Shown here: one piece after another, positions 1-64,000 of the stretch
How positions within the stretch are numbered: the stretch's first letter is position 1
Layout: the number at the start of each line of letters is the position of its first letter
From: Lactobacillaceae bacterium
GTDB lineage: Bacteria > Pseudomonadota > Alphaproteobacteria > RF32 > CAG-239
Assembly (NCBI GenBank): GCA_031271345.1
Contig: JAISVX010000003.1
Coordinates: 167,374 to 231,373 of the forward strand
DNA length: 64,000 bases
Direction: 5' to 3'
The notes under the pieces: generated by a model
Databases searched by the model: none
What the model saw: the letters and a program-made list of their open reading frames with translations, nothing else
Told to the model about the DNA's origin: nothing
Made by a program: the position numbers and the translations under genes

Positions 1-228
1 ATTTTTATCTCCGTCGCCGTATCCCATATATTCTTCTACGGTTGTAGCGTTGGCTTCAAGATAGGACTTAAACTCGGCATTTTCTTTTTCCATGTCCTGC
101 GTCAGCCATCTTCTGGCGTCTTCGCCCATAGATTTATACGCGTCGACAGAGATTCCTTTAGAGCTAAGGAAAAGTTGAAGTTCCGCATCAACTTGAATTT
201 CTGGGTTCTTTGTTTCGTCAGCCATTTT
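1..228 (-). CDS. Hypothetical protein; partial ORF whose 3' end runs off the window start
   Basis: Reverse-strand ATG at 226-228 is preceded by GGTGA. It translates as MADETKNPEIQVDAELQLFLSSKGISVDAYKSMGEDARRWLTQDMEKENAEFKSYLEANATTVEEYMGYGDGDKN... and stays open to the window edge. No recognisable family. Confidence 0.4.
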
Positions 229-398
229 ATCACCTTCTTCTTCACCTCGCGAGGAGGAAATTGCTTTTGCTCAATTTAAGATACATACTATTGTTATCAA
301 CCTTAATCGGCAATTTGTAAAGTTACAATTATATTGCTTTTATATTACTATAAAAAAACCTTTTTGTCTAATATTTTTTATTTTCTCTAAATTTTTGA

Positions 399-1361
399 CT
401 ATACTCTTAATTTCTTTAGGAATTCTCCCAGTTTTTTATTTATTCTTATACCGTCTTGCGGAGTAACTTTTATAAATCCGAAAAATCTTGGCTTTATTTT
501 GCCGAAATCTATCGGAGCAAAAGTCGCGGGGTTTGTCGTCAATGCCTTGTATGCGTTTTCCGCATCTTTTTTAGATGTTTTAAAAAAGTTTTTCACAAGT
601 CTTTCAGCGTCGATGGGGAATTTTTTCTCTCTGATTTTAACGATATATTTTTGCGCTCTTTCAGCTCTTTTCTGGTGTTCTTCCATAATTTCTTTTTCAA
701 TTTTTTTCTTTTTCGCTCTAAGCCTGCGTTTTTCATAATCTATTTCGCAGCCTTCAATTTCAATTAGTATCTCAACATAAGAAATCATTGCCAGTTGAAG
801 GTTGTCATCAGTTGTTTTTTCGGCAAAATCAAGAAGCTGCTCGTCAGTGGCTGTCGGGTCAATGCTTGATATTCTGGTCGGGTGCGCCTGAAGCATTACA
901 TCCCATCCCATTAATGTATCGGCGGCAATTTCCTGTGCCATCCTTGGTTTGTATTTGGGATATAAAACTTTTGCATTCAGCGCAAATTTGGGAAGCTTTA
1001 TATTATGTTCCTGAGCCATTGCTTTTATAGCGGATTTGAAGTTTAAATAAGCGTCAAAGAGATTTCGTTCCTGCTCTCTTAAGTTATCGATAAATTCTTC
1101 GTCGCTTTGGCTTTTTAATTCTTCTTCTTTTTTTGCCGCGGCAACAACGGCGCTCATGTTGGTTATATCAACGCTGTCTTCTTCGTCGGTATGGTTTTCA
1201 GAGAATATAAAATCTCTTAAAAGCTGGTCAAACTCATCATCTCCAGCTCCTCCGGGAACATCTTCATCGTTTGTTTTAAAAGATGAGGTGTCCTCAAAAT
1301 CAAAGTCGCCGCCTAAGAAGTCTTTTAAAAGGCTTTCGCTTGTTAAATCATTATCGCTCAC
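399..1361 (-). CDS. Hypothetical acidic protein, 320 aa, no recognisable domain
   Basis: Long ORF in an AT-rich genome. The N-terminus is D/E-rich and the C-terminus is K-rich and coiled-coil-like. No signal peptide. Confidence 0.5.
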   Translation of the reverse strand: MSDNDLTSESLLKDFLGGDFDFEDTSSFKTNDEDVPGGAGDDEFDQLLRDFIFSENHTDEEDSVDITNMSAVVAAAKKEEELKSQSDEEFIDNLREQERNLFDAYLNFKSAIKAMAQEHNIKLPKFALNAKVLYPKYKPRMAQEIAADTLMGWDVMLQAHPTRISSIDPTATDEQLLDFAEKTTDDNLQLAMISYVEILIEIEGCEIDYEKRRLRAKKKKIEKEIMEEHQKRAERAQKYIVKIREKKFPIDAERLVKNFFKTSKKDAENAYKALTTNPATFAPIDFGKIKPRFFGFIKVTPQDGIRINKKLGEFLKKLRV

Positions 1362-1398
1362 TTTTTTCCTCCCGTTTGAAAAATATGCCCTGCGCCTA

Positions 1399-1737
1399 TT
1401 AATTCAAACTTATATTTGAAACAACCCTGCCGTTATTGGTGTCGGCAATAACGATTCTATCTGCAAGGCTGCCGCCGCTTATTACAATATACAGATAATT
1501 ATCTTTTATTAAAACATTTTTTATATTGCTCCCCAAAGGCTGGTCGAGGACAATATTTTCTTCTATAAAAGCTGCGGAAGATTTGTTTTTTGCCGGTATT
1601 AGCGCTGCGAAAATAAAAAGTCCAAAAAAGATGGCAAAAGTTAACGCAAAAACCAATCCCTTCATAATTTTAACGGTTGTCATATCAAAATCCTTGCAAA
1701 TTAATACTTTGAGTGTATTTTTAGCATAATATAACAT
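1399..1737 (-). CDS. Small membrane-anchored hypothetical protein; true start is probably the internal Met (MTTVKIMKGLVF...)
   Basis: Hydrophobic N-terminal segment FALTFAIFFGLFIFAALIP followed by a ~70-aa soluble tail. No homology recognised. Confidence 0.35.
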   Translation of the reverse strand: MLYYAKNTLKVLICKDFDMTTVKIMKGLVFALTFAIFFGLFIFAALIPAKNKSSAAFIEENIVLDQPLGSNIKNVLIKDNYLYIVISGGSLADRIVIADTNNGRVVSNISLN

Positions 1738-1755
1738 AAATTTTATTTTCGCAAA

Positions 1756-2727
1756 ATGAATATAGCAGAATCTAACATATTTTTAAGCCCTGTCGTTTCG
1801 GCTGAAGAAAAAGGCGAGAGGTTGGATAAGTTTTTATCCAATGTTCTGCCTGATATGTCGCGTTCGCAAATCCAGCGTTTAATCGTGTCTGGCTATGTTA
1901 CTTCCGACGATATGACAATTGCCGACAACTCTTTTAAGGTTAAAGAAGGAGATAGTTATCAGGTTTTTGTTCCCGAAGCGGAAGAAGCCGTTCCCGAGCC
2001 GGAAAATATTCCTCTGGACGTGGTGTATGAAGATGAGGATTTAATTGTGGTTAACAAGCCCGCGGGGATGACCGTCCATCCGGCTCCGGGGGTTTACAAG
2101 GGGACGCTGGTTAACGCGCTTTTATATCACTGCAAAGATTTATCAGGTATCGGCGGTGTGAAAAGACCGGGGATTGTTCACAGAATAGACAAGGATACAA
2201 GCGGTTTATTGGTCGTTGCTAAAAATGATTTTGCCCATAGGGCTTTATCCGAACAATTTTTTGACCATTCCGTAGAAAGAACATATTGGGCGATTGTATA
2301 TGGCGTTCCATCTCCGATGAGCGGCAGAATAGAGGGAAATATCGGAAGAAGCTCTTATGATAGAAAAAAAATGGCTGTAATAAATAATGGCGGAAAGCGC
2401 GCCGTGACAAATTATAAAACCTTAAAAATGTTTGGTCAGCTGGCATCTTTGGTCGAGTGTAAACTTGAAACGGGAAGGACTCATCAGATTAGGGTTCATC
2501 TTTCTAGCATAGGTTGTAATTTGATAGGCGATAAGGTTTATGAAAAGTCAAAAAAAACCAGTTTGAGATATAAAAATGAAGAACAGAAACACTATATTGT
2601 CTTCTTTCCAAGGCAAGCTCTGCATGCAAAAACTTTAGGCTTTATTCACCCAAGAACTAAAAAGAGCGTTAGTTATAGTGCTGATTTTCCAGAAGATTTG
2701 TTAGAGCTTGAAGAAGCGTTGATTTAA
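1756..2727 (+). CDS. rluD: 23S rRNA pseudouridine synthase, RluA/RluD family
   Basis: S4-like N-terminus followed by the catalytic motif HRIDKDTSGLLVVAKN. 323 aa, typical RluD length. Confidence 0.85.
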   Translation: MNIAESNIFLSPVVSAEEKGERLDKFLSNVLPDMSRSQIQRLIVSGYVTSDDMTIADNSFKVKEGDSYQVFVPEAEEAVPEPENIPLDVVYEDEDLIVVNKPAGMTVHPAPGVYKGTLVNALLYHCKDLSGIGGVKRPGIVHRIDKDTSGLLVVAKNDFAHRALSEQFFDHSVERTYWAIVYGVPSPMSGRIEGNIGRSSYDRKKMAVINNGGKRAVTNYKTLKMFGQLASLVECKLETGRTHQIRVHLSSIGCNLIGDKVYEKSKKTSLRYKNEEQKHYIVFFPRQALHAKTLGFIHPRTKKSVSYSADFPEDLLELEEALI

Positions 2728-2857
2728 GCGTTTTGCGATAATGATAATTATTATTATGCTTTTATTATATTAGCGTCATCTGATATGTACTAAAGGATAT
2801 GTTGTACTTATTTTTAGTTGTTATAAGATAAACGCAATCTAAAAGAGGATAAAAACT

Positions 2858-3733
2858 ATGAAGTATATCAATGCTCTTAGCAATACGGATTTTTCCCCTG
2901 AACTGAACTTGTCAAGATACCTGCAGACAGTAGCAAGATTTCCCATGCTGTCTCAAGAAGAGGAGCTATATCTGACAACTGCTTACAAAAAAACAAAAGG
3001 GCAGAATGTTGCCTGCAAAATCATCACCTCGCACTTAAAATTAGTTGTTAAAATTGTTTCTCAATACAAAGGATATAAACTTTCCTTAAGCGAGATGATT
3101 TCCGAAGGCAATTTAGGCTTGTTAAATGCTTTGGAAAAATTTGACCCTGAAAAAGGCTATAGATTTTCTACTTATGCAATGTGGTGGATAAGAGCCTATG
3201 TTCAAAAATATATACTAAATTCTTGGTCTTTGGTAAAAATCGGCACGACATCGGCGCAAAAGAAACTGTTTTTCAATTTGCGCAAAATTAAAAACCACCT
3301 GGAGCTTATGGATGACAGACAGCTTTCTGATAACATAATAGAAAAAATCGCAACATCTTTGGATGTTTCTTCGCAGGAAGTAAGGGAAATGAACCAGAGA
3401 ATGAGCGGCAGAGACGGCTCGTTAAATGTTGCGATTGACGCTTCCGAAGAATCTGGAACAGAATTAATAGACTTTCTTTCTGATAAAAGACCAAACCAGG
3501 AAGAAGTTCTTGAAAAGGCGCAAATAACAAACAAAAGAAGAGGGCTGTTCAATGAGGCGGTCAAAATTCTTAATCCCCGCGAAAAAGATATTTTGTTTAA
3601 GCGCAGAATGCTGGACAAAGCTTTGACCTTGGATGAAATAAGCAAAATGTATAACATTTCAAAAGAGCGGGTTAGACAGATTGAGCTTGGCTCAATAAAG
3701 AAAATACAAAAGGTTGTTGCTTCGGCTCAATAA
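2858..3733 (+). CDS. rpoH: RNA polymerase sigma-32 heat-shock factor
   Basis: Sigma-70 region 2 (GYRFSTYAMWWIRAYVQKYIL), the RpoH box QKKLFFNLRK, and a region-4 HTH (ISKMYNISKERVRQIE). RBS AAGAGGA lies upstream. Confidence 0.9.
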   Translation: MKYINALSNTDFSPELNLSRYLQTVARFPMLSQEEELYLTTAYKKTKGQNVACKIITSHLKLVVKIVSQYKGYKLSLSEMISEGNLGLLNALEKFDPEKGYRFSTYAMWWIRAYVQKYILNSWSLVKIGTTSAQKKLFFNLRKIKNHLELMDDRQLSDNIIEKIATSLDVSSQEVREMNQRMSGRDGSLNVAIDASEESGTELIDFLSDKRPNQEEVLEKAQITNKRRGLFNEAVKILNPREKDILFKRRMLDKALTLDEISKMYNISKERVRQIELGSIKKIQKVVASAQ

Positions 3734-3815
3734 TTTTAACACAAACGGATGTTATCTGTTGTTTTTTAAAAACCTTTACTTATACTTTAGTAAAGGTTTT
3801 TTATAGGATTAAATT

Positions 3816-4883
3816 ATGCCAATAAATGATGATACAGAATTAAGCGATAATCTTGAAAATATTGAAGGAAGCGGCGTTTCGGATATTCCTGCAAATGAAA
3901 GCGGGATAAAAAGACGCGTTAATATAGATTTTGACGATTTAGAAGGGCTTGCTTCTTCAAAAGATGTTGAAATAGAACAAGTGAAAATAAAAGATGACGC
4001 AGGAAAAACGGCATATAAGCTGGATGTTAAGCTTAATGATTTAATCAATAAAATTTTTAATCCTTCTCATAATTTCTTTATTATTGTCAGGGATGACAAG
4101 ATAATTTATGCCAACCAGGCTTTTTTGGACGCTGTAGATGTAAAGAATGAAAAGTTAATACATAATAACAAATTTTTTAATTTTATAGTTAAGGAAGACT
4201 GGAATGTTTTGGCAAAAAATATTGGCGAGATGCTGACTGGAGATATATCGGTCAGCGTCAGAATAAACGCTGTAAACAATCGTATCATACCAGTTCAGTT
4301 CAAGGGTCTTTATCTGCCGGACAACAGGCATTTTACTTTTGTACTTATGGGCAAGCGTTCTTATGAAAAAGACGAGGCTCACGGTATGCTTTATGACTCC
4401 GTAATAGGTCTGCCCAACTATTATTTGTTTGAGGACAGGCTTCAAGTCGCGGTTAATAATGAAAACTACTGCAACTCTGAAACTAAAAAAAATTTGGGAG
4501 TGGCGGTTGTTTCAATTGATAATCTGCAAGACTTTGTTCAAAACGGACGCCAGAACATTATACTGCGTAAAATGGCTGAAAAACTTGTGTTTGGTTTGAG
4601 CAAATGCTATACCATAGCCGCGGGCATTAAATATCAATATTGGATTTTAATGCCGGATGTTAAAGATGAAGCGTTTTTGAAAAACGAAGTAAGAAAAATT
4701 TCTCAAATATTTGAACAGGCGGTTAATGACGGCGCCGATAATTTTGAAATGGTGGCAAGTATTGGAGTCAGCATATTCCCAAATCCGTCAAACTCCGCGC
4801 ATAAACTAACGGACAACGCGATAAAAGCGGTTGGCAAGGCTAAAGACAGCGGGGGAAACAAGGTCGTTTTTGCTTTTAGTTAG
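3816..4883 (+). CDS. PAS-like sensor fused to a degenerate GGDEF domain, probably non-catalytic
   Basis: GGDEF-type opening (DSVIGLPNYYLFEDRL) and C-terminal GGDEF-like end (AIKAVGKAKDSGGNKVVF). The GG[DE]EF signature itself is replaced (IAAGIKYQY). The N-terminal half is PAS-like. Confidence 0.55.
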   Translation: MPINDDTELSDNLENIEGSGVSDIPANESGIKRRVNIDFDDLEGLASSKDVEIEQVKIKDDAGKTAYKLDVKLNDLINKIFNPSHNFFIIVRDDKIIYANQAFLDAVDVKNEKLIHNNKFFNFIVKEDWNVLAKNIGEMLTGDISVSVRINAVNNRIIPVQFKGLYLPDNRHFTFVLMGKRSYEKDEAHGMLYDSVIGLPNYYLFEDRLQVAVNNENYCNSETKKNLGVAVVSIDNLQDFVQNGRQNIILRKMAEKLVFGLSKCYTIAAGIKYQYWILMPDVKDEAFLKNEVRKISQIFEQAVNDGADNFEMVASIGVSIFPNPSNSAHKLTDNAIKAVGKAKDSGGNKVVFAFS

Positions 4884-5614
4884 AAAAAAGCTTGTCCTTT
4901 TCGGAGTATTTCGTTCGCTTTGTCCGAATATTCTCCGTTTGAGTTGTGAACGATAAAACTTGAAACAATTGATGTCGCGGCTTTGGAATCTTTTTGCGCT
5001 ATGACAATCACTCTTTTTGCTTCTTGACCTTCTTTCGAATATATCGGAATAATCCTGATATTTCCGAGCTTGCCTTTAATACGGCATAATATTTCGTCAA
5101 GAGCTTCCGCTCTGTTAATCATATAGAAAAAGCCTTTGGGCTTTATCATTTTGATACAAAACTTTATCCATTCGCCTAAGCTGAAATCTGAATGATTATG
5201 CGCCTGAGCCTTGCTTGAGTTGGGCGATGGAAGGTCTTTTTCCGAATAAGGAGGATTTGTTATTACATGGGAAAAAGAACAAAAATCAATGCTTTCGGTT
5301 TTTTTTCTAATATCGCAGTTTATATATTTTAAACTGTCTGAAAAGCCGTTTTCCTTTGAGCTTAGGTTCGATAAATCGCACAATTCTTTTTGCAGTTCCA
5401 GCCCGGTAATTTTCACGCCGTCATTTATATAGCGGTGAGCCAAGCAGAGAGATATGGCTCCAGTTCCCGAGCCGACATCTAAAATTGTGTCGTTTTTCTT
5501 AACTTTAGAAACTACGGAAGACAATATTATAGCGTCTGTAGAAGCTCTATAACCATCTACAGGTTGAAAAATTTTAATTTGCTTATCAAGCAAATAGTCT
5601 TTAGTATAATCCAC
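4880..5614 (-). CDS. SAM-dependent N6-adenine methyltransferase, tRNA1(Val) m6A37 MTase (YfiC/TrmN6)-like
   Basis: SAM-binding motif VLDVGSGTGAISL and catalytic NPPY motif (ITNPPY). 244 aa. Confidence 0.7.
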   Translation of the reverse strand: MDYTKDYLLDKQIKIFQPVDGYRASTDAIILSSVVSKVKKNDTILDVGSGTGAISLCLAHRYINDGVKITGLELQKELCDLSNLSSKENGFSDSLKYINCDIRKKTESIDFCSFSHVITNPPYSEKDLPSPNSSKAQAHNHSDFSLGEWIKFCIKMIKPKGFFYMINRAEALDEILCRIKGKLGNIRIIPIYSKEGQEAKRVIVIAQKDSKAATSIVSSFIVHNSNGEYSDKANEILRKGQAFF

Positions 5615-5661
5615 AGTAAAGTCTCCTCTAATTGAGGTATAGTAAACAGGAATTATAAAAA

Positions 5662-6501
5662 ATGCTAGATAATATTTTGAAGATTGAAAATAAGTTTGAT
5701 GTTTTTATGTTTGATTTATACGGTGTTTTGTGGGATGGGTGCAAGCTGATTAATGAAGCCGACACAATGCTCAAAGAACTTCGCAAGCAGGGAAAAGCTG
5801 TTGTTATACTTTCGAACGCGGCGCTTAGAGCATATTCGCTTGAAGATAAATATGCCGAAAGAGGGCTGATAAAAGGCAGGCATTATGATAAATTTGTAAC
5901 ATCTGGAGAGATGGCTTACGACTATTTCAGCAATGATAAAAAAGAGCTGAAATATTATGTTTTCAGAAAGCCCAATCCGGGGATTTTTACAGACAGCAGA
6001 TATAAAAGAGTTTCAAAAGCCGAAGACGCGGATTTTATCTACGCTGGTCTGCCAAGCATATTGGAAGGGGAGGAGTGGAAAACAACAACCTCTATGGAGC
6101 CTTTTATGGATGAGCTTAATATGTTTAAAAAGCTTAAAAAACCGATGATTTGTATAAATCCAGATTTAAAAACTCCGGCTGGGGATGGAAAGCCTCCGTT
6201 CTTATGCGAAGGTTCTGTCGCTTTGGCATATCAAGAACTGGGCGGCGACGTGGAGTTTATCGGCAAGCCTTATCCAGAGGTTTTTGACTTTGCCTTACAG
6301 GATTACCCGGATACGGATGACAATAGGATACTAATGATAGGTGATACGCTGGAAACAGATATTTTAGGCGCTAATTCTTATGGAATTAAATCTGCGCTGG
6401 TAACTACCGGCATATCTTATGACAATATGATGTCGGAAGGTCTGTCAAATATTAAGGAATACGCCAAGGCGCTTGATATAGAGCCGAATTTCTACTTCTA
6501 A
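5662..6501 (+). CDS. HAD-superfamily hydrolase, subfamily IIA-like
   Basis: Motif I FMFDLYGVLWDG and C-terminal motif MIGDTLETDILGAN. Paralogous to 42697-43668. Confidence 0.7.
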   Translation: MLDNILKIENKFDVFMFDLYGVLWDGCKLINEADTMLKELRKQGKAVVILSNAALRAYSLEDKYAERGLIKGRHYDKFVTSGEMAYDYFSNDKKELKYYVFRKPNPGIFTDSRYKRVSKAEDADFIYAGLPSILEGEEWKTTTSMEPFMDELNMFKKLKKPMICINPDLKTPAGDGKPPFLCEGSVALAYQELGGDVEFIGKPYPEVFDFALQDYPDTDDNRILMIGDTLETDILGANSYGIKSALVTTGISYDNMMSEGLSNIKEYAKALDIEPNFYF

Positions 6502-7446
6502 TTACTTATTTGCCGCTCTGGTAATTCTGTCATTTATTGCCAAGCCGATGCCTTTGCTTGGTATTGGCGCGATTGCTATTTTTGAAAAATTTGTTTGTTT
6601 GTCGGCTAAATGCAGATATGCGAACAGGTTGCTGGCAGCTTCAATTAAGTCGCCGGAAGGACTTAAATCGATATTTGCGTTTGGAGTATCTCCAAAGCCG
6701 ATAAAAAACTCTCCGATTGCAGGGGCGGCTGCGTTTATTCTTAAGCTGCGGCTGGGGGAATAATGTTTCAGCATTTGACCGGGAGCCATAGGTTTATCAG
6801 GGTCGCCGTTTGAAACTAAAACTTTTTCTCCAAGGAAGTTTTCTAAAGTTTCTCTGCTTATATACCCGGCTCTTAGTATAACGGTATCTTTGCCTGTTAA
6901 GTCAACGATTGTTGACTCTAGCCCGACAATGCAGGGACCGCCGTCTAATATCATTTCTACCCTGTCTCCAAGGCTTTCTCTAACATGCTCGGCGGTTGTA
7001 GGGCTGATTGTCGTTGATAAATTTGCCGATGGAGCGGCGATTGGAACATCCGCTTTTTTAATGAGTTCTAAAGCCGCCGGGTGGTTGGGCATTCTGACCG
7101 TTATGGTTCTCAAGCCGGCGCAAACCAGGTCCAGAGCTGGATTGCTCTCAGTTCTGTTTAAGACAAATGTTAAAGGACCGGGCCAAAACCTTTTTGCAAG
7201 AGCTAAAACTCTTCCGTCTGTTTGAGCGTAAGCCGAAAGAAAATCAATATCGGCTATGTGCGATATTAAAGGATTGAAAATTGGTCTTCCTTTAATGCTG
7301 AATATATTTGCCACGGCTTTCGAATTATATACATTAGCTCCCAGTCCGTAAACTGTTTCCGTAGGCATGGCTACAACTCCGCCGTTTTTAATTAATTCGG
7401 CGGCTTTTGCTATATTTTCTTCGTTTGCAATGTATATATTACTCAT
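6502..7446 (-). CDS. tsaC: L-threonylcarbamoyladenylate synthase (Sua5/YrdC/TsaC family, long form with a Sua5 C-domain)
   Basis: YrdC-domain motifs (MPTETVYGLGANVYN; FWPGPLTFVL) plus a ~120-aa C-terminal extension typical of Sua5. Confidence 0.85.
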   Translation of the reverse strand: MSNIYIANEENIAKAAELIKNGGVVAMPTETVYGLGANVYNSKAVANIFSIKGRPIFNPLISHIADIDFLSAYAQTDGRVLALAKRFWPGPLTFVLNRTESNPALDLVCAGLRTITVRMPNHPAALELIKKADVPIAAPSANLSTTISPTTAEHVRESLGDRVEMILDGGPCIVGLESTIVDLTGKDTVILRAGYISRETLENFLGEKVLVSNGDPDKPMAPGQMLKHYSPSRSLRINAAAPAIGEFFIGFGDTPNANIDLSPSGDLIEAASNLFAYLHLADKQTNFSKIAIAPIPSKGIGLAINDRITRAANK

Positions 7447-7449
7447 AAC

Positions 7450-7860
7450 TTATACTTTAAGAATATATGAAATAGCTCTTTCAGCTTCTGGATATTCTTC
7501 TAGCACTTCCAAGTCTGATTTGTCAATGATTTGATATAAAGATTTTTCCTGATTATAAACAAGATAATCGAAATCATCAACGCCGAGAATAATATATTTA
7601 GATTTTATAAATCTTTCTTGTTTCAGATTTATGTCGAGAATATCTCCGGCAAGATTACTTGGCGGATTTATGCCGAATATTTCACCGCCTTTGTAGTTTA
7701 TTCCGTTGATACTTTCCAAAAAATCAATAAAACTGTTTGGGATTGTCGCTATTTTATTTTCTACTAAAGCTCTTTGAGTGTCGGCAATATCGGCTGAGTT
7801 AGGATATAAACCGTGAAGATTTTCAAATTCATGCTCAATAGTATGCACCAAGCGTTTCAT
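7450..7860 (-). CDS. SUKH/SMI1-KNR4-like immunity-type protein, 136 aa
   Basis: SUKH-1-like signatures (IPNSFIDFLESINGINYKGGEIFGI and YIILGVDDFDYLVYNQE). Its ATG directly abuts the stop of the upstream HNH-like gene (TAAATG). Confidence 0.55.
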   Translation of the reverse strand: MKRLVHTIEHEFENLHGLYPNSADIADTQRALVENKIATIPNSFIDFLESINGINYKGGEIFGINPPSNLAGDILDINLKQERFIKSKYIILGVDDFDYLVYNQEKSLYQIIDKSDLEVLEEYPEAERAISYILKV

Positions 7861-9174
7861 TTATCTTCTCCTCATGGATTTTCTCAAAGATTGGATAGAA
7901 AATCTTGCTTTCGCCAAGCTTTTCTGCTCCTTTGGTTTTTGCTCATTTTTATTAAACCTTTCCGCCCGTCTGGCTGCGTGGTCAGATTTTTCTTTTTCAA
8001 TATTCTCCATAATTTTTCTGGCGGCGATTTTTTCTCTTAATTCTTCCGTATCATTGGTTATAAATGAGCCGTCATAATAAAACACGTTGTTTTGCGCCCT
8101 TTTTGTTCTTGGGTCGTTTGTATAATCATAATCGAGCTGCTGAATTGGTGACAATCCGCCGACAAAAACCACATTTTTATTTTTAAATGCCATGCTGTTG
8201 CGCATAAGCCTGCCGTTTTCATTTAACGACTTATCTAATCTATGGATAATTTTTCCATGATAAGGATCGTCAATACATAGACAGAGGTTTTCAAACAGGT
8301 TTATTTCGCCCATTTTAGATTTGCTGTTTGCCTCGTTAACGGCGATTTTATGGTGGACGGATATTCTTGGTCCCTTAATTTCTATCCCGTTCTCATCAAA
8401 AACCCGAAAATTTTCGGACATGCCTTTTGATTTCATATTTTTAACAAGTTCTTTGATATATCTTTTATCAACGCCGACATCTTCCAAAATTTTTACAAAC
8501 GGTTTTTCAAAGTTTTTAATAAAATCTTTTACAAAGCTGTATTTTGCGCCAAGAAACATAGGAGCGTTTTCATCGTCTTCCGCGCGCTTGAACTGGTTGT
8601 GTATGACGTCTGTATAGTCTTCCACAGCCATGTTTTTTAAATCTTGGGGATTTACGCCGCTTTCGCTTAGCTGTCTCTTTACTCTTGTTTCAATGTTTCT
8701 AAAGTTTTTAAACTGTCTGAACAAAAGCCATGACGGAGAAGTTGATAAATCATAATCTTCGGGCTTGTATCTGTTTTTATTACCGGGGTTTTTGCATGCG
8801 CGGCTGTAAAAATCGGATAACAGCTCGGGGTCCGGCTTGGTAGTTGAGCCGTAATAATCCATGCGGATTACTCTCTTTTCGGCTCTTGTTAATGAATTGA
8901 ACTCTTGGGTCTTAAACTCTATTCCGGCTTTGTCCAAGAGGCTCAACAGTTCATCGAACTCTTTTTTGCCTTTCTTCAACTTGTTTCTTTTTGATTCAAA
9001 TGTTTTAAGGATTTCTTTGGTTAGCTCTTTTTCATTATTAAATAATTTTTTCTTTAGCTTTAAGATTTTTATTTTTTCGCTTTTTGTCATGGCGGCAAAG
9101 TCCGCTTCATCAAAGTTTGCGGGCTTTATGAAGTTTATGTAATCATCATAACTTTCTAGCTTATATTCCTCCAC
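7861..9174 (-). CDS. HNH-like nuclease-domain protein, paralog B (437 aa); candidate toxin or effector
   Basis: C-terminal HNH motif SVHHKIAVNEANSKSKMGEINLFENLCLCIDDPYHGKIIH (HH...N...NLxLC.C...H..H). Shares the central block WxxFxxFxNFxNIExxV with 9161-10510. Basic C-terminal tail. Confidence 0.5.
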   Translation of the reverse strand: MEEYKLESYDDYINFIKPANFDEADFAAMTKSEKIKILKLKKKLFNNEKELTKEILKTFESKRNKLKKGKKEFDELLSLLDKAGIEFKTQEFNSLTRAEKRVIRMDYYGSTTKPDPELLSDFYSRACKNPGNKNRYKPEDYDLSTSPSWLLFRQFKNFRNIETRVKRQLSESGVNPQDLKNMAVEDYTDVIHNQFKRAEDDENAPMFLGAKYSFVKDFIKNFEKPFVKILEDVGVDKRYIKELVKNMKSKGMSENFRVFDENGIEIKGPRISVHHKIAVNEANSKSKMGEINLFENLCLCIDDPYHGKIIHRLDKSLNENGRLMRNSMAFKNKNVVFVGGLSPIQQLDYDYTNDPRTKRAQNNVFYYDGSFITNDTEELREKIAARKIMENIEKEKSDHAARRAERFNKNEQKPKEQKSLAKARFSIQSLRKSMRRR

Positions 9175-10510
9175 TTCCTTTGCCTTTTATTTTAGAGATT
9201 GCCACAGTCGGAAGTTCCTTAGTGTTTTCCTGTTTTTTGCCAGAATACTTTATCCTGAAAAGAGGGGTCAGACTAAGCATCATATCATATACTTCTTTTT
9301 CGGGGAACAGACCGAAGACTTTATCGTTATTTGCTCCCGTATATTCTCTGTCGTTGCTGTGGATGAGCGTATGTATAAATTTTGACACGACAAGCAGGTT
9401 ATCGTCGGCATTTATATGATTGTAGTCCAAGTGTTTGCCGGCGTTGCTGACATGGACGATATGGTGGGTAGATAAATCGCCAAGCAGAAGACCTTTTGTT
9501 TTTGCAAGATGCAGCCTCAGACTTATTTCTTTTTCGCTTTTGCCTCTTAGTTTAAGATACTTCGTGTACTTTTCAGACGTTTCGTCTCCTTTGAACGCGT
9601 CCATAACTCTTTTGTTTACCGAGCCGATGAACATATATGTTCCAGCTTCGTTTTCTTTGCCAAAATATCTTCCAATCAGGTCTTTAAACTCAAAGACTCC
9701 CATATATTTGACTGTATCCGGGATAAATCTGTATTCCTGAAGCGCTTCGATGACCTTGTCTTCGATGTTTTTAAAGTTTTCAAATTTTGAAAACACATTT
9801 TTCCAAGCGTCGGATTCGTATAAATTATACTCTTCCGCTTGATAGAAAGGAGTGTCTTTCCGAAAGACCTTTTTTCCGCCGATAATTTTCTCTACTTCTT
9901 TTTTCTCTTTTTTTCCGTTTGAATTTATGATGGTTTTATGTTCTTTAACAACAATCCCATCAACAATTTCATATTTGCCCTCGTATTTGATTTCTGAAAT
10001 ATAATTTGCGTTAAGATGATATTCATCCAATGTTCTGTCTTTGCCTTCGCAATAAGGTCTTAGCTTGGAAAGATGAGGGGGATTGGGGAAAAGTCCGCTT
10101 GCGTCGAGTCTTGTAGCTTCTCTGACATCTCCTGGAGTGTCAAACATATCTTTTTCTTTGTAATATAAATCAAGAATATTAGCCGAAACCTCATCAAGAG
10201 TGCATTCGTTGTCAAAAATGTATCCCTGAATTGCTGTCTGCAATGACACTTCGCGGCAGAGCAATGAGATTTCGCCAATTGAGAAACCGCAGTTTTTGTA
10301 TTCTTCAACAAGTTTTATATCTTGTTTTGTCAGACATGCCTCGATTAACGGCATGTCGGGAAAATTTGCTATAATTGCTTTTTCGATTCTCTGGTGCTGT
10401 TTGATTTTTATTACGTCTTCGTTCTTCCTGTTGCCAGTCTTAAAGTCGTCAGCAGTTAAAGGGAAACCCTTTGTCATTTCAATATATTCGTAGTCTTCTT
10501 GATTAATCAC
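9161..10510 (-). CDS. HNH-like nuclease-domain protein, paralog A (449 aa); candidate toxin or effector
   Basis: C-terminal THHIVHVSNAGKHLDYNHINADDNLLVVSKFIHTLIH matches the HNH pattern but lacks the Zn-binding Cys pair. Central block WKNVFSKFENFKNIEDKV is homologous to paralog B. Overlaps the next gene by 14 nt. Confidence 0.5.
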   Translation of the reverse strand: MINQEDYEYIEMTKGFPLTADDFKTGNRKNEDVIKIKQHQRIEKAIIANFPDMPLIEACLTKQDIKLVEEYKNCGFSIGEISLLCREVSLQTAIQGYIFDNECTLDEVSANILDLYYKEKDMFDTPGDVREATRLDASGLFPNPPHLSKLRPYCEGKDRTLDEYHLNANYISEIKYEGKYEIVDGIVVKEHKTIINSNGKKEKKEVEKIIGGKKVFRKDTPFYQAEEYNLYESDAWKNVFSKFENFKNIEDKVIEALQEYRFIPDTVKYMGVFEFKDLIGRYFGKENEAGTYMFIGSVNKRVMDAFKGDETSEKYTKYLKLRGKSEKEISLRLHLAKTKGLLLGDLSTHHIVHVSNAGKHLDYNHINADDNLLVVSKFIHTLIHSNDREYTGANNDKVFGLFPEKEVYDMMLSLTPLFRIKYSGKKQENTKELPTVAISKIKGKGSGGI

Positions 10511-10751
10511 TTTTCACGTCCCAATGAAAATGTTTATATTTTGTCTAAATTATAGCAAATTTTTTTGTAAATGTACAAGCTAAAAATGACATTTTTTATA
10601 AAATGAGTATAATAAAGACGCATGGATTGATTAAAATTAATTTGTCCACTTTTGGTGGTGAAAGAACTGTTTATATAAATAAATAAGGTTTAAAAAAAAT
10701 AAATTAGCTACTATATTTTAATAATGCTAACTTTGTAATTATGGTGGTGAA

Positions 10752-12197
10752 ATGGTTGAATATGTTTTAAATGGAAAAAGCAAAAATGTTGATGCGAGGG
10801 TAGTTCTTGTTGATAAGAAAACTAAAAAAATATCAAAAGAGATTGCGGAGCGCTTTTCAAAAGAAGAACTGAAGTTATTTGAAAAAGTTATCAAAGATGA
10901 CATGGGCAAAAAAGATTTTATAAATGTTTATACAAATGCCAGCCCTGTTATATTGTTTTTGTTTGATTTTGCGGCAGAAAATAAAGAGCTGCAAAAATAT
11001 GGGGCAATGCTTTCAAAAGCTGTTTTTACCTTAAAGAATGTAATGGTATTTACAGATAAGATTAAAAATGGGGTGGAATATTTAATCCTTGGTCTTGAAC
11101 TTGGAAGGTACCGTTTCAATAAATATTTTACAAAGGATGTGGACAGCAAAACTTCCGCCCTAAAGAGCATAAACATTATTGACGTTGCAAAAAGCGTTAA
11201 AAAAGCGGATATATCGAAAGCCGTTATTTTATCTGGCGGAGTTAATTATGTTAAGGATTTGGTCAATGAGCCTGCCAATTATCTAAATCCTGAAACTTTT
11301 GCAAAAATTTTATCAGGCTTAGAGGAAATCGGCGTTAAAATAGAAGTCTTAGACGAGAAAAAGCTTAAGAGTCTGGGATTTAATCTGCTTTTGGCGGTTG
11401 CCAGCGGTTCTGCAAACAAGCCTAGAGTCGTGGTTTTGTCTTGGAATGGAAATGATAATAGTAAAGAATATGATATTACCCTTGTCGGCAAGGGCGTTAC
11501 GTTTGATTCCGGCGGCTTAAGTATTAAAACCGGCGGGTATATGGAAGGCATGCATACCGACATGGCTGGAGCAGGCGTTGTCTCTGGAGTTATTAAGGTG
11601 GCGGGCGAGTTAAAATTAAAGAAAAATATTCTTGGAATTGTCGGACTTGTCGAGAATATGCCTTCAGGCAGCGCATATCGTGTAAATGACATAATCAAAT
11701 CTATGTCTGGTCAAACGGTTGAAGTTTTAAACACCGACGCGGAAGGAAGGCTGGTTTTGGCTGATCTCTTAACTTATGTTCAGCAAAAATACAAAGCAAA
11801 GAGGATTGTTGATTTAGCCACATTAACAGGGGCGGTTTCAATGCTGTTTGGACCGGTTTATGCTGGTTTGTTCAGCAATAATGATAAGATGATAAAAGAT
11901 TTAACAACTGCAGGAAATAATACTGGAGACAGGCTGTGGAATCTGCCGATGGACAATTATTTTAATAAAGCGATGGATTCAACTTATGCGGATATGCAGA
12001 ACTCGGGCAAACACAGAGTAGGAGGCGGAAGCCAGGGCGCTTGTTTCTTAAAGAGATTTATCAAGGATAAGACAATCTGGTCTCACTTGGATATTGCCGG
12101 CGTTGCCAGAGAAAGCCTTGACGATGATTTGTATGCCAAAGGCGCGACAGGCTACGGTGTTAAACTTTTAATTGATTACATAGAGAATATGAAATAA
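10752..12197 (+). CDS. pepA: Leucyl aminopeptidase (M17 family)
   Basis: Signature NTDAEGRLVLAD and metal-binding residues (GKGVTFDSGG). 481 aa. Confidence 0.9.
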   Translation: MVEYVLNGKSKNVDARVVLVDKKTKKISKEIAERFSKEELKLFEKVIKDDMGKKDFINVYTNASPVILFLFDFAAENKELQKYGAMLSKAVFTLKNVMVFTDKIKNGVEYLILGLELGRYRFNKYFTKDVDSKTSALKSINIIDVAKSVKKADISKAVILSGGVNYVKDLVNEPANYLNPETFAKILSGLEEIGVKIEVLDEKKLKSLGFNLLLAVASGSANKPRVVVLSWNGNDNSKEYDITLVGKGVTFDSGGLSIKTGGYMEGMHTDMAGAGVVSGVIKVAGELKLKKNILGIVGLVENMPSGSAYRVNDIIKSMSGQTVEVLNTDAEGRLVLADLLTYVQQKYKAKRIVDLATLTGAVSMLFGPVYAGLFSNNDKMIKDLTTAGNNTGDRLWNLPMDNYFNKAMDSTYADMQNSGKHRVGGGSQGACFLKRFIKDKTIWSHLDIAGVARESLDDDLYAKGATGYGVKLLIDYIENMK

Positions 12198-12213
12198 AAG
12201 AGATAGATAAAAT

Positions 12214-12240
12214 AAAAGCCTCCATTCGGAGGCTTTTATT
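12214..12240. terminator. Bidirectional rho-independent terminator between convergent pepA and the Cys-repeat gene
   Basis: Hairpin AAAAGCCTCC-ATTC-GGAGGCTTTT followed by a T-run. Confidence 0.7.
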
Positions 12241-13350
12241 TTATCTAGGAGTGCAATCCTTATAACATGTAAGGTTTCCAAGGTTTGTCTGCGTACATCT
12301 ATATCCGACGGGAACATAAGTCGAATATCCCGCTTCCGCGCAGTTTGCTGGCTGCTTTGTTTCTTCTTGTTTTACCTTGCAGTCTTTATAACATGTTAAA
12401 GAACCTACATACACCTCGGTACACTTATTGTTTACAGGGACATAAGAAGAATATCCGGCTTCAATGCAGGTTTTTGGAGGTATATCTCTGCAGTTTGACG
12501 CATCATAACAGCTCAAACCTTTATAAGATATGGTATCGCATATTTTGTTTGATGGTTTTATCTCTGAATATCCGCCGTCAGAACATTTATATTCTCTGCA
12601 TTCATAACAATTGTTATAGTCTTCATTAACAACCTTTCTGCTGCATTTAAGGTCGGACTGGTCGGTGTCGTAATAGCCGATATCAGTGCAGGATAATGCT
12701 CTGCAGTCAGCGTAACATGTAGTGTTCAGGTACATAACTTCATCGCATTTTTCTCTGTCGGGCTGATAATGCATGTATCCGCCGCTGTTGCAAATTTCTT
12801 CGTAGCTGAAACATTCAAAGCATACCAAATTTTTGTCGGTAACTTCAAAACACTGCTGTCCAGAGACTTTTCTACTGCTAAATCCTAAGTCGGAGCAGGT
12901 TATTGTTTTGCAGTTTTTATAACAGGTATTGCCGTTAACTTTGGTTTCCGTACATGTCTTTCCCTCGGGAACAGCGCTTTTATATCCTGAGCTTTCGCAG
13001 GAGTCAGAACAGTCTTTGTAGCAGATTTTGTCGTTTAGTTTTGTTTGAATGCATTTTTGTCCGACAGGAACAGAGCTTAAAAGTCCGACATCTTCGCAGG
13101 CAGTTTCTGGAACATCCCTGCAGTTAACATAACATCTGGAACCTTCTTTGTATATGTTATCGCATTTCTGCCCGGCGGGAATGCTGGAATAAAACCCGAG
13201 CTGGTCGCATGTTTTTTTAGGAGTTGTCGGCGCGGGTCTGGCTTCGTCGCCGTATCCGTCGGTAATGAATCTGACGCGAGCGTCGGCATAACTTATGGCA
13301 AAAAGCATAAGTCCAAATATTATTAGTGTTTTTTTTCCTAGTTCAGTCAT
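12241..13350 (-). CDS. Secreted cysteine-rich tandem-repeat protein (9 x ~36 aa, 4 Cys per repeat)
   Basis: Signal peptide MTELGKKTLIIFGLMLFAISYADA. Nine repeats of C-x3-G[YF]-x5-6-P-x3-KC-x7-9-C[YF]-x-[DN]-C, e.g. CIEAGYSSYVPVNNKCTEVYVGSLTCYKDC. The DNA also carries the repeats (recurring TTATAACATGT). Confidence 0.6.
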   Translation of the reverse strand: MTELGKKTLIIFGLMLFAISYADARVRFITDGYGDEARPAPTTPKKTCDQLGFYSSIPAGQKCDNIYKEGSRCYVNCRDVPETACEDVGLLSSVPVGQKCIQTKLNDKICYKDCSDSCESSGYKSAVPEGKTCTETKVNGNTCYKNCKTITCSDLGFSSRKVSGQQCFEVTDKNLVCFECFSYEEICNSGGYMHYQPDREKCDEVMYLNTTCYADCRALSCTDIGYYDTDQSDLKCSRKVVNEDYNNCYECREYKCSDGGYSEIKPSNKICDTISYKGLSCYDASNCRDIPPKTCIEAGYSSYVPVNNKCTEVYVGSLTCYKDCKVKQEETKQPANCAEAGYSTYVPVGYRCTQTNLGNLTCYKDCTPR

Positions 13351-13799
13351 TATTCTTTATCAAAGTTGTTTAAGAATTCGTGTTTAATTTTATCCCCAAT
13401 TTTAATATTATGCTTTTGAACCTGTCCGCCGTTAAGCTCTAAAACAAGATCAAAAGGCACAGGAGACATTATAATGTCTTCAGACATTGGCTGCGCGTTT
13501 TCATAAATCCACACGACGCTGCCGTTTTCGTCAATGAAAAGCATATCTAAAGGAATGAGCGTGTCTTTCATCCACATGGCGGCTCCTTGGATACCGCTTA
13601 AATCAAAAATCATACCTTCGTTTTCAGGCATATTTTCTACAAGCATAAGACCGTTCATGAGTTCGTCTGGTTCTTGTGCGTTCTGCACCACAAACCTAAC
13701 CTCTCCGTTTTCGGTTACAACAGCAAGATTTGATTCGTCTTTACCTTTACAGCTTATAATTAGTAAGCAAACTAGAAATATTTTTAATATGTTTTTCAT
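13350..13799 (-). CDS. DUF192-family lipoprotein (COG1430-like)
   Basis: Lipobox LIISC. DUF192-like core GLMLVENMPENEGMIFD...MWMKDTLIPLDMLFIDENGSVVWIYENAQP. Its stop overlaps the ATG of the Cys-repeat gene (TAATG). Confidence 0.6.
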   Translation of the reverse strand: MKNILKIFLVCLLIISCKGKDESNLAVVTENGEVRFVVQNAQEPDELMNGLMLVENMPENEGMIFDLSGIQGAAMWMKDTLIPLDMLFIDENGSVVWIYENAQPMSEDIIMSPVPFDLVLELNGGQVQKHNIKIGDKIKHEFLNNFDKE

Positions 13800-14059
13800 T
13801 TTTTATCACCTTATATTAAAAGAAAACTCAGAATAATCCTTATTATTAGTACCAATATTTATTATGTAAATAGTACAGTATCTTTAATAATTTTCAATAT
13901 AAATTTGACGAATAATGAATAATTTTATTAGGCGTTGAATTTTTGTTTCTAATTATTCTTTTCTGCTTGTATAATGTTTTTTTATATTATATCTATATTA
14001 TAAGCTGGATAAAGCTTGGTGTCGTGTGTGACTATTCTTTTTATTGAAGGATTTTTTTC

Positions 14060-14935
14060 ATGTTAAAACTTAGAAACTTTCTTATCATATTTCTGTGCGC
14101 CGCAGCTCTTTCTTCATGTAATAAGAGCGATTTCCCCGAACTGAGAGCGGAAAACGAGGAAAATATATTTGCGGAAGCTGTCGTCATAACGCAGACGGAA
14201 GAGATAGATTTAGCATCAGCGGCAGATGATGGCAAAGTAATCATCGCTTCTGTTGCTAAAGAAGGAATTGATGAAAAAGAAATAATTGTTTCAGCTGTTA
14301 AAGATGTTCCGAAAGACGAGGGCGTCGTAATTATGGCGTCTGCCGCAAAAGAGGACAGCAGCGTTGTAAAGGCAAAGCCGATATTGAAAGAAAAAGTTAA
14401 AAAAGAAATGCCTCGCCCCGCAGCTTTAACGCCGGCGAACAAAAAGCCGATAGGCAAAATCCTTGCAAATAAGGAAATGGAAAAAATAAATACAGTCAAA
14501 ACAGATTCTAACGGCGTGGTATCAGAAACTTCCGTTATAACTTCTACGTCGTATGAAGAAGTATCTTCAGAGCCGAGCATTACATATCAGGTTGATACAT
14601 TTTATTTTGATAATGGAAGCGCTGTCATTAAAAATGAATACAAATCAAGAATTAAAACAATTGCAAAACAGGCGAAAGAGTTGAACGCCACAATTTATGT
14701 TTTGGGTTTTTCTTCAAGCAGAACAAAAGATACTGATTATGTTTCTCATAAAATGATAAATTTTCAATCGTCTCTCGCAAGAGCTGAGAATGTTTCGGAA
14801 GAGTTTATAAAAGCCGGTGTCAGAAAGGATAAGGTTGTTCTGGAAGCGCTTTCAGACTCAAGACCTTTGTATCTTGAGGTTATGCCGGAGGGCGAAAGAC
14901 TAAACCGTCGTGTAGAAGTTTATATAGGATATTAA
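14060..14935 (+). CDS. OmpA-family (C-terminal OmpA-like peptidoglycan-binding domain) lipoprotein
   Basis: Lipobox LSSC. C-terminal OmpA-like region YFDNGSAVIKNEY...NRRVEVYI. Confidence 0.75.
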   Translation: MLKLRNFLIIFLCAAALSSCNKSDFPELRAENEENIFAEAVVITQTEEIDLASAADDGKVIIASVAKEGIDEKEIIVSAVKDVPKDEGVVIMASAAKEDSSVVKAKPILKEKVKKEMPRPAALTPANKKPIGKILANKEMEKINTVKTDSNGVVSETSVITSTSYEEVSSEPSITYQVDTFYFDNGSAVIKNEYKSRIKTIAKQAKELNATIYVLGFSSSRTKDTDYVSHKMINFQSSLARAENVSEEFIKAGVRKDKVVLEALSDSRPLYLEVMPEGERLNRRVEVYIGY

Positions 14936-14940
14936 AATAG

Positions 14941-16701
14941 TTGGAATATAGTAACAAATCTTTGGGAGGCAGCCTGTGGAAACAAACCGCTGCCGATGAA
15001 AGAAAGGCAGAGGTAATATCGCAGAGATATTCTTTGCCTTTTGTTGTTTCGCGAATTCTTTCTTCCCGCGGTATTGAAGCCGATAATGTCGAACTATTTT
15101 TAAACCCGAAAATTCAAAACCTTATGCCGGATCCTTATATTTTGAAAGATATGGAAAAAGCGGCGAAAAAAATTGCCGAGGCTGTGGTAAGCAGGCAAAA
15201 CATTGCGATAATCGGCGATTATGATGTTGACGGCGCAACATCTTCGGCAATAATGAGATTGTTTTTAGAAGAATTGGGCATAAAAGTTATTGTTCATATT
15301 CCAGAAAGAGATGAAGGATACGGTCCGAGCAAATTTGCTTTCGATAAGTTTCGTTCTTTGGGGTTTAATGACCTTGTCATTACTGTCGACTGCGGGACAA
15401 CGGCTTTTGAAGTGTTTGATTATGCAAAGTCAAGAGGGTTTGAGGTAATTGTTCTCGACCATCATGAGGCTGAAATAAAACTGCCCGATGTATATGCTCT
15501 TGTTAATCCCAAAAGGCTTGACGAAGAAACCAGCGACTTATCTTTAAGGTATCTTTCCGCGGTTGGCGTCGTTTTTATGGCTATTGTCGCGATAAACAGA
15601 GAGTTAAGAGAACTCGGTTATTTTGAAAAACAAAAAGAGCCGAATTTAATGCAGTTTTTAGACTTGGTTGCCCTCGGCACTGTTTGCGATGTGGTTCCGC
15701 TGATAGGGTTGAACAGGGCTTTTGTTAAACAGGGGTTGAAGGTCTTATCGCAAAGAAGCAATATCGGGCTTAAAGCGCTGATTGATAAATCAGGGATTAC
15801 CGAAGTTCCCAAGTCGTTTCATCTTGGGTATTTACTGGGACCGAGGATTAATGCCGGCGGCCGCGTCGGAGATTCTTTTAAAGGCAGCGAGCTTTTGAGT
15901 TCAAAAGATGAAATAAAAGCGCAAAAACTTGCCGATGAATTAAATGAATATAATAATCAGCGCAAAGAGGTTGAGGCGTATGTTCTCCTAAATGCAATCG
16001 AAAAACTTGAGGGCGAGCCGCAGGAATATCCTATGGCGTTTGTTTTTGGCGAAAATTGGCATCAGGGCGTAATCGGAATTGTCGCCGGCAAGCTAAAAGA
16101 AAGATATAATCTGCCGAGTTTTGTAATGTCTGTCGAAGACGATGATGTAAAAGGTTCCGCGCGCTCAATACCTGGAGTTGATTTAGGAGCGTTAATAATA
16201 TCCGCCAAGGAAAAAGGCATAGTTGCAAAAGGCGGAGGTCACTATATGGCGGCTGGTTTTTCTTTGGAAAAAGATAAATTAGACGAGTTTAAAGCTTTTG
16301 TCGGAGAGTATATTAAGAGCAAAATCGGCAATGAAGATATAACCCCGGTTATTGAATATGACGGAATGGTGGATATATCAGGAGCAAGCATTGAGCTTGC
16401 GGAAACTATTGAAAAACTTGAGCCTTTTGGGGCAAATAATCAAGAGCCGAGAATGGTGATTAAGAATGTCAAAATAATAAAATCTGATATTGTCGGAAGC
16501 GGGCATGTAAGGTGTATATTGACATCAAGTAACGGCGGAAGCTTGAGCGCCATAGCCTTTAGGGTTGCGGATACGGATATTGGAAACGCGCTTCTGAAAA
16601 GTTCCGGCTCGATATTTGACGTTGTGGGAGTGCTGCGCAAAGATACCTGGCAGGGCAGGGTTTCCGCAAAATTTACAATTGAAGATATTATGAGGGTGTA
16701 A
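14941..16701 (+). CDS. recJ: Single-stranded-DNA-specific exonuclease RecJ
   Basis: DHH motifs (IIGDYDVDGATS; ITVDCG; LDHHE) and the DHHA1 GGGH motif. The ORF begins with TTG, so the exact start is uncertain. Confidence 0.9.
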   Translation: MEYSNKSLGGSLWKQTAADERKAEVISQRYSLPFVVSRILSSRGIEADNVELFLNPKIQNLMPDPYILKDMEKAAKKIAEAVVSRQNIAIIGDYDVDGATSSAIMRLFLEELGIKVIVHIPERDEGYGPSKFAFDKFRSLGFNDLVITVDCGTTAFEVFDYAKSRGFEVIVLDHHEAEIKLPDVYALVNPKRLDEETSDLSLRYLSAVGVVFMAIVAINRELRELGYFEKQKEPNLMQFLDLVALGTVCDVVPLIGLNRAFVKQGLKVLSQRSNIGLKALIDKSGITEVPKSFHLGYLLGPRINAGGRVGDSFKGSELLSSKDEIKAQKLADELNEYNNQRKEVEAYVLLNAIEKLEGEPQEYPMAFVFGENWHQGVIGIVAGKLKERYNLPSFVMSVEDDDVKGSARSIPGVDLGALIISAKEKGIVAKGGGHYMAAGFSLEKDKLDEFKAFVGEYIKSKIGNEDITPVIEYDGMVDISGASIELAETIEKLEPFGANNQEPRMVIKNVKIIKSDIVGSGHVRCILTSSNGGSLSAIAFRVADTDIGNALLKSSGSIFDVVGVLRKDTWQGRVSAKFTIEDIMRV

Positions 16702-17399
16702 TGAACAAAGTAAAAGAAAGAGCAGCAAGAATTAGGGAGCTTAGAAAAAAAATGAGAGAAAGAGAAAAAGCCGTTTTTATGAAGTTAGGCGCTAAAATCA
16801 GAGCTTATCTTTTTACGGGCATATTAGTTACTGCTCCAGTCGCAATAACTTTATATATGACATACAGGGTCGTTATGTATATCGATATAAGGGTCGGCAA
16901 ATTAATAAGCGGGATAATTCCCGAGCAGTATGAAGACCTTAACCCCGTTACAATACCGGGCATCGGTATAGTAGTTCTAGTGCTGGGTTTTATATTGATA
17001 GGCATGTTTGCCGCTGGTTTTATGGGAAGATTCTTCCTTAAGCTTGGTGAGTGGATAGTGTATAAAATGCCGCTTATCTCAACGGTATATTCTTTATTGA
17101 AACAAGTCTTTGAAACCTTTTTATCAAATAAAAACAACTCGTTCAAGCAAGTCGTGCTGTTTGAGTATCCGAGAAAAGGTATATGGATATATGGTTTTCT
17201 CAGCGGCGAAACTAAAGGAGAAGTGGTTAATAAGGTTGGAAAACCGATGTTAAATATTTTTGTTCCAACCACGCCAAACCCGACATCCGGCTTTTTGATT
17301 TTTGTTCCCAAAGAAGATGTGGTTTATGTCGATATTCCTGTGGAAGAAGCTCTGAAGTTCATTATCTCCTGCGGCGTTGTTGATGGTAAACAGGAGTAA
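16701..17399 (+). CDS. DUF502-family membrane protein
   Basis: Two TM segments and the conserved KMPLISTVYSLLKQV motif. Start overlaps the recJ stop (TAATG). Confidence 0.55.
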   Translation: MNKVKERAARIRELRKKMREREKAVFMKLGAKIRAYLFTGILVTAPVAITLYMTYRVVMYIDIRVGKLISGIIPEQYEDLNPVTIPGIGIVVLVLGFILIGMFAAGFMGRFFLKLGEWIVYKMPLISTVYSLLKQVFETFLSNKNNSFKQVVLFEYPRKGIWIYGFLSGETKGEVVNKVGKPMLNIFVPTTPNPTSGFLIFVPKEDVVYVDIPVEEALKFIISCGVVDGKQE

Positions 17400-17406
17400 G
17401 TTAAGT

Positions 17407-17434
17407 AAAAAACTCAGGATAATCCTGAGTTTTT
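17407..17434. terminator. Bidirectional rho-independent terminator
   Basis: AAAAAACTCAGGAT/AATCCTGAGTTTTT hairpin between convergent genes. Confidence 0.7.
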
Positions 17435-17561
17435 AAATTCGTTAAGTTATCCCTAATTCCATTTAGAGACATGTTTCATATATTATATTATGTTGTTTTA
17501 GTCAATATATATATAAAAAAACTCTGTTATTTCTAACAGAGTTTTTCTTGGTTTATTTAAT

Positions 17562-18722
17562 TTATGCCGCTTTATTTTTGCTTGCAAATTCGTTTAGGCA
17601 AGAAATGATATAATCCTGCTCTTCTTTAGTCAAATATGGGTGCATAGGAATACTGAGAACTTTCGACGCCATAGCTTCGCATATAGGAAGAGAACGGTTG
17701 TTATAATGTTTATAAGCGGACTGTGTATGAACAGGTCTTGGATAGAAGTTTGCGAAAGGAATGCCGCATTCTTTTAACCAGTTTTGCAGTTCATCTCTGT
17801 TATCGGCAAGAACAGTGTAAATTGCATAAGCAGATACAGTATTGTTTAAGATTTTTTGAGTCTTATACGCGCTGCTTAAGTTTTCGCTGTAATATTTGCC
17901 GATTTTTTCGCGGTCAGCCAATTCTTTGTTGAAAACTGTAAGTTTTTCTAAAAGAACGGCCGCTTGGAAACTATCCATGCGGGCTGTCATGCCCAAACGG
18001 ACGTTGTCATATTTATCTTCAGGGTTTGAACCATGAACGCGGCAGGATTTGATAATTGCCAATTCCCAGTCGGTATTGCAAAGAACCGCGCCGCCATCGC
18101 CATAACATGCCAAAGGCTTTGTAGGATAGAAGCTTGTAGCGGTAATGTCGGCTAATTCGGAATGTCCTATTCTTTTTCCTTTATATACAGCGCCATAGCT
18201 TTGAGCGGCGTCTGACATATATTTCATATTGTTGTCTTTAGCTGTTTTATAAATTTCGTCATAAGCTGCCGGAGCGCCGAATATATCAACAGAGATAATA
18301 GCTTTAGGAGTTAGTCTGCCTTCTTTTTTAACTTCTTCAATTGCTTTTTTAAGGTCTTTAGGGTCCATATTCCAAGTTTCAGGGTCAGAGTCAACAAATA
18401 CTGGAGTTGCTCCGACAAATGCTACGGCTTCCGCTGTTGCGACAAATGTAAATGACGGTACAAAAACCGCGTCGCCGGCTTTAATATCCCAAGCCATCAG
18501 ACCTAAGATTAACGCGTCGGTGCCGGAAGAGCAGGTTGCGCAATGCTTAATGTTGGAATACTCGGCTAACTTGCCGTCTAATTCAACAGTTTCAGGACCC
18601 TGAGCATAGCCTCCGTGGTTGAGAATTTTTTCAAAAGCTTTTAAGAACTTTTCTTGTCCGATAGCTTTTTGTTGCGACGGAATATCAAATAAACCGATTG
18701 GTTTCGCTGGTTTGTTAGTCAT
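17562..18722 (-). CDS. DegT/DnrJ/EryC1/StrS-family PLP-dependent sugar aminotransferase
   Basis: Fold-type I aminotransferase layout with family-typical blocks (GDAVFVPSFTFVATAEAV; ISVDIFGAPAAYDEI; SFYPTKPL with the PLP lysine). 386 aa. Confidence 0.85.
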   Translation of the reverse strand: MTNKPAKPIGLFDIPSQQKAIGQEKFLKAFEKILNHGGYAQGPETVELDGKLAEYSNIKHCATCSSGTDALILGLMAWDIKAGDAVFVPSFTFVATAEAVAFVGATPVFVDSDPETWNMDPKDLKKAIEEVKKEGRLTPKAIISVDIFGAPAAYDEIYKTAKDNNMKYMSDAAQSYGAVYKGKRIGHSELADITATSFYPTKPLACYGDGGAVLCNTDWELAIIKSCRVHGSNPEDKYDNVRLGMTARMDSFQAAVLLEKLTVFNKELADREKIGKYYSENLSSAYKTQKILNNTVSAYAIYTVLADNRDELQNWLKECGIPFANFYPRPVHTQSAYKHYNNRSLPICEAMASKVLSIPMHPYLTKEEQDYIISCLNEFASKNKAA

Positions 18723-18908
18723 TTTTATTTCCTTAGTTTAATTAACACTAGGAGGGATACTAATTTACTTTTGGCAATAATGCAAAACACAAAAGATTTA
18801 TATTTGTTACAATTGTTTATTATATAAAAAACAGAATTTTGTTGATTTTGTGGCGGTTATTGGTATATTTAGTAATATTTTAATAATAAGCAAAGGACTA
18901 TCAAAGTT

Positions 18909-19709
18909 ATGAAATCTTTTAAAGTATTATCAATTATGTTAATTCCTATGGCATTGCAGGCTTGTGCGCATGAATCTGCTTCAGTTGTAAACGCAGGTTC
19001 TAGTCATGCCGTGGTTGAGGAAAATTATGATAAATTTGAAGGGTTTAACAGATTTTCTTTTGAGGTTAATAATCAGCTTGATAATTATGTTTTAAGACCT
19101 TTAGCCAAAGGATATAGAGCGGTTACGACCCAGTATATCAGAGATAGAGTAAATTTGGCTCTGGCAAACCTAAAAGAGCCTATGTCTTCCGTTAACAATA
19201 TTCTGCAGGGCGAGTTTGCCTCAGGCTTAAAGAATATCGGTCGTTTTGCGATTAACTCAACTCTTGGTCTGGCTGGTATGTACGATGTTGCCGGCGGCGG
19301 GTTTGGGTTGGAGCCTCATCCCTCAAACTTTGATATGACTTTGGCAAACTGGTGCGTTAAAGACGGTCCGTTTATTGTGCTTCCGATTATAGGACCGACA
19401 ACGCCTCGAGCTATTTTGGGCGATGCATTTGACGGGCTTGGAAATCCTGTGGTCGTTGCTACATATAATGACGCTAATACCAGAGATAAAATTTTATACC
19501 CATATTTCGCGCTGTCTGCGGTTGCCGCAAGAGAAACGAATATGGAGATGCTTGACGACGTTAAAAAAAGCTCAGTTGATTTTTATGCGACGGTACGCTC
19601 GGCATTTTTACAAAACCGAAAGCAAATCAATAAATGCGGTGTAAATACGGAAACAGAAAGCCAAACGCTTGACTATGATTTTGACTTTGATATGGATGAA
19701 GAAGATTAA
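18909..19709 (+). CDS. mlaA: MlaA/VacJ outer-membrane lipoprotein
   Basis: Lipobox ALQAC. MlaA core FNRFSFEVNNQLDNYVLRPLAKGYRAV...INSTLGLAGMYDVA. Acidic C-terminal tail. Confidence 0.8.
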   Translation: MKSFKVLSIMLIPMALQACAHESASVVNAGSSHAVVEENYDKFEGFNRFSFEVNNQLDNYVLRPLAKGYRAVTTQYIRDRVNLALANLKEPMSSVNNILQGEFASGLKNIGRFAINSTLGLAGMYDVAGGGFGLEPHPSNFDMTLANWCVKDGPFIVLPIIGPTTPRAILGDAFDGLGNPVVVATYNDANTRDKILYPYFALSAVAARETNMEMLDDVKKSSVDFYATVRSAFLQNRKQINKCGVNTETESQTLDYDFDFDMDEED

Positions 19710-19730
19710 TTATAAATCTGGAGAAAATTT

Positions 19731-20336
19731 ATGAAAAAAATATTTATTGCGGTTTTGAGTTTTTTTATGCTCCTCAGCAATGTTTCTAATGCTGCCATTG
19801 ATGAAATAAAAGCAACAGATTTTGTAAAGAAGGTTGTCAAAGAAGGAATTGAGGAAATAATTGACTCAAATGTATCACAAAAAGAAAAAGTTGATAGATT
19901 TAGAACTTTGTTTAACAAGGATTTGGATTTGGACTTCATCGGAAAGTTTGTTTTAGGACGCTACTGGAGAACTTCAACTCCAGAGCAGAGAGACGCGTTT
20001 ATTGCGGCTTACAGAGAGCTTAATGTTAAAACCTGGTCGGGAAGATTTGATGATTTTACCGGCAAAGATTTTGTATTTCATGGTACAACTCCGTCAAACA
20101 ACGCCGACCAGCTTTTTGTAAATTCTTCAGTAGACATGGGGCAGGGACAGCAGCCAGCCAAAGTTATCTGGAGAGTTAAACAAAATGATGATAGTTTTAA
20201 GGTTGTAGATATAATTATCGAAAACGTAAGCTTGGCGATTACCGCAAGAAACGAATATGCGGCTTTTATTAAGAAAGCGCCCGGCGGCGTCGATGATTTG
20301 ATTAAGAATTTGCAGGCTAAAACAAAAGATAATTGA
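19731..20336 (+). CDS. mlaC: MlaC/Ttg2D-like periplasmic phospholipid-binding protein
   Basis: Signal peptide, ~200 aa, and adjacency to mlaA. Similarity to MlaC is moderate. Confidence 0.6.
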   Translation: MKKIFIAVLSFFMLLSNVSNAAIDEIKATDFVKKVVKEGIEEIIDSNVSQKEKVDRFRTLFNKDLDLDFIGKFVLGRYWRTSTPEQRDAFIAAYRELNVKTWSGRFDDFTGKDFVFHGTTPSNNADQLFVNSSVDMGQGQQPAKVIWRVKQNDDSFKVVDIIIENVSLAITARNEYAAFIKKAPGGVDDLIKNLQAKTKDN

Positions 20337-20626
20337 GATACTGCATCCTAAATCCTGTCGAAATAAAGAGGGGTGTTTTGGAAAAATCACCAGTGAAATT
20401 TATGTGGCACTACTTAAAACTGTTTAAATGGTATACCTTTGGTATTGCGGTAATGGTTTTTATAAATATTCTTGCCAGCAGGATTTTTCCTTTGTTTCTG
20501 GCAAAAGTCTACGATGCTATAACAAGATCCGACATAGACTGGCAGAGCATATATGTTCTGCTGATACTGGCTGTTGTGGCAAATTTTACAAGTTATACAA
20601 TATGCAGTCGGAAGGAATGCTGCTGA
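20333..20626 (+). pseudogene. Truncated N-terminal fragment of an ABC exporter (MsbA-like TMD start)
   Basis: MWHYLKLFKWYTFGIAVMVFINILASRIFPLFLAKVYDAI resembles the opening TM helix of ABC exporters. It ends after 97 aa, then a terminator hairpin follows at 20633-20660. No ATPase domain is downstream. Confidence 0.4.
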
Positions 20627-20661
20627 TAAAATAAAAAGGAGAGATAATTCTCTCCTTTTTG

Positions 20662-21216
20662 TTATCTGCCTTTTGTTTGCTTTACATAAGCTATTTCAGA
20701 ATGTTCGTCGCAATATGTGTGTCCAATTCTGACTTTTTTGCCGCAGAAGTGAAACTTCTCGTCTTTAGGGTCCCCGATTGGCCAGCGGCAGGTGTGCATA
20801 TCTAAATCAGTCAGTCTTATAATTCCATCGTCAGTTTTTACCTGCTCTGGTTCTTTTTTGGAGTGTTTGACTTCTTTTGTCTCTTCAATAACTTCATTTG
20901 CCTCTTTAGGAGCTTTTTCTTTCTTTGTTTCTTTTTTGGGAGCTTTTGGGGCTTCTGCTTTTTCTTCCTTTAGAACTTCAATTTTAGCTTCTGCCTTTTC
21001 TTTTTTTGGTGTTTTATGTTCTTTAGGAGTTTCTGCCTGACCTTCAACAGGCGTTTTTTTCTTAATGGGAGAAGGACGTCCGGAAAGACCCAGGCGGTGT
21101 ACTTTGCCGACAATCGAATTTTTTGACACGCTAAGTCTTTTTGCTATTTCGCCGGTAGTAAGCCCTTCCGCCCACATTTTACGTAAGTCAGCAACCATTT
21201 CATCGGTCCACGCCAT
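20662..21216 (-). CDS. gcrA: Cell-cycle regulator GcrA
   Basis: GcrA N-terminus MAWTDEMVADLRKMWAEGLTTGEIAKRLSVSKNSIVGKVHRLGL, conserved C-terminus (CRWPIGDP...FHFCG), and a K/E-rich linker. Confidence 0.85.
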   Translation of the reverse strand: MAWTDEMVADLRKMWAEGLTTGEIAKRLSVSKNSIVGKVHRLGLSGRPSPIKKKTPVEGQAETPKEHKTPKKEKAEAKIEVLKEEKAEAPKAPKKETKKEKAPKEANEVIEETKEVKHSKKEPEQVKTDDGIIRLTDLDMHTCRWPIGDPKDEKFHFCGKKVRIGHTYCDEHSEIAYVKQTKGR

Positions 21217-21354
21217 ATTAAAAATCTCCTCATATTTTAAAAACTTTAGCCAATACTATTTCAATATTTTTAACGAGTCTAGTAAAATTATCATAAATAT
21301 AAAAAAATGCCCAATTTTTAAGATTGAGCATTTTTTATATGTAATTTAATTTGC

Positions 21355-21729
21355 TTATTCGGCTTTATCTGGTTCTGCAATACCGTCTTTTAAATCCATC
21401 ATTTTTTGGTGAAATGCGACAAACTCTTTTTTTGTAACAACTCCATCAGCATTTTTATCCATTATGTCGAATAAGTTCTCAGCAGCGTCTATCTGAGCTT
21501 TTATTCTTTCATATTCAACATAAGGGTCGACATTTGGCTCATGGGTTATCAGCTCAATCGGCTGAAAATCATCTGCTGTTTCAGCTTCAGTGGGCGTAGT
21601 ATTGAGATATATTATAGGTTCGCCGACAGGCATTATATGCACCATATTTTCCTCGCCGTCCACAGCAAATGCGTCGGCGGCATAAACAATGCCGAGAGCT
21701 ATCAAAACCAAGCTTAACAATTTTCTCAT
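21355..21729 (-). CDS. Secreted EF-hand calcium-binding-motif protein
   Basis: Signal peptide MRKLLSLVLIALGIVYAADA. Canonical EF-hand loop DKNADGVVTKKEF. Confidence 0.55.
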   Translation of the reverse strand: MRKLLSLVLIALGIVYAADAFAVDGEENMVHIMPVGEPIIYLNTTPTEAETADDFQPIELITHEPNVDPYVEYERIKAQIDAAENLFDIMDKNADGVVTKKEFVAFHQKMMDLKDGIAEPDKAE

Positions 21730-21749
21730 ATAAGTTCTCCAAACAAAAA

Positions 21750-21778
21750 CAAAACCTCTATTATTATAATAGAGGTTT
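21750..21778 (-). terminator. Rho-independent terminator downstream of adhE
   Basis: AAAACCTCTATTAT/ATAATAGAGGTTTT hairpin. Confidence 0.65.
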
Positions 21779-21786
21779 TAGATTAA

Positions 21787-24459
21787 TTATAGGTTAAAGT
21801 CGGTTATACCATCATAAGCATAGCGGTATAACTGCTCTATTTCCGCAATCAGCGGGTAGCGCGGATTGGCGCTGGTGCATTGGTCGTCAAAAGCAAGAGC
21901 TGCCAAACCTTCTTTTAAAGCCTGTTCAAAGTCTTCTTTTGCAACGCCAAAGTCTTTTATTGATTTTGGAACGCCGATTTCTTCTTTAAGTTTTTCTATG
22001 GCCTTTATTAAATTGCCGACTTTCTCGTCATCATTTTTGCCGCCAAATCCCATATAATCGGAAACGCTTGCATATTTTGCCTTAACATTAGGGAACTTAT
22101 ATTGCGGGAAAGCAGCCTGTTTTACTGGAACATCAGTGGCGTTATAACGAATAACCTGGCTGATTAACAGGGCGTTTGCCCAGCCGTGCGGAATGTGAAA
22201 TCTGTTGCCCAATTTGTGCGCCATAGAGTGGCAGACGCCGAGAAAAGCATTGGCGAAAGCCATGCCGGCTATTGTCGCGGCATGATGAACTTTTTCTTTT
22301 GCTTCAAAATCTTCTCCGCCGTTTTTATAAGAACGCGGCAGGTAGTTAAAAACTAGTTTAGCCGCTTCCAATGACTGTCCGTGGGTAAAATCGCTGGACA
22401 TAACCGATACATAAGATTCTAAAGCGTGAGTCATAATATCGATGCCGGAAGCGGAGGTTAAGCCTTTTGGCATTGTAAGCACCAGGTTTGTATCGACAAT
22501 TGCCATATCAGGGGTCAGCGCATAGTCTGCAATCGCATATTTTGTACCGGTCGCATTATCTGTGATAATAGAAAAAGGAGTGACCTCGGAACCTGTGCCG
22601 GAAGTCGTCGGGATAGCTGCCATTTTGGCTTTTTTTCCAAGCTTGGGAAACTCGAAAATTCTTTTTCTAATATCCATAAAGCGCATTGCAAGGTCTTCAA
22701 ATTTAAGTTCTGGATGTTCGTACATCAGCCATATAACTTTTGCCGCATCCATTGGCGAGCCGCCGCCTAAAGCGATGATAACATCCGGATTGAAGCCGTT
22801 GACCACTTTCATCGCGCGGTTAACGGTGTCCAAGTCAGGATCAGGGTTTACATCCGAAAAGATTTGATACTGAACGCCAATATCATCAAGAACTTTAGTA
22901 ACTTTGTCGGTCAGACCTAAATCAAACAAAGGTTTATCAGTAATGATAAACGCGCGTTTTCTATCGGCAAGTTCTCTTAGCGCATACTCGGTCGAACCAG
23001 CTTTGAAATAAATATTTGACGGAACTTTATACCACAACATGTTTTCTTCTTTCATAGCAACAGTTTTAATGTTTATAAGATGTTTAATACCAACGTTTTC
23101 ACTGACGGAATTTCCTCCCCACGAACCGCATCCAAGTGTTAAGGACGGGTCTGTTTTGAAATTATATAAATCGCCGATTGCTCCTTGAGAAGCGGGGGTG
23201 TTGATTAATATGCGCCCGGTATTCATAACTTTTCCGAAAAAGCTTATTCTGTCTTTGTTGGCGTTGTTGGTATAAAGAACGGAAGTATGTCCGTTGCCGC
23301 CAAAAGAAACCAGTTGTTTTGCTTTGTTTACGGCATCGGAAAAATCATTTGCTTCATACAGCCCCAGAATTGGTGAAAGCTTTTCTTCGGATAAAGGCTC
23401 AGAATGTCCGATTTCTTTTAGCTCCGCCATAAGAACTTTTGCTTTTTCATTTACCTTAAAACCCGCCATGCCGGCGATTTTATATGCGGATTGACCGACA
23501 ATGTCGGCGTTTAATTTGCCGTCCTTGAATGCCGTATGCTCAAGTTTTTCTTTTTCTACGATATTTGTAATATATGCTCCGCGTTTTAAGAACTCCTCTT
23601 TTACTTTTTTATATGCTGATTGAACGCAGACCACAGACTGTTCGGAAGCGCAGATAACGCCGTTGTCAAAAGTTTTGCTTAAAAGAATTGAGCTTACGGC
23701 TTCTTCAATATCGGCGGTTTCATCAATGACTACAGGCGTATTCCCAGCACCCACGCCCAAAGCCGGTTTGCCGGAGCTGTATGCGGCTTTAACCATTCCC
23801 GGACCGCCGGTCGCGAGAATAACGTCAACTTTTGGGTGTTTCATTAAAAGCCCGGACATGGTTATTGTCGGGTTTTCTATCCATCCGATAATATTTTCAG
23901 GCGCTCCGGCTTTTACAGCCTCCTCAAGCATGATTTTTACTGTCTCAACGGTAGATTTCTTTGCGCGCGGGTGAGGCGAGAAGATGATGGCGTTTCTGGT
24001 TTTTAAGGCTATTAATGTTTTGAATATTGCGGTGGATGTCGGGTTTGTAGTTGGAACAACACCGGCAATAACGCCGAGAGGAGAGGCGACTTTAAGAATT
24101 TTTCTTTCAAAATCTTCATAAATAATATCGCAGGTTTTTTCATTTTTATATTTGTTATAGACATATTCGGAAGCAAAATGGTTTTTAATTACTTTGTCTT
24201 CAACAATTCCCATTCCTGTTTCTTCCACCGCCATTTGCGCAAGAGGAATACGAAAAGTACTTATTCTAAGAGCGACTTTTCTAAAAATTTCATCAACTTT
24301 TTCTTGAGGAAACGCTGCGAACTCTTTTTGCGCGTCGCTCACTTTTTCTACCAGCTCGTCAATATACTTAACTTCATCAAAAGCTTCTATATCATCGTCG
24401 TTTTTTACTATCACTTTTATCTCCATGTTTAAAAATCTATTTATCTTAATATTTGTCAT
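21787..24459 (-). CDS. adhE: Bifunctional acetaldehyde-CoA / alcohol dehydrogenase AdhE
   Basis: Collinear with E. coli AdhE throughout (GMGIVEDKVIKNHFASEY; VPTTNPTSTAIFK; GSWGGNSVSENVG; Fe-ADH motif GGGSPMDAAK; HSMAHKLG). The start may be the internal GTG preceded by GGAGA. Confidence 0.9.
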   Translation of the reverse strand: MTNIKINRFLNMEIKVIVKNDDDIEAFDEVKYIDELVEKVSDAQKEFAAFPQEKVDEIFRKVALRISTFRIPLAQMAVEETGMGIVEDKVIKNHFASEYVYNKYKNEKTCDIIYEDFERKILKVASPLGVIAGVVPTTNPTSTAIFKTLIALKTRNAIIFSPHPRAKKSTVETVKIMLEEAVKAGAPENIIGWIENPTITMSGLLMKHPKVDVILATGGPGMVKAAYSSGKPALGVGAGNTPVVIDETADIEEAVSSILLSKTFDNGVICASEQSVVCVQSAYKKVKEEFLKRGAYITNIVEKEKLEHTAFKDGKLNADIVGQSAYKIAGMAGFKVNEKAKVLMAELKEIGHSEPLSEEKLSPILGLYEANDFSDAVNKAKQLVSFGGNGHTSVLYTNNANKDRISFFGKVMNTGRILINTPASQGAIGDLYNFKTDPSLTLGCGSWGGNSVSENVGIKHLINIKTVAMKEENMLWYKVPSNIYFKAGSTEYALRELADRKRAFIITDKPLFDLGLTDKVTKVLDDIGVQYQIFSDVNPDPDLDTVNRAMKVVNGFNPDVIIALGGGSPMDAAKVIWLMYEHPELKFEDLAMRFMDIRKRIFEFPKLGKKAKMAAIPTTSGTGSEVTPFSIITDNATGTKYAIADYALTPDMAIVDTNLVLTMPKGLTSASGIDIMTHALESYVSVMSSDFTHGQSLEAAKLVFNYLPRSYKNGGEDFEAKEKVHHAATIAGMAFANAFLGVCHSMAHKLGNRFHIPHGWANALLISQVIRYNATDVPVKQAAFPQYKFPNVKAKYASVSDYMGFGGKNDDEKVGNLIKAIEKLKEEIGVPKSIKDFGVAKEDFEQALKEGLAALAFDDQCTSANPRYPLIAEIEQLYRYAYDGITDFNL

Positions 24460-24622
24460 AAAATTAGAAATAATTCAATAGTGATTTTTTTCACGATTTG
24501 TTACGTGTTGTAACAAAAGCTTCTGTTTTAGTCAGAAATATCACGGTTGAAAGAAGTTTATAATTGTAAAAGACTTTTCAGCGCATATATAAATGATAAG
24601 AAACTATAGAAGAGAGATAAAC

Positions 24623-25762
24623 ATGAAAAGGCTGTTGTCAATTTTTAAAAAGGCGGGCGATAATTCGCTTCCTTTGATATTGGGCATTGTTTTAGCGCTT
24701 GTTTGGGCGAATATGGATTACGATGGATACACAGCTTTTTGGCACAATAAAATATTTGGCGTCGTTGATTTGCATTTTCTGGTTAATGATATTTTCATGG
24801 TGTTTTTCTTTGCTTTGGCAGGGGTTGAAATTGTCAGAGCCTTATCGCCGAACGGAAGTTTGTATCCAATGAAAAACGCGGTATCAAACTTGTTTGCGAC
24901 GGCGGGGGGCGTTATTGTACCCGCCGCTGTATTCTTTTTGCTTATATACTTTTTTGGTCATCCAAAATACAGCCACGGCTGGGCAATTCCCACGGCGACG
25001 GATATTGCCATATCTTTACTGTTTGCGCGTATTGTTTTTGGGGAAAAGCACCCGGTCGTAGTGTTCTTGATTATGCTTGCGGTTTTAGATGACGCCATAG
25101 GTCTGGCTATTATTGCGGTTTTTTATCCAGACCCTTCATCGCCGGTGAGGCTGGTTTTTTTCTGTTTTGTGTTGGCGGCAATGCTTTTGGCTTTTATCTT
25201 TAACAGAATGAAAATAAAGCCGTATCTGCCGTATATATTAATTCCCGGCATTATTTCATGGTTTGGCATGTATAAAGCCAATCTGCACCCTTCTTTGGCT
25301 CTTATCTTTATTTTGCCGTTCATTCCAAACAAGAAAGTTTTGCCGTCTGATAAAACTTCTCTGGATAAATTTGAGCATAACTGGAAGTATTTTGTTAGTT
25401 TTGGGCTGGTTTTCTTTGGGCTGGCAAATGCTGGAGTTGAGCTGACAAAGGTTTCCGACTTGGCGATAATTGTTTTCTTATCATTACTGTTTGGCAAAAC
25501 AATCGGTATTTTAGGTTTTGCAAAATTAGCGGGTTTGCTGCGCTTCCCGGTACCTGCTGGGATTAAAACTTCGGAGCTTTTTATTATGAGCTTAATTGCC
25601 TCGGTCGGTCTTACCGTGTCGTTGTTTATATCAAGCATCGCTTATGTTGACTCGGAGCTTCAGGATGCCGCAAAAATGGGGGCATTGTTTAGTTTGCTCA
25701 ACGGGTTTACAGCCGTGATTGCCGCGAAGGTCTTGCTAAGAAAAAAGCCGGCTAAAGAATAG
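24623..25762 (+). CDS. nhaA: Na+/H+ antiporter NhaA
   Basis: ~12-TM protein with NhaA-typical blocks (LAVLDDAIGLAIIAVFY; discontinuous-helix region). The start was chosen at the Met preceded by AGAGA; the ORF track starts at 24593. Confidence 0.8.
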   Translation: MKRLLSIFKKAGDNSLPLILGIVLALVWANMDYDGYTAFWHNKIFGVVDLHFLVNDIFMVFFFALAGVEIVRALSPNGSLYPMKNAVSNLFATAGGVIVPAAVFFLLIYFFGHPKYSHGWAIPTATDIAISLLFARIVFGEKHPVVVFLIMLAVLDDAIGLAIIAVFYPDPSSPVRLVFFCFVLAAMLLAFIFNRMKIKPYLPYILIPGIISWFGMYKANLHPSLALIFILPFIPNKKVLPSDKTSLDKFEHNWKYFVSFGLVFFGLANAGVELTKVSDLAIIVFLSLLFGKTIGILGFAKLAGLLRFPVPAGIKTSELFIMSLIASVGLTVSLFISSIAYVDSELQDAAKMGALFSLLNGFTAVIAAKVLLRKKPAKE

Positions 25763-25825
25763 GGGATTTAAAAAGACAAAACCCCTCGGGTTATGAGAGG
25801 TTTTTATCTAAACACTTTTTAGAAA

Positions 25826-28800
25826 CTAAAATTTGTATTCAACACCGGCTTTAATTTCATAAGAACCGTCCCTCTCAATAATTTTACCCGCTTCGGTAAA
25901 CAGGTTAAGAGATTTGAAGTAATAATCTAATCTGCCTGATATTAGACCTCTGGATTTATCGCTTTCATAGCCCTTCATGTTATAATAGCCCGGCATGCCG
26001 AACATTGTCGCGTTTGAATTGCCGTAAGTATCGCCAAATTCTTGATAGAAAGTGCCGCCAATACGAACTTTTACAGAATTAAAATCGTCAATCTCAAAAG
26101 TTTTCTTCGCATATAAACCAAGCCCGCCTTCAACAGACAAGCTGTTGGAAGATTTAACGGTCAACTGCTGCTTTTCTTTGGTTTTTGTTTGGTATACGCC
26201 CAGAACATTAAACTCTGCCGTTGGTTCAAGCGTGAAGAAACCTAAATCAATGTCTTTTCTTACTTCGTTGGTAACTCCGTAGTAATAATTTTTTGTATCC
26301 GCTTTATAAATATTGCCGGAAACAACTCTGCGGTAATCGCCCCATCCGAGACCAACTCTTGGCATAGATACAAAAGCGATTGTATCTGTTTGATATTTTA
26401 ACGGCGCCAATATGTGGACTAAAGTGTCGTCTCTTTTCGAAGAATTGTCATATTCGCTGTTTAATTGGGTTATTGTGAAACCCGCGCCATAACTGAAATT
26501 GTTGTTATATCTCTTTTGAACCAATCCATAAACAGAATGCGCGTCTTCTTCATAACCCTCAACCGCTCCAGACGCTTCCTGGTCTTTTTGTATGAAGTCA
26601 TAGCCCATCATCGCAACAACTTCGCGAGGGTCGTTATTTGCAAATACGCTGTTGTTAACCTGACGGTTTAAGCTCTTAACAGCTTCAAGATTCTGTCTTG
26701 CAAAACTTGGGAAGAAGTCTAAGCCAAGAAAGTTGTTCACCGCTTTTGTCAAACCGTTTTGATTGTTTGCATTTTTTACTGCATTAAACAGAGTTAACGC
26801 ATTTTGCGCTTTTTTGCTCTCAGTCTCTCCTGACGCGTTATACAAGTCGTAGGCATTATTTAAGTATTTAGCCAGATATTTGTCGGAAACAACTTCGTCA
26901 AACTCTTTCATAGTCATTACAACATCTTTGTTTCCGTCTCTGTTTTCTACCAGTTCCGCGTTGAACATGTAAGAATTTGAAAGCAGTTCTAATTCTGAGC
27001 TGTCGCCGATAAACGCGTTTTCGCTGACAAAAGATTTGTTAAAGCTGTCCGTTGTAATATTAGAGCCGGCATAAACTATGCCTGATATTTCTGGAGCTTC
27101 GTATTTTCCGTCTTTCTCAACAACAATTTTTCCGCCTTTCAAAGTCCAGTCATTAAAGTTAATCGCTGTTGAAGATATGGTTATGCCGCCGCTTCCGGTA
27201 ACAAACTCTGCGTTGTCGCCAATAGAAATATAAGAGGATGCGTTACAATCGTCATCGCTGCAGCTGTTAGTTCCGATTTTTATTGTGCCGTCATTATAAA
27301 CATAAGATGTGTCTGTTGTGGTTCCTACCGCATAGATACCGTTGCCGCTGCCGGTTATATTGATAATACCAGTCGCGGCATTATACACTAATGCGCCGTT
27401 TAAGGCAATTATGCCGGCGCTGGCGGTGTTATTGGATGTTATATTAATAGTGCCTCTATTTACGGCTTTTGAATCTGCGCCGGTAGCATACATGCCATAA
27501 GCTTTTACGGTGTTAGTCGTACTGGAAATGTTTATTGTCGCTCCAACATCGTTTACAATTGCCGCGCCTCCGGTTGTAAACATGCCTATTAGAGAAGTAT
27601 TTGCGGTAGTGCCGCTTAAGGAAATTGTTCCTCTGTTATATGCCTTGCTGTCCGTTCCGGTAACCGCCATTCCATAAGTATCAGCGGCTGCGGTTGTTAC
27701 GGTTATTTTACCATTAGCCATATTTATCAGTTCCGCGCCGTCAACGCCATACATGCCGTATCCGCCCAGCATTCCAATTGAACCGCTGTTTACCGCCTGC
27801 GTGCCTTCGCCTTCCACATACATTCCAGAGCCGGACTGGGCGAGTTTTATAACGCCGCTGCTTAAGTTTGTAATTTTTGCGCCGTCAATAGCGACCATAC
27901 CATAACCTAGCCCTGCGCTGATATTGATTTTTCCGGCGTTTTCTGCCGAGCTTTCTCCAGAGAAAGCAGTCATACCAGTAGCCACGGCATCAATCGTGCC
28001 GTTTGTACCGTTTGTGACCTTGCCGCCCAATGTAGCCTGCATGCCGGAGGTTGTTATATAATCGTCAACGCTTCCGCCGGATATGGTAATTTGACTGTTG
28101 TTTACAGCCGTGCCGCTATTTGAAGTCTGCATGCCTATACCCTGGGATATTTTAATGGTTCCGCCTGATGAATTGGTAACAGTGCCGCCGGATGTCATCA
28201 TTCCAAATGCGTCAACACCTCCGACATATTCTATTGTTCCAGAGTTAAAACCTTCACCGTTTTCAGTATATACGCCGATTGTTCCGTTTCCAGTCAGATT
28301 TATATTTCCCATATTATAGGCTTTACCTTCATTTGCCATCATTCCATAGCTGTCCGCGCCGACAACGTTTAGCTTTCCAGAACTGGTGTTCATTACAACG
28401 CCTGTAGCTCCAGATACGCCCAATCCGACAGAGTTGATTTTGTTAATGTTTATTGTGCCGTTGTTTACGCCTTGTCCGCCATTGGCAAAGACGCCAAAGC
28501 TTTCCTGATCGTTTAATTCAATGGTTCCGTCGTTTCTTGCCGTACCTTCGGTAGTATACATGCCGTAAGAAGCAGGATCCATATCGGAGCCGGTAATGCT
28601 GATTGTAACGCCGGCGGAGTTTACGGATGAACTTCCTGCATTTCCATCAATTCCTATGCCGCCGTTGCTAAGCATTATGCCGGCTTTGTTAAGAATTGTT
28701 CCAGAGCCGGTTGCGGTAATGCCGTATCCGAAGAAACCGCTTATGGTTATGGCTGCATTGTTGGTTATTGAGCCGTTTTCGGCAGAAATGCCCGTGCCAT

Positions 28801-31390
28801 AGTTATTGTTGATGTACGCGCTGTTTCCGACGAGATTTATTTGACCGTAGTTATCAATTGTTGTCGAGCCTTCCCCAACGATACCTGCATTTTGCGTTCC
28901 ATCTAAATTGGAGTTAATGATAATTTTTCCATAGTTATAGACTTTGCCGTTTTCAACATATATGCCAGTTCCGTCCTTGCCGTTAATGTTTATCTCTGCA
29001 TTGGCATTATTTGAGGCTGTGCCGTTATACACAATGCCTGATGACTGAATGCCGGAAGAGTTATCCGCGTCAACATCAATCAATTTAAGGTTTTCAATAG
29101 TTCCGCTATCGCTTAGTATGCCGACGCCGGTTCCTTCTATTTTTACTGTTCCGTTATTAACGATATTGCCTGTCATTGAAGATATTCCATCGCCGCCGCT
29201 TTTCATAGTGATGGTGCCGTCATTGGTGACTTTGCCGTTTTCTGACAAAATGCCGACTCCTTTAAGCTCAAAAGTGATTTTTCCCGAACTTAAGTTGTTT
29301 ACGTTGGCATTTTCAGAATATATACCATAAGACGGGGTAGCAGTTGGGTCAACGTTGTTTACATTGATATTTATCTGCCCGGTATTGTTCACTGTTCCGG
29401 CTACGGCATATAGTCCGTAGTTGTTTTTGCTGACTGACGAAATAATATTTTCAACATTAACGATGCCGTTGTTGTTTAGTGTTCCATATTCAATATATAT
29501 GCCGTAAGAGTCGTCCGCTTTATTAATGTTAACCGTGCCGCTGTTATTAACCGCTGTTCCGGCAGTGTCGTAGTTTGTGCTTCCTTCTCCGACAGGGTTT
29601 CTAATGACCGTAATTCCTTTGCCGCCGCTGTTCATGGTGATAACGCCGGTATTGTTTATTGTTCCGGCGTTTGAGTGAATGCCGGTGCCTGTAGAAGCAA
29701 AATTAATCTGGTTTGTATTGCTTATGCTTCCGCCATGAAGAGAAATCATTCCATATCCGCCGATACTATCCATATTGATAGAGCCGGTATTGGTTAATGT
29801 CGGTTTGCGCACATCAAATTCAGAGTTTGTACCGTTTCCGCGAATGGCAATCATGCCGTATCCTTCGGTGCCGCCTTTAACGCTGATTGCACCTTGGTTA
29901 AGCAAAGTTCCTCCGTGAACTGACAGCATGCCTGCATGAGAACCTGTAAAATCTGCGTCGTCATTTGATTCGACCTCAACATTTACGGTCCCGGTAGAGG
30001 TGTTGGTGGCCGTAGTGTTCGCGTCAGCCCTGATACCGATAATGCCGTTGTTTGCTTCGCGAATGTTTGTGACATAGCTTGATGAGCCGACGAGAGATGA
30101 TTTTACGCTTATTTGACCACTGTTGGTGATTTCAACATAACCGGCTCTGCTTAGAAGTTTTTTACCATTAGTGAAATCTTCTTCAATGTAGCTTCCCATA
30201 CCAACCAGAGCGGTCGCATTAGAAGACGATGTTGAAGTGTTGCTCAAATCGATTACTCCCGTTACCCCGTTAGTAAGTTTTGTAGCGTAAGCTGGAGTTG
30301 GATTGTCTTCCTGGTTTATAATTCTTCCCTGCATGCCGACCAATGTGCCTGCCGTAGCGTTAGAGCTTATGGTTTTGATGTTTTTGTTGTTTAGTATTAA
30401 TCCGTTTGTGTCCGAATATATGCCGATAATTTGGTGTGTGTCAAAAGAACCTTCAAAGCTCATTAATATATCGCCGCCGTTTGTTGCCTGTCCGTTATCG
30501 CTGGCAATCATTCCCACAGTTCCGCTTGCGGCATTGATTTGGATTATATTGTTATTAAATGCTGTGGCTCCATTTCCCAAAGCTACCAAGCCTGCGGTAA
30601 CGTTTTTAAGGTTTATTGTTCCGTTATTCGTTAGGGAAGTGTTTTGGTATGCTTTAAATGCGACCTGAATATATTTTGCATATTCAAGAATGTTGCTGTT
30701 AAAATCCATCCAGGAAAGAAGGTATTTGCCATCCTCGAACATTCTGTCATTATCAAAAGTTAAACTTTCTGTATTTGTGTATGACGAGCCATTTTGAGCT
30801 TTTTTATATATTGCCTGGTATCCGGCTGGAGCATCATAAGGTTTTAATGTTCCGGCAAAATCTCCGAGGTTGTCGTTTGTAGCTTTGTATCCATGACCAC
30901 CACCGCCTCCGCCGCCTCCGCCACCGCCAGCGGCAAGGGCAACTCCCGCGCCGGCAAGCAATAATCCGCCGATAACCCAGGTTTTGGTAGAAATAACGAA
31001 CTCACCTTTGTCAAACCTTGTGTAAGCGGCTCTTGGCGTTTCTTCCAGCCCGACCACGCCGCTTGAGTTCATGAAAGAATTGTATTGTTGTCTTGGAATA
31101 TTTTGGGTACATCCGTGTTTTGGGTTGGAGCCTGCGGCTCTAAAAGCATTATATGCTGTTTTATTGTTTCTTTTTATGGCATAACATAAACCAGTGTCCC
31201 CGTTTCTGTCTACGGTATCAATATTCATTCCGCGCTGGACAGCCGCTCTCAATGCCCTTACGTTTCCAGAAGAAGCGTAGCCGTACATTTGTGAAAGATT
31301 TAGAGGAGGAATATTTGCATGACTTGCAGTACTGGTAAAATAGAAACACACTGCAGTAATTATTGAAATACTTTTACGAAAATTTCCCAT
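25826..31390 (-). CDS. Giant type Va autotransporter (1854 aa) with an ankyrin-like N-terminal module, a Gly11 tract, a long beta-helix passenger and a C-terminal beta-barrel
   Basis: N-terminal signal peptide. 1.5 ANK-like repeats (NGDTGLCYAIKRNNKTAYNAFRAAGSNP). A second hydrophobic segment then G11 (DNA 30896-30928). Hundreds of G-x-G/NxGTI beta-helix repeats. The C-terminal barrel ends ...IKAGVEYKF. Confidence 0.8.
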   Translation of the reverse strand: MGNFRKSISIITAVCFYFTSTASHANIPPLNLSQMYGYASSGNVRALRAAVQRGMNIDTVDRNGDTGLCYAIKRNNKTAYNAFRAAGSNPKHGCTQNIPRQQYNSFMNSSGVVGLEETPRAAYTRFDKGEFVISTKTWVIGGLLLAGAGVALAAGGGGGGGGGGGHGYKATNDNLGDFAGTLKPYDAPAGYQAIYKKAQNGSSYTNTESLTFDNDRMFEDGKYLLSWMDFNSNILEYAKYIQVAFKAYQNTSLTNNGTINLKNVTAGLVALGNGATAFNNNIIQINAASGTVGMIASDNGQATNGGDILMSFEGSFDTHQIIGIYSDTNGLILNNKNIKTISSNATAGTLVGMQGRIINQEDNPTPAYATKLTNGVTGVIDLSNTSTSSSNATALVGMGSYIEEDFTNGKKLLSRAGYVEITNSGQISVKSSLVGSSSYVTNIREANNGIIGIRADANTTATNTSTGTVNVEVESNDDADFTGSHAGMLSVHGGTLLNQGAISVKGGTEGYGMIAIRGNGTNSEFDVRKPTLTNTGSINMDSIGGYGMISLHGGSISNTNQINFASTGTGIHSNAGTINNTGVITMNSGGKGITVIRNPVGEGSTNYDTAGTAVNNSGTVNINKADDSYGIYIEYGTLNNNGIVNVENIISSVSKNNYGLYAVAGTVNNTGQININVNNVDPTATPSYGIYSENANVNNLSSGKITFELKGVGILSENGKVTNDGTITMKSGGDGISSMTGNIVNNGTVKIEGTGVGILSDSGTIENLKLIDVDADNSSGIQSSGIVYNGTASNNANAEININGKDGTGIYVENGKVYNYGKIIINSNLDGTQNAGIVGEGSTTIDNYGQINLVGNSAYINNNYGTGISAENGSITNNAAITISGFFGYGITATGSGTILNKAGIMLSNGGIGIDGNAGSSSVNSAGVTISITGSDMDPASYGMYTTEGTARNDGTIELNDQESFGVFANGGQGVNNGTININKINSVGLGVSGATGVVMNTSSGKLNVVGADSYGMMANEGKAYNMGNINLTGNGTIGVYTENGEGFNSGTIEYVGGVDAFGMMTSGGTVTNSSGGTIKISQGIGMQTSNSGTAVNNSQITISGGSVDDYITTSGMQATLGGKVTNGTNGTIDAVATGMTAFSGESSAENAGKINISAGLGYGMVAIDGAKITNLSSGVIKLAQSGSGMYVEGEGTQAVNSGSIGMLGGYGMYGVDGAELINMANGKITVTTAAADTYGMAVTGTDSKAYNRGTISLSGTTANTSLIGMFTTGGAAIVNDVGATINISSTTNTVKAYGMYATGADSKAVNRGTINITSNNTASAGIIALNGALVYNAATGIINITGSGNGIYAVGTTTDTSYVYNDGTIKIGTNSCSDDDCNASSYISIGDNAEFVTGSGGITISSTAINFNDWTLKGGKIVVEKDGKYEAPEISGIVYAGSNITTDSFNKSFVSENAFIGDSSELELLSNSYMFNAELVENRDGNKDVVMTMKEFDEVVSDKYLAKYLNNAYDLYNASGETESKKAQNALTLFNAVKNANNQNGLTKAVNNFLGLDFFPSFARQNLEAVKSLNRQVNNSVFANNDPREVVAMMGYDFIQKDQEASGAVEGYEEDAHSVYGLVQKRYNNNFSYGAGFTITQLNSEYDNSSKRDDTLVHILAPLKYQTDTIAFVSMPRVGLGWGDYRRVVSGNIYKADTKNYYYGVTNEVRKDIDLGFFTLEPTAEFNVLGVYQTKTKEKQQLTVKSSNSLSVEGGLGLYAKKTFEIDDFNSVKVRIGGTFYQEFGDTYGNSNATMFGMPGYYNMKGYESDKSRGLISGRLDYYFKSLNLFTEAGKIIERDGSYEIKAGVEYKF

Positions 31391-31558
31391 TAACGGTTCA
31401 CCTATATAGTTTCATTAAATGCTCGCACTATACAACATCAAAATAATTCCTGTTACAAACAAGGCTTATTTTGTTGTGTATCATACTTTTTGTGTAATAT
31501 ACTAACATCAACTTCTTAAAAATCTAGTTAATTTTTATAAAAAATACAGGAGAGCTTC

Positions 31559-32719
31559 ATGAATTTATTAAAGAAAATAGACCTTTGGCAAAATGAAGGG
31601 ATTATCAGCTCCGATCAGGCTTCGGCAATTAGGACATTCGAAGCCAAAGACAAAAAGCCGACATTGATATATATGTTGTTGTTTTTAAGCGTTTTTTGTA
31701 TAGGCGTCGGGATAGTTTCTTTAATTGCATCAAATTGGAAAATGATACCGGCAGGCGTAAAACTAACAATAGATTTTGCCATTTTAATCAGCGCGGCATT
31801 AGGGATTTATTGGTCGGAAATTAATAAGAAAAACTTTATAAAAGAGAGCTTAATCATCCTGTTCGCAATTTTGGTTATTGCGACAATAGGTCTTGTCGCG
31901 CAAATTTATCATTTAAAATCCAACGGTTACAGCGCGGCTTTATTCTGGTCCATAATGATTGCCCCTTTGTTTTTTATCACCAGAAAAAGCATTTTGCCTT
32001 TTGTCTGGCTGTTTGTCTTTAACTATGCTTTTTTTGCCTGGATGTTTGCAAATTTTCCTGCTTTGAGAGAGATTGTGTCTGCGGTTGCAAGCAGAAATGA
32101 TATGATAATTACCGGCTATTATTTATCATTGCTGGCGCTTTTTGGATGCTTTATGCTTGGAAAATATAAAGATAAGGTTTCATATTTAATTAAGCCGGTT
32201 TTTGTTTGGCTGATAATTTCTATTATAATCCAGTCGGTTTTCATGGAGTTTAAGTATAACTGGTATAAAAGTCTGCAATATTATGATGGAGGAATATCTT
32301 ATTCATCCGCGGCTTTACTGATAATCGGGTTGTTTTCTCTGGCTGTCGTGTCCGCATATTTATATAGAAAAGAAGCGGCTGCTTATATATTTTATTCCAT
32401 AATGGTTTTAATGCTGTTTTCGCTGTTTATTGATGCCGCCGGTTATTCAAAATTAGTAAAAGCCGCTTCAACATTTTCAATGCTGGCTTTGTTAATGGCA
32501 TACGCGCATAAAAACAATGCCGCAAAGCTGTTTAACTTTGCCGGAGCTTTGGCGGCGGTTAGAATATTTATTATATATCTGCAGGTTTTCGGCTCATTGC
32601 TCACTACAGGCGTCGGTCTTATAATTTCCGGGCTGATTCTGCTCGGCATAATTATAGTTTGGCATAAAATAAGCATAAGAGTAAAAAGCAAATTTAAGGA
32701 GAAAACAAATGAAGCGTAA
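31559..32719 (+). CDS. Polytopic membrane protein, DUF2157/DUF4401-like (low-confidence family call)
   Basis: The N-terminus LLKKIDLWQNEGIISSDQASAI resembles DUF2157 starts. ~10 TM helices. First gene of a tightly overlapping + strand operon. Confidence 0.4.
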   Translation: MNLLKKIDLWQNEGIISSDQASAIRTFEAKDKKPTLIYMLLFLSVFCIGVGIVSLIASNWKMIPAGVKLTIDFAILISAALGIYWSEINKKNFIKESLIILFAILVIATIGLVAQIYHLKSNGYSAALFWSIMIAPLFFITRKSILPFVWLFVFNYAFFAWMFANFPALREIVSAVASRNDMIITGYYLSLLALFGCFMLGKYKDKVSYLIKPVFVWLIISIIIQSVFMEFKYNWYKSLQYYDGGISYSSAALLIIGLFSLAVVSAYLYRKEAAAYIFYSIMVLMLFSLFIDAAGYSKLVKAASTFSMLALLMAYAHKNNAAKLFNFAGALAAVRIFIIYLQVFGSLLTTGVGLIISGLILLGIIIVWHKISIRVKSKFKEKTNEA

Positions 32720-33158
32720 CTATATTGTAGCGGCTATATTGGCTTTTCCAGTCTTTATGCTGTTTTTCTGGGTGCTGTCCGTGCAGAATAAAATTAATAA
32801 CGCGGAGACTGTAATGGTCGCCGTAACCGGATATGACCCGAGAGACCTTCTTTCCGGGCATTATGTTGTACTGAGACCTGTATGGGATGATACGGATTAT
32901 GAGCAGTTTAACAATAATAAATTTTCCAGAAATGATTTTGATTACAGCTATAGATTCTATCTTCCCGAAGAAGATGCGGAGTATCTTGACAGAGTCGTCG
33001 GACGTACGCGTGATTTGAAGATGTTTTTGGAATTTGCTATGCCGGCAAACTCTAAGCCGATTGTTAAAGAACTTTACATTGAAGGATTGAAGTGGAAAGA
33101 GTGGCTGGATAAAAACCCTGCTCCCAAGAATGAAAATGACCGTTATGACAGATGGTAA
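32709..33158 (+). CDS. GDYXXLXY-domain-like protein (low confidence)
   Basis: N-terminal TM anchor, then SGHYVVLRPVW, which resembles the GDYxxLxY motif. Overlaps both neighbouring genes. Confidence 0.3.
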   Translation: MKRNYIVAAILAFPVFMLFFWVLSVQNKINNAETVMVAVTGYDPRDLLSGHYVVLRPVWDDTDYEQFNNNKFSRNDFDYSYRFYLPEEDAEYLDRVVGRTRDLKMFLEFAMPANSKPIVKELYIEGLKWKEWLDKNPAPKNENDRYDRW

Positions 33159-33804
33159 AAAAATTGTTTTTGTCAGCGACTTCGACGGCACAATAACGGA
33201 CGAAGATTTTTTCACCTATACGTCAAACGAATATTTTGATAATAATGCTCTAAAGCCATGGAGAGAATATCTTGCCGGCAAAAAGACGCATTTTCAGGCA
33301 TTGAAAGAAATGTTTGCGCAAATCCGAGTGCCGGAAGAAAGTCTTGAAAAACTTATATCGGAAATCAATGTGGATAGTAGAATTGATGATGTTTTTAGGC
33401 TGTGTAATGAAAAAAATATAAAAATTTATATTTGCAGCGCGGGAAATGATTATTATATAAAAAAGATGATAGGAAAAAAACTTGCGGACTATGATATTAC
33501 TTTGGTGACAAACAAAGGAGAATATTCTCAAAACAATGGTTTGGCAATGACTGCTCCGCTAAAGAGTGATAAGTTTTATGATAAAAATATCGGCATATCA
33601 AAATTTGCGCTGGTCAATTCTTTGAAAGAAGATGGGGACTTTGTTATCTTTGCCGGAGATGGTCCGCCAGATTTTGAGCCGGCAAAAATAGCGGATGTCG
33701 TCTTTGCCCGAAAAATGCTTTTGGAAGAATGCAGAAAAGCGGGGATAAAGACTGAAAAGTTCAATAACTTTGCCGATATTTATAATTATATTAGGGAGAT
33801 ATAA
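33130..33804 (+). CDS. HAD-superfamily phosphatase (MtnX/PSP-like subfamily IB)
   Basis: Motif I VFVSDFDGTITDEDF. Motif IV FAGDGPPD. 224 aa. Confidence 0.6.
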   Translation: MKMTVMTDGKKIVFVSDFDGTITDEDFFTYTSNEYFDNNALKPWREYLAGKKTHFQALKEMFAQIRVPEESLEKLISEINVDSRIDDVFRLCNEKNIKIYICSAGNDYYIKKMIGKKLADYDITLVTNKGEYSQNNGLAMTAPLKSDKFYDKNIGISKFALVNSLKEDGDFVIFAGDGPPDFEPAKIADVVFARKMLLEECRKAGIKTEKFNNFADIYNYIREI

Positions 33805-34881
33805 ATGAAACCATATCCGACATATACAAACAAGCAGATAAATATTCCGTATCTCTTGAAGATAGGAAACGGAAAAACTCAGAAAATAGGAAAGTATCTG
33901 TTTGATAAAGACATGAATAATATTGCTTTGTTTACGGGATATGGAATAGACGAGCTTTTAGGCGACAAGCTTTACGGCGGCTTGGAAATTCAGAATATTA
34001 AAATATTGCATAAAGAAATAATAGACGACATCAGCATTGAAAAAATAACCCATACGGCTTTTAATCTGCCGCCGGTCATTGATGCCGTTGTGGGCATCGG
34101 CGGCGGCAAAGCTTTGGATTTTGCAAAATATTGCGCATATCTTTTGAAAATTCCGTTTATAAGCGTTCCGACTTCAACTTCCAATGACGGCTTTTGCAGT
34201 CCTTCTTCATCGCTGACGGTTGACGGGAAACGAAAATCGGTAAAATCCGGCATACCTTATGGTGTGGTAATAGATTTGGATATAATAAAAGGCTGTCCGA
34301 AAATATTTTTATATTCGGGTGTTGGGGATATGGTTTCTAAAATTACCGCATTGTGGGATTGGAAAGAAGCTTTTAATAAAGGTTTTGAGCGTTTTAATGA
34401 TTTTGCGTCTCTTCTCGCTTATAATTCTTTGGATTTATTGTTTAATAAGCATTCTTTTAATGTTGAAAGCCCTGAGTTTCAAAGAAGCCTTTCCAACTCG
34501 CTGCTCGTCAGCGGAATAGCTATGGAAGTTGCGGGAACATCCCGCCCTGCCAGCGGTTCCGAACACTTAATATCCCATGCGCTGGACAGCGTATGCAAAA
34601 AACCGAAAATGCACGGAATTCAAGTCGGCGTTGCAACATATTTATGCGCGCTCCTGCAGAAAAATGAAAACACGGAAGGCGTTAAAACTATCTTGTCAAA
34701 AACTGGTTTTTTTGAATTTGCCAAGGGCGATACGTTTGCTAAAAAAGAATTTATCGAAGCATTGAAGATAGCTTCAGGAATTAAGCAGGATTATTATACC
34801 ATACTTTCCGAAGTTGATAGTTTTGAACGCGCGGTAAAATTTATTGAAACAGACGGCATATTAAAAACCATTATAAAATAG
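33805..34881 (+). CDS. DHQS-fold iron-containing ADH-family enzyme, glycerol dehydrogenase / glycerol-1-phosphate dehydrogenase (AraM/EgsA)-like
   Basis: GIGGGKALDFAKY (GGGxxxD nucleotide motif), VPTSTSNDGFCS, and metal-binding SGSEHLISHALD. ATG immediately follows the HAD gene's stop. Confidence 0.6.
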   Translation: MKPYPTYTNKQINIPYLLKIGNGKTQKIGKYLFDKDMNNIALFTGYGIDELLGDKLYGGLEIQNIKILHKEIIDDISIEKITHTAFNLPPVIDAVVGIGGGKALDFAKYCAYLLKIPFISVPTSTSNDGFCSPSSSLTVDGKRKSVKSGIPYGVVIDLDIIKGCPKIFLYSGVGDMVSKITALWDWKEAFNKGFERFNDFASLLAYNSLDLLFNKHSFNVESPEFQRSLSNSLLVSGIAMEVAGTSRPASGSEHLISHALDSVCKKPKMHGIQVGVATYLCALLQKNENTEGVKTILSKTGFFEFAKGDTFAKKEFIEALKIASGIKQDYYTILSEVDSFERAVKFIETDGILKTIIK

Positions 34882-34899
34882 TTATATGCTTTAAAAGGC

Positions 34900-34934
34900 G
34901 AAGCGACCAAAACCGTTTTGGTTTTGGTCGCTTC
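34900..34934. terminator. Rho-independent terminator downstream of 33805-34881
   Basis: Perfect 15-bp stem GAAGCGACCAAAACC / GGTTTTGGTCGCTTC with loop GTTTT. Confidence 0.65.
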
Positions 34935-35018
34935 TGGTAAAAGTCCGCCCGATTTGAACCTTACGTTCGGTCCCTTATACGGGGCAGGCGAATTGCCGAA
35001 ATTCGGCAGGCGTTGTTT

Positions 35019-35560
35019 TTCATGATCGTTTTTTTTGCGGGGTGGAAGCGGCTTGGTCGTATTCGCGCTTCATCTTTCGTCCCCGGATTCTACATTTTCG
35101 CCGATTTTTTATAGGATAAGCTATATTTTATAACTTTTTTGGACCTACGGTTGACTAGGGCATTGCTCTAATCTGGGCGAGATTTTTTCGTTTCATGCGA
35201 TCGGTTTTTGCGGGGATGGCGCGCGGTTTTTTGTTTCGCGGTCCATATCGTTCCCCAGTTCTACACTATTTGCCGCATCTGGCGTTGGAATTTTTTGGGC
35301 GATAAAAGCTTAGGTGTCTGCTCTTATCTTGACGAAATTTTTCTTCTTCATAAGACGGGATTTTTTCCAGTTTTTTTTGCTTTTTCCCGGGACGGCATCA
35401 TTTGGGTGCGTCTCGGATAGGAGCGAAGTTTTTGTTTTTCATCATAAATCGTTTTTGTCAGTTGGGGAATCTTGTTTGCTGTTTCTTGGTAGCAATTACG
35501 GTCCCCTGATTTTCAAAACGTTTTTCTGCGTCATATACGGGCGGTTTTTATGTTATTTGT
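35019..35560. repeat. ORF-free region with 3-4 degenerate direct repeats (~95-170 nt units beginning TTTCATG...GCGGGG...TCCCCGGATTCTACA)
   Basis: Unit 1 (35019-35113) and unit 2 (35191-35285) align at roughly 75% identity by eye. Weaker copies start near 35345 and 35436. GC is visibly higher than the flanks. Only spurious ORFs under 85 aa are present. Confidence 0.45.
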
Positions 35561-35720
35561 AAATATAAATCTAAAATTGTAACTTGTTAAGAATATATAT
35601 AACAATATTTTTAGACAAAAGCAAGTGGTTTTTTGAAAATTTTTCAAAAAAAATTGTTTATCATTAAAAATCAATATGTTATTGTCAATATTTATTCGAC
35701 TCATTCTGGCTTATAAACAA

Positions 35721-35747
35721 AAAAGTAAGCTTTGAGAGCTTACTTTT
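35721..35747. terminator. Rho-independent terminator downstream of 35767-36261
   Basis: Perfect 11-bp stem AAAAGTAAGCT / AGCTTACTTTT with T/A runs on both sides. Confidence 0.65.
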
Positions 35748-35766
35748 TTGTTTTTCGTGTTGTTTT

Positions 35767-36261
35767 TTACACAACCGCGCAATACTCGGCTTTAGCTGAA
35801 GTTTGGCGCTTGGAACCTTGTTCAATGCTTTTTTTGGCAGTGATAAGGTCGTTGAGAGACTTTGCGTATTCTCCCAGTTCCGAAAACCGTTTTTTCTTAC
35901 CCTCAATCCCAAGTGTTTCAGCGAGTTTCTCTTGTTCTTTGATGCGGTTGTTTGCGTCAAGCATTACTCGGTAAAAAACTTTTGAGGAAATAGCCTTGAG
36001 AAGGTGCTGTTTGAAAACATGGTTGCTGTTTAACCAGAAACGACGGTTCAAATGCGTGGATTTTTGTCTTTTTCTTCCGATTCTATCAGAGAAAACGGTT
36101 GAAACGATAAATCCGTTCAAAGCTTTTCGGGCTTCCTGAGTGAATTTCCTTTCGTCATTTGGGGCTGCGGCAGCTTCTTTAATTTCATTAACTGCTTTCT
36201 CAGTGTTTCTGAGTTCAACCTTTTCGATAAGGTTTGTTTTTGCTATTACATCCATAAGCAA
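35767..36261 (-). CDS. Hypothetical protein, 164 aa, no recognisable family; GC somewhat above background
   Basis: Clean ORF with a terminator downstream. Charged, helical-looking sequence. Confidence 0.4.
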   Translation of the reverse strand: MLMDVIAKTNLIEKVELRNTEKAVNEIKEAAAAPNDERKFTQEARKALNGFIVSTVFSDRIGRKRQKSTHLNRRFWLNSNHVFKQHLLKAISSKVFYRVMLDANNRIKEQEKLAETLGIEGKKKRFSELGEYAKSLNDLITAKKSIEQGSKRQTSAKAEYCAVV

Positions 36262-36427
36262 TGTTATTTGGTTTTGAAATTAGACAATAGTAATCCGCAA
36301 GGATTTTTGAATTAAATATAAAAGATTATGTAAAGGTTAGCACCAGGGGAAAATAAAATCAAGGCTTAAAAAAACAAAAAAGCAGATAACCCATTATTTA
36401 TCTGCTTTTGCGTAAATTAGAGTTTTA

Positions 36428-37036
36428 TTATAAATCGGCGACAACCCTAATGGTTATAATTTCGTCAGGATACTGGACCTGACCGTTTGGACCTTTGCCT
36501 TTTGTAATCATATCGACATATTCCATTCCCGATGTAACTTCGCCCCATATTGTATATTGCCCGTCGAGCCATTCGCAATTGTTAAAGCATATAAAAAACT
36601 GGCTGTCGGCAGAGTGTGGGTGCATGGCTCTCGCCATTGAAACCGTTCCTCTTTTATGCGGAAGATTAGAAAATTCCGCGGGGATCTTCTGACCGCTTCC
36701 GCCTGTTCCTGTTCCAAGAGGACATCCTGTCTGCGCCATAAAACCTTCGATAACTCTGTGAAATTTTAATCCGTCATAGAATTTGCTTCTGACCAGTTCT
36801 TTTATTCTGGCAACATGATTAGGCGCCGCGTCTGCAAACATTTCTATAACAACGTCGCCGTCTTTAAGTTTCAGCACCAAAGAGTTCTCGGGGTCTTTGA
36901 CCTTATATGAATGTTTAATCTTTTTTGCGCGTGCTTCGCTTACGCCGATTTGTTTTGTTTCGGATTTTGGTATTGATGTGGTTTTTTTTGCCGCTAATTT
37001 TTTTGGTTCATCCGCTTTTTTAATTTCTTTTGTCAT
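36428..37036 (-). CDS. ppiB: Cyclophilin-type peptidyl-prolyl cis-trans isomerase with a K-rich N-terminal extension
   Basis: Cyclophilin motifs FHRVIEGFMAQTGCP and GQYTIWGEVTSGMEYVD. Confidence 0.85.
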   Translation of the reverse strand: MTKEIKKADEPKKLAAKKTTSIPKSETKQIGVSEARAKKIKHSYKVKDPENSLVLKLKDGDVVIEMFADAAPNHVARIKELVRSKFYDGLKFHRVIEGFMAQTGCPLGTGTGGSGQKIPAEFSNLPHKRGTVSMARAMHPHSADSQFFICFNNCEWLDGQYTIWGEVTSGMEYVDMITKGKGPNGQVQYPDEIITIRVVADL

Positions 37037-37097
37037 TATCTATGCCTCCTAATAATCTAATTCAGAGAAAACTTCTTTATTAATATAGTTATCATTA

Positions 37098-38060
37098 TTA
37101 AAATTTCCCACCATTTAATACGAAATCGACCCGCTCTTTAGCATTTAGGTTTTTGGGATAGTGTTTGTCAATGTTCTTAAGAACTTTTTGCAATCCGATG
37201 CCGTTGGCGATTTGTATCGCCAGTCCAGGTCTTGCGTTAAGCTCTAACATCATCGGACCTTTGTCTTTATCAAGCACAATATCCGCGCCGATATATCCAA
37301 GCCCTGTCATGTCATACGCTTTGGAGCCAATATCAAGGTGTTCTCTCCATAGGGGGACAGCTAAATCCATAAGGTTTGCGTTTGTATCTGGATGGATGGT
37401 AACGGGCTTGTCTTTTAATACGGCGTTTAAAGCTTTTCCCGTGCTTATATCCAATCCGACGCCGACCGCTCCCTGGTGGAGGTTTGCTCTTCCTCCAGAC
37501 ATTTTTGTCGCCAACCTCATCATTGTCATCGCGGGAAAGCCCTTATAAACAATAATCCTGACATCGGGAACTCCCTGATAGCTGAAATTATTGAAAATGC
37601 TGCTGAAATGAACCAGTTCTTCAATCACGACATTATCATATCTGCCGCCCAAACTGTATAATCCGCTCAAAATATTGGAAATATGCTGGTACACTTCATT
37701 ATAGGTTATTTTTCTTCCCGAAGCAGTGGTGAAAATTTCTTTATTGTGTTCCGTAACAACCAGAATGCCGCGTCCGCCGCTTCCCTGAGCCGGTTTTATA
37801 ACAAACTCTTTATAATCTCCTATAATATCCAGAATATTTTTTGCTTCGTGCTGATATTCGATTATTCCGATGAGCTTAGGAGTGTTTATTTCATGTTCTT
37901 GAGCCAGCGTTTTTGTAATAACCTTATTGTCAACCAGAGGATATAAGCTTCTTTTGTTGCATTTGGATATAAATTTATAATTGCGGGCATTCATGCCGAG
38001 AACTCCATTTTCGTGAAGTTCTTTCGGGGTCGCAAAAATTTTGGAAAGCAGCTTAAACAT
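37098..38060 (-). CDS. RimK-like ATP-grasp ligase (alpha-L-glutamate-ligase-related)
   Basis: ATP-grasp motifs (FVIKPAQGSGGRGI; MLELNARPGLAIQ). Sits in an operon with the 7TM-transglutaminase-like and retropepsin-like genes. Confidence 0.75.
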   Translation of the reverse strand: MFKLLSKIFATPKELHENGVLGMNARNYKFISKCNKRSLYPLVDNKVITKTLAQEHEINTPKLIGIIEYQHEAKNILDIIGDYKEFVIKPAQGSGGRGILVVTEHNKEIFTTASGRKITYNEVYQHISNILSGLYSLGGRYDNVVIEELVHFSSIFNNFSYQGVPDVRIIVYKGFPAMTMMRLATKMSGGRANLHQGAVGVGLDISTGKALNAVLKDKPVTIHPDTNANLMDLAVPLWREHLDIGSKAYDMTGLGYIGADIVLDKDKGPMMLELNARPGLAIQIANGIGLQKVLKNIDKHYPKNLNAKERVDFVLNGGKF

Positions 38061-38063
38061 CTG

Positions 38064-39599
38064 TTATCCCTTAACCAAAGGAGCAAATCTGGTCAGCTCC
38101 AGCAGTCTGTATCCCGTGTAAGTGCCGAGAAGCATAACAAGGAACAGGATTACGTAGTTTATTTCGCCAAAAGCGTAAGTTATGTGTCTTATATATTCAT
38201 TGCTCACAACAAGATATGTCATAACGGCGGTTATTAGGCTGAAGACAATCTCTCTGGTCGCGTTTGCCGCGCCGTCTTCTTCCCAGGTGATTGAAGCTCT
38301 CTCAATAATCCATGCCATAATGATTATCGGGAAAAACACGGCAGATAAACCTATGTTTAAGCTGAACTTTTGACCGATGATAGTCATTGCCTGCATGATT
38401 ATTATGACAAAAATAACCACGGCGGATATTCTGGGAACCAGCAGAAGGTTAAGTTTTGACAGCAGTCCGCGCAGGAGCATGCCTATAATAAGGATGATTG
38501 AAAACGAAATCATGCCGCTTACAAAGCCTGTCTGCACCAGTGACATTGCAATCAGCATAGGGGTAAATGTTCCCATTGTTTTCAAGCCGATTACGTTGCG
38601 GATTATCACAATAATTAATATTGCGAGAGGGAACACGCTTAACCATTTGATAATGTTTTGTTCGTTGAGCGGCAGGCTGAAAATTGAAGAGTCAAAATAT
38701 GCCTGCTGGTCGGCAATTCTTGCTCTGTGGGAGGCTAAGTCAAAGTTTGAGCTTAAAGACTTTAATACGGAAAACTGGATTGAAGAATCTTCTCCGCCCT
38801 CAATATCGACCAAGCCTTTATCACCTCTTTGAAAAATGACAAAATCTCCGGGAATGCCGCGCTTTCCCGTTCCGATATTGTATACTCTCCATTTGTTTCT
38901 AATATATGCTTCGACCATCAAATCCGCTTCGAGAGATTTTTTTCCTTCTTCAAGCTTTACGCCCTTAACCACGCGTGACGAAACCTTTTCTATTGCCAAA
39001 AGCTCCCTTATTGCCGCGGCGATTTCTTCCTGTGATATTTTAAACGGCAGATAAGAAGATACTAACGGGTGGGCAGGCTTTTGATTAAATATATGTATAA
39101 GCTTTTCAGGCAGATCGCCTTCCATTTCCTTTGTCAGTTCGATAATTTCTTTCGCAATTGCTATTTGCCTCTCGTCAAGCTGTGGTATTTTAGGAGCCTG
39201 AGGTTTAATGTCTTTTGTCAGACCTTTTGTATCTTCATTATCAAACAGCATAACCCGATAATAGATGTTTTGTTCGGAGTTTCTGGGGTTAGATGTTAAT
39301 ATAAGCTTTTTTTGTCCATTTTTTTCGGTCTTAACAACATACCCGGTTGCAATAATGCTGTCGTCAAGGACTTTAAAATTATCAGAGTCTTCTGGAGTCG
39401 TTATTGAAACTTTTATTTTTTCGCCGGTAGGCATAAAGGATATATGTTCTTCAATTGACCAAACGCCTGTGCTTTGCTTTGGCTTGAAGCTAAAGCCCCA
39501 GTATTTTACTTTATAGTACGTGCTTGTTGCCGCAACAATTATTGAGATGAGCAGACATACAAATAAAACAAATCTGACAGACTTTATTTTTTTTATCAT
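38064..39599 (-). CDS. Inactive-transglutaminase-like domain fused to a C-terminal 7TM module (7TM_transglut-like)
   Basis: N-terminal TM anchor, ~280-aa extracytoplasmic domain, then 7 predicted TM helices at the C-terminus. 4-nt gap to the RimK-like gene. Confidence 0.55.
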   Translation of the reverse strand: MIKKIKSVRFVLFVCLLISIIVAATSTYYKVKYWGFSFKPKQSTGVWSIEEHISFMPTGEKIKVSITTPEDSDNFKVLDDSIIATGYVVKTEKNGQKKLILTSNPRNSEQNIYYRVMLFDNEDTKGLTKDIKPQAPKIPQLDERQIAIAKEIIELTKEMEGDLPEKLIHIFNQKPAHPLVSSYLPFKISQEEIAAAIRELLAIEKVSSRVVKGVKLEEGKKSLEADLMVEAYIRNKWRVYNIGTGKRGIPGDFVIFQRGDKGLVDIEGGEDSSIQFSVLKSLSSNFDLASHRARIADQQAYFDSSIFSLPLNEQNIIKWLSVFPLAILIIVIIRNVIGLKTMGTFTPMLIAMSLVQTGFVSGMISFSIILIIGMLLRGLLSKLNLLLVPRISAVVIFVIIIMQAMTIIGQKFSLNIGLSAVFFPIIIMAWIIERASITWEEDGAANATREIVFSLITAVMTYLVVSNEYIRHITYAFGEINYVILFLVMLLGTYTGYRLLELTRFAPLVKG

Positions 39600-39614
39600 T
39601 ATGAACCTTCTTTA

Positions 39615-40169
39615 CTATTTTAGTGTGTTTTTTAAGGCTGTATCAACGACAGCGCGGCCGGTTAAAAGATTTCTTCCGACAAGGATTTGATAGTTAAACT
39701 TATCTCTTTGGGCTAAAGAAACTTTTTCTTTTATCACCATGTCTCCAATCTTTATATCCATAACAACAAAAATTCTTTCCTCGCTGTCATCAATTCTTTT
39801 AATTTTTTTAATTTCTTCAATCTTTTTCTCAAAAGTATGTTTTTCCCCGGTTTCTCTGTTTATCACGCCGAAAGAAACCCATTTTTTGCCGTCTCTTTCA
39901 AATATTTTTTGGCTGTAAACGTCAATTGAAGTAGTTTGAGCGCCGGTGTCAATTCTGGAAATAAACGGAGATTTTATCGGAGGAAGATAAATAGGTTCAA
40001 TTTCGCCGATTATTCCTAAAGGCTGCTTTACCTCATGCTTAACTTCAATTCCGGGAACAATTCTTGGCACGTCCTGCGTCGCTGTATCAGGGTGCGAACA
40101 GGAAGAAACAAAAAGCATTGATATAATCAACAATATTTTATTCAGTTTTAGTACATGATTTTTATTCAT
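39615..40169 (-). CDS. Retropepsin-like aspartic protease lipoprotein (RimK-associated 'putative ATP-dependent zinc protease' family)
   Basis: Lipobox FVSSC. Aspartic-protease active-site motif RIDTGAQTTSID (D-T-G-A). Confidence 0.6.
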   Translation of the reverse strand: MNKNHVLKLNKILLIISMLFVSSCSHPDTATQDVPRIVPGIEVKHEVKQPLGIIGEIEPIYLPPIKSPFISRIDTGAQTTSIDVYSQKIFERDGKKWVSFGVINRETGEKHTFEKKIEEIKKIKRIDDSEERIFVVMDIKIGDMVIKEKVSLAQRDKFNYQILVGRNLLTGRAVVDTALKNTLK

Positions 40170-40353
40170 TTTTACGGTCTCGACCTTTTGATTAGTTAAG
40201 GATTTTCAGAACAGTAACTATTTAGAGTTAATATTAAAGAAAAGTAAAGATAAATTTTGATTATATGCAAAAAAATAGTTTGAATGTCCATAAACTTTAT
40301 GCTATAATCTGTACAAATAAACGACAAATAGACAAATCCATAGGGCAAGAGTT

Positions 40354-41790
40354 ATGACACGAGAGCAGATAGAGAACAAAGATAAGATTGCGCGAATAAA
40401 GAGAATCAAAGAAAAAGCCAGAAAAAAGATGACTGCGTTAAAGAAAAAGAAGAAGAATATATTCGCGCGGTTGAAAGATAATGCCGCGGGCTACCTGCGA
40501 AGAGGCGGCTTATATGTCATGACGTTTTTTATCAGTGCTGGTCCGGCATCGGCGGCTCCCAGAAATTCTTTTGGTGACGATGACAAGGCAAAAGCGAACG
40601 CAATTGAAATGACAAGCGGTGCGGTAAAAGAGATTGCCATGAAAAAATCTATAAATTATGAGGAAACCGTTTCTGTTAATATTGATGAAATGAAAAGAGA
40701 GATTATAAATAACCACATTGCAGGCACAATAGAATATTCATACAATGCTTATCGCTCGGTTTTAGGGAACAGAACCCGAGTTCTTTCAAGGGAATACAGA
40801 GATACATATAATACGGAAAGAGGAAAGTATTATTATTGCTTAAGGTCCCATACTAAGGCAATTGAAAATTATAGAAATGATAACGGCTTAACTTATCTTG
40901 ATGATATTTTTCCTGATATAACAGTTGGAAGAGGGCGCGGAAAGATGAATCTGGCCGGATGCACCCAATTTATCGACCAGATGAGAACGACGAAATATCT
41001 TGATGATTTTCAGTGTAAGACGACCACTATAAACAGCGGAAGAACAGTATACTCGCATCCGATTAAGTTGGAGATAGACGACATAAAAGTCGGAGATATT
41101 ATTTTTCTTAAGTCTTCAAGGAACAGCGTGTCAGGTCTACACGCAGTTAAAGCCATCGGTCATGAGTATGACGCGGAAGGAAAGATAACGTCTGCAATAA
41201 TGCTTAGCTTAAACAGCGAAAGCTTTATCCGTTTTGGGACAGAGGGCGAGTTTTCGACCGTAATTATTCCAGATTATAAAAAAGAGAAGTTTAACAATGT
41301 GAGTTCGGCAACTGGAATTATTGCTAATATGTCGGATATTATGATGAAAAATCTCGATGAAGAAATAGCGTCTAATTATACGGAAAATATGTCTGAAGAA
41401 GAGAAACGCGATGTTGCCGTCGAAATTCTTGAAAAATATGAAGAGGGCATTGAAGAAGGCAATCATATAGCGGAGCTTTATAATATGGAAGGTCCTGAAT
41501 TGATAGCTGGACTTACTCATCAGGAATCTCCAGAAAGAATAGTCGCGGCGGGAACCAATATTTCCGATGATATATTGCGTACCGCCAGCGTAAAGCCTGA
41601 TGTCGAGCTTGTCAGAAAAAAGCTGAACGCCAATACAACCGCTTCTTCTAGTCAGGTTGAGGTATCGCAGAATGTTTATCATGTCGACGGCAGAAGAGAG
41701 GAGGAAAATTCTACTTCTGTTCAAAATGAAGAATTAAATAACCGCAGCACAAAAGATGTTAGAAGAACTAGGTATAATACGAGAACATAG
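40354..41790 (+). CDS. Hypothetical membrane-anchored protein; possible papain-fold (CHAP/NlpC-P60-like) Cys-His domain
   Basis: Basic N-terminus then hydrophobic anchor LYVMTFFISAGPASAA. Candidate catalytic Cys (NLAGCTQFIDQM) and His (GDIIFLKSS...GLHAVKAIG) lie ~60 aa apart. Tentative. Confidence 0.35.
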   Translation: MTREQIENKDKIARIKRIKEKARKKMTALKKKKKNIFARLKDNAAGYLRRGGLYVMTFFISAGPASAAPRNSFGDDDKAKANAIEMTSGAVKEIAMKKSINYEETVSVNIDEMKREIINNHIAGTIEYSYNAYRSVLGNRTRVLSREYRDTYNTERGKYYYCLRSHTKAIENYRNDNGLTYLDDIFPDITVGRGRGKMNLAGCTQFIDQMRTTKYLDDFQCKTTTINSGRTVYSHPIKLEIDDIKVGDIIFLKSSRNSVSGLHAVKAIGHEYDAEGKITSAIMLSLNSESFIRFGTEGEFSTVIIPDYKKEKFNNVSSATGIIANMSDIMMKNLDEEIASNYTENMSEEEKRDVAVEILEKYEEGIEEGNHIAELYNMEGPELIAGLTHQESPERIVAAGTNISDDILRTASVKPDVELVRKKLNANTTASSSQVEVSQNVYHVDGRREEENSTSVQNEELNNRSTKDVRRTRYNTRT

Positions 41791-41805
41791 ATTGTTTTAG
41801 TTAAG

Positions 41806-41834
41806 AAAAAACCTGCTGAACAGCAGGTTTTTTT
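41806..41834. terminator. Bidirectional rho-independent terminator between convergent genes
   Basis: AAAAAACCTGCTG-AA-CAGCAGGTTTTTT. Confidence 0.7.
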
Positions 41835-41844
41835 AGTATCTCTA

Positions 41845-42531
41845 TTATTTTTTCTCATCTGGATCACGGAGAACATATCCGCGACCCCAAACAGTCTCAA
41901 TATAATTTTTGCCGTTAGACGCTTTTTCAAGTTTTTTGCGAAGCTTGCAAATAAACACGTCAATAATTTTTAGCTCCGGCTCGTCAATGCCGCCGTATAG
42001 GTGGTTTAAGAACTGGTCTTTGTTCAGTGTAGAGCCTTTTCTTAATGATAGCAGCTCCATAATGCCGTATTCTTTGCCTGTCAGGTGGATTGCCTTATTG
42101 CTGACATTAACGCTTTGCGTATCCAGATTAACCTCAATATCGCCGGTTTTTATAACAGAATTTGAATGTCCTTTAGAACGGCGGACGATAGCATGAATTC
42201 TTGCCAGCAGTTCTGCTCTGTCAAAAGGCTTTGTCAAATAGTCGTCGGCTCCGAACCCAAGACCTTTTACTTTTTTATCAGGCTCCGATAGTCCGGATAA
42301 AATTAATACAGGCGTATTAACTTTTGCGGATCTTAAGTTTTTAAGAACTTCATATCCGTTCATGTCTGGCAGCATTAAGTCAAGGATAATGATGTCATAA
42401 TCGTATAATTTGCCTATCTCTAAGCCGTCTTCGCCCAAGTCGGTCGTATCAACTATCATACCTTCTTTTTTGAGCATAGTTTCAATGCTTTGAGATACTG
42501 CGTAGTCGTCTTCAACAAGTAGTACTCGCAT
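41845..42531 (-). CDS. ctrA: Cell-cycle master response regulator CtrA (OmpR family)
   Basis: Near-collinear with Caulobacter CtrA: MRVLLVEDD..., [60 protein letters not shown]. Confidence 0.9.
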
Positions 42532-42696
42532 TAATTAATCCCTCCATTTTTTTTCTTCGTGGTTTGATAATAGCCGTTTAAATTTAATTTGTTAACTTTT
42601 TTGACTGCCCTGTTAATAATTATTAATTTTTTTCCAAAATTTGAAAAATGATAGCCAAAAGCAAAAAAACATGTATGATTAGAATAGTTTATTTTT

Positions 42697-43668
42697 TTGT
42701 ATGGAGGAAATATGATACATAATAATCTGCTGGAAATAAAAGACGATTTTGACGTTTTTTTGTTTGATGCGTACGGAGTTTTTAATTTTGGCAAAGATGT
42801 CTCGCCGACCGCAATAGATGTGATGAAGCAGCTGATGTCTATGGGGAAAAAAGTCTCAATAGTTTCGAACGCTACGGGTACAAGCGAGCAGGCTGAGGCA
42901 AGTTATGCGAAAAAAGGACTTGTCAAGGGCGAGCATTACATTGAGCTTCTTACATCAGGGCAGTATGCTTATGAAGACATTCAAAAAGGCAACTTGAAAG
43001 TTCCCGGGAATAAAATATATGTTGCCTGGACCGCAAATTTCAAAAAGCCTGAAGACAAAGTTCCAGTATTGTTTAAGAACTCTTCTTATGAAATTGTTGA
43101 AAATATTGCGGACGCGGATTTCGCTTATGTTGGGATTCCTCAAATCAATTATGAAGACAGGCTCGAAATTGATGATTTTTTACCAGAATTAAAAAAAATC
43201 AAAGATTTTGGTTTGGTAATGGTCTGCGCTAATCCAGACATGAAAGCACTTGAAGAGAAGGGCTTTGTGGTAAGGCAGGGTTTGGTGTCCGCGGAATATG
43301 AAAAAATGGGCGGTAAAGTAGTTTATTACGGAAAACCGGCGCCCGGCATTTTTTATAGAGCTTTAGAAACTTTCGGCGCTCCTGACAAAGACAGGGTTTT
43401 GATGATTGGAGATACGGACAGAACGGATATTAAGGGCGCCAACCTGGCGGGTATCAAGAGCTGTCTGGTTCTTGACAAAGGAGTGACGGGAGACGCGCTG
43501 GCGAAAGAAAATATAAAGTTTAATCCTAAGGATATTAACGGTTATCTTGCAAGAAAAGGGATTAAGGCAGATTATTTAATGGAAAAAATAACTGCTCTGC
43601 CATTATTTTCAAATATTGAAAATAATATATCGCAGCATATATCTTCTTTAAGAGATAATAAAAGATAG
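42697..43668 (+). CDS. HAD-superfamily hydrolase, subfamily IIA-like (paralog of 5662-6501)
   Basis: FLFDAYGVFNFG motif I and MIGDTDRTDIKGAN. Confidence 0.7.
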   Translation: MYGGNMIHNNLLEIKDDFDVFLFDAYGVFNFGKDVSPTAIDVMKQLMSMGKKVSIVSNATGTSEQAEASYAKKGLVKGEHYIELLTSGQYAYEDIQKGNLKVPGNKIYVAWTANFKKPEDKVPVLFKNSSYEIVENIADADFAYVGIPQINYEDRLEIDDFLPELKKIKDFGLVMVCANPDMKALEEKGFVVRQGLVSAEYEKMGGKVVYYGKPAPGIFYRALETFGAPDKDRVLMIGDTDRTDIKGANLAGIKSCLVLDKGVTGDALAKENIKFNPKDINGYLARKGIKADYLMEKITALPLFSNIENNISQHISSLRDNKR

Positions 43669-43678
43669 GAGAAAATAA

Positions 43679-44248
43679 ATGGCTTTTGAATTACCGGCTC
43701 TGCCATATCAAACGAATGCTCTGGAGCCATACATGTCAGAGAAAACTCTTGGGTTTCACTACGGCAAACACCATAAAGCTTATGTCGATAATTTAAATAA
43801 ATTTATTGAAAACACCGTGTTTGCTAAAATGCCTTTAGAGCAGATAATTTCTGAAACTTTTGGAAAACCAGAGTATACGCCGATTTTTAATAATGCCGCG
43901 CAGACATGGAATCACACGTTTTTTTGGAACTCGATGAAACCTGCCGGCGGCGGTTTGCCCTGCGATGAGCTTTTAAGAAAAATTGAGCGCGATTTTGGCT
44001 CTTTTGATAAGTTTCGCGAAGAGTTTAAGAATGCCGCGGCGTCTCAATTTGGCAGCGGATGGGCTTGGCTGGTGGAAAAAGACGACAAATTAAGCGTTCT
44101 GAAAACTTCAAATGCGGATACGCCGATAGCGCATGGCTTAAAGCCAATAGTTGTGATAGACGTTTGGGAGCATGCGTATTATTTAGACTATCAAAACCTA
44201 AGGGCAAATTTTATCGATGCGTACCTTGGTCACTTGGTAAAATGGTAA
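43679..44248 (+). CDS. sodB: Fe/Mn superoxide dismutase
   Basis: LPALPY..., HHGKHHKAYV, DVWEHAYYLDYQNLR. Confidence 0.9.
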   Translation: MAFELPALPYQTNALEPYMSEKTLGFHYGKHHKAYVDNLNKFIENTVFAKMPLEQIISETFGKPEYTPIFNNAAQTWNHTFFWNSMKPAGGGLPCDELLRKIERDFGSFDKFREEFKNAAASQFGSGWAWLVEKDDKLSVLKTSNADTPIAHGLKPIVVIDVWEHAYYLDYQNLRANFIDAYLGHLVKW

Positions 44249-44382
44249 TTTTATAATAAAAATTTGGTAAAAATATCAGCTCTAAAAATAAATGTGTTTT
44301 TAGAGCTAAATAATTATTGACAAATTTTGTCCAAAAAAGTAAAATCAGTATATATTAATAAAAACCCAGTGAGGCGAATCAA

Positions 44383-45081
44383 ATGACAGAAAGAATAATT
44401 CCAAGCGATCAAGAGCTTCTTGAAGAGATGAAAAGAACAACCGTTTATCCCAGTGGCTCGGAAAATATTGGTAAAGAACCGGTAACAGGTGAAAAAGTCC
44501 TTGAGCAGGATAAAGACTCAAAACTATATAAAGGCATAAGGGTTGCGGCAGGTATTACAGCATTTTTAACTTATTGTTCCATGATGGGGCCTGATGAAAG
44601 TATTGCCGACTATGTCAATCAAGACCCTACATGGTTAAACCAGATGTTTGGGACAGCGGGCGAGGTAACGCTGTTTTTGGGCAGTATAGCTGTGGCTGGA
44701 GGCAAACATACGCAAGAAATAGTGTCAGATGTAGCTAAAGCGACAAAAGAGTATTTTCAAGAAGAAGGACCAAAATTAAAAGAAGGCTTTGTTAAGTCTC
44801 TTGTTAACGCTCGAGCCGGCGGCGCTAAATTAAGCAAAAGAGCAAAGAGTTACGCCAAAAGAACAATTGAGGCCATCAAAGGGGACAAAACCGAAGAATT
44901 TTCAATTTACCGCCCAAGGGAAAACGGGGAAGAAGGCGTTGAGCTTGATACGAAAATAGTTACGACAACAAATAAAAAGAAAGATACGAAAACCGAAGCA
45001 ACCTATAAAATGGATAATGGAAATTTAAGATTATCTACGGTGCTTTTTGAAAAAATGAAGAATGGAGGCAAGAATGTCTGA
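44383..45081 (+). CDS. Hypothetical membrane protein (two hydrophobic helices), 232 aa
   Basis: No family recognised. Overlaps the next ORF by 20 nt. Confidence 0.4.
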   Translation: MTERIIPSDQELLEEMKRTTVYPSGSENIGKEPVTGEKVLEQDKDSKLYKGIRVAAGITAFLTYCSMMGPDESIADYVNQDPTWLNQMFGTAGEVTLFLGSIAVAGGKHTQEIVSDVAKATKEYFQEEGPKLKEGFVKSLVNARAGGAKLSKRAKSYAKRTIEAIKGDKTEEFSIYRPRENGEEGVELDTKIVTTTNKKKDTKTEATYKMDNGNLRLSTVLFEKMKNGGKNV

Positions 45082-45400
45082 TTTAGATTTTAGCCCTCTG
45101 AATAATTTTATGATAGCTGAAGGCTCAAAAGGGCAGCTGTATGTTTTTATGGAGGCTAAAGGCGAGAACCTTGAAGCACCGCATATCGTTTATGATGGTA
45201 AAGAACACGCGATATTGTTTATGAATGAAAGCAGCGGCGTTATTTTAGACTATATAAACCCAGAGGTCAGGAAAAAACTGGCTAATTCCAGAGAAGTTGT
45301 TGTAGTTGAAACTATTTTGGAAGATGTAAAAAAGACATATTATGCAAGTATGAAGTTTGTTAAAGAGCTTGATTTTGACTTTTCAGGCGCTCTTCAATAA
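45062..45400 (+). CDS. Hypothetical small acidic protein, 112 aa
   Basis: Translationally coupled to 44383-45081. No family recognised. Confidence 0.35.
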   Translation: MEARMSDLDFSPLNNFMIAEGSKGQLYVFMEAKGENLEAPHIVYDGKEHAILFMNESSGVILDYINPEVRKKLANSREVVVVETILEDVKKTYYASMKFVKELDFDFSGALQ

Positions 45401-45481
45401 AAAAGTTCTTGCTAAAAATAAATAAATATAATAAAAAGCTCCAAGAAAAGGGAGCTTTTTTCAAGAGCTTCCCTTTATACT

Positions 45482-45557
45482 GGTCCCATCGTCTAGAGGC
45501 CTAGGACGAGACCCTCTCAAGGTTTAAACACGAGTTCGAATCTCGTTGGGATCACCA
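45482..45557 (+). tRNA. tRNA-Glu (anticodon CUC as folded by hand)
   Basis: 76 nt. Acceptor GGTCCCA/TGGGATC. D-loop AGAGGCCTA. Anticodon stem AGACC/GGTTT with loop CTCTCAA. T-arm ACGAG-TTCGAAT-CTCGT. Encoded CCA. Confidence 0.8.
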
Positions 45558-45594
45558 ATACAAAACAGCCCCCTTTGCGGGGCTGTTTTGTATT
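45558..45594. terminator. Bidirectional terminator abutting the tRNA-Glu 3' end
   Basis: 16-bp perfect stem AATACAAAACAGCCCC / GGGGCTGTTTTGTATT with loop CTTTGC. Confidence 0.7.
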
Positions 45595-45756
45595 GGTGGT
45601 AATTCAAACAGAGGTTTGAACTCGGAAAAAGAGTTCGACTGCCAGACCATGCAAAATGTGAGCAGAGGCGAGGAGCTTTAGCGACACCCAGCCAATCTCG
45701 TTGTCGCTGCAAAGCGGTGAAGATTGCTATCCGCTGGGATTACCATCCTGAAAATA

Positions 45757-46788
45757 TCATTCTATTGGTTTTATATATTTTTTATGAGTTTCCTCAGATG
45801 TTGGCAGGTAAGTATAAATAGACTCATTTGCAAAGCTGTATCTGCAGTTATCTTCTTTATATCTATAGAAAAATGCAGCCATCCGCTTTAATCCTTTAAA
45901 GCTTAATTCGTAAAATGAAACGATGTCTTTTTTATCAAGGTCAATACCTACTTGTTTTATATTATATAATGACACAATCCCCGCGTTCTTTTGCAGCAGG
46001 ACTGGACAGGTTTCTTTGCCGGTTTTTTCCGCAAATTCCTGACAATTATAAATAATATCATACTCCATGCATAACACAATATTTCCATTGTCTATCAAAT
46101 CCTTGGTTGTTTTCTTATCATCGGTATGTCCGCAGTTTTTAAACAAATAAACTATATTAGACTTTGCTTCCGCCAAAATCGCGGAATGGTACGAATCTAT
46201 GGGGTCATCAAAATAAAGATAGCCGGACGGATAAGAATCTACAACTTCTACATTTGGATATAATTCGTTATCTGCGCCTTTATGAAAAAACTTTTTTGGC
46301 AGATAAATCGCATTATATTCGGGAGCGGGAGTATCCATTTCACAGGTTTTAAAAAAATCTTGGGTGCTTGTATAATCAATTAAACATGCAAGAACGGGAA
46401 TTCCCAAAATTGTCAAGAAAGGAATTGCCAAATATTTTTTTGCCTTCCAAAAAGTGATTGCGGCAATCATCAGCAATGGAAGTATAAAAAGAGGACGGAA
46501 CATTGCTTCCGGGTTGCTGTTTGAAACAAGTTTTAGATACGGAATATAAAGAAATACGATAGATAGTGTTCCAAGCAAAATATATTTTGTTTTCCGCTCT
46601 GTTTTATGATGTATTAAAAGTCTTGCGGTCGCCGCCATTGCGAAAGCAATATAGCATATAAGTATAAACACCTTCTCCATGTTCATATACATGTTTAGTG
46701 TCGACAAATAAAGCAGCGATAAACCGAGCATAAACATAAATATGTTTAAGATTTTATCACTACCTTTTTCTTTGTTTGTTTCAGCCAT
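45757..46788 (-). CDS. Hypothetical polytopic membrane protein with a C-terminal soluble domain (343 aa from MAETNKEK)
   Basis: The ORF track extends to 47091. The ATG at 46788 is preferred because AAAGGGGG lies 4 nt upstream. ~6 TM helices. Confidence 0.45.
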   Translation of the reverse strand: MAETNKEKGSDKILNIFMFMLGLSLLYLSTLNMYMNMEKVFILICYIAFAMAATARLLIHHKTERKTKYILLGTLSIVFLYIPYLKLVSNSNPEAMFRPLFILPLLMIAAITFWKAKKYLAIPFLTILGIPVLACLIDYTSTQDFFKTCEMDTPAPEYNAIYLPKKFFHKGADNELYPNVEVVDSYPSGYLYFDDPIDSYHSAILAEAKSNIVYLFKNCGHTDDKKTTKDLIDNGNIVLCMEYDIIYNCQEFAEKTGKETCPVLLQKNAGIVSLYNIKQVGIDLDKKDIVSFYELSFKGLKRMAAFFYRYKEDNCRYSFANESIYTYLPTSEETHKKYIKPIE

Positions 46789-47210
46789 ATTTCCCCCTTT
46801 GAATATCATAAATAATCTATAGCCAATCTTGTATAAAATCAAGGCTGTCTTTACAAACAAAATATAGTGTTGACGCCGGAAAATATCAGGGTAATATATT
46901 TTTATGTAACTAACGGAGGTTTTTATGAAAAAAATACTTATAGTCTGCTTTATAATTTTATTGTCTGGCTGTACTAAAGCCGGTCCTTTTGTAACTAATA
47001 TTTCTTCGGACGGCGCTGGCGGTTTAAATATAGAAAAATGCAACGTACATTTGAACGCTTTTATGGGTACCGTATCAAACGATAACTGCATTTCTTCTTA
47101 TATAAAAGTTAAATAAGATGATTTTTTATTTTATATAGCCGTAAAAGTTGACAAAAAAGTTGAAAAGGTGTATTATTAAACATACGCAATTATCTTTTGG
47201 GATAAAATAA

Positions 47211-48383
47211 ATGGAAGAAACTGAAAACAAAAAAGAAAAAGAAGTAAAGTCGGATAATTCTTTTGAAGAAGCAAAAGAAAAGAAAGCCGCAAGAACAGGC
47301 AAAATCATGGGTTTCTTTGCAGGTTTGACGGCATTTGGCGCCATGGCGGCTAATGCCGGAAATCTTCCAAATATTGAAGAAACCGCGGATAAAGAGCTTA
47401 ATGATCCAAAAAACAAAAAAGAAGTGGTTGTTGAAAATAAAAAAGGCGATGTCGTATATTCAAGATCAGATACGTCGGATAGATATTACGTCAACCCGGA
47501 GGACTATGCTCAGGCGGCGGCAGCATTAAAAGCAGAGGCGTCTTCTCGAGAATATAAATCCCCTGAAGAATTTAAAAAGCTAAGCAAGGAAGAAAAAGCC
47601 GACCATCTTAGAAGCGGAACAAGCGATGGTTTGAACTTTGTGACAACAAAGATGGAAGCTCATGAAGAGGCAAATCAGGAAAAATATACTTTCTTGGAAA
47701 AATGGTATAAAAAGGGAAAAGAAAAGAAGAGTTTGGAAACAGACTACAGTAGAACCGATGTATCCCCAAGCTTAAGCGAGATTTTTGATAAAGGCAAATA
47801 TAACAGGGATCATGAGCAGGTTAGCGTTGACCAAAGAGAGGTCAATCTGCGCGGCAGCGGCATACCAAAAGACAACACCAAGACGGTATTTAGGCAGATT
47901 ACGCCGCATGAATCATCCGACAGACAGCGTCCTCTTAACAAAGTGGACGAGTTCGTTCAGAGAGACGAGTTCCGTTCCGACGGTACGCTCAAGAGGGAAA
48001 TAGGCGGCGATACGCATGCTTCCATTGATAGAAATGGCGGTTATAAAGTTGAAACCTCAAGTTCTGTAAAAGATTTTAAGAGGGATGGAGAGACTGTAAG
48101 AAAAACTACGGAAGAACGAGTTACGGAGACTCCGACAAGCCGTGAGAGTGTAAAAACAGTTTCAAAGGCTAGAAAAGACAAAACCAAGGTCAGAGAGCTT
48201 GTCGAAACGCTTAGAGGAACAAGAAGAACCAAAGGCACTTATGATGCGGAAGGAAAGCCGATTGGAAAAGTGAAAACAAAAACCAAAGACTTTGATGACA
48301 AGCAGGTTGAGCAGAATATTCAAGAGCAGCAGGAAAAAGGTCTGTCTCCTGCAATGAAGCACTTCATGGAGGTTAGCCGTTAG
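47211..48383 (+). CDS. Highly charged low-complexity (K/E/R/D/T-rich) protein with one hydrophobic segment
   Basis: Clean 390-aa ORF with a terminator at 48408-48434 downstream. No family recognised. Confidence 0.4.
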   Translation: MEETENKKEKEVKSDNSFEEAKEKKAARTGKIMGFFAGLTAFGAMAANAGNLPNIEETADKELNDPKNKKEVVVENKKGDVVYSRSDTSDRYYVNPEDYAQAAAALKAEASSREYKSPEEFKKLSKEEKADHLRSGTSDGLNFVTTKMEAHEEANQEKYTFLEKWYKKGKEKKSLETDYSRTDVSPSLSEIFDKGKYNRDHEQVSVDQREVNLRGSGIPKDNTKTVFRQITPHESSDRQRPLNKVDEFVQRDEFRSDGTLKREIGGDTHASIDRNGGYKVETSSSVKDFKRDGETVRKTTEERVTETPTSRESVKTVSKARKDKTKVRELVETLRGTRRTKGTYDAEGKPIGKVKTKTKDFDDKQVEQNIQEQQEKGLSPAMKHFMEVSR

Positions 48384-48532
48384 TCAGGCGTGTCAATAAA
48401 ATATTTTAAGGGAGCTTAACAAGCTCCCTTTTTCGTGTATCAATTATCAACATAAACTTTATTTATCTTTTATTTTTGGTTTTGCTGTGGTAATTTTCTT
48501 ATACTTAAATAATGAGTTAAGGGAGAAAATCA

Positions 48533-48841
48533 TTGAAATTTAAAATAGCGTTAATTGCGGCAATATCTGTGTTAGGAGCTTGCTCAATACTTTCAGATAC
48601 TGGAACAGCGGTACCAACCACAACGACTGGCAAATTAAAGGCCTGTTCATTTGAAGAAGCAGGCAGCATGATAAAAAGCGGCAAAGCTTTTACTCAAAGC
48701 ATAAGCGTCAGCGCTGATGAAATATCCGAGGCTTGTTTAAAGAAACTGGCTCTTCAATCCGCTGGTCTTGAAGGTCAAGCAACATCTGATGCGACAAGCG
48801 CCCTTCAGACTCTGTTGAATGCTGCGTCTGGTAAAAAATAA
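48533..48841 (+). CDS. Small lipoprotein
   Basis: Lipobox VLGACS. 102 aa. Terminator downstream. Confidence 0.4.
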   Translation: MKFKIALIAAISVLGACSILSDTGTAVPTTTTGKLKACSFEEAGSMIKSGKAFTQSISVSADEISEACLKKLALQSAGLEGQATSDATSALQTLLNAASGKK

Positions 48842-48903
48842 GATTGCTAAAAAACATTAAAACCTCCATATTTGGAGGTTTTTTTATATGAAAAGAGACA
48901 CGA

Positions 48904-49584
48904 TTAGTGGAGTTTAATGCGCTTTTTGCATACTTTGTTTTCTATCTCGCGCCCTTTATCGCCGTCTAGCTTTTCGTGTTCGATGTCGGTTTCATCCTGA
49001 AGCTGCTGAGTGAAGTTTTGAACAATGTAGTTGTATTCCTGGGTTTGCTGGTCTACGGCTTCCTGCATTGTATATTTGGAGCTTTTCTTTACCAAAATCG
49101 GTTTTATATCTTTATACGCCTTTTTTAGATTTGGCGGCACAACTCGTAAAAAATGCTCAAAAGTTCTAACATTAATCTGCATGTGTGTTTCTTCATGCCT
49201 TAAAACTAAATTAAAGTTGCACGAGCCTGATTCTAAGTCATTTGAGACATATATGGTGGGGGTCGTCATGCCGATATATATTTCTATTTCTTTAGGCACA
49301 AGACATTCGCCGCCGTTTCTTTCTCTTAACGAGTATGTGGATTTTGAGGAGCTTTTATATTTTACCGAGGCAAGTCCCCAAATTTTTTTTCCAGACATTT
49401 TTTGCAGTTCTTTGTTTGATTTTGTGTAATCATATTTGAGTTTGCCATAAGACGATTTAAAGATAATTTTGGGGTTTACTGAAATATTGCATCTTTCAAA
49501 AGTTGTGTTTGCAAAACTCTCAGAAGAGTTTACAATTAAAAGAATAGCGGCTATTATAAATAAAAATTTTCTCATGAAAATCAA
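48904..49584 (-). CDS. Secreted HExxH-motif protein (DUF922-like predicted Zn-metallopeptidase)
   Basis: Signal peptide MIFMRKFLFIIAAILLIVNSSESFA. LRHEETHMQIN contains HEETH (HExxH). Confidence 0.45.
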   Translation of the reverse strand: MIFMRKFLFIIAAILLIVNSSESFANTTFERCNISVNPKIIFKSSYGKLKYDYTKSNKELQKMSGKKIWGLASVKYKSSSKSTYSLRERNGGECLVPKEIEIYIGMTTPTIYVSNDLESGSCNFNLVLRHEETHMQINVRTFEHFLRVVPPNLKKAYKDIKPILVKKSSKYTMQEAVDQQTQEYNYIVQNFTQQLQDETDIEHEKLDGDKGREIENKVCKKRIKLH

Positions 49585-49611
49585 TATAACATAAATTTTC
49601 TTAATATAGAA

Positions 49612-50055
49612 TTGAAAATGATAAAATATTTGTTCAAGTATGCGCTAATATCTTTTTTTGTCTTTGCTGGCTCGACGGCTTTAGCTCAGGGAGCTTATGT
49701 GAGAAAACAACAACAGCCGAGTTTTTTTGTTCCCGAGGGAGAGATTACTCAAAAGGAGGAGCTTCCTCCGGCGCAATTTAGAGCCGCGCTTCCGCCCGCA
49801 CCCGAGGTTTCGACAAACAAATATGACAAAGGCGTCAGGATGGATAAAAAAAACGTATACAGCGACGAACCGCTTGATGTTGAAGAATATAAGTACTATT
49901 CTTCCAATGAAAAGGTTTCCCCATATAAAAAAGCATTTGACGAATATGTCAGAGATTTGCAGTATATGAAGAATTATAATGAAATACCGATTAATCAGCA
50001 AAAAGAAAAAGATTTGGGAAAAATGAACTCTGAAGGAATTTTTAGAGTTTGGTGA
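49612..50055 (+). CDS. Secreted hypothetical protein, 147 aa
   Basis: Signal peptide ending ALAQGA. Pro-rich N-terminal region. Confidence 0.35.
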   Translation: MKMIKYLFKYALISFFVFAGSTALAQGAYVRKQQQPSFFVPEGEITQKEELPPAQFRAALPPAPEVSTNKYDKGVRMDKKNVYSDEPLDVEEYKYYSSNEKVSPYKKAFDEYVRDLQYMKNYNEIPINQQKEKDLGKMNSEGIFRVW

Positions 50056-50120
50056 TAAAAATGTGGTTGATTATGATATTTATATCGTATATAAACTCCT
50101 GACAAACAAGGAGTTTAAAG

Positions 50121-50510
50121 ATGAAAAAAAGACTTATTGATGAAGCAAACAAAATTGTTGGTAAGTTTCAATTAGATGGATTTCGAGGAAACTCTGCGGG
50201 TACAGTAGCTTCCGCATTGATAACAAAAGACGGAAATATTTATACGGGTATATGCATAAGCATGGCATGCGGGATCGGTTTTTGCGCAGAAGCTTCGGCT
50301 GTCGCTGAAATGCTTAAAAACAGAGAAACAAAAATAGAAATGATTGTAGCCGTCAGCAACGAAGGCAAAATAATACCTCCATGCGGAAGATGCCGCGAGT
50401 TATTGGCGCAGGTCGACAAAGACAATCTTTCTACCAAAATCGTTGTTGATGACGGCGAGATAAAAACGTTGAAAGAAATTTTCCCTGACATCTGGATAGA
50501 TAAATTTTAA
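50121..50510 (+). CDS. cdd: Cytidine deaminase, small tetrameric (CDA / blasticidin-S-deaminase-like) family
   Basis: Zn ligands CAEASA and PCGRCRE. 129 aa. Confidence 0.75.
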   Translation: MKKRLIDEANKIVGKFQLDGFRGNSAGTVASALITKDGNIYTGICISMACGIGFCAEASAVAEMLKNRETKIEMIVAVSNEGKIIPPCGRCRELLAQVDKDNLSTKIVVDDGEIKTLKEIFPDIWIDKF

Positions 50511-50621
50511 AAAGAAAATTTTAATAATATGGGGTTGACAAAATAGTGAAAAAAACACATAATCAAGTGTTTTTTACGCATTAATTCACTCTTATTTTAA
50601 AAACTTTTAAATCTCAACTTT

Positions 50622-51269
50622 ATGAATTTGAAAAATGATGGGACCATTGCCTTAATCGTTGGCAAAGGTAATTCAGGAAAAGGAACCCAGAACCAAAAAC
50701 TGCGTGACAGGTATGACTACGGGTATTTCTCCAGCGGAGATATACTGCGTGAGGTAGCCAAAGGTGATACGGGAATCGGCCGTATAGTAAAAGGCTACAT
50801 GGAAAAGGGCATGAATGTCCCCGATGAGCATGTCAACCCCGCAGCCTTGCAGTTTCTTCAAGGGGGAGCAAGGCACAAGCTTCTGGACGGCTATTCGCGT
50901 AACATCGAACAAGCAAAGTTCCTTCTTGAGAACTTCGGGAAGGACAGGATTGTTATCGTGAATCTGCTGTGTTCCGACCAGCTGTGCATCGACCGCGCTT
51001 CGAACCGCCGACAGTGTAAGTTCTGCAAGGAAACACAAGTCGAGAACACCAGCGGAACCTGCGTTTTCTGCCGCACCGAAGAAGCTCTCGTCATCCGACC
51101 CGACGACGCGATAATCAGAGATCGTCTGATTACGTATCGGAGGGAGACGGTTCCGATGATTGAGTATTTCAGGGAACAGGGCGTGACGATTTTCGACATC
51201 GACGTCGAAGCGGGAACCGAAGCTACGGCTCCCATAATCGCGGAGTTCCTCAAGCCGTATTTCGGCTAG
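50622..51269 (+). CDS. Adenylate kinase-like NMP kinase with a Cys4 LID domain; compositionally atypical (GC-rich)
   Basis: P-loop GKGNSGKGTQ. NMP-bind FSSGDILREVAKGDTGIG. LID CIDRASNRRQCKFC...CVFC...RPDD. GC is clearly higher than the flanks. Confidence 0.65.
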   Translation: MNLKNDGTIALIVGKGNSGKGTQNQKLRDRYDYGYFSSGDILREVAKGDTGIGRIVKGYMEKGMNVPDEHVNPAALQFLQGGARHKLLDGYSRNIEQAKFLLENFGKDRIVIVNLLCSDQLCIDRASNRRQCKFCKETQVENTSGTCVFCRTEEALVIRPDDAIIRDRLITYRRETVPMIEYFREQGVTIFDIDVEAGTEATAPIIAEFLKPYFG

Positions 51270-51297
51270 TCCAAATGAGCGCTTAAGACACTTGAGA

Positions 51298-51345
51298 AAT
51301 AAAGCCTTATCCCAACGCAAGTTGGCATAAGGCTTTATTTTTTTA
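51298..51345. terminator. Compound bidirectional terminator
   Basis: 13-bp stem AATAAAGCCTTAT / ATAAGGCTTTATT enclosing a mini-hairpin CCAAC-GCAA-GTTGG, followed by a T-run. Confidence 0.65.
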
Positions 51346-52239
51346 AATTAACCGGCTTATTTCTTCAGCGTAGTCGGTTATTATATCAATTTCTAAGTTT
51401 GGATATTTTTTTGAAAAAGCGGCTAATGTTAATACGTCTTGTTTTGCCAGCTCATTTTCCTCAGGGTTTCTTTCCATATATTTCCATGTTCTTACAGCAA
51501 TTTTGTTATCATTGCAAAATCGCATGTTTATATCGTTTAATGAGTCTATTGCAGCATGAAAAGCATTTATATCCGTCTTGTTTACAACCTTTTTTATATT
51601 CTCAAGGGTAAATGTCAGATATTTATCGTCAGTGTCTGGATAAACAGGCTGTCCTCCCGCCTCATGAAAGGTGAATAACTGGGCGGTGTCGGCGTCTTTT
51701 TTTAAAGTTTTCAGCTTTATTAAATTAGACGTCGCAAAGGATGACCATATTATTCTTGAAAACAAGCGGGAAGGGGTCAGTTTAACGATTTGCTCAATTA
51801 TTGATGGATTTTGCAGTTCGGGCAGCGAATTTTTCGGTTCAATCGTTCCTTTGATTTCGATATTTACGCTTAGGTTGGGATATTCTTCAAGCAGACCCAT
51901 AAGCTTTTCATAAGTAAGAAATTCGCTTGTTTTTCCGCCCATGCCTGTTTTCATTTTCATTATTTGTTCAAACGTCATATTGCTGGCATAGTCGCCTTTT
52001 TTCGCCTGAAAAGAATGGAGGCTTAGGTCGTTTGTATGGGTGGCGATGAGTTTTCTGTCTTTTGTCATTACAACGTCTGTTTCAACGCAAAAGCCGCTGG
52101 TAAAAGCGGCTTTTATAGACTCTTCAGAATTTTCCGGCGGCAGATTTTTAAGGTTTAATCCCTTTGCGTCGTTTGATGTAAGATATTCTCGGTTTATATC
52201 TGTGCATCCAAATTTTCCGCGATGACAGAATATTTTCAT
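51343..52239 (-). CDS. Glycerophosphodiester phosphodiesterase (GDPD family)
   Basis: N-terminal IFCHRG catalytic His motif. TIM-barrel GDPD layout. Confidence 0.75.
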   Translation of the reverse strand: MKIFCHRGKFGCTDINREYLTSNDAKGLNLKNLPPENSEESIKAAFTSGFCVETDVVMTKDRKLIATHTNDLSLHSFQAKKGDYASNMTFEQIMKMKTGMGGKTSEFLTYEKLMGLLEEYPNLSVNIEIKGTIEPKNSLPELQNPSIIEQIVKLTPSRLFSRIIWSSFATSNLIKLKTLKKDADTAQLFTFHEAGGQPVYPDTDDKYLTFTLENIKKVVNKTDINAFHAAIDSLNDINMRFCNDNKIAVRTWKYMERNPEENELAKQDVLTLAAFSKKYPNLEIDIITDYAEEISRLI

Positions 52240-52877
52240 TATTCTGTCACTCCATCACAATAACGCTGCAGGGTTTCAAAAATTTTTGTATAATATTTCT
52301 CGCCGTGGGGAGCCATATCGCCTGTTGTTATATCTTTTTCTTCTTTTTTGTAAGAATTGTCGTCATTGCGATATAAACCGTTTATTTTAGCATGCTTTTT
52401 TCTGCCGGAAACCAGCTCAAGCAAATCTTGAATAACCGCTTCGTAGACGCCGTCAACTTCTTCCGGCTGCATCTTTAAGTTTTCGAGTTTGGCGTCTGTT
52501 TTTAAAACATAAGTGGGATTAAACTCTTTATTTATCATATTCTCTACCATAATGTTTTGAATATTTGTAAACAGTTTTACCAGTTTCTCCGGCTCAACTT
52601 TTAAGCCGATTTCTTCCTCAATTTCTCTAATGCCTTGTTTTGCGGTTTCTCCAGCCGCTAAATGCCCGGCGGATGAAATGTCCAGCATATTAGGGTAGAG
52701 ATCCTTATCTTTGCCTCTTAACTGAAGCCACACAATGTGTTTGCCATCTTTTGAAGGTTTAACAATCCAGCAGTGAAATGCCTTGTGCCATAATCCTTCA
52801 TGATGAGCCTGAGATTTCATTGCCGTGCCAAGAAAGTTCATCTCGCTATCAAAAATATCAATTAATTCATCAGCCAT
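52239..52877 (-). CDS. NUDIX hydrolase
   Basis: Nudix box GHLAAGETAKQGIREIEEEIGL. Stop overlaps the GDPD start. Confidence 0.8.
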   Translation of the reverse strand: MADELIDIFDSEMNFLGTAMKSQAHHEGLWHKAFHCWIVKPSKDGKHIVWLQLRGKDKDLYPNMLDISSAGHLAAGETAKQGIREIEEEIGLKVEPEKLVKLFTNIQNIMVENMINKEFNPTYVLKTDAKLENLKMQPEEVDGVYEAVIQDLLELVSGRKKHAKINGLYRNDDNSYKKEEKDITTGDMAPHGEKYYTKIFETLQRYCDGVTE

Positions 52878-52894
52878 GAGATTTTCCTAAATTA

Positions 52895-53095
52895 TTATCT
52901 TTTTTCGTAATCATAATCTTCGTTAACAATCGTTTTAATCGCTCTTTTTGCCGCCGTAGAGTTATCATCAGTCTGCATATTGGCAACGCTGTTGTTTCCG
53001 CTTAATTTATCGGCTTCAATTTTCTGCATTAGGAAGTAGCCTCCGACGCCGATTAAAGCAAGTAATAAAATATATTTGAACATGTTCTTCTCCAT
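52895..53095 (-). CDS. Small single-TM protein, 66 aa
   Basis: Hydrophobic helix YILLLALIGVGGYFLM. Weakly supported. Confidence 0.3.
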   Translation of the reverse strand: MEKNMFKYILLLALIGVGGYFLMQKIEADKLSGNNSVANMQTDDNSTAAKRAIKTIVNEDYDYEKR

Positions 53096-53199
53096 AAAAA
53101 TATTGTTCTGTTTGAATAGTATATTACCTTCAAGCTTATTGTAAACAGAAATACTTTTGCCAGTGTAAAAAGGACTGTCGTTGCGGCAGGCTTTTTTTA

Positions 53200-53547
53200 T
53201 TATTTGCTATGGAGTTCGGAAATTTGCTCTATCACTTTGTTTTTATATTCATTTCCCCATTCAAGGGCAGAATCGATTATGGGTTTAAGGCTTTCTCCGA
53301 GCGTAGTCAATGAATATTCTACGCGGGGAGGAATCTGCGCATAAGCTTCGCGGATTAGAAGCCCGTATTCTTCCAAAGCCTTGAGATTCTCTGTAAGAAC
53401 CTTCTGGGTAATGTCTCCAATATCTTTTTTGAGTTCTCCAAAACGCTTGGTTCCATGCATAAGTCTGTTTATTATAATCAGCTTCCAACGAGTGCCAATT
53501 AAGTCTAAGATTATGTTATCTTTAAAAAATAAATTTTCATCCACCAT
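53200..53547 (-). CDS. HxlR-family winged-helix transcriptional regulator
   Basis: NRLMHGTKRFGEL...TQKVLTENLKALEEYGLI matches the HxlR HTH signature. Confidence 0.75.
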   Translation of the reverse strand: MVDENLFFKDNIILDLIGTRWKLIIINRLMHGTKRFGELKKDIGDITQKVLTENLKALEEYGLLIREAYAQIPPRVEYSLTTLGESLKPIIDSALEWGNEYKNKVIEQISELHSK

Positions 53548-53686
53548 TTTTAAATCTCGCTATTAGTTGAAAAACCAGCGTTAGTACCTTTTGGATACTA
53601 TAACACTTAAAAGTACCTACTTTACACAGATTATAATAACCAATTATATATATCAATAAAATTTGTAAATTATCCAAAATTAAGGA

Positions 53687-54931
53687 GTGAAGATGGGAAA
53701 AAAACTAAATTTTTTATTGATGTGCGGACTTGGTTTGGCTGCTGCAAGCACAGCTAAAGCAAGCGGTTATCAATTAAACGAATATTCTGTAACAAACTTG
53801 GGTCGTGCGTTTGCCGGTGTCGGCGTGGTTGGTGACGACTACTCTGCCATAGCGTTCAACCCTGCTGGAATGACCTTAAAAGGCTCAGGCGGTCAGCTTG
53901 GCGTCAGCGTTGTCGAGATGAACTCTGATACCAGAGGAAAACTTAACCTCAATGGCGGCGGTGTAATTGGCGACAGTCCAAAAGGAAGATTAAGATTATA
54001 TAAAGTTCTTCCTCACGGTTTTGGTCAATACAAAATCAATGACAAGGCTTATGTCGGTTTAGGTGTATATTCTCCTTTTGGTCTCGCATCAAAATATAAC
54101 GCTTATTGGTTTGGCGCAAACCATGGTATAAGAACTGAGCTTGAAGTTGTTGACGTGGCTGCAAGTTTTGCGTATAAATTTACTAACCAATGGTCAGCCG
54201 GCGGCGCTGTTATTTACAGATATGTTCACGGCAACCTAATCAATACTCCGTCTCCTCTTTTTCCTAAATCAAGAAATCAGATGGATTTGGACGGCTGGGG
54301 CTGGGCATATAACTTTGGCGTTATGTATGAGCCTGTTCAGGATACTCGTTTTGGCGTGGCATACAGGCTGAACTCAGGTCATACCGTTAAAGGAAAGCAT
54401 AAAATTAAAAAACTTAATCCTGCGGTAAATGGCGCATATCCTGCTGAAACAACTATGACTCTTCCTAACCAGCTGACATTATCCGCATACCATAAGCTGA
54501 ACTCTAAGTTTGGATTGTCTGGTACTGCGCGCTGGACTAAATGGGATGTGTTTGATGATTTCGTTCTGCACTCACAGTATAATGGCGGTACAACAGAGAT
54601 TATACCTGAAAACTGGAAAAATGTCTGGACATTCTCTGCCGGCGTGGATTACTACTACAGCCCGGAATGGACATTTAGATTCGGAGTTTCGACAGATCCT
54701 ACACCGATTAAAAGCCCTGAATTCCGCACAGCCAGAATTCCTGACGCGGACAGAACTTGGACAACGCTTGGCGTTTCATACAAATATAACAATATGACAT
54801 TTGATGTCGGTTATGCTCACTTGTTTATGAAAACTGCAGAAATCAGAAACCGTAATGCTGTTACAACGTTGAATGCGAAAGCTGTCGGTTTGAGCAATAT
54901 GTATGCAATCCAGTTCCAATATGATTTTTAA
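53687..54931 (+). CDS. fadL: FadL/OmpP1-family outer-membrane transporter for long-chain fatty acids and other hydrophobic compounds
   Basis: Signal peptide. N-terminal hatch motif (NLGRAFAGVG). C-terminal ...FQYDF ends in Phe. Confidence 0.8.
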   Translation: MKMGKKLNFLLMCGLGLAAASTAKASGYQLNEYSVTNLGRAFAGVGVVGDDYSAIAFNPAGMTLKGSGGQLGVSVVEMNSDTRGKLNLNGGGVIGDSPKGRLRLYKVLPHGFGQYKINDKAYVGLGVYSPFGLASKYNAYWFGANHGIRTELEVVDVAASFAYKFTNQWSAGGAVIYRYVHGNLINTPSPLFPKSRNQMDLDGWGWAYNFGVMYEPVQDTRFGVAYRLNSGHTVKGKHKIKKLNPAVNGAYPAETTMTLPNQLTLSAYHKLNSKFGLSGTARWTKWDVFDDFVLHSQYNGGTTEIIPENWKNVWTFSAGVDYYYSPEWTFRFGVSTDPTPIKSPEFRTARIPDADRTWTTLGVSYKYNNMTFDVGYAHLFMKTAEIRNRNAVTTLNAKAVGLSNMYAIQFQYDF

Positions 54932-54973
54932 TATCTGTTAAACCAAAATAAACCAATGAATTAAAAATCAATA

Positions 54974-54998
54974 GAAAGCCTCCATTAAGGAGGCTTTC
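54974..54998. terminator. Bidirectional rho-independent terminator
   Basis: GAAAGCCTCC-ATTAA-GGAGGCTTTC; near-identical stem to the terminator at 12214. Confidence 0.7.
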
Positions 54999-55013
54999 TA
55001 TTTTGGTTCTTAC

Positions 55014-55268
55014 CTAACGATTTAACTCTCTTATTCCTTCATAAGTGTCGTCGTAAATTTCTCTTCCAGCCTCTTTTGCTGAATTTTCAATATCTTGCTC
55101 AAGCTGACGCAGTTGGTTTTCAGCCTCGTTTTCAATTGAATTTTCGGTTTGCTCGATTTGGTTTTCCACATTTTGCTTAAGTTCCTGGATATTCTGTTTG
55201 CCAGAGCTGCCGCCAAACCAATAATAAAGCCCCATTGCTATTGCCGCGATTATTATTATCCTAATCAT
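55014..55268 (-). CDS. Small membrane protein with a coiled-coil tail
   Basis: Start moved to MIRIIII..., which has GGGGG upstream; the track ORF extends to 55349. TM helix IIIIAAIAMGLYYWF, then a Q/E-rich helical tail. Confidence 0.4.
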   Translation of the reverse strand: MIRIIIIAAIAMGLYYWFGGSSGKQNIQELKQNVENQIEQTENSIENEAENQLRQLEQDIENSAKEAGREIYDDTYEGIRELNR

Positions 55269-55411
55269 CTTTGCCCCCATGAAAATTGATATTGAGCATA
55301 ATATAATACTTTCGTTAAAAAATTCAAGCGGGCGCTTGCGTATCGTCAATTAAATCCAAAAACAACATTTAAAACAAAAAAATGACCGCAAGGGTCACAT
55401 TTTTGTTTTGA

Positions 55412-55487
<76 letters not shown>

Positions 55488-55747
55488 ATTCGCTTACGAG
55501 AAAAGTATATAAAGCATATTTTTTTCGTTGTCTAGTACATTTTTCTATTTTTTTATATAAAATGCCGTAATTTGCAAAATTTACCCGATTTTTAAAAATA
55601 AAAAAAGTTCAAAAATTGAGTAAAATCAGCAAAAAATAGCTCATTTTCTATTAATTATCACCAATTTTTTAATATTTTTGTTGTTTTTATGTGAAATTGA
55701 GAGTATTACTTTTATGAAGTTTTTTTAACATTATGAAAGAGTGTAAA

Positions 55748-56239
55748 ATGTCTAATAATTTGGATACTAAAGTTATTGGTAAGCTGGCTGAGATTCTTGA
55801 TAAAAACAATCTTACAGAAATTGAATACGAAAGCGAAGATTGCAGAATTTGCATAACTCGAGACTTTTCTAACCATGCGGCGCCAGTTTATGCTGCTCCG
55901 GCTCCTGTTATGCCGGTTTCAGCTCCAGTAACAGCTCCAGTTTATGCTGCGCCTGCTCCTGCGGAAGCTGCTGTGTGCGCTGCGAGCGTAGATTATAGCA
56001 AGCACCCTGGTGCGGTTAAATCTCCGATGGTCGGCGTTGTTTATTTATCAAGCGCGCCTAACCAGCCGGACTATGTAAGTGTCGGCGATAATGTTAAAGA
56101 AGGCGATACAGTTTGTTTGATTGAAGCGATGAAGACTTTCAATCCTGTTAAAGCTGCCAAAGCAGGTAAAGTAAAAGAAATTTTAGTTACAAGCGGCGAC
56201 CCGGTGGAATATGGCGAACCATTAGTCATTATTGAGTAG
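55748..56239 (+). CDS. accB: Biotin carboxyl carrier protein of acetyl-CoA carboxylase
   Basis: Ala/Pro-rich linker and biotinyl motif CLIEAMKTFN. Start chosen at the second ATG, which has AAGAG upstream; the track starts at 55733. Confidence 0.85.
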   Translation: MSNNLDTKVIGKLAEILDKNNLTEIEYESEDCRICITRDFSNHAAPVYAAPAPVMPVSAPVTAPVYAAPAPAEAAVCAASVDYSKHPGAVKSPMVGVVYLSSAPNQPDYVSVGDNVKEGDTVCLIEAMKTFNPVKAAKAGKVKEILVTSGDPVEYGEPLVIIE

Positions 56240-56258
56240 TTTTTTATAGGACAATAAT

Positions 56259-57611
56259 ATGTTTGAAAAAATATTAATAGCAAACAGAGGCGAAATAGCT
56301 CTTAGAATACACCGCGCATGCAAAGAGATGGGTATTAAGACTGTTGCCGTCCACTCTGAAGCCGACGCTGACGCTATGCATGTAAGGCTTGCCGACGAAG
56401 CTGTGTGCATTGGACCGGCTCGCTCAAGCGATTCATATCTCAATAAATCCGCGATTATATCTGCGGCTGTTATAACCGGCGCGGATGCAATACATCCGGG
56501 TTTCGGGTTTTTATCGGAGAACGCCGATTTTGCCGAGATGGTTGAATCTCACGGTATTAAATTTATTGGACCTACTGCCGCTCAAATGCGTAAAATGGGC
56601 GATAAAATCACTGCGCGTCAGGCCGCGGTTGACGCCGGTATTCCAGTTACTCCAGGCTCTCCATCGTTAGATACGGTTGAAGACGCGGTAAAATGGGCAA
56701 ATAAAATCGGCTATCCTGTCATTATCAAAGCAAAAGACGGCGGCGGCGGAAAAGGCATGAAGACGGCTTTTAGCGACGAGGAAATAAAAGAAGCATATAC
56801 AATGGCAAGAGCGGAAGCAAAAGCCGCGTTTCCAAGCGATGTTGTTTATATGGAAAAATATCTTCAAAAACCGCGCCATATTGAAATGCAGATTTTAGCC
56901 GATGAACACGGCAATGTTGTTCACTTGGGCGAAAGAGACTGTTCTATTCAGCGCAATCACCAGAAAGTTATTGAAGAATCTCCGTCTCCGGCTTTAAATG
57001 CGGAACAAAGAGCAGAGATTGGCGATATTGTTCGTAAAGCGATTGAAAAAATTGGTTATTATAACGCCGGAACTTTAGAGTTTTTATATGAAGACGGTCG
57101 TTTTTATTTCTTGGAAATGAACACCCGTCTTCAAGTTGAGCATCCTGTTACCGAGGCTGTAACCGGCATTGACATTGTTCGTGAACAAATCAGAATAGCT
57201 AACGGCGCAACTTTGGGATATACTCAGGAAGACATTAAATTCAACGGTCATGCGATTGAGTGCCGTATCAATGCCGAAGACCCTGAAACATTTACTCCAT
57301 GCCCGGGAAAAATTACTGACTGGCATGCTCCTGGCGGTTTAGGGGTTCGCGTTGACTCGGCGATTTATTCCGGATACACAATTCCTCCTTATTATGACAG
57401 CATGATAGCGAAACTAATCGTTTTCGGCACCAACCGCAACGCCTGCTTGATGAGGCTGCGCCGCGCTTTGGAGGAGTTTGTAATCGGCGGTCCGAAAACC
57501 ACAATACCTCTTCAGGAAGAAATTATTTCTCAGGGTGATTTTATTGATGGCAACTATAACATCCATTGGCTGGAAAAGTACATGGCTAGTAAGAAGTTTG
57601 AGCCGAAATAA
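56259..57611 (+). CDS. accC: Biotin carboxylase subunit of acetyl-CoA carboxylase
   Basis: [17 protein letters not shown]..., ATP-grasp [21 protein letters not shown]. 450 aa. Confidence 0.95.
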
Positions 57612-57642
57612 ATTTCAATTCGAAAAGATAGCTTCTTAGGAG

Positions 57643-58572
57643 CTATTTTTTTTGTTTGTAGATAAATTTATATGCTTTTAGGTAGGTAACAAACGCAAAT
57701 AATATCATAAAAGCATTGATAACCTTTTGCGGAATATTTATCTCCCATGGGATTATGCGCAGCAAGTATGCGGTTCCGACAGTAATAACATATATTGAAA
57801 TGATGATTAAGGCTAATCTGTAGAAGTTCTTTCCCAGTTTGAATATAGCGTGAGAAACGGAGTTTTCGCCCTCGTCAATAACTCCGACCCAGGCAAAGCA
57901 TGAAGAAATAAAAACAGAAAATATAATGGCATATATTGCCGTTGTCCCTGTATATCTTGCATATCTTACGAAGGTGTCGTGAGTTATTATGTTATCCTGA
58001 ATAAAAGCAGGAATTGCGGCGTATTGCAAAATAAAAATCAAAAACTCGTATACGAAGTACATCATCATAAATCCAGCGAAAATTATTAACATTATTGCCG
58101 CCATTTTCTTTATTGAGGCAGCGAATATTTTTTTGCTGAACAAGGTCTTCTTTTTAAATAGCGTCCTGATAAGGAAGAAAAAAGCTACGTATAAAGACGC
58201 TCCTAGAAACATATAATAAAACAGCATTGCCTCATAAATGTCATATAAAACAAAGAACATCAGAACAACTCCGGCATATATTAAGCCGGAAAACGCATAC
58301 CTTTTTACAAAGATGGTAGGACTTTCGCTTTCTTTAATTGAAAACAGAGGGTTTATAAATGCATAGTAAAACAAAAAAGCGACGCCGAATATAAATGCGT
58401 GTTTAGGGTTTATGAAAGATGTAAGATATTGTGAATACTGCACTAAAGTAAAAGCCAAAATGAAACTTATGGAAAGTTTATAGTTCTTAATTATAAAGTT
58501 AAGGCTGTTTTTTATTGTTTTAAAAACCGGCAATTTATGCATGCTGCATCTCCAAAGAATTTTCCATTTCAT
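57643..58572 (-). CDS. Hypothetical polytopic membrane protein (~8 TM)
   Basis: No family recognised. The start may be the second Met. Confidence 0.4.
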   Translation of the reverse strand: MKWKILWRCSMHKLPVFKTIKNSLNFIIKNYKLSISFILAFTLVQYSQYLTSFINPKHAFIFGVAFLFYYAFINPLFSIKESESPTIFVKRYAFSGLIYAGVVLMFFVLYDIYEAMLFYYMFLGASLYVAFFFLIRTLFKKKTLFSKKIFAASIKKMAAIMLIIFAGFMMMYFVYEFLIFILQYAAIPAFIQDNIITHDTFVRYARYTGTTAIYAIIFSVFISSCFAWVGVIDEGENSVSHAIFKLGKNFYRLALIIISIYVITVGTAYLLRIIPWEINIPQKVINAFMILFAFVTYLKAYKFIYKQKK

Positions 58573-58655
58573 TACATATTAATCGATTTTTATAAATAAA
58601 GTGTTATTTTTTTGATATTTTTTTGAAAAATGTCGGAGTAAACAAAGAAATTGTT

Positions 58656-59570
58656 TTATGAGTTTCCGTCTTTGCTTTTTACGGTTAAAAGGCTTTGCAA
58701 AACTCCAGATAATTCTTTGTCTCTTTTGGGCTTGTTTATTTTGTTCAGCGCTATGCTCAGTATGTTTTCGGCAACGTGTTTTGTATATGCTTTATATTGC
58801 ATTAGCGCCTGACCTTTTAGGTCTTTCAGTTCTTTTCTGCCCGCAAGTCTTTTCTCCGCGAGTTCAATAAGTTTTGCCCTGTCTTTATTTGGAGTGTTTA
58901 TTATTAGACTGACTGGGCTTTTGTTGTCTCTGATAAAGTTCAAAAACTTTTCATTTTTAACCAAATCGTCAAGCCTTTCATTAAAATCTTTTGCAAGAGT
59001 GTTTACTTCTGCCTTAAGCGCAAATTGATTTTCCCGCTTTTGGTTAAACTGGGTGATAGGTCTTTTCTGGTTAAGGATTTTTAATAAATCTCTGGGTTTT
59101 ACTCGTTGCTCAATATCAATTTCGCCTATGGCAAGGTCGGTGATAAAGTTAAACAAATATCTGTTTAAGCCGTTCAAATTTTGTTTTACAATTTTATTGT
59201 TGGAGTTTATGACCAAGTCGCTGTCTTTTTCTTTTTTGCCGATTTTAACTTCTGGAGGCAGCTTGTTTTTGAAAGACTGGGCATTGGGATATTGTCTAAT
59301 ATGTTGTTTTATTGCTTCGTCTCTCTTGTCAACCTGGTCTTGCAAAGCATTTTTGATAAAGTTATATAAAGATTTTGTCTGTTCATGTTCGTATAAAGGG
59401 CTGGTTTCATAATCTTCAGATGAAATTTCTTCAAGGCTGCCCAGCTTAACTGGAGCGATTTTTCTTCCGCTTTGTTTGATATTTAAATCAATCCATAAGT
59501 CTTTTTTGGCATCCAAAAGAAACTTTGTTCCAGGATAGGCGTGTTTATTTAAATCTCTCAGCAAAACCAT
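58656..59570 (-). CDS. Hypothetical soluble K/E/N-rich protein, 304 aa
   Basis: Clean ORF. No family recognised. Confidence 0.4.
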   Translation of the reverse strand: MVLLRDLNKHAYPGTKFLLDAKKDLWIDLNIKQSGRKIAPVKLGSLEEISSEDYETSPLYEHEQTKSLYNFIKNALQDQVDKRDEAIKQHIRQYPNAQSFKNKLPPEVKIGKKEKDSDLVINSNNKIVKQNLNGLNRYLFNFITDLAIGEIDIEQRVKPRDLLKILNQKRPITQFNQKRENQFALKAEVNTLAKDFNERLDDLVKNEKFLNFIRDNKSPVSLIINTPNKDRAKLIELAEKRLAGRKELKDLKGQALMQYKAYTKHVAENILSIALNKINKPKRDKELSGVLQSLLTVKSKDGNS

Positions 59571-59708
59571 GATTCAGTCCCTTTACATCAGCATGTTATG
59601 CATTTTATATTAAGTTGAGGATTATTTCAATAGACAAAGTGTGAAAAGCTCTTGATTTTATAAGATAAAGCTATTAATTTTTATGAAGAGTTAAAAAAGG
59701 AGTTTGTT

Positions 59709-60161
59709 ATGCTGAGAGATGAAATTCAAAACGCTTTGAAAGAAGCTATGAAAAACAAAGATGTGAAAACGGTTGCCGCAACAAGGCTTATTATTGCGGG
59801 CATTAAAGAAAAAGACGTCGTGGCTCGCGGTAAAGGCGAAAAAGAAGCCGTCGAGGCGGATATTCTGGCATTGATGCAGTCAATGATTAAGCAGAGAAAA
59901 GAATCTCAAAAAATTTACGAAGACGCTGACCGTCATGATTTGGCGCAAAAAGAAATGGACGAGATTGAAGTAATACAGTCCTTCCTGCCAAACCAATTGT
60001 CTGAAGAAGAAACCGTTAAGGTTATTAAAGATGTGATTTCCGCGGTTAAAGCAAGCTCAATGAAAGATATGGGCGTTGTTATGGCGGAGCTTCGCGGAAA
60101 ATATGCGGGTAAGATGGATTTTTCAATTGCTTCGACAAAAGTAAAAGAACTGCTTTCATAA
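59709..60161 (+). CDS. yqeY: GatB/YqeY-domain protein
   Basis: YqeY-like sequence plus the conserved position immediately upstream of dnaG. Confidence 0.75.
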   Translation: MLRDEIQNALKEAMKNKDVKTVAATRLIIAGIKEKDVVARGKGEKEAVEADILALMQSMIKQRKESQKIYEDADRHDLAQKEMDEIEVIQSFLPNQLSEEETVKVIKDVISAVKASSMKDMGVVMAELRGKYAGKMDFSIASTKVKELLS

Positions 60162-60174
60162 AGAAGTTTGTTTA

Positions 60175-61959
60175 ATGGCGGATTTACAAAAATTTATTGA
60201 TGAATTAAGGTCGAAAGTCTCAATCGTTGAAGTGGTTGGAGATAAGGTTAAACTCACCCGCAAGGGTAGGGAATATACCGGCTTATGTCCTTTTCACAAT
60301 GAGAAAACCCCGTCATTTACAGTCAATGAGGCAAAAGGTTTTTATCACTGTTTTGGCTGCGGCGCCCATGGCGATATTGTAAAGTTTGAAATGGAAGCAA
60401 ACCATCTTCCGTTTATGGATGCTTTGAATAAACTTTCATCAAAAGCCGGCGTGGCTATGCCAAGTTTTTCCAGCGAGAACAAAGAGCATACTGAGAAGCG
60501 GAAGTCCTATTATGATATAATGGAACTGGCGGCGAAATATTTTGAAAAGAACCTTCATCTGACAGCGGGAAAAGAGGCTCAGACCTATCTTTATAACCGC
60601 GGTCTTGATGATGAAATAATTGCAAAATTCAGATTGGGATATGCGCCGGGCAATAACGGTCTGAAAGCCTTGCTGATTTCAAAAGGCATTGCCGAAACGG
60701 ATATAATTGAGCTTGGTTTAGCCTCTATATCGGATAATACCAGCCGAAGAGTTTTTGACTTCTTTCGAGACAGGGTCATTATCCCGATAATGGATAAGCA
60801 GGGAAGGGTAATCGCCTTTGGCGGAAGGATTTTGGGCGAAGGGCAGCCAAAATATCTCAACTCTCCGGAAACGCCGGTGTTCAATAAAAGACTTACCCTG
60901 TATAATCTTCACAATGCCAGGGAAAAGGGTTACGAAAGCAAAGAGCTTATTGTTTGCGAAGGCTATATGGATGTCATTGCCTTGGATAAATATGGTTTTT
61001 CCAATGCAGTCGCGCCTCTTGGAACAGCCTTGACCGAAGACCAAATTATGGCTGCGTGGAGGGTTTGCCCGGAGCCGACATTGTGTTTCGACGGCGACAG
61101 TGCCGGCATAAGGGCGGCAACCCGCTCTGCGGACAGGGTTTTGCCGATATTAAAAGCTGGAAATTCGCTAAAATTTGCGTTTCTTCCCGATAAAATGGAC
61201 CCGGATGATTTTTTAAGAGCCAGAGGCAGGGATGAATTCCTGAAAATACTTAAAGATACCAAGCCATTGGCGGATATTATATGGAAGAAAAATGTCGACG
61301 GCGTGGATATTAATACTCCCGAACAAAAAGCATTGTTTGAGAAAAATGTTTTGGCGGATGTCGCAAAAATCGGCGATGAAAGCGTAAGAAACTATTATTA
61401 CCGCGAAATGAAAAACAGGGTTTTTGCCGAGTTTACCAATAAGAACACAGCAGATGGTCAAAGGCAGTCGTATAAAAAAGAAACCAAGCCAAAGATAAAC
61501 AGACCGGGCATTGACAACAGAAGCCTGCATTTTGTTGTCTCCGCGGTGATTTATATGCCCGAACTTTTATCGGAGTATGAAGAAAAGCTGTTGATGTTTG
61601 ATATTAGAGACTCGAGGATTAAAGAGTTTATAAATAAAATTATAGAAATTTATATCGAAAATAATGATATAAAACACAGCGAACTGCTTGCGAGGTTAAA
61701 AGCCGGCGGCTTTGAAAAAGAGCTGAACAGCCTGCTTGAGATTCAGATGTTAAAGCAGCAAAACCCGTATATCGTAAAATTAAGAAAAGATATAGATTCA
61801 ACTATTTTGGAAGCCCAGGTCAAGCACATCGATGCGGAAATGCGCGAGTGCCAGAGAATTATTGATAAATCAGAAGATTTCCCCGATGATGTATATGAAA
61901 AATATACAAGCCTGAAAAAGGAAAGGGAACTGCTTTTGATGGAAAATGATGAAGCTTAG
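60175..61959 (+). CDS. dnaG: DNA primase
   Basis: Zn-ribbon CPFHNEKTPSFTV...HCFGCGAHGD. TOPRIM domain (EGYMDVIAL; DGDSAG). Confidence 0.9.
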   Translation: MADLQKFIDELRSKVSIVEVVGDKVKLTRKGREYTGLCPFHNEKTPSFTVNEAKGFYHCFGCGAHGDIVKFEMEANHLPFMDALNKLSSKAGVAMPSFSSENKEHTEKRKSYYDIMELAAKYFEKNLHLTAGKEAQTYLYNRGLDDEIIAKFRLGYAPGNNGLKALLISKGIAETDIIELGLASISDNTSRRVFDFFRDRVIIPIMDKQGRVIAFGGRILGEGQPKYLNSPETPVFNKRLTLYNLHNAREKGYESKELIVCEGYMDVIALDKYGFSNAVAPLGTALTEDQIMAAWRVCPEPTLCFDGDSAGIRAATRSADRVLPILKAGNSLKFAFLPDKMDPDDFLRARGRDEFLKILKDTKPLADIIWKKNVDGVDINTPEQKALFEKNVLADVAKIGDESVRNYYYREMKNRVFAEFTNKNTADGQRQSYKKETKPKINRPGIDNRSLHFVVSAVIYMPELLSEYEEKLLMFDIRDSRIKEFINKIIEIYIENNDIKHSELLARLKAGGFEKELNSLLEIQMLKQQNPYIVKLRKDIDSTILEAQVKHIDAEMRECQRIIDKSEDFPDDVYEKYTSLKKERELLLMENDEA

Positions 61960-62080
61960 ATTAAAAAAACATGAATTTTGTCAAAAAAACGCGTTAACCT
62001 ATTGACAAAATGGTTATTAATTCATAAATAGATATGAATTGTTTTGCTAGCACAAAAAAGTACTTTTTTTAAGGAATGAC

Positions 62081-64000
62081 ATGTCTGAATTAGAAAATCA
62101 AGAAATCTACGACGGAACAAGTGGAGATACTCCGCTGATTGATTCATTGGGAACGGCAGTTAAAAAGCTGATTGATAAAGGAAAATCAAGAGGTTTTATC
62201 ACTGTTGAAGAACTAAATAAAGCACTTCCTTCCGAGCGCGAGACTTCCGAACAAATCGAAGATATTATGGCGGAGATTTCTGATATGGGCATAAGCCTGA
62301 TTTCAGAAACAGATGTTGATAACTTTGAAGCAGAAGCTGTTGAAGAAGACGATGACTATGATGATTCCGGCAACTTTGACGAGAAAGATTTAGGCCGCAA
62401 TGACGACCCTGTCCGCATGTATCTTAAAGAAATGGGAACAGTCGAGTTATTATCCCGCGAAGGCGAGATTGCGATTGCAAAACGTATTGAAGCAGGCAAA
62501 ATTGTTATGATTGACGGTTTGTGTGCAAGCCCGATGACGATTAAAGCTATCGCAAAATGGAAAGACGATCTTCTTGACGGAAATATGCAGCTTCGCGATA
62601 TTGTTGATTTAGAAATGATGTATGGCGCGGATGAAGAAGCCATAAGCTTTGAAGACGAGGAAGATTCGGTTGAAGATTTTGAAAAAGTTGCGGCAGAACT
62701 GGTTAAAGAAGAAGATTTGGACGTTATCGACGACGATTTAGACAGCGATATAGAAATAGCCAATGACGGCGGCGAAGAGCCGGAGGACGAGGAAGAAGAG
62801 CTAGCCGAAGGCGCCGAGGGCAGCGAGACCGGCGAAGGAGACGATGATGAAGAAGGTTCCGGCAGCAGAAGCGTAGCTTCAATATCAGCTATGGAGCAGG
62901 CTTTGCTGGAGCCGGTTTTAGAAATACTGACAAAAATCTCCGGGTATTATGACACTTTAAAGAAAATTCAAAAACAACGCGTAGAAGCAATACTTTCAGG
63001 TAAAGAAGTCGCTCCTAATGTTGAAAAAAAATATCTTCAAATTAAAAAAGAATTAGTTGATTTGATGAGTTCAATCCAGCTTAACACTGTCAGAGTCCAG
63101 CAGCTGGTTGAGCAGCTGAACGAGATAAACAAACGCTTGATGGGTTTTGAAGGAAAGCTTCTTAGATATGCGACCTCATGCAAAATTAAGCGCGAAGATT
63201 TTTTAGGCGCATACCAAAAATCCGAACTGGATCCAAAATGGCTGGAAAACATGTCTAAAAAGGATAAAAACTGGGCATGTTTTGCAGAAAGACACGGTAA
63301 AGAAGTTCAGGCATTAAGAGAAAATATCGCGGATATGGCGTATGAATGCGGACTTCCAATCAGCGAATACCGCCGCATGGTTGAGACCATCAAAAAAGGC
63401 GAGCGCGAGGCGGAACGCGCAAAGAAAGAGATGATTGAAGCCAATCTGCGTTTGGTTATCTCTATTGCCAAAAAATATACCAACCGCGGTTTGCAGTTTT
63501 TGGATTTAATTCAGGAAGGCAACATCGGTTTGATGAAAGCCGTAGATAAGTTTGAATACCGCCGCGGTTATAAGTTTTCCACTTATGCGACATGGTGGAT
63601 TAGACAGGCGATTACCCGTTCGATTGCCGACCAGGCACGCACAATACGTATTCCCGTACACATGATTGAAACAATCAATAAACTGGTGAGAACTTCCCGT
63701 CAGATGTTGTCTGAAATGGGCAGGGAGCCAATTCCTGAAGAGCTTGCAGAAAGACTTTCTATGCCGCTTGAAAAAGTTCGTAAAGTTATGAAAATTGCCA
63801 AAGAGCCAGTCAGCTTGGAAGCCCCGGTAGGCGATGAAGAAGATTCATCACTGGGAGATTTTATCGCTGACGAAGGAGCTTTACAGCCTGTAGACAGCGC
63901 AATTCATTCTAACTTGAAAGAGACATGCACAAAAATCTTATCAACATTAACTCCAAGAGAAGAAAGGGTTCTCCGCATGCGTTTTGGCATCGGCATGAAT
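62081..64000 (+). CDS. rpoD: RNA polymerase sigma-70 RpoD; 3' end runs off the window
   Basis: Region 1.1, an acidic non-conserved insert, region 2 ([47 protein letters not shown]) and region 3. Open to the window edge. Confidence 0.9.

Follow-up and report, generated by a model that had tools for sequence, protein, structure and literature searches.

The 885-bp gap at 34882-35766 raises the question of whether a stretch with no long ORF carries a gene at all. It is the longest such stretch in the window (the whole 64,000 nucleotides of DNA analysed), the next longest gaps being 383 and 356 bp and both containing tRNAs. As regards long ORFs, the preliminary description was right to call it the longest non-coding stretch of the window, and it also placed the gap correctly between two convergent genes: a Fe-ADH_2 / glycerol-1-phosphate-dehydrogenase-like gene on the plus strand (33805-34881) and an orphan gene on the minus strand (35767-36261). 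The raised GC content that it noted was found as well (0.43-0.50 over 34900-35400 versus 0.39 for the whole window), with 0.24-0.27 over 35500-35800. The minus strand of the gap is strongly A-rich and resembles the coding strands in the window. The orphan gene evolves fast, and its product is a 162-residue protein with no Pfam or NCBIfam match, one weak match in PHROGs (E = 0.023) and two relatives only, both distant; its AF2 model (pLDDT 74) shows a plain helical bundle, for which a PDB search returned no fold match. Two identities for the gap were rejected. A replication origin or iteron region does not fit, with no DnaA box (TTATCCACA, at most one mismatch) in 34882-35766, a cumulative GC skew that climbs steadily without a switch, and repeats that are 90-170 nt long. 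A pseudogene of a neighbouring gene was dismissed on the finding that six-frame pieces of the gap match none of the ORFs of the window.

The gap had drawn attention through two direct repeats of about 95 nt, 35019-35113 and 35191-35285, estimated to be about 75% identical. Alignment gave a lower identity of 68% (70 of 103 gapped columns) and a local score of 42 against 20 ± 3 for dinucleotide shuffles, none of which (0/1000) scored as high; the repeats are therefore real, and the best pair is clear of the chance-level identity that had been named beforehand as grounds for giving up the proposal. The weaker copies suggested near 35345 and 35436 fared differently: the former is significant when compared with the 35191 unit (its score was reached by 1 of 1000 shuffles), and the latter is marginal in DNA (13 to 259 of 1000 shuffles) and recognisable through its peptide only. 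Identities among the repeats range from 58 to 68%, and in a single-sequence nhmmer search of the whole window the best pair reached only E = 0.07-0.1. As for dispersal, which the preliminary description proposed to check, a profile of the repeat unit found no further copy in the window or in the comparison loci L001-L008; L009-L018 were checked for copies with the peptide model only. A blastn search of the region against plasmids and phages gave AT-rich noise only, and the degenerate codon pattern had no match in viral contigs. A dispersed or mobile repeat was rejected on these grounds, there being no dispersed copies, no terminal inverted repeats and no plasmid or phage similarity.

The ORFs of the gap had been taken for junk; the repeats turned out to end in conserved minus-strand ORFs of 12-20 codons (called mini-ORFs here), five in the window and four on L010, a contig from a related uncultured bacterium. 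The first in the window, A0 (MTQKNVLKIRGP, stop TAA, 35496..35534), is a probable family member: it came next after the clear members in an unbiased HMM search (E = 0.14), a score that alone lies within background, and its KIRGP end and its position match the first L010 copy (KIRDGP). Directly after its stop begins a spacer ORF, B1 (LLPRNSKQDSPTDKNDL, TTG start, 17 codons, 35442..35495), whose TGA overlaps the ATG of A1 as ATGA; an open frame of this type with a start codon has a chance of ~0.08 in shuffles, and B1 is not conserved in L010. A1 (MMKNKNFAPIRDAPK, stop TGA, 35398..35445) is the orthologue of the L010 5750 copy. B2 (MMPSREKAKKTGKNPVL, 17 codons, 35348..35401, chance ~0.09) begins with an ATG overlapping the stop of A1 and ends with a TGA overlapping the ATG of A2, both as ATGA, so that the stop/start overlaps make a chain A0|B1|A1|B2|A2. 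A2 (MKKKNFVKIRADT, stop TAA, 35310..35351) was recognised by the family motif and the HMM.

Further along the minus strand, alignment against the A0-B1 segment revealed a decayed A0-like copy at 35247..35278 (ATG CGG CAA ATA GTG TAG ... GGGGA), the former Arg-Gly codons of which now form the Shine-Dalgarno-like GGGGA (35256-35252) 5 nt upstream of B3 (MDRETKNRAPSPQKPIA, ATG, 17 codons, 35193..35246). B3 contains the UCCCC arm (35216-35212) of a hairpin at 35256-35212, and its TGA overlaps the ATG of A3 (MKRKNLAQIRAMP, stop TAG, 35155..35196), which aligns with L010 copies c and d. A second decayed A0-like copy, found by DNA alignment at 35074..35110, lacks a start codon and ends in GGGG(A) at 35084-35080. 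B4 (MKREYDQAASTPQKKRS, ATG, 17 codons, 35020..35073) has a Shine-Dalgarno-like GGGGA 6 nt upstream, contains the CCCC arm (35042-35039) of a hairpin at 35084-35039, and overlaps with its TGA the ATG of A4 (MKNNACRISAIRLPRIRDRT, 34961..35023). As aligned, the B4 unit is a recent duplicate of the B3 unit, and A4, whose unit duplicates that of A3, is a divergent, extended copy in which Arg has changed to Ser, one codon near the N-terminus is missing and the stop has moved; it scored E = 2e-5 in a family HMM that included A4 itself, lies within background on sequence alone, and is possibly decaying. The spacer ORFs B1-B4 are all exactly 17 codons long; each is ~0.09 likely by chance, and none is conserved in L010. 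Shine-Dalgarno sites were found on none of the mini-ORFs, compared with 26 of the 43 long ORFs of the window. The relic copies are visible by DNA alignment only and escape ungapped peptide scoring. Read in this way, the direct repeats are duplicated units of putative mini-genes, two decayed copies included.

L010 was reached only via a 28%-identical homologue of the neighbouring orphan protein; its other neighbouring proteins are 61-86% identical to those of the window. At the same place it carries, in this order, the orphan gene, a terminator, a promoter-like stretch, four mini-ORFs (MKKTFKKIRDGPIF, MKKKNFVPVRADPKLF, MKRRNFALIRAY and MKRKNSATIRDAP) and a terminator. The DNA of window and L010 aligns only over the mini-ORFs, ~20 nt upstream of each, and the promoter: A1 is 63% identical to the 5750 copy (MKKKNFVPVRADPKLF), and A3 is 78% identical to copy c over 36 nt and 69% identical to copy d over 55 nt, the upstream A-run and CCG included. 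Copy order is common to both species, with KIRGP / KIRDGP first and NF(A/V)P(I/V)R..PK second. The comparison shows that the predicted mini-ORFs are conserved across species at the peptide level. Elsewhere the locus is patchy: the region downstream of the dehydrogenase gene is not kept in relatives of that gene (L002-L008, 58-77% identity), and the array is absent from every other related locus that retains the conserved operon neighbouring the array, eight in all (L009, L011-L015, L017 and L018). This operon lies 0.7-4.4 kb upstream on the same strand and encodes a RimB-like retropepsin, a 7TM inactive transglutaminase, an ATP-grasp 'alpha-L-glutamate ligase-like' enzyme and a cyclophilin. 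The locus is unannotated in the assemblies examined, and a literature search on tandem bacterial mini-ORF arrays found nothing relevant.

The predicted peptides are 12-20 residues long (typically ~13) and strongly basic (net charge +3 to +4), with the consensus M-K-(K/R/N)-K-N-F-(A/V)-x-(I/V)-R-(A/D/G)-x-P followed by the stop at once or by 1-3 further residues. They are hydrophilic, with hydrophobic stretches of at most three residues in the conserved peptides and no membrane-spanning stretch. Pro stands at position 8 or at the peptide end. Arg is kept in 8 of the 9 copies (five plus four) and Pro three residues later in 6, the stop following immediately in 3 of these and a variable tail in the others; two copies lack the Pro. 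The nine cores read RADP, RAMP, RDAP (twice), RDGP, RGP, RADT, RAY and SAIR. Searched against 7391 candidate short ORFs, an HMM built from three window copies alone picked up three of the L010 copies (E = 1.6e-7 to 7.3e-5), with the fourth L010 copy and A0 on the next ranks. Among window and L010 copies, pN/pS was 0.46 in frame versus 1.09 and 0.91 in the shifted frames, and differences by codon position numbered 140, 166 and 239, counts that rest on 9 short, non-independent sequences because the array is carried by two genomes only. The codon-position test became informative only once the L010 copies were added: counted by hand in the three best window copies alone, the differences (12, 11, 19) were not significant. 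The conserved residues are spelled with varying codons (Arg AGG, CGA, AGA, CGT; Ile ATC, ATA, ATT; Pro CCG, CCC, CCT), and length differences among copies are whole codons. The counts show that changes within the predicted mini-ORFs are mostly synonymous, a substitution pattern of the coding type.

A candidate promoter for the array, read from the sequence and below the threshold of the consensus scan, is the minus-strand TTGCTT-N17-TATATA at 35596..35624 (-35 at 35624-35619, -10 at 35601-35596); the segment 35634-35556 aligns with L010 5580-5657 (TTGACT...GTCTAAAAA...) at E = 2e-4. A site of the same type, TTGCTT-N17-TATATT, was seen upstream of genes in L004. Two further minus-strand sites came from the consensus scan with 10/12 matches each, TTGACA-N17-AATGAT (35660..35688) and TTAACA-N17-TATATT (35590-35562), in a scan whose promoter-like sites were no more numerous than in shuffles; the former is the sigma70-like TTGACA element noted earlier, present at 35688-35660 and so close to where it had been placed. 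A perfect 15-bp hairpin (34900..34934), followed on the minus strand by GCCTTTT, would serve both convergent transcripts, and a perfect 17-bp hairpin with A-run and T-run arms (35715..35753) would terminate the upstream orphan gene and insulate the array; in L010 the orphan homologue is likewise followed by such a terminator. The strong terminator that the preliminary description assigned to each gene is thus matched by a perfect hairpin in both cases, though the one at 34900-34934 lacks a T-run on the plus strand. No T-run terminators were found between the units on the minus strand. The last mini-ORF stop lies 26 nt from the terminator stem in the window and 5 nt in L010, where the 128 nt from the terminator to the contig end hold no open frame. 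The alignment shows the promoter-like stretch and the predicted terminator layout to be conserved between window and L010. A terminator-insulated minus-strand transcript across the repeats, as had been envisaged, would fit this promoter-like stretch, the orientation kept in L010 and the A-rich minus strand.

Such a transcript might act as RNA, and the locus had been put forward as either a structured non-coding RNA or a decayed element. A non-coding regulatory RNA would carry repeated sequence or hairpin modules, for instance as a protein- or RNA-sponge with C-rich UCCCC motifs, and the ORF pattern would be incidental or the RNA dual-function. In its favour are the GC content, high for an intergenic region, the start codons without Shine-Dalgarno sites, a better fold than shuffles for the whole region on both strands (z = -5 for a 606-nt core versus 20 shuffles), and four GGGG(A)/(U)CCCC hairpins with inner stems of differing sequence, among them an imperfect GGGGA...UCCCC hairpin upstream of A1 (35464..35506, minus strand), the 5' arm of which is the Arg-Gly codons of A0, and an analogous one upstream of A2 (35389-35356, minus strand). 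The first of these is no more stable than shuffles, and none of the four is conserved in L010, where the ORFs are kept with synonymous codon changes; relic codons and Shine-Dalgarno-like sites account for the hairpin arms, their sequence deriving partly from decayed mini-ORF copies. At gathering score only two tRNAs pass the Rfam search of the whole window, both outside the gap. At E <= 10 the gap gave chance-level matches (best 25-28 bits versus thresholds of 40-45), as did L010, the families without a match including tmRNA, RNase P, 6S, OLE, GOLLD, ROOL, HEARO and riboswitches, in keeping with the earlier remark that RNase P and tmRNA signatures were missing. We gave up structure as the explanation because single repeat units fold like their own shuffles on both strands (z = -0.9 to 0) and the hairpins lack conservation; a non-coding RNA is, in our view, improbable. 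A remnant with no present function (a pseudogene, a dead mobile element or cassette array, or chance similarity in a T-rich spacer) would explain the degenerate repeats, the two relics and the one divergent copy, the absence of the array from several relatives and the fast-evolving orphan next door. Against it, neither the flanking non-coding DNA nor the adjacent orphan protein comes close to the conservation that the peptides show across species, pN/pS is low in frame only, the promoter-like stretch and terminators are kept, and similarity to window ORFs, plasmids or phages, terminal inverted repeats and dispersed copies are all lacking. Decay of the locus as a whole, at odds with conserved mini-ORFs and coding-type substitutions, is highly improbable, and the idea holds for the two relic mini-ORF copies. 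Tandem type I toxin-antitoxin modules of the Ibs/Sib or Ldr/Rdl type, each a small toxic peptide with an antisense RNA, are barely conceivable: there are repeated intergenic units with small ORFs, and weak plus-strand hairpin/T-run sites at 34993-35009 and 35163-35180 overlap two window ORFs, but the conserved peptides are hydrophilic and cationic, the F-rich plus-strand ORFs are not kept in frame between units, and the opposite-strand features are absent from L010.

The same mini-ORFs could instead form a cis-acting translation device, in which nascent chains pause or arrest the ribosome at the conserved I-R-(A/D)-x-P(-stop) end, like G-I-R-A-G-P of SecM, and the RNA is a sensor of translation status, a ribosome-loaded stabilised RNA or a controller of terminator read-through and not a source of free peptide. 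This we judge unlikely. It would account for the retained Arg, for the Pro that often follows three residues on and in half of those cases directly precedes the stop, and for the short distance from last stop to terminator stem in L010; a chain of 12-16 residues would still be inside the exit tunnel at release, and the overlap chain suggests organised ribosome traffic. Where bacterial ORFs no longer than 16 codons have a known function, it is almost always that of a regulatory leader, which we counted in its favour. The Arg-x-x-Pro spacing is also that of the RAGP and RAPP arrest motifs (PMC12992588). However, none of the nine copies has RAPP, RGPP, RAPG or RAGP, and D, M, A or G occupies the P-site position, where only Pro, or partly Gly, was tolerated when ApcA, ApdA and ApdP were mutagenised (PMC12992588, section 7). 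The two copies without Pro, the longer distance to the terminator stem in the window and the lack of a co-directional gene after the array, the next feature in the window being the convergent gene, also speak against a cis device. Quite unlikely, too, is a 'ribosome relay' RNA that stands alone, with mini-ORFs overlapping in a chain and no other cargo. Ribosomes would be held or paced by the conserved nascent N-F-x-x-I-R-A/D-x-P-stop, seen as a short relative of the SecM/RAPP core, and the RNA would then sense or buffer translation capacity or some small molecule; if true, it would add an arrest-peptide class that is multi-copy and untied to a downstream gene. Finally, the mini-ORFs might encode precursor or substrate peptides for the neighbouring ATP-grasp operon, as a RiPP-like or peptide-tagging system. 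In other systems, enzymes of the ATP-grasp type are used to ligate or cyclise ribosomal peptides, RiPP precursors typically come in several copies, and operon and array share strand and order in window and L010. We hold this to be very unlikely all the same, with an operon that is very widespread (7949 homologues at E <= 1e-60) and array-free in the eight related loci, terminators and an unrelated orphan gene between operon and array, peptides too short for leader plus core, and no other RiPP enzyme or exporter nearby.

The reading we prefer, at a probability of about 60%, is that the gap is a minus-strand unit with a tandem mini-gene family of basic micro-peptides, the free peptides being the functional product. 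A separate transcription unit of ~650-700 nt would start in the AT-rich 35560-35690 and end at the hairpin 34934-34900, and a tandem family of mini-genes would be translated from it. The array would have evolved by local duplication and decay, with copy order kept between the two species. In the window, ribosomes would probably reach the mini-ORFs, devoid of Shine-Dalgarno sites, by passing from ORF to ORF through the ATGA overlaps with the 17-codon spacers, two of which have a putative GGGGA ribosome-binding site. Free basic peptides seem the most likely product: formyl-Met peptides would be released, a single RNA giving several variants in the manner of multi-peptide operons, and might act in trans on a probably anionic target. 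Because no exporter, modifying enzyme or receptor gene was found near the array (Pfam: no transporter within ~10 kb), it is the anatomy of the locus that argues for a role in trans. Genes of 12-16 codons are invisible to gene callers, and the array peptides are better conserved than the neighbouring 162-residue protein, which suggests that micro-peptide genes account for some of the 'empty' intergenic repeats of uncultured bacteria. Should the peptides act in trans, they would be a new peptide family whose members are basic, unmodified and very short and are produced as a set of several variants; should they act in cis, they would widen the range of sequences and architectures of ribosome-pausing ORFs. 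Either way, small-protein discovery through comparison of tandem paralogues and of orthologues gains a concrete case that can be put to the test.

How does such an array compare with known systems? The trpL, pheL, ermCL, tnaC and mgtL leaders resemble the mini-ORFs in size (8-25 codons) and in having a conserved sequence in an ORF too short to fold. They differ in lying, usually as one copy and with alternative hairpins, in the 5' leader of the gene they control, whereas the array transcript would hold no other content and end at a convergent junction, with neither a co-directional gene after the array nor the T-runs of an attenuator between its units. SecM (...GIRAGP), ApdA/ApdP (RAPP) and ApcA (RAPG) share with the array a nearly invariant Arg three residues before a Pro near the ORF end (PMC12992588, PMC10951233, PMC10951299), and SecM I-R-A-G-P and the I-R-A-x-P of the array share the Ile before Arg, the tail after Pro being variable in the array. 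The RAPP-like core is R-(A/G)-(P, or partly G)-(P/G) with an irreplaceable Arg (PMC12992588, section 7). Unlike these types, the array has D, M, A or G before the Pro and consists of ORFs of 12-16 codons without a long N-terminal part, in 4-5 tandem copies and with no downstream gene to regulate, a terminator and convergent gene following in the window and no frame in L010. The E. coli QUAD/Sib-Ibs and LDR/Ldr-Rdl repeats, like the array, came to notice as degenerate direct repeats (100-500 nt) in a gap without genes, each with a tiny ORF; their ORFs encode hydrophobic membrane toxins (membrane-active peptides of at least 18 residues in type I toxins) paired with an antisense RNA, whereas the array peptides are basic and hydrophilic, with charges of +3 to +4, and no conserved antisense element was seen. 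Graspetides are defined by co-occurrence with an ATP-grasp gene and by a leader plus a core with Thr/Ser and Asp/Glu or Lys pairs; here the operon occurs array-free in eight loci and the peptides are too short. The multi-peptide operons psm-alpha 1-4 (Staphylococcus), aureocin A70 aurABCD and garvicin KS (reviewed in PMC6131525) make amphipathic or hydrophobic peptides of 20-50 residues and have genes for transport or immunity beside them, whereas the peptides of the array are shorter (12-16 residues) and hydrophilic, often have an internal or terminal Pro, and share no sequence similarity with them. In organisation the array nevertheless resembles these operons: several paralogous short ORFs stand head to tail and would share a single transcript that has a promoter and a terminator to itself, the predicted peptides are cationic and lack a signal or leader peptide, and leaderless tandem paralogous ORFs are what was found here, in five copies (window) and four (L010), between one promoter-like region and one terminator.

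The 885 bp between 34882 and 35766 form the longest stretch of the window without a long ORF (the next two gaps, of 383 and 356 bp, both contain tRNA genes) and lie, as the preliminary description had stated, between two convergent genes: an Fe-ADH_2/glycerol-1-phosphate-dehydrogenase-like gene (33805-34881, + strand; ADH gene) and a gene for a protein of 162-164 residues without known domains (35767-36261, - strand; orphan gene). Perfect hairpins of 15 bp and 17 bp are found at 34900-34934 and 35715-35753. The raised GC content noted earlier was confirmed for 34900-35400 (0.43-0.50 versus 0.39 window-wide), and the adjoining 35500-35800 is strongly AT-rich (GC 0.24-0.27). Since the + strand of the gap is T-rich (AT skew -0.34 to -0.45) while the coding strand of the window's genes is the A-rich strand, the skew suggests that the sense strand is the minus strand. 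On the + strand, a gene within 33130-34881 scored 235 bits with the model of the archaeal-type NAD(P)-dependent glycerol-1-phosphate dehydrogenase, which is below its cutoff of 413 bits; the glycerol-1-phosphate-dehydrogenase-like gene abuts an MtnX-like HAD-IB phosphatase gene, with DUF2157 and GDYXXLXY genes upstream, and this stretch possibly encodes an sn-glycerol-1-phosphate-related pathway in a bacterium.

Four repeat units on the minus strand, U1 (35530-35398), U2 (35404-35305), U3 (35290-35150) and U4 (35115-34960), each contain ATGAA(A/G) followed by a short frame and end in a mini-ORF: A1 (35445-35398, MMKNKNFAPIRDAPK), A2 (35351-35310, MKKKNFVKIRADT), A3 (35196-35155, MKRKNLAQIRAMP) and A4 (35023-34961, MKNNACRISAIRLPRIRDRT), the N-terminal length of A4 differing from that of the other copies by exactly one codon. 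A further minus-strand mini-ORF, A0 (35534-35496, MTQKNVLKIRGP), is the first in the array. All five lack a Shine-Dalgarno site, which 26 of the 43 long ORFs in the window have. The direct repeats 35019-35113 and 35191-35285, previously estimated to be about 75% identical, share 68% identity (70 of 103 gapped columns), but their non-random nature held: when local alignment scores of the four units were compared with 1000 dinucleotide shuffles, the U3-U4 score (42 vs 20 +/- 3) was reached in none, the U2-U3 score in 1 and the U1-U4 score in 13, the remaining unit pairs not being significant. With single-sequence nhmmer, U3-U4 was recovered in the whole window at E = 0.07-0.1 only, and a profile of the four units matched nothing further in the window or in the related loci L001-L008, which speaks against a dispersed repeat. 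The repeat is therefore real, local and degenerate. A 7-bp perfect inverted repeat (CCGCCCG/CGGGCGG, 34945-34951 and 35538-35544) encloses the entire array and closes the predicted fold of its 606-nt core (z = -5); chance may well account for it.

The window comes from an uncultured bacterium (Logan SRR14710911; NCBI locus tag LBR70_03365), and its relatives are MAGs labelled variously as Lactobacillaceae, Alphaproteobacteria or Endomicrobium. The records of the window, L002-L006, L011 and L014 conflict in this way (Lactobacillaceae/Lactobacillales, Alphaproteobacteria, Candidatus Endomicrobium) despite clear kinship, and mislabelling or mis-binning has probably affected some of these bins. 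The ADH gene as anchor led to relatives at 58-77% identity, and in the three contigs read past it (L002-L004) the downstream region differs from the window. The orphan protein had no relative in a word-indexed protein search; a full HMMER scan returned two distant ones (31% and 28% identity, contigs L009 and L010). In both contigs the genes follow the window's order, RimB-like retropepsin, 7TM inactive transglutaminase, ATP-grasp, cyclophilin, one extra gene and orphan, and protein identity between the window and L010 is 86% for ATP-grasp and cyclophilin, 78% for 7TM, 61% for the retropepsin and 28% for the orphan. Downstream of the orphan gene and on the same strand, L010 carries a terminator, an AT-rich promoter-like stretch, four mini-ORFs (at 5673, MKKTFKKIRDGPIF; 5750, MKKKNFVPVRADPKLF; 5843, MKRRNFALIRAY; 6003, MKRKNSATIRDAP) and a bidirectional terminator (6050-6083). 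Past this terminator, L010 6100-6228 holds a promoter-like CACTTGAATTTATCGAC and, from there to the contig end, 100 nt in which each of the six frames is interrupted by stops, with no Rfam match. The orphan protein (window 35767-36261, - strand; L009 5001-5534; L010 5001-5495) is very fast-evolving (28-31% identity versus 61-92% for its neighbours), forms only three clusters among 1.8 billion representatives and is modeled as an all-helical bundle with no fold match; in these three sequences the array site is always directly downstream of its gene.

The window and 15 related loci together contain 7391 ORFs of 8-29 codons, and all of these were searched with an HMM trained on A1-A3 only. Three L010 copies ranked directly below the training copies (E = 1.6e-7, 8.8e-6 and 7.3e-5), followed by the fourth L010 copy and A0 (E = 0.12-0.14). 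The two arrays align at the DNA level (63-78% identity) only in the mini-ORFs, in the ~20 nt upstream of them (an A-run, then (C)CG) and in the promoter stretch (window 35634-35556, L010 5580-5657). In a codon alignment of nine copies, pS was 0.78 and pN 0.36 (ratio 0.46, versus 1.09 and 0.91 in the two shifted frames), with 140, 166 and 239 differences at the three codon positions; the nearly invariant Arg is encoded by AGG, CGA, AGA and CGT, Ile by ATC, ATA and ATT, and Pro by CCG, CCC and CCT. This substitution pattern would be expected for a translated sequence and not for an RNA motif, and the non-coding RNA proposed in the preliminary description found no backing in Rfam, where no family describes the array; no Pfam domain matches it either. 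The copy order is common to both arrays, the first copies ending in KIRGP/KIRDGP and the second ones sharing NF(A/V)P(I/V)R..PK, which indicates that the array is older than the divergence of the two species. Judged on two genomes, the evidence for coding is good for a feature so small.

Because every A-type start reads ATGA, it is overlapped by a TGA in another frame. In the window, each of A1-A4 is preceded by a 17-codon minus-strand ORF terminating at this TGA: B1 (35495-35442), whose TTG start lies immediately past the A0 stop, B2 (35401-35348), whose ATG overlaps the A1 stop as ATGA, and B3 (35246-35193) and B4 (35073-35020), with GGGGA 5 and 6 nt upstream, respectively, plausibly ribosome-binding sites of the type used by window genes. 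A0, B1, A1, B2 and A2 thus form a chain without interruption. The chance of each 17-codon frame is ~0.09 in shuffles, B3 and B4 counting as one event since they are duplicates. The B peptides are poorly conserved and the B frames are absent from L010, where the second copy is instead extended in frame by 12 codons, from a TTG that overlaps the stop of the first copy. A probably spurious 57-codon ORF, which starts at 35704, ahead of every candidate promoter, ends at the A0 start. From these overlaps we infer that ribosomes likely reach the mini-ORF starts lacking a Shine-Dalgarno site by termination-reinitiation.

Alignment A3 identifies decayed A0-like mini-ORF copies in the segments that precede the A3 and A4 units, for example ATG CGG CAA ATA GTG TAG at 35278-35261 (- strand), and GGGGA matches their former Arg-Gly codons. 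One clear repeat consists of a relic copy, a spacer and a live copy, hence the period of 155-173 nt versus ~90 nt among A0, A1 and A2. An L010 GTG ORF (5912-5989, ...WIKKFLRGSKP...) is possibly a variant or relic copy. Imperfect hairpins closed by GGGG(A)/(U)CCCC upstream of each of A1-A4 are no more stable than shuffles (z = -0.9 to 0) and are absent from L010. Weak terminator-like hairpins with T-runs on the + strand overlap A4 (34993-35009) and A3 (35163-35180), one of them forming on that strand only, via G-U pairs; L010 has no counterpart.

Among the related loci compared, the peptide family is present in the window and L010 only. In L009 the orphan homologue runs directly into the convergent ADH gene with no array, L013 has cyclophilin, an unknown gene and ADH with a gap of 190 nt, L011, L012, L014 and L015 have cyclophilin and then a DsbD-like gene, L017 has different small ORFs, and L016 and L018 end too early to show the site. 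A search with the ATP-grasp enzyme returned 7949 homologues at E <= 1e-60; since its operon is so widespread, the narrow occurrence of the array argues that it is not an integral part of this system. No transporter, radical-SAM, YcaO or other peptide-modifying genes lie within ~10 kb of the array. The products of the window operon (36428-40169, - strand) are a RimB-like, RloA3-like retropepsin aspartic peptidase, an inactive transglutaminase fused to seven TM helices, an ATP-grasp 'alpha-L-glutamate ligase-like' enzyme and a cyclophilin, and nine related loci preserve its order (L009-L012, L014, L015, L017, L018 and one ENA contig listed without DNA); L013 and L016 start partway into it and show only part. 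Gaps of ~1 kb in which the called ORFs are all tiny (34-75 residues) adjoin the cyclophilin gene in L017 (3961-5099; a 34-residue Lys-rich ORF, MSGKTKDPRRKALIKAEQKEQKKRDKKQHKKAVK, and the 6-codon MKRTFC) and lie a few kb beyond it, past the DsbD-like gene, in L014 (11351-12374); the position near this gene seems to gather small, fast-changing genes. In L004 (9540-9976, - strand of the locus), a promoter-like TTGCTT-N17-TATATT is followed, ahead of a dUTPase gene, by ~230 nt that run to a strong terminator; this could be a small RNA or a leader and is unrelated to the array.

The conserved unit at the convergent junction thus has a promoter-like region at one end, a terminator at the other and, between them, 4-5 paralogous mini-ORFs constrained at the peptide level. 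Transcription would start near 35590-35650 on the minus strand, and translation, partly through coupling, would yield peptides of 12-16 residues with a charge of +3 to +4 and the core K-N-F-(A/V)-x-I-R-(A/D)-x-P. We favor free peptides as the putative product because the transcript has no other cargo, the variants are kept in a fixed order and multiple copies, the usual means to increase small-peptide output, would raise yield. The strongest competing reading is that the nascent chains act in cis, as suggested by the usually regulatory nature of ORFs this small and by the I-R-A-x-P end, which resembles G-I-R-A-G-P of the SecM and RAPP class (PMC10951299, PMC10951233, PMC12992588). Systematic mutagenesis of this class, however, showed that the residue preceding the A-site one has to be Pro (partly Gly) and the one following Arg has to be Ala or Gly (partly Ser, Asp or Pro) (PMC12992588, section 7), requirements that only RDGP of one L010 copy approaches, and there is no gene downstream of the array to regulate.

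A literature search found no description of the array, and it lacks defining features of multi-peptide operons (peptides of 20-50 residues with adjacent transporter or immunity genes), of type I toxin repeats (a hydrophobic membrane-active peptide) and of SecM/RAPP arrest peptides (the C-terminal core and a regulated gene directly downstream). Its architecture is closest to that of multi-peptide operons (psm-alpha; leaderless multi-peptide bacteriocins, PMC6131525) and its peptide motif to that of SecM/RAPP arrest peptides; intergenic repeat families hiding type I toxin genes are nearest in how they came to notice. We rate it as a probable member of the bacterial tandem small-ORF loci, with a distribution that is so far narrow (two uncultured species).

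Follow-up and report, generated by a model that had tools for sequence, protein, structure and literature searches.

What might a lipoprotein protease, an inner-membrane protein and a cytoplasmic ligase do together when their genes lie side by side? Positions 37098-40169 of the 64,000-nucleotide stretch of DNA analysed here (the window) raise this question. Linkage of such a trio was reportedly first predicted in the Iyer/Aravind amidoligase paper of 2009, and an earlier note on this DNA described it as a comparative-genomics prediction with no defined substrate. The first half of that description has been overtaken by work on the rloABC genes of Pseudomonas aeruginosa (PA14_41690/41710/41730, equal to PA1768-PA1767-PA1766; Lormand et al., mBio 2025, PMC12239564), which supplies genetics and an in vitro substrate of RloA; the second half still holds for the physiological substrate. 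In that species RloA cleaves runs of at least eight alpha-linked Glu in vitro, and cells that have lost every RloA protease die in hypo-osmotic medium unless rloB or rloC is deleted (PMC12239564). The system influences cell shape and biofilm formation as well as tolerance of osmotic stress and sensitivity to cell-wall antibiotics. With rloABC already known from P. aeruginosa, the locus described here adds another, alphaproteobacterial member.

Results

Three tightly spaced genes and their host

The list of open reading frames places three consecutive minus-strand frames that exactly fill 37098-40169 (Table 1), as had been noted before. With stop codons counted in, they are separated by 15 nt (39600-39614) and 3 nt (38061-38063); the earlier figures were 15 nt, which is right, and 4 nt, a trivial error. 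All the family models named in the earlier note (TIGR02291, 7TM_transglut/Transglut_i_TM and PF05618) were run and all matched. We found no paralogue of any trio gene, RloA2 and RloA3 included, elsewhere within the 64-kb window. A search of the window against Rfam returned two tRNAs and nothing else, and no PADLOC defence model matched the trio proteins, the neighbouring cyclophilin or the product of the upstream gene at E <= 1e-3.

The host is a gut-type alphaproteobacterium that encodes a CtrA equivalog; the NCBI label of this MAG is Lactobacillaceae. It had been taken to be host-associated; we describe it instead as a gut-type free-living alphaproteobacterium and do not class it as an obligate symbiont.

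Table 1. Positions of the trio, its motifs and its flanking features in the window
Feature	Position	Strand	Basis
AT-rich divergent intergenic region, 184 nt, presumed operon promoter region	40170..40353	.	sequence
rloA-like gene, 184-aa lipoprotein, retropepsin-like aspartic peptidase	39615..40169	-	PF05618
RloA-like layout: signal + lipobox 1-24, linker 25-50, protease domain 51-184			
RloA-like lipobox V21-S22-S23-C24	40098..40109	-	read from sequence
RloA-like catalytic motif D74-T75-G76-A77	39939..39950	-	read from sequence
rloB-like gene, 511-aa inner-membrane protein	38064..39599	-	PF14402 + PF14400
RloB-like layout: TM helix 7-25, periplasmic transglutaminase-fold domain ~26-314, helical bundle ~315-495, conserved C-terminal tail			
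rloC-like gene, 320-aa cytoplasmic ATP-grasp protein, 'alpha-L-glutamate ligase-like' subfamily	37098..38060	-	TIGR02291
RloC-like ATP-grasp Mg/ATP motif D260 (GADIVLD)...E273-L-N275 (LELNARPGL)	37236..37283	-	RimK alignment
Cyclophilin-type peptidyl-prolyl isomerase (ppi), 202 aa	36428..37036	-	PF00160 7e-44
Terminator-like hairpin, 12-bp stem then T-run, just past ppi stop	36378..36409	-	terminator scan

The trio is conserved in order and strand

For comparison we collected 80 loci from different species, each with a homologue of the 511-aa RloB-like protein (50-64% identity). The protease-membrane protein-ligase order and strand were kept in 80/80, barring two that lack one gene at a contig end. 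In these relatives the first two genes lie 3-36 nt apart (150 nt in one locus); between the last two, the spacing runs from -17 to +13 nt. This arrangement is far beyond chance. The same trio occurs in Aeromonas and Legionella (Gammaproteobacteria) and in Lentisphaerota, the latter being the nearest relatives outside the clade, and the proposal that it recurs across bacteria is borne out. Identity to the Aeromonas and Legionella proteins was about 30-34% for RloB, 29-35% for RloA and 47-51% for RloC. A homologue search with RloC returned close relatives only and added nothing on distribution.

Clustering of the genes flanking the 80 loci revealed no further conserved partner. An OprB-family porin, the next most common neighbour (38 loci), was considered and rejected; it lies ~1.2 kb off with an opposite-strand gene between, and its presence is therefore read as plain synteny.

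A predicted lipid-anchored protease with conserved basic residues

The RloA-like protein matched PF05618 at 92 bits (cutoff 27, E 3e-26). Judged by pattern, its N-terminus (MNKNHVLKLNKILLIISMLFVSSC) has a basic n-region and a hydrophobic core followed by the lipobox, in which C24 is predicted to be lipidated, with Ser at +2. In the alignment of RloA orthologues (n=80) conservation of the lipobox Cys column is at least 95%, and 79/80 sequences scanned have a hydrophobic stretch followed by G/A/S and then Cys. The sole exception, Aeromonas RloA, is a start-codon artefact, and that protein has its own lipobox. DTG is present in 80/80 orthologues, within a segment, R72-I-D-T-G-A, that is at least 97% conserved (I73, at least 85%; 80 sequences). 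Both halves of the earlier description, a lipoprotein with a D-T-G-A motif, are thus upheld. As each chain carries a single DTGA copy, the active enzyme must, by analogy with retropepsins in general and with the crystal structures from Pseudomonas (PMC12239564), be a homodimer.

A PDB sequence search matched 9g59 and 9g58, both entries of 2025, and Legionella 2pma; the P. aeruginosa study solved P. fluorescens RloA and P. aeruginosa RloA2 and named 2pma as RloA-like (PMC12239564). Poly-Glu is coordinated in P. aeruginosa RloA by the basic residues K46, R114 and R137, of which R114 and R137 are needed for poly-Glu cleavage and complementation (PMC12239564). Across 80 sequences, conservation of R72 (two before D74), R132 and R155 of our protein is at least 97%. 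The Arg residues of 'RPV' and 'DR/NR' in 9g58, 9g59 and 2pma are aligned to R132 and R155, whose spacing of 23 residues equals that of R114-R137. From this alignment we infer that R72/R132/R155 correspond to K46/R114/R137.

Other features differ. A disulfide is reported as conserved in periplasmic RloA orthologues (PMC12239564), but the mature RloA-like protein has no Cys, and Lys140 stands where 9g58/9g59 have the Cys of 'DICMG'/'VCLGG'. No Cys follows the lipobox in 73/79 clade orthologues; the pair is also absent from RloA of Lentisphaerota (zero Cys) and Aeromonas (one, in the N-terminal linker). The flap, aligned to the PDB matches, is ~8 residues shorter than in the solved proteins. NF052262-4 were all missed, the best being RloA3 (80 bits, cutoff 210), and the RimB model NF052261 gave 50 bits against a cutoff of 200.

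An inactive transglutaminase-fold domain on a membrane bundle

The RloB-like protein matched PF14402 7TM_transglut (4e-81) and PF14400 Transglut_i_TM (4e-22). A single N-terminal TM helix is followed by a hydrophilic domain of 289 residues and a C-terminal bundle, and the catalytic Cys of the transglutaminase-fold domain is missing, in agreement with the 'inactive transglutaminase fused to 7TM' architecture proposed before. Against NCBIfam NF052267 it scored 262 bits (cutoff 900) with an end-to-end alignment. NF052267 and NF052262-4 are narrow 'exception'/'equivalog' models, presumably built around Pseudomonas proteins, and scores below these naming cutoffs argue against close orthology of RloA and RloB, not against family membership. 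Conservation is strongest in the predicted cytoplasmic loops and the C-terminal tail. The PDB sequence search returned only non-significant rhodopsin matches (E ~0.06), and no clear transporter homologue of the bundle was found.

An ATP-grasp ligase that differs from RimK

The RloC-like protein scored 431 bits against TIGR02291 (cutoff 314) and matched PF14397 ATPgrasp_ST at 1.5e-91; no TM segments were predicted. The structures nearest to its AF2 model (pLDDT 89.3) were RimK ('poly-alpha-L-glutamate peptide synthetase'), then ArgX/LysX; cyanophycin synthetase was also recovered. Its Mg/ATP motif aligns with GVDIL...VMEVNASPGL of RimK and is invariant in 51 sequences and at least 97% conserved in 80. 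K89-PAQGSGGRG and GGRANLHQGA (K-GSGG and RxNLHxG motifs) are conserved as well.

The protein nevertheless failed the RimK models (TIGR00768, 45 bits vs 143; NF007764, 18 vs 331). Residues 57-102 align with RimK 111-154, and ~43 residues, predicted helical, precede the ATP-grasp 'DK' motif; alignment and model indicate that RloC lacks the N-terminal pre-ATP-grasp domain of RimK. Of the label 'RimK-type ATP-grasp ligase' we keep ATP-grasp and drop RimK-type, given the failed models, the absent domain and a subfamily of its own. Because the RimK/LysX N-terminal domain is absent, the acceptor of RloC, and even its amino-acid substrate, could differ.

A cyclophilin gene probably closes the transcription unit

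ppi has an AGGAGG of its own, begins 61 nt past the end of rloC and adjoins rloC on the same strand in 67/80 relatives. Between 40169 and 36378 the only terminator-like site on the minus strand is the hairpin past ppi; among relatives, such a hairpin stands between rloC and ppi in 1/59 loci and after ppi in 35/67. Spacing and terminator scans suggest that the transcription unit is probably rloA-rloB-rloC-ppi, running from 40169 to 36428 and ending at the hairpin (36409-36378), with the cyclophilin probably as its fourth gene; any role of it in rlo function would be a further step. The cyclophilin has a Lys-rich N-terminal extension of ~50 residues (median 16 K+R in 53 residues). It was considered as an acceptor for RloC, as S6 is for RimK, and set aside because its C-terminus (...VVADL) is not Glu.

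No sigma-70-like match was found on the minus strand in 40170-40353, and no CtrA box (TTAA-N7-TTAA) within 8 kb of the operon (3 in the window vs 8 expected). Across that intergenic region lies a plus-strand gene for a 478-aa protein unrelated to the trio and with no family match. It is not conserved beside the trio, weak similarity occurring in 6/80 loci.

Discussion

A proposed poly-Glu cycle at the envelope

The gene identities, architecture, motifs and conservation were observed directly; what the proteins do together we infer. With moderate confidence, and as one joint reading, we take the locus to be an rloABC-type operon, the alphaproteobacterial counterpart of PA1768-PA1767-PA1766, in which poly-Glu made by RloC is presented or exported by RloB and then trimmed by RloA. 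RloC, a cytoplasmic ATP-grasp enzyme of the RimK/LysX structural clade, would use ATP to build an alpha-linked Glu chain, free or on some acceptor. RloB would recruit RloC and export or display the product at the periplasmic side, where the dead transglutaminase-fold domain is sited. RloA, homodimeric and lipid-tethered, would cut the poly-Glu product and so hold an envelope polyanion in check; if the protease were absent, the RloB/RloC product would build up and envelope or osmotic homeostasis would be damaged.

The likeness of the RloC model to RimK, ArgX/LysX and cyanophycin synthetase, with the ATP-grasp motifs kept, is consistent with this reading. So, by analogy, are D74 and the retained poly-Glu-binding arginines of RloA, together with the Pseudomonas genetics and biochemistry (PMC12239564). 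Against it stand the missing RloC N-terminal domain, the missing RloA disulfide, the shorter flap and the scores of RloA and RloB below NCBIfam cutoffs. Moreover, we know of no product identified for RloC or for any TIGR02291 member. A further point against it is that the Pseudomonas study found no periplasmic protein with poly-Glu encoded in the genome (PMC12239564). Of the envelope or host-interface role suggested in the earlier note, the envelope part agrees with the Pseudomonas phenotypes and with those of RloB homologues in Shewanella, where an rloB mutant hypervesiculates (PMC12096838); no evidence here supports the host-interface part.

Other readings of the trio

The missing N-terminal domain, which in RimK serves protein or peptide acceptors, also fits a scheme in which the acceptor is not a protein but, for example, a polysaccharide, a lipid-linked intermediate or a precursor of peptidoglycan. 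RloC would add an amino acid (Glu or other) to this acceptor, RloB would flip or present the result, and RloA would remove or edit the added peptide on the periplasmic side. The best Pfam match of RloC, PF14397, is a 'sugar-transfer associated ATP-grasp' family, the Pseudomonas authors raised peptidoglycan homeostasis as a possibility (PMC12239564), and the vesiculation of the Shewanella mutant points the same way (PMC12096838). We nonetheless judge this modification of envelope precursors fairly unlikely: RloA requires at least eight consecutive Glu in vitro, its poly-Glu-binding arginines are needed in vivo (PMC12239564) and conserved here, and neither glycosyltransferase nor peptidoglycan genes accompany the trio in any of the 80 loci.

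An extension of the poly-Glu reading would make the rlo unit of this gut alphaproteobacterial lineage one of four genes, minimal and non-redundant, with the single lipid-anchored, disulfide-free RloA as sole protease, the co-transcribed cyclophilin as a working partner through its Lys-rich, polyanion-complementary tail (it might bind or chaperone RloC or the poly-Glu product, for example), and the whole shared with gut Lentisphaerota by horizontal transfer. As a joint claim this is speculative and, in our view, unlikely; if it were true, the product of RloC would perhaps be easier to identify here than in Pseudomonas.

Proteins that join an inactive enzyme domain to a multi-TM bundle often serve as sensors, and RloB has this layout. 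It could act as a 7TM receptor: its dead transglutaminase domain would bind a peptide ligand in the periplasm, RloB would control RloC activity at the cytoplasmic face, and RloA would make or destroy the ligand. Conservation that peaks in the cytoplasmic loops and tail, as for a partner-binding surface, and a bundle without a clear transporter homologue would suit a receptor. However, rloB and rloC deletions suppress alike in Pseudomonas, which a linear production pathway fits at least as well, and the trio has no linked regulator or output domain: CtrA is near it in this window only, and a weak response-regulator match (31-32% identical) occurs in the flanks of 5/80 relatives. Such signalling appears quite improbable.

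A cytoplasmic RimK/RimB-type system that adds and trims Glu on ribosomal protein S6 is extremely improbable, for although the ligase is distantly homologous to RimK and the protease to RimB, and although RloA can cut poly-glutamylated RpsF in vitro (PMC12239564), the RimK and RimB models are missed widely, rimB has no genetic interaction with rloA in Pseudomonas (PMC12239564), a membrane protein gene separates the two genes, and the lipoprotein export signal on the protease, a matter of localisation, already contradicts it.

What the comparison adds

The rlo module is confined neither to Gammaproteobacteria nor, as the Lentisphaerota trio shows, to Proteobacteria; among the sampled loci with an RloB homologue it is universal in a large clade of uncultured gut Alphaproteobacteria. 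Two groups of features separate across the comparison: 1) conserved are the DTGA and ATP-grasp motifs, the three arginines and, in RloB, the cytoplasmic loops plus the C-terminal tail; and 2) dispensable are the disulfide, flap length and a soluble as opposed to lipid-anchored protease. This split narrows the hypotheses on mechanism and does not alone settle the chemistry of RloC and RloB.

Comparison with known systems

The closest known system is rloABC of P. aeruginosa, with the same three families, gene order and tight spacing; a retropepsin-like protease that is exported, has DTGA and keeps basic residues round its active site; an RloB in which a single TM helix precedes a periplasmic inactive transglutaminase domain, followed by a 7TM bundle; and a cytoplasmic TIGR02291 ATP-grasp ligase. 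The host here, in contrast, is an uncultured gut alphaproteobacterium, not a gammaproteobacterium. RloA is a lipoprotein and not a soluble protein with a type I signal; it is without the disulfide pair, has the shorter flap (by ~8 residues) and carries Arg for K46. A cyclophilin gene is appended downstream.

RimK-RimB(-RimA) likewise pairs an ATP-grasp enzyme building alpha-poly-Glu with a retropepsin-like trimming protease, but it works wholly in the cytoplasm without a membrane component, and its acceptor is known, the RpsF C-terminus. Compared with RimK, RloC has ~64 extra residues in the central region besides lacking the N-terminal domain; unlike RimB, the protease is exported and its gene is split from that of the ligase by the membrane protein gene. 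LysX/ArgX, ATP-grasp enzymes of the same structural clade as RloC, join a glutamate or alpha-aminoadipate to the Glu at the C-terminus of a carrier protein; they are biosynthetic, not envelope-related, and need the small carrier LysW, for which no gene is linked to the trio here. PgsBCA/CapBCA with PgdS/CapD offers an analogy only: a membrane machine exports an anionic Glu polymer that an extracytoplasmic hydrolase processes. Its families are unrelated (PgsB is Mur-ligase-like, not ATP-grasp) and its linkage is gamma, whereas Pseudomonas RloA cuts alpha-linked Glu encoded within proteins.

A probable minus-strand operon of the rlo type

Three open reading frames were found on the minus strand exactly at the limits reported in the earlier note. 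They encode a protease, a membrane protein and a ligase, and we refer to them as rloA-, rloB- and rloC-like (see the table of features). Profile searches recovered every family that had been named for their products, with the ligase scoring 431 bits against TIGR02291 ('alpha-L-glutamate ligase-like protein'; curated cutoff 314). The rloA-rloB spacer measures 15 nt as claimed, and the rloB-rloC spacer is 3 nt instead of the claimed 4. Good Shine-Dalgarno sequences precede rloB (GAAGG) and rloC (AAGGGA), and that of rloA is weak. Residues 11-510 of the membrane protein align with 7-507 of 508 in the NCBIfam model 'osmotic stress tolerance membrane protein RloB', and the best NCBIfam matches of the protease are RloA3, RloA2, RloA and RimB.

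Features of the window and of related loci, with strand and supporting matches
Feature	Coordinates	Strand	Remarks
AdhE, bifunctional acetaldehyde-CoA/alcohol dehydrogenase	21787-24459	-	1369 bits
ORF, 1854 aa	25826-31390	-	no Pfam match at E <= 1e-4
ORF-poor stretch, about 0.7 kb	34900-35570		no Rfam match, no convincing ORF
Terminator-like hairpin	36409-36378	-	just past PPIase stop; only minus-strand one from 40169 to 36378
ppi, cyclophilin-type PPIase gene	36428-37036	-	61 nt past rloC; own AGGAGG
rloC-like, 320 aa	37098-38060	-	PF14397 ATPgrasp_ST (1.5e-91), TIGR02291
rloB-like, 511 aa	38064-39599	-	PF14402 7TM_transglut (4e-81), PF14400 Transglut_i_TM (4e-22)
rloA-like, 184 aa	39615-40169	-	PF05618 (3e-26)
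478-aa protein, divergent	40354-41790	+	very basic N-terminus, no family match
CtrA equivalog	41845-42531		404 bits vs cutoff 350
ORF	45757-47091	-	no Pfam or NCBIfam match
ORF	47211-48383	+	no Pfam or NCBIfam match
FadL-like outer-membrane protein	53687-54931		
Lentisphaerota trio (loci L084/L085)	3438-6498		Lentisphaerota bacterium ZTH, CP119760/CP071032; RloA a lipoprotein
RloA-family gene, Legionella adelaidensis plasmid 5 (locus L082)	3429-3887		annotated 'RimK/LysX family protein'

The names rloA-rloB-rloC were introduced by Lormand et al. (mBio 2025; PMC12239564) for P. aeruginosa PA1768-PA1767-PA1766, an operon with exactly the architecture of the window trio. RloA proteins were described there as secreted, dimeric and retropepsin-like, with a positively charged substrate channel, and in vitro RloA cut runs of at least 8 alpha-linked glutamates. 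P. aeruginosa without all three RloA paralogues failed to grow in hypo-osmotic medium and showed further defects in biofilm formation, ampicillin sensitivity and cell shape; deletion of rloB or rloC restored the RloA-less mutant (PMC12239564). Insertions in a Shewanella vesiculosa RloB homologue lead to hypervesiculation (PMC12096838), and in flagellar mutants that overproduce exopolysaccharide, insertions in PA1766-1768 emerged as suppressors of the overproduction (PMC7314104). Both reports link rlo genes to the envelope. Because it matches the published rloABC, the cassette belongs to a known system and is more than the comparative-genomics prediction that it had been taken for. We consider the window trio very probably an rlo-type operon.

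Conservation and spread of the trio

The 511-aa protein was used to scan a set with a single genome for each species, which gave 80 loci carrying a homologue at 50-64% identity, all from MAGs of uncultured gut, rumen or caecal Alphaproteobacteria. Throughout, the membrane-protein gene is flanked directly by the protease gene on its upstream side and the ligase gene on its downstream side, all three in one orientation, the two exceptions being cuts at contig ends. Spacers in these relatives are 3-36 nt between protease and membrane protein (one of 150) and -17 to +13 nt between membrane protein and ligase. The same order and strand across 80 loci, together with the short spacers, exclude chance adjacency.

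Farther afield, the trio also occurs in Aeromonas caviae, on a Legionella adelaidensis plasmid and in the complete Lentisphaerota genome CP071032. Among 1.84 billion cluster representatives, RloB had 1574 matches at E <= 1e-3, of which 336 also pass E <= 1e-30, a family of moderate size and very uniform length (about 505-520 aa). Its closest relatives outside the alphaproteobacterial clade are from Lentisphaerota/Victivallales (38-40% identity). RloB identity to the clade is 39% for the Lentisphaerota copy, versus 34% for Aeromonas and 30% for Legionella; for RloA it is 42% versus 29-35%. That the Lentisphaerota copies are slightly closer than the gammaproteobacterial ones hints at possible transfer among gut anaerobes. 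The Legionella adelaidensis RloA as annotated (MANNEKIIYGF...) has no signal peptide, which could reflect a mis-called start codon or a cytoplasmic protease encoded alongside rloB in its operon.

Anatomy of the three proteins

The retropepsin-like family acts as homodimers, and with a single DTGA per 184-aa chain the rloA-like protein must be a homodimer as well. This motif (residues 74-77) and the lipoprotein nature of the protein had both been read correctly in the earlier note: the protein begins with a lipoprotein signal (MNKNHVLKLNKILLIISMLFVSSC) whose lipobox is V-S-S-C24. Conservation reaches 95% or more at the lipobox Cys and 97% or more at each of R72, R132 and R155, and the DTG is present in 80/80 sequences. 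In the solved structures 9g58, 9g59 and 2pma the counterparts of R132 and R155 in the alignment are the Arg of 'RPV' and of 'DR/NR'. The spacing of the pair, 23 residues, equals that of R114 and R137 in P. aeruginosa RloA, two residues whose mutation leads to loss of poly-Glu cleavage and of complementation (PMC12239564). K46 of the P. aeruginosa protein corresponds to R72. The offset to P. aeruginosa numbering drops from 26 at D48/D74 to 18 at R114/R132, pointing to a flap region shorter by about 8 residues. The mature sequence contains no cysteine, and the Cys of the Pseudomonas structures ('DICMG'/'VCLGG') is Lys140 here. A disulfide has been described as conserved in periplasmic RloAs (PMC12239564); with mature-region Cys absent here and in 73 of the 79 clade orthologues, it is dispensable. 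Aeromonas and Lentisphaerota RloAs are likewise lipoprotein-type and lack the disulfide pair.

In the rloB-like protein, hydropathy and an AlphaFold model (pLDDT 76.8) place an N-terminal TM helix at residues 7-25, then a domain of mixed alpha/beta structure over about 35-300, followed by a helical bundle extending to about 495. Its sole Cys, C15, lies in TM1, and the domain is therefore not a Cys-His-Asp enzyme. Invariant residues fall mostly in R334-P347, N384-I391, E433-G443 and G492-P507. With the N-terminus inside, as the positive-inside rule suggests, the first three of these, as loops, and the C-terminal tail would be cytoplasmic, and invariance there would fit a surface binding a cytoplasmic partner or substrate.

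The rloC-like ligase has no TM segment and was modelled confidently by AlphaFold (pLDDT 89.3, pTM 0.87). Its closest solved structures, at E about 1e-11 and TM about 0.5, are RimK ('poly-alpha-L-glutamate peptide synthetase'), ArgX/LysX and cyanophycin synthetase. ATP-grasp signatures are invariant at K89-PAQGSGGRG, GGRANLHQGA, D260 and E273-x-N275. Residues 57-102 align with RimK 111-154; ahead of the ATP-grasp core there are only about 43 residues, predicted helical, in place of the roughly 97 that form the alpha/beta N-domain of RimK, and about 64 extra residues occupy the central region. Identification as a RimK orthologue was rejected, the RimK models having missed badly in profile searches.

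A cyclophilin gene at the probable end of the unit

Among the 80 relatives, 67 have the PPIase gene ppi next to rloC and in the same orientation, making it by far the most conserved flanking gene of the trio. No terminator-like structure separates rloC from ppi in the window. Across the relatives such a site lies between the two genes in 1/59 loci and after ppi in 35/67. The gene is probably co-transcribed with rloABC in this clade, and a functional tie to the trio is speculation. The cyclophilin has an N-terminal tail of about 50 residues that is rich in Lys and varies widely between relatives; the median over 68 sequences is 16 K+R in 53 residues. No PPIase match was present at the gammaproteobacterial loci checked, and no gene is called after rloC at the Lentisphaerota locus.

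Host and neighbouring sequence

At NCBI the 100%-identical proteins carry the label 'Lactobacillaceae bacterium', and a relative with 50% identity is given as 'Lactobacillales'. Given the CtrA and FadL-like proteins, and 80 close relatives that are all Alphaproteobacteria MAGs, the label of the deposited MAG is very likely a taxonomic error. That the host is a fermentative gut commensal is suggested by the gut origin of the relatives and by AdhE, which fits an anaerobic, fermentative gut lifestyle of this alphaproteobacterium. The window is AT-rich as described (about 39% GC). The 478-aa protein is not kept beside the trio, with weak similarity in 6/80 loci. In the ORF-poor stretch, degenerate direct repeats recur at intervals of about 155-183 nt; 35168/35323/35506 and 35031/35204/35291 are examples.

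Proposed production, export and trimming of a polyanion

The anatomy described here and the published genetics, in which toxicity of protease loss requires both RloB and RloC (PMC12239564), make a production-export-trimming pathway the best-supported model. Cytoplasmic RloC would polymerise alpha-Glu, free or on an acceptor; RloB would bring in RloC and move or display the product at the periplasmic face; and lipid-anchored RloA would cut it, limiting build-up of a polyanion that, uncut, would upset envelope or osmotic balance. This specific chemistry is tentative, at slightly below an even chance; taken together with the rlo-type operon, the reading is reasonably probable. The physiological RloA substrate was not found in the Pseudomonas study (PMC12239564). 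Modification of a non-protein envelope precursor is an unlikely account, and a role of RloB as a receptor or in signalling is more doubtful still. A cytoplasmic RimK/RimB-like system is extremely improbable, being contradicted by the export signal of the protease and by the failed family tests.

Set against the literature, the locus is what a specialist would expect, with little surprise. New are the occurrence of the rlo module outside Gammaproteobacteria, where all species sampled from a large clade of gut Alphaproteobacteria retain it, and its presence in Lentisphaerota, together with RloA as a disulfide-free lipoprotein, RloC without the N-domain and an appended cyclophilin gene.

Follow-up and report, generated by a model that had tools for sequence, protein, structure and literature searches.

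Among described systems, those closest to the kinase gene reported here include the Bacillus-type zinc-LID adenylate kinases (B. subtilis 1P3J, G. stearothermophilus 1ZIN and the ancestors 5G3Y/5G3Z), whose gene lies in the spc operon, and the adenylate kinase of the Gram-negative Desulfovibrio gigas (2XB4, 3L0P, 3L0S), which has a metal-binding LID. In the 64-kb stretch of DNA that we analysed (the window), we detected an intact-looking, very divergent adenylate kinase gene (adk) that stands alone. The host belongs to a gut-associated group of Alphaproteobacteria, and the public NCBI label of its MAG, 'Lactobacillaceae', is wrong. The kinase shares with the Bacillus-type enzymes the long-type fold (TM 0.70-0.78), Cys pairs at matching LID positions and an identical catalytic Lys/Arg/Asp set, but is only ~27-33% identical to them, has a LID hairpin of 11 rather than 16 residues, and carries Asn in place of the second Gly of the P-loop motif GxPGxGKGT. 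The D. gigas enzyme (Foldseek rank 3, TM 0.72) is ~27% identical and has a longer LID than the kinase, whose own metal site is predicted. Canonical alphaproteobacterial adk genes (L043, L056, L067 and L073) encode the same family of enzyme with a Cys4 LID, but with a Cys-pair spacer of 15, a length of ~230 aa, a location in the secY-adk-rpsM cluster, and GC3 within -0.08 to +0.03 of their neighbours. The features of the locus are as follows.

50121-50510, plus strand: CDA-fold (tetrameric-type) cytidine deaminase-like gene (PF00383, 27.9 bits against a cutoff of 25)
50535-50563, plus strand: predicted sigma-70-type promoter-like site, TTGACA-17-CATAAT, 11/12 consensus match
50622-51269, plus strand: adenylate kinase coding sequence, long type with shortened Cys4 LID; GC-rich island (GC 0.509, GC3 0.611)
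50661-50687, plus strand: P-loop G14-K-G-N-S-G-K-G-T22, placed by alignments
50673-51320, minus strand: antisense ORF of 215 aa that reflects codon choice and is not a gene
51015-51071, plus strand: codons of the predicted LID metal site, C132-x2-C135-x11-C147-x2-C150, placed by alignment
51297-51344, no assigned strand: bidirectional intrinsic-terminator-like hairpin with 20-nt arms (95% complementary) and a 4-nt loop
51343-52239, minus strand: GDPD-family phosphodiesterase gene of native composition, convergent with the kinase

A long-type adenylate kinase with a shortened Cys4 LID

The first-pass annotation had read the 215-aa ORF as an adenylate kinase with a P-loop and a Cys4 LID, and the ORF call, Pfam and alignments all agree. 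The product matched Pfam ADK (PF00406) at 3.9e-25, with 89.2 bits against a cutoff of 26.8, over profile positions 1-150 of 151. Because of its sequence divergence, it fell below the trusted cutoff of every NCBIfam naming model, the best being TIGR01351 (122.9 versus 168), and below the cutoff of each of the other 20 adk and UMP-CMP kinase models, though all matches were still to the adk family. An AF2 model was confident overall (pLDDT 93.9, pTM 0.87) and over the LID region (pLDDT ~96-97), and its best 50 Foldseek matches in the PDB were all long adenylate kinases (TM 0.70-0.80), so that model and matches together show the three-domain CORE/NMP-binding/LID fold. All 93 matches listed in a PDB sequence search were likewise adenylate kinases.

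The catalytic and AMP-site residues of adenylate kinase are all kept: K20, R43, R93, Q97 and R125 align with E. coli K13, R36, R88, Q92 and R119, and R129, R159, D161, D162 and R168 with E. coli R123, R156, D158, D159 and R167. This alignment to E. coli and B. subtilis references concurs with the PDB alignments. In the P-loop, GKGNSGKGT replaces the canonical GxPGxGKGT, with Gly16 for Pro and Asn17 for the second Gly, while the GKGT core and catalytic Lys20 are retained. Of all residues other than Gly, Asn is best able to adopt a left-handed backbone conformation; this Asn is invariant across the six-member clade described below and is found in other adk-like proteins too. In the LID, C132, C135, C147 and C150 align with the zinc-ligand positions C130, C133, C150 and D153 of B. 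subtilis, and the Cys-pair spacer of 11 residues is 5 shorter than the 16 of Bacillus-type LIDs.

From these sequence features, the product is probably a functional adenylate kinase of the long type (EC 2.7.4.3; ATP + AMP <-> 2 ADP) whose four LID cysteines would bind a metal, and such a Cys4 site may stabilise the LID on its shortened hairpin. An adenylate kinase with an Asn P-loop and an 11-residue Cys4 hairpin is an enzyme variant uncharacterised so far, and a literature search found nothing specific. With adenylate kinase serving as a model for the study of LID dynamics, the short hairpin and the P-loop Asn could interest enzymologists.

A stand-alone gene between native neighbours

The kinase gene was described earlier as monocistronic and ending at a strong terminator, and both points hold. 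The putative promoter sits in an AT-rich 111-bp spacer (18-28% GC) upstream of the gene. Downstream, the hairpin is bordered by an A-tract and a T-run and folds at -27.4 kcal/mol (z -7.9), with 0 of 200 shuffles folding equally well; it is terminator-like and may serve both convergent genes, kinase and GDPD. Transcription of the kinase would apparently start at its own sigma-70-type promoter and end at a terminator shared with GDPD. An Rfam search around the gene gave no match to a riboswitch or any other RNA at E <=0.1.

The cytidine deaminase-like gene upstream is native in composition (GC3 0.362, codon log-likelihood +0.125), has its own Shine-Dalgarno sequence and is outside the putatively transferred segment; its product fell below the cutoff of all NCBIfam cytidine deaminase models (best 62 versus 74). 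A salvage module of deaminase and kinase finds no support, given this native composition and the absence of any linkage between the two in every relative of the kinase. On the other side, the GDPD gene has a NUDIX gene (52239-52877) as its operon partner. The window holds no glucokinase gene. We found no meaningful flanking repeats at the kinase, no gene for an integrase or transposase in the neighbourhood scanned (~45.7-55 kb), and no phage, plasmid or viral-contig relative of the kinase above 33% identity; a phage or plasmid as vector was rejected.

Relatives of the kinase and of its host

No protein more than 42% identical to the kinase was found among ~15 billion, nor in an exhaustive HMMER search of 1.84 billion representatives, a library in which relatives more than 50% identical are merged into one entry, which tempers the absence of close homologues. 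A word-indexed search with the kinase alone returned only itself, and one with the clade alignment missed two of its own query members, so absence there is weak evidence. Across 185,579 species genomes, a three-sequence alignment query returned only generic adk genes at <=36% identity, the best of them (32-36%) scattered across Actinomycetota, Elusimicrobia, DPANN archaea and Chlamydiae. In contrast, more than 100 proteins homologous to host RecJ share 65-80% identity with it.

The closest kin of the kinase are five proteins on AT-rich contigs (P0006/L002, P0009/L005, P0038/L003, P0048/L004 and P0158/L006), which are 32-42% identical to it and share its Asn P-loop, CxxC-x11-CxxC LID and FLKPYFG-like C-terminus, though L004 and L006 have each lost one LID Cys. 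Four of the five genes adjoin a convergent glucokinase gene (glk), the L006 contig being too short to tell, whereas the window copy lies between the deaminase (cda) and GDPD genes. The adjoining glucokinases diverge in step with the kinases (45-53% versus 32-43% identity).

Further near kin are the stand-alone adk genes of gut alphaproteobacterial MAGs, and among named relatives the adk of an alphaproteobacterial MAG from the human gut (L086) comes closest. In a neighbour-joining (NJ) tree, L086 and its like from human-gut MAGs (P0188, P0190, P0199 and P0212) formed the sister group of the clade with bootstrap 81; nodes inside the clade were poorly resolved (<=52%), the pairing of the window kinase with L002 reaching 42. 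Members of this sister type are 47-93% identical to each other and 29-31% to the window protein. They resemble the kinase in their short Cys4 LID (spacer 10), their position outside the ribosomal cluster and their GC3 enrichment relative to an AT-rich genome, but differ in a canonical P-loop, GAPGSGKG. No such adk came from the host's own sample, and the other members come from different samples.

In four other alphaproteobacterial or proteobacterial MAGs the secY-adk-rpsM cluster holds adk. The first-pass annotation had correctly placed the window kinase outside this cluster, but had taken its context as a sign of transfer, for which it is weak evidence: the clade relatives in gut-type Alphaproteobacteria are all stand-alone too, and their contexts differ between L086, L169 and the glk-linked set. 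On these partial contigs, none of the clade members had a canonical adk beside it, and the fetched loci of host relatives included no secY/rpsM region. An apparent adk beside htpG in L110 was rejected, as the ORF there encodes an ankyrin-repeat protein.

GC content ranges over 30-55% within the host's own clade. With AccC as anchor, a metagenome scan recovered 27 relatives, in which synteny beyond accB-accC was not conserved, while a scan for the syntenic site anchored on GDPD gave no match; in the closest relatives, the 10 kb on either side of recJ stop short of the kinase region. The nearest relative, L167, has 14 collinear genes that are 44-87% identical (most 64-87%). L002 shares with host relatives a 66%-identical HtpG and a clade-specific orphan. 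L002 and L168, which come from one sample, were considered as one genome, and this was rejected on composition.

Composition and codon usage

Windowed GC and codon-usage analyses revealed a strong, ORF-sized deviation at the kinase, as had been judged by eye. The estimate of ~50% GC for the gene was accurate, while that of 33-36% elsewhere was slightly low: the kinase is the GC maximum of the window, at 50.9% versus 39.0% overall. Only 0.09% of 648-bp windows reached the GC content of the kinase, and each of them overlapped the gene; the GC-rich tract (~50630-51290) matches the ORF, with flanks of 18-35% GC. GC3 was 0.611 in the kinase versus 0.383±0.030 (maximum 0.459) in the 46 other ORFs of the window (z ~7.6), and the highest GC3 in any 215-codon block of host genes was <=0.512. 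Codon log-likelihood under host usage was -0.124 versus +0.106±0.026 in 46 host genes (z ~-8.8). Codon choices differed accordingly, with AGA making up 6% of Arg codons in the kinase versus 56% in the host, and with shares of 90% versus 23% for TTC, 44% versus 18% for CTG, and 54% versus 23% for AAG.

Enrichment in GC3 is, however, a habit of the family. Relative to neighbouring genes, adk was raised by +0.21 in L086, +0.17 in L169 and ~+0.09-0.10 in L002, L003 and L004, while 74 control adk loci showed no enrichment (mean deviation -0.001±0.045). Since this enrichment is clade-wide and occurs even in resident-looking copies, composition is a weaker indicator of horizontal transfer here than usual, and since resident adk is already GC3-enriched, inferring transfer from GC excess in this lineage first requires separating the C-ending from the G-ending part, a methodological lesson of this locus.

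Once split, the excess of the kinase lies in both parts. Its C-index (C-ending codons) was 0.630 (z 3.2; binomial P ~1e-6), exceeding all host genes, and its G-index (G-ending codons) was 0.591 (z 2.8; binomial P ~3e-6). Across host genes the two indices are anti-correlated (r = -0.70), and adhE and accC, which are likely highly expressed, are raised in C-ending codons only. The resident relatives in L169, L002 and L003 follow the same trend, with C-index z 2.5-3.6 and G-index z -0.1 to 0.4, so that the enrichment of the L086 type (tested in L169) and that of the two glk-linked members tested (L002 and L003) is C-ending only; the L086 adk itself has some G-ending excess too (z 1.8). All glk-linked members have a smaller GC3 excess than the window copy, whose deviation of +0.228 is the largest of the set.

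The high GC3 of the kinase has two layers. The C-ending preference, common to all relatives, resembles the outcome of translational selection on a housekeeping gene that is highly expressed, and the G-ending excess, together with Arg, Leu, Lys and Glu codon choices foreign to the host, would be the real foreign signature. The earlier reading of GC-richness as a sign of transfer thus holds for two features specific to this copy, its G-ending excess and how far it deviates, and fails for the C-ending part, which the family shares (+0.09 to +0.21).

Origin of the gene

The G-ending excess and the different context argue for a foreign origin of the window copy, and on balance we consider it fairly probable that the kinase is a xenologue, laterally transferred, likely from an unsampled member of the host's alphaproteobacterial radiation with ~50% GC. 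The kinase appears to be part of a small clade of adk genes that stand alone, diverge fast and occur in AT-rich, gut-type Alphaproteobacteria, and transfer would have left it as an ORF-sized GC island between native deaminase and GDPD genes. Because the host clade spans so wide a range of GC, the donor was probably a GC-richer relative that has not been sampled. The host relatives with AccC 83-86% identical have 39-55% GC and GC3 of 0.34-0.70, a range that includes the kinase; the sampled GC-rich ones were rejected as donors, as their GC3 fits but their codon preferences do not (kinase log-likelihood ~0 under their usage versus +0.13 to +0.21 for their own genes). The lateral acquisition first proposed is therefore supported in part. 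Acquisition from a GC-richer relative, most likely what happened here, would be a commonplace event, in this case with a rare variant of the enzyme. If true, the locus neatly illustrates how an essential housekeeping enzyme is gained, and possibly replaced, laterally in poorly known gut Alphaproteobacteria.

A native, vertically inherited adk, with its GC from gene-specific synonymous selection across the short-LID lineage and its context from ordinary rearrangement, is possible though rather unlikely. The clade-wide enrichment of relatives over their AT-rich neighbours, unmatched in control loci, its restriction to the C-ending codons towards which host adhE and accC also lean, the nearest relatives in the host's own bacterial radiation, the variable contexts and the lack of mobility signatures are all consistent with such inheritance. 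Against it, the G-ending excess of the window copy opposes the expression-linked trend of the host, unlike in L169, L002 and L003, its GC3 deviation exceeds that of any relative, the glucokinase linkage is absent, and no homologue passes 42% identity although collinear genes in the nearest relative reach far higher values. We are somewhat more doubtful that, in this gut alphaproteobacterial radiation, a secY-linked ancestral adk was replaced by a stand-alone short-LID adk repeatedly swapped between lineages (alleles <=42% identical), or that the Asn-P-loop clade as a whole is a second, specialised mobile NMP kinase.

A phylogenetically remote, GC-rich source of the gene (Actinomycetota, Firmicutes or archaea, for example) seems improbable. 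The spread of the best species-genome matches over distant phyla and an Olsenella adk (36% identical), which also has a short Cys4 LID (spacer 10), would fit such a source, but matches this scattered are generic background, whereas the specific relatives (41-42% identity, Asn P-loop, 11-residue spacer and similar C-terminus) lie on AT-rich contigs tied to the host radiation and group with the gut alphaproteobacterial adk. The tree gives no sign of the distant donor lineage that had been implied.

We give equally little credence to a second, specialised NMP kinase, with another acceptor or phosphate donor, acting beside a canonical adk. The scores below all NCBIfam adk cutoffs, the NCBI name of merely 'nucleoside monophosphate kinase', the unusual P-loop Asn and the glucokinase-linked relatives, which suggest a conserved metabolic pairing, lend this some appeal. 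However, the AMP-site and catalytic residues are canonical, including Q97, the equivalent of E. coli Q92, the UMP-CMP kinase model TIGR01359 scores far lower (65.5 against a cutoff of 207.6, N-terminal half only), and the partial contigs of clade members show no canonical adk alongside; the earlier idea of a broader-specificity enzyme exploiting host nucleotides found no support. Finally, an assembly or binning artefact joining a foreign fragment into a chimeric contig, which the mislabelled MAG might bring to mind, can be set aside, as the GC-rich tract is a single ORF with host-composition DNA on both sides, a host-style promoter and a shared terminator, and an independent Logan assembly is 100% identical over 9.9 kb (45528-55461), including both kinase junctions.

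Antisense open reading frames

Both antisense ORFs listed earlier (50673-51320 and 50891-51253) exist. The longer is in codon register with the kinase gene and stays open because the kinase has hardly any sense TTA, CTA and TCA codons (2, against ~6.7 expected under host usage). It was rejected as a real overlapping gene, being without conservation in relatives: the longest in-register antisense stretch in L003, L004 and L005 is just 46-53 aa.

The kinase gene and its borders

The adenylate kinase gene and its predicted expression signals are as follows.

50622-51269, forward strand: kinase ORF, 215 aa
50535-50563: predicted near-consensus sigma-70 promoter, TTGACA-17-CATAAT
51297-51344: terminator-like hairpin with 20-nt arms and a T-run, located where the kinase and GDPD genes converge (-27.4 kcal/mol, z = -7.9)

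ORF calling in the window recovered the kinase ORF as previously described, and windowed GC and codon-usage calculations bore out the first-pass annotation in treating it as a compositional outlier. Its GC is 50.9% against a window mean of 39.0%; the GC peak of the window falls within it, and just 0.09% of 648-bp windows attain its level, each overlapping the gene. GC3 is 0.611, compared with 0.383±0.030 (maximum 0.459) in the 46 other long ORFs of the window, and every 215-codon block of every host gene there stays at or below 0.512. Scored against host usage, the kinase has a mean codon log-likelihood of -0.124, the sole negative value, versus +0.106±0.026 for the 46 ORFs. At fine scale the borders of the GC-rich tract are those of the ORF, with GC in the flanks down to 18-35%. 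We rejected an assembly chimera as the source of this arrangement because an independently built Logan contig (L001) is 100% identical across 45528-55461. The strong terminator previously seen at the gene end is also present, and the hairpin should end transcription of both converging genes.

The long antisense ORF at 50673-51320, already suspected to be spurious, shares the codon register of the kinase. Antisense stops correspond to sense TTA, CTA and TCA codons, of which the kinase has 2 where ~6.7 are expected from host usage, and the equivalent antisense stretch is just 46-53 aa in three relatives; we therefore rejected it as a gene and consider it a by-product of codon choice. A salvage pairing with the upstream cytidine deaminase gene found no support: the deaminase gene is native in composition, has its own Shine-Dalgarno sequence and is linked to the kinase in no relative, so there is no evidence of a co-transferred salvage module.

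Host lineage

Although the MAG is labeled 'Lactobacillaceae bacterium' at NCBI, the window encodes homologues of the outer-membrane protein FadL, MlaA/MlaC and GcrA, which regulates the cell cycle and is typical of Alphaproteobacteria.

14941-16701: RecJ
20662-21216: GcrA
53687-54931: FadL

More than 100 proteins are 65-80% identical to its RecJ, the named ones coming from 'Alphaproteobacteria bacterium', gut 'Azospirillum sp.' MAGs and 'Candidatus Scatocola faecigallinarum', and AccC has 27 relatives at 83-86% identity, chiefly from human-gut metagenomes. Judged from these genes and their relatives, the host is a member of a gut-associated alphaproteobacterial group and the NCBI label is wrong. 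The closest host relative, L167 (RecJ 80%), has 14 genes collinear with the window at 44-87% protein identity. GC is 30% in L167, 34% in L168 (RecJ 77%), 39% in the window and 39-55% (GC3 0.34-0.70) in the AccC-defined relatives. Across genomes with AccC at 83-86% or RecJ at 77-80% identity (L087-L112, L134, L167 and L168), GC spans 30-55% and GC3 0.18-0.70, an unusually wide compositional spread given such close protein identity. Directly downstream of recJ-DUF502, L168 encodes a T4SS coupling protein of the TraG/VirD4 type along with several ORFs without assignment (10311-12518), which suggests a conjugative element in this close relative; degT and mlaA-mlaC occupy this position in the window.

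A divergent adenylate kinase

The adenylate kinase hallmarks noted in the first-pass annotation were confirmed by an end-to-end Pfam ADK match (3.9e-25). NCBIfam matches were all to adenylate kinase or UMP/CMP-kinase models and all under their trusted cutoffs (best 122.9 vs 168), indicating a divergent protein. The PDB sequence matches listed were adenylate kinases throughout, with zinc-LID types and reconstructed ancestors matching best. Residues K20, R43, R93, Q97, R125, R129, R159, D161, D162 and R168 align with E. coli K13, R36, R88, Q92, R119, R123, R156, D158, D159 and R167, and C132, C135, C147 and C150 hold the LID metal positions; the PDB alignments concur with this alignment to E. 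coli and B. subtilis. An AlphaFold2 model was confident (pLDDT 93.9, pTM 0.87), and its best 50 Foldseek matches in the PDB were long-type adenylate kinases only (TM 0.70-0.80), including the metal-containing adenylate kinase of Desulfovibrio gigas. We predict that the protein works as an AMP:ATP phosphotransferase and has a structural metal site.

It differs from the usual form in two features. The P-loop, GKGNSGKGT, has Asn at the usual second-Gly position of GxPGxGKGT, and the CxxC pairs are separated by a hairpin of 11 residues rather than the usual 13-18. Neither is unique: 'APPNGGKG' occurs in other adk-like proteins, one from Melainabacteria, and Olsenella adk and a gut alphaproteobacterial group have spacers of 10. 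The kinase thus adds a new, divergent protein to a known enzyme family.

Relatives of the kinase

Searched exhaustively with HMMER, 1.84 billion cluster representatives yielded 11,594 adk-like proteins. The only single-domain proteins clearly over background were P0006 and P0009 (41-42% identity, ~165 bits), followed by P0038, P0048 and P0158; long high-scoring matches were multi-ADK-domain proteins whose scores were summed across repeats. The kinase and these five relatives all have the Asn P-loop and the 11-residue spacer and resemble one another at the C-terminus (FLKPYFG-like), and all six genes lie on AT-rich contigs. A convergent glucokinase gene adjoins the kinase relative in four of the five, with a small ORF intervening in L005.

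Convergent adk-like kinase and glucokinase pairs
L002 10001-11615
L003 8753-10449
L004 24-1772
L005 112-2310

The pair is conserved across these four divergent genomes, and its two genes diverge in step (glucokinase 45-53% identity, kinase 32-43%); the window itself has no glucokinase gene. L002 at least belongs to the broad radiation of the host, because it has an HtpG 66% identical and a clade-specific orphan, both in common with host relatives.

In a neighbor-joining tree of 88 adks, the six clade members grouped at 81% bootstrap with the L086 adk, which comes from a human-gut alphaproteobacterial MAG, with poor resolution within the six. The search and phylogeny proposed to identify a donor point to gut Alphaproteobacteria as the source of the clade's nearest kin. 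L086-type adks are an ordinary-looking family of stand-alone genes (mutual identity 47-93%), and their genomes are compositionally near-identical to the nearest relatives of the host (tetranucleotide r ~0.97). The secY-adk context expected in the first-pass annotation applies to Alphaproteobacteria generally, with the canonical secY-adk-rpsM order in four other alphaproteobacterial or proteobacterial MAGs, but not to the gut-type group, whose adk is normally a stand-alone gene with a short LID; context alone therefore says little.

Source of the GC excess and origin of the gene

Every relative measured exceeds its neighbors in GC3.

GC3-enriched stand-alone short-LID adk genes, with GC3 excess
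L086 9983-10627: +0.21
L169 7520-8167 (also L086-type): +0.17
L004 24-683: +0.10
L002 10001-10627: +0.09
L003 8753-9400: +0.09

Across 74 control adk loci the difference was -0.001±0.045 (maximum +0.115), so this adk lineage characteristically carries the excess, also in genomes in which the gene seems resident. An ancient, un-ameliorated transfer was rejected as its cause because proteins 32-43% identical have saturated synonymous sites. Enrichment in L169, L002 and L003 is confined to C-ending codons (C/(C+T) z = 2.5-3.6; G-ending z = -0.1 to 0.4), and host adhE and accC, which are probably highly expressed, also lean to C-ending codons. Translational selection would be expected to give such a pattern and, in this lineage, may act strongly on this one gene.

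The kinase could be native, with this family bias taken to an extreme, given the excess in its resident-looking relatives. Unlike L169, L002 and L003, however, it is raised in both codon classes, with a C-index of 0.630 (z 3.2, over all 46 host genes) and a G-index of 0.591 (z 2.8; binomial P ~1e-6 and 3e-6, respectively); L086 is intermediate (G-index z 1.8). Among host genes one index falls as the other rises (r = -0.70). Codon choices are also non-host: AGA makes up 6% of Arg codons versus 56% in the host, AAG 54% versus 23% and CTG 44% versus 18%. We read this as a real GC-mutational signature over the family habit. A native origin seems unlikely but keeps some weight, as the absence of close homologues carries caveats. 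No homologue above 42% identity was found in a representative library that hides relatives >50% identical, and none above 36% among 185,579 species-representative genomes. The word-indexed protein search was leaky: a profile query missed P0006 and P0009, its own alignment rows, so its negatives do not equal absence.

The ORF-sized island, the codon evidence, the departure from the glucokinase-linked position and the lack of a homologue above 42% indicate that the kinase was probably acquired laterally. The mechanism would be an ordinary one, and the source is more likely a related lineage than a distant one. This isolation contrasts with the collinear genes, most of which are 64-87% identical in L167. 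The first-pass annotation was thus sound in its observation and partly so in its interpretation, as lateral acquisition is probable but part of the GC3 excess is a family habit. The donor would most simply be a GC-richer, so far unsampled member of the host's own alphaproteobacterial radiation, because the nearest kin of the clade are gut alphaproteobacterial and GC3 reaches 0.55-0.70 in some genomes of the radiation. The donor appears unsampled because kinase codon preferences fit no sampled GC-rich relative well (log-likelihood ~0, versus +0.13 to +0.21 for the relatives' own genes). No trace of a vector was found: there were no meaningful flanking repeats, no integrase among the neighboring genes scanned (about 45.7-55 kb), and no phage or plasmid relatives of the kinase above 33% identity. 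Useful by-products are the split of GC3 excess into C- and G-ending parts, the lineage-wide adk codon bias and the corrected MAG taxonomy.

Other genes of the window

tRNA-Glu (45482-45557) and tRNA-Phe (55412-55487) bracket a 10-kb segment that contains the kinase and has no integrase. L001 starts within the former (45528) and stops within the latter (55461), probably because the conserved tRNA sequences affected the assembly graph.

nhaA (24593-25762, forward strand) ranks first in GC3 (0.459) of the other 46 genes, with a codon score among the lowest, and is missing from the otherwise collinear junction of adhE and the giant ORF in L167. After the kinase it is the second gene that may have been gained recently, unless L167 lost it.

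A 226-aa protein (48904-49584, reverse strand) with a signal-peptide-like N-terminus and no Pfam family has homologues (31-35% identity) only in contigs of the host radiation (L087 8193-8813; L088, L090 and L091; L002 1-622). Its gene lies ~0.7 kb upstream of accB in L087, L088, L090 and L091; in the window ~6 kb separates the two, holding orf147, cda, the kinase, GDPD, NUDIX, HxlR, fadL and tRNA-Phe. Several large or medium ORFs of the window lack a family match, among them a 1854-aa ORF (25826-31390, reverse strand) without a Pfam match, whose 1802-aa counterpart in L167 is 69% identical across the available 235 aa and has faint Ank/BigA matches only.
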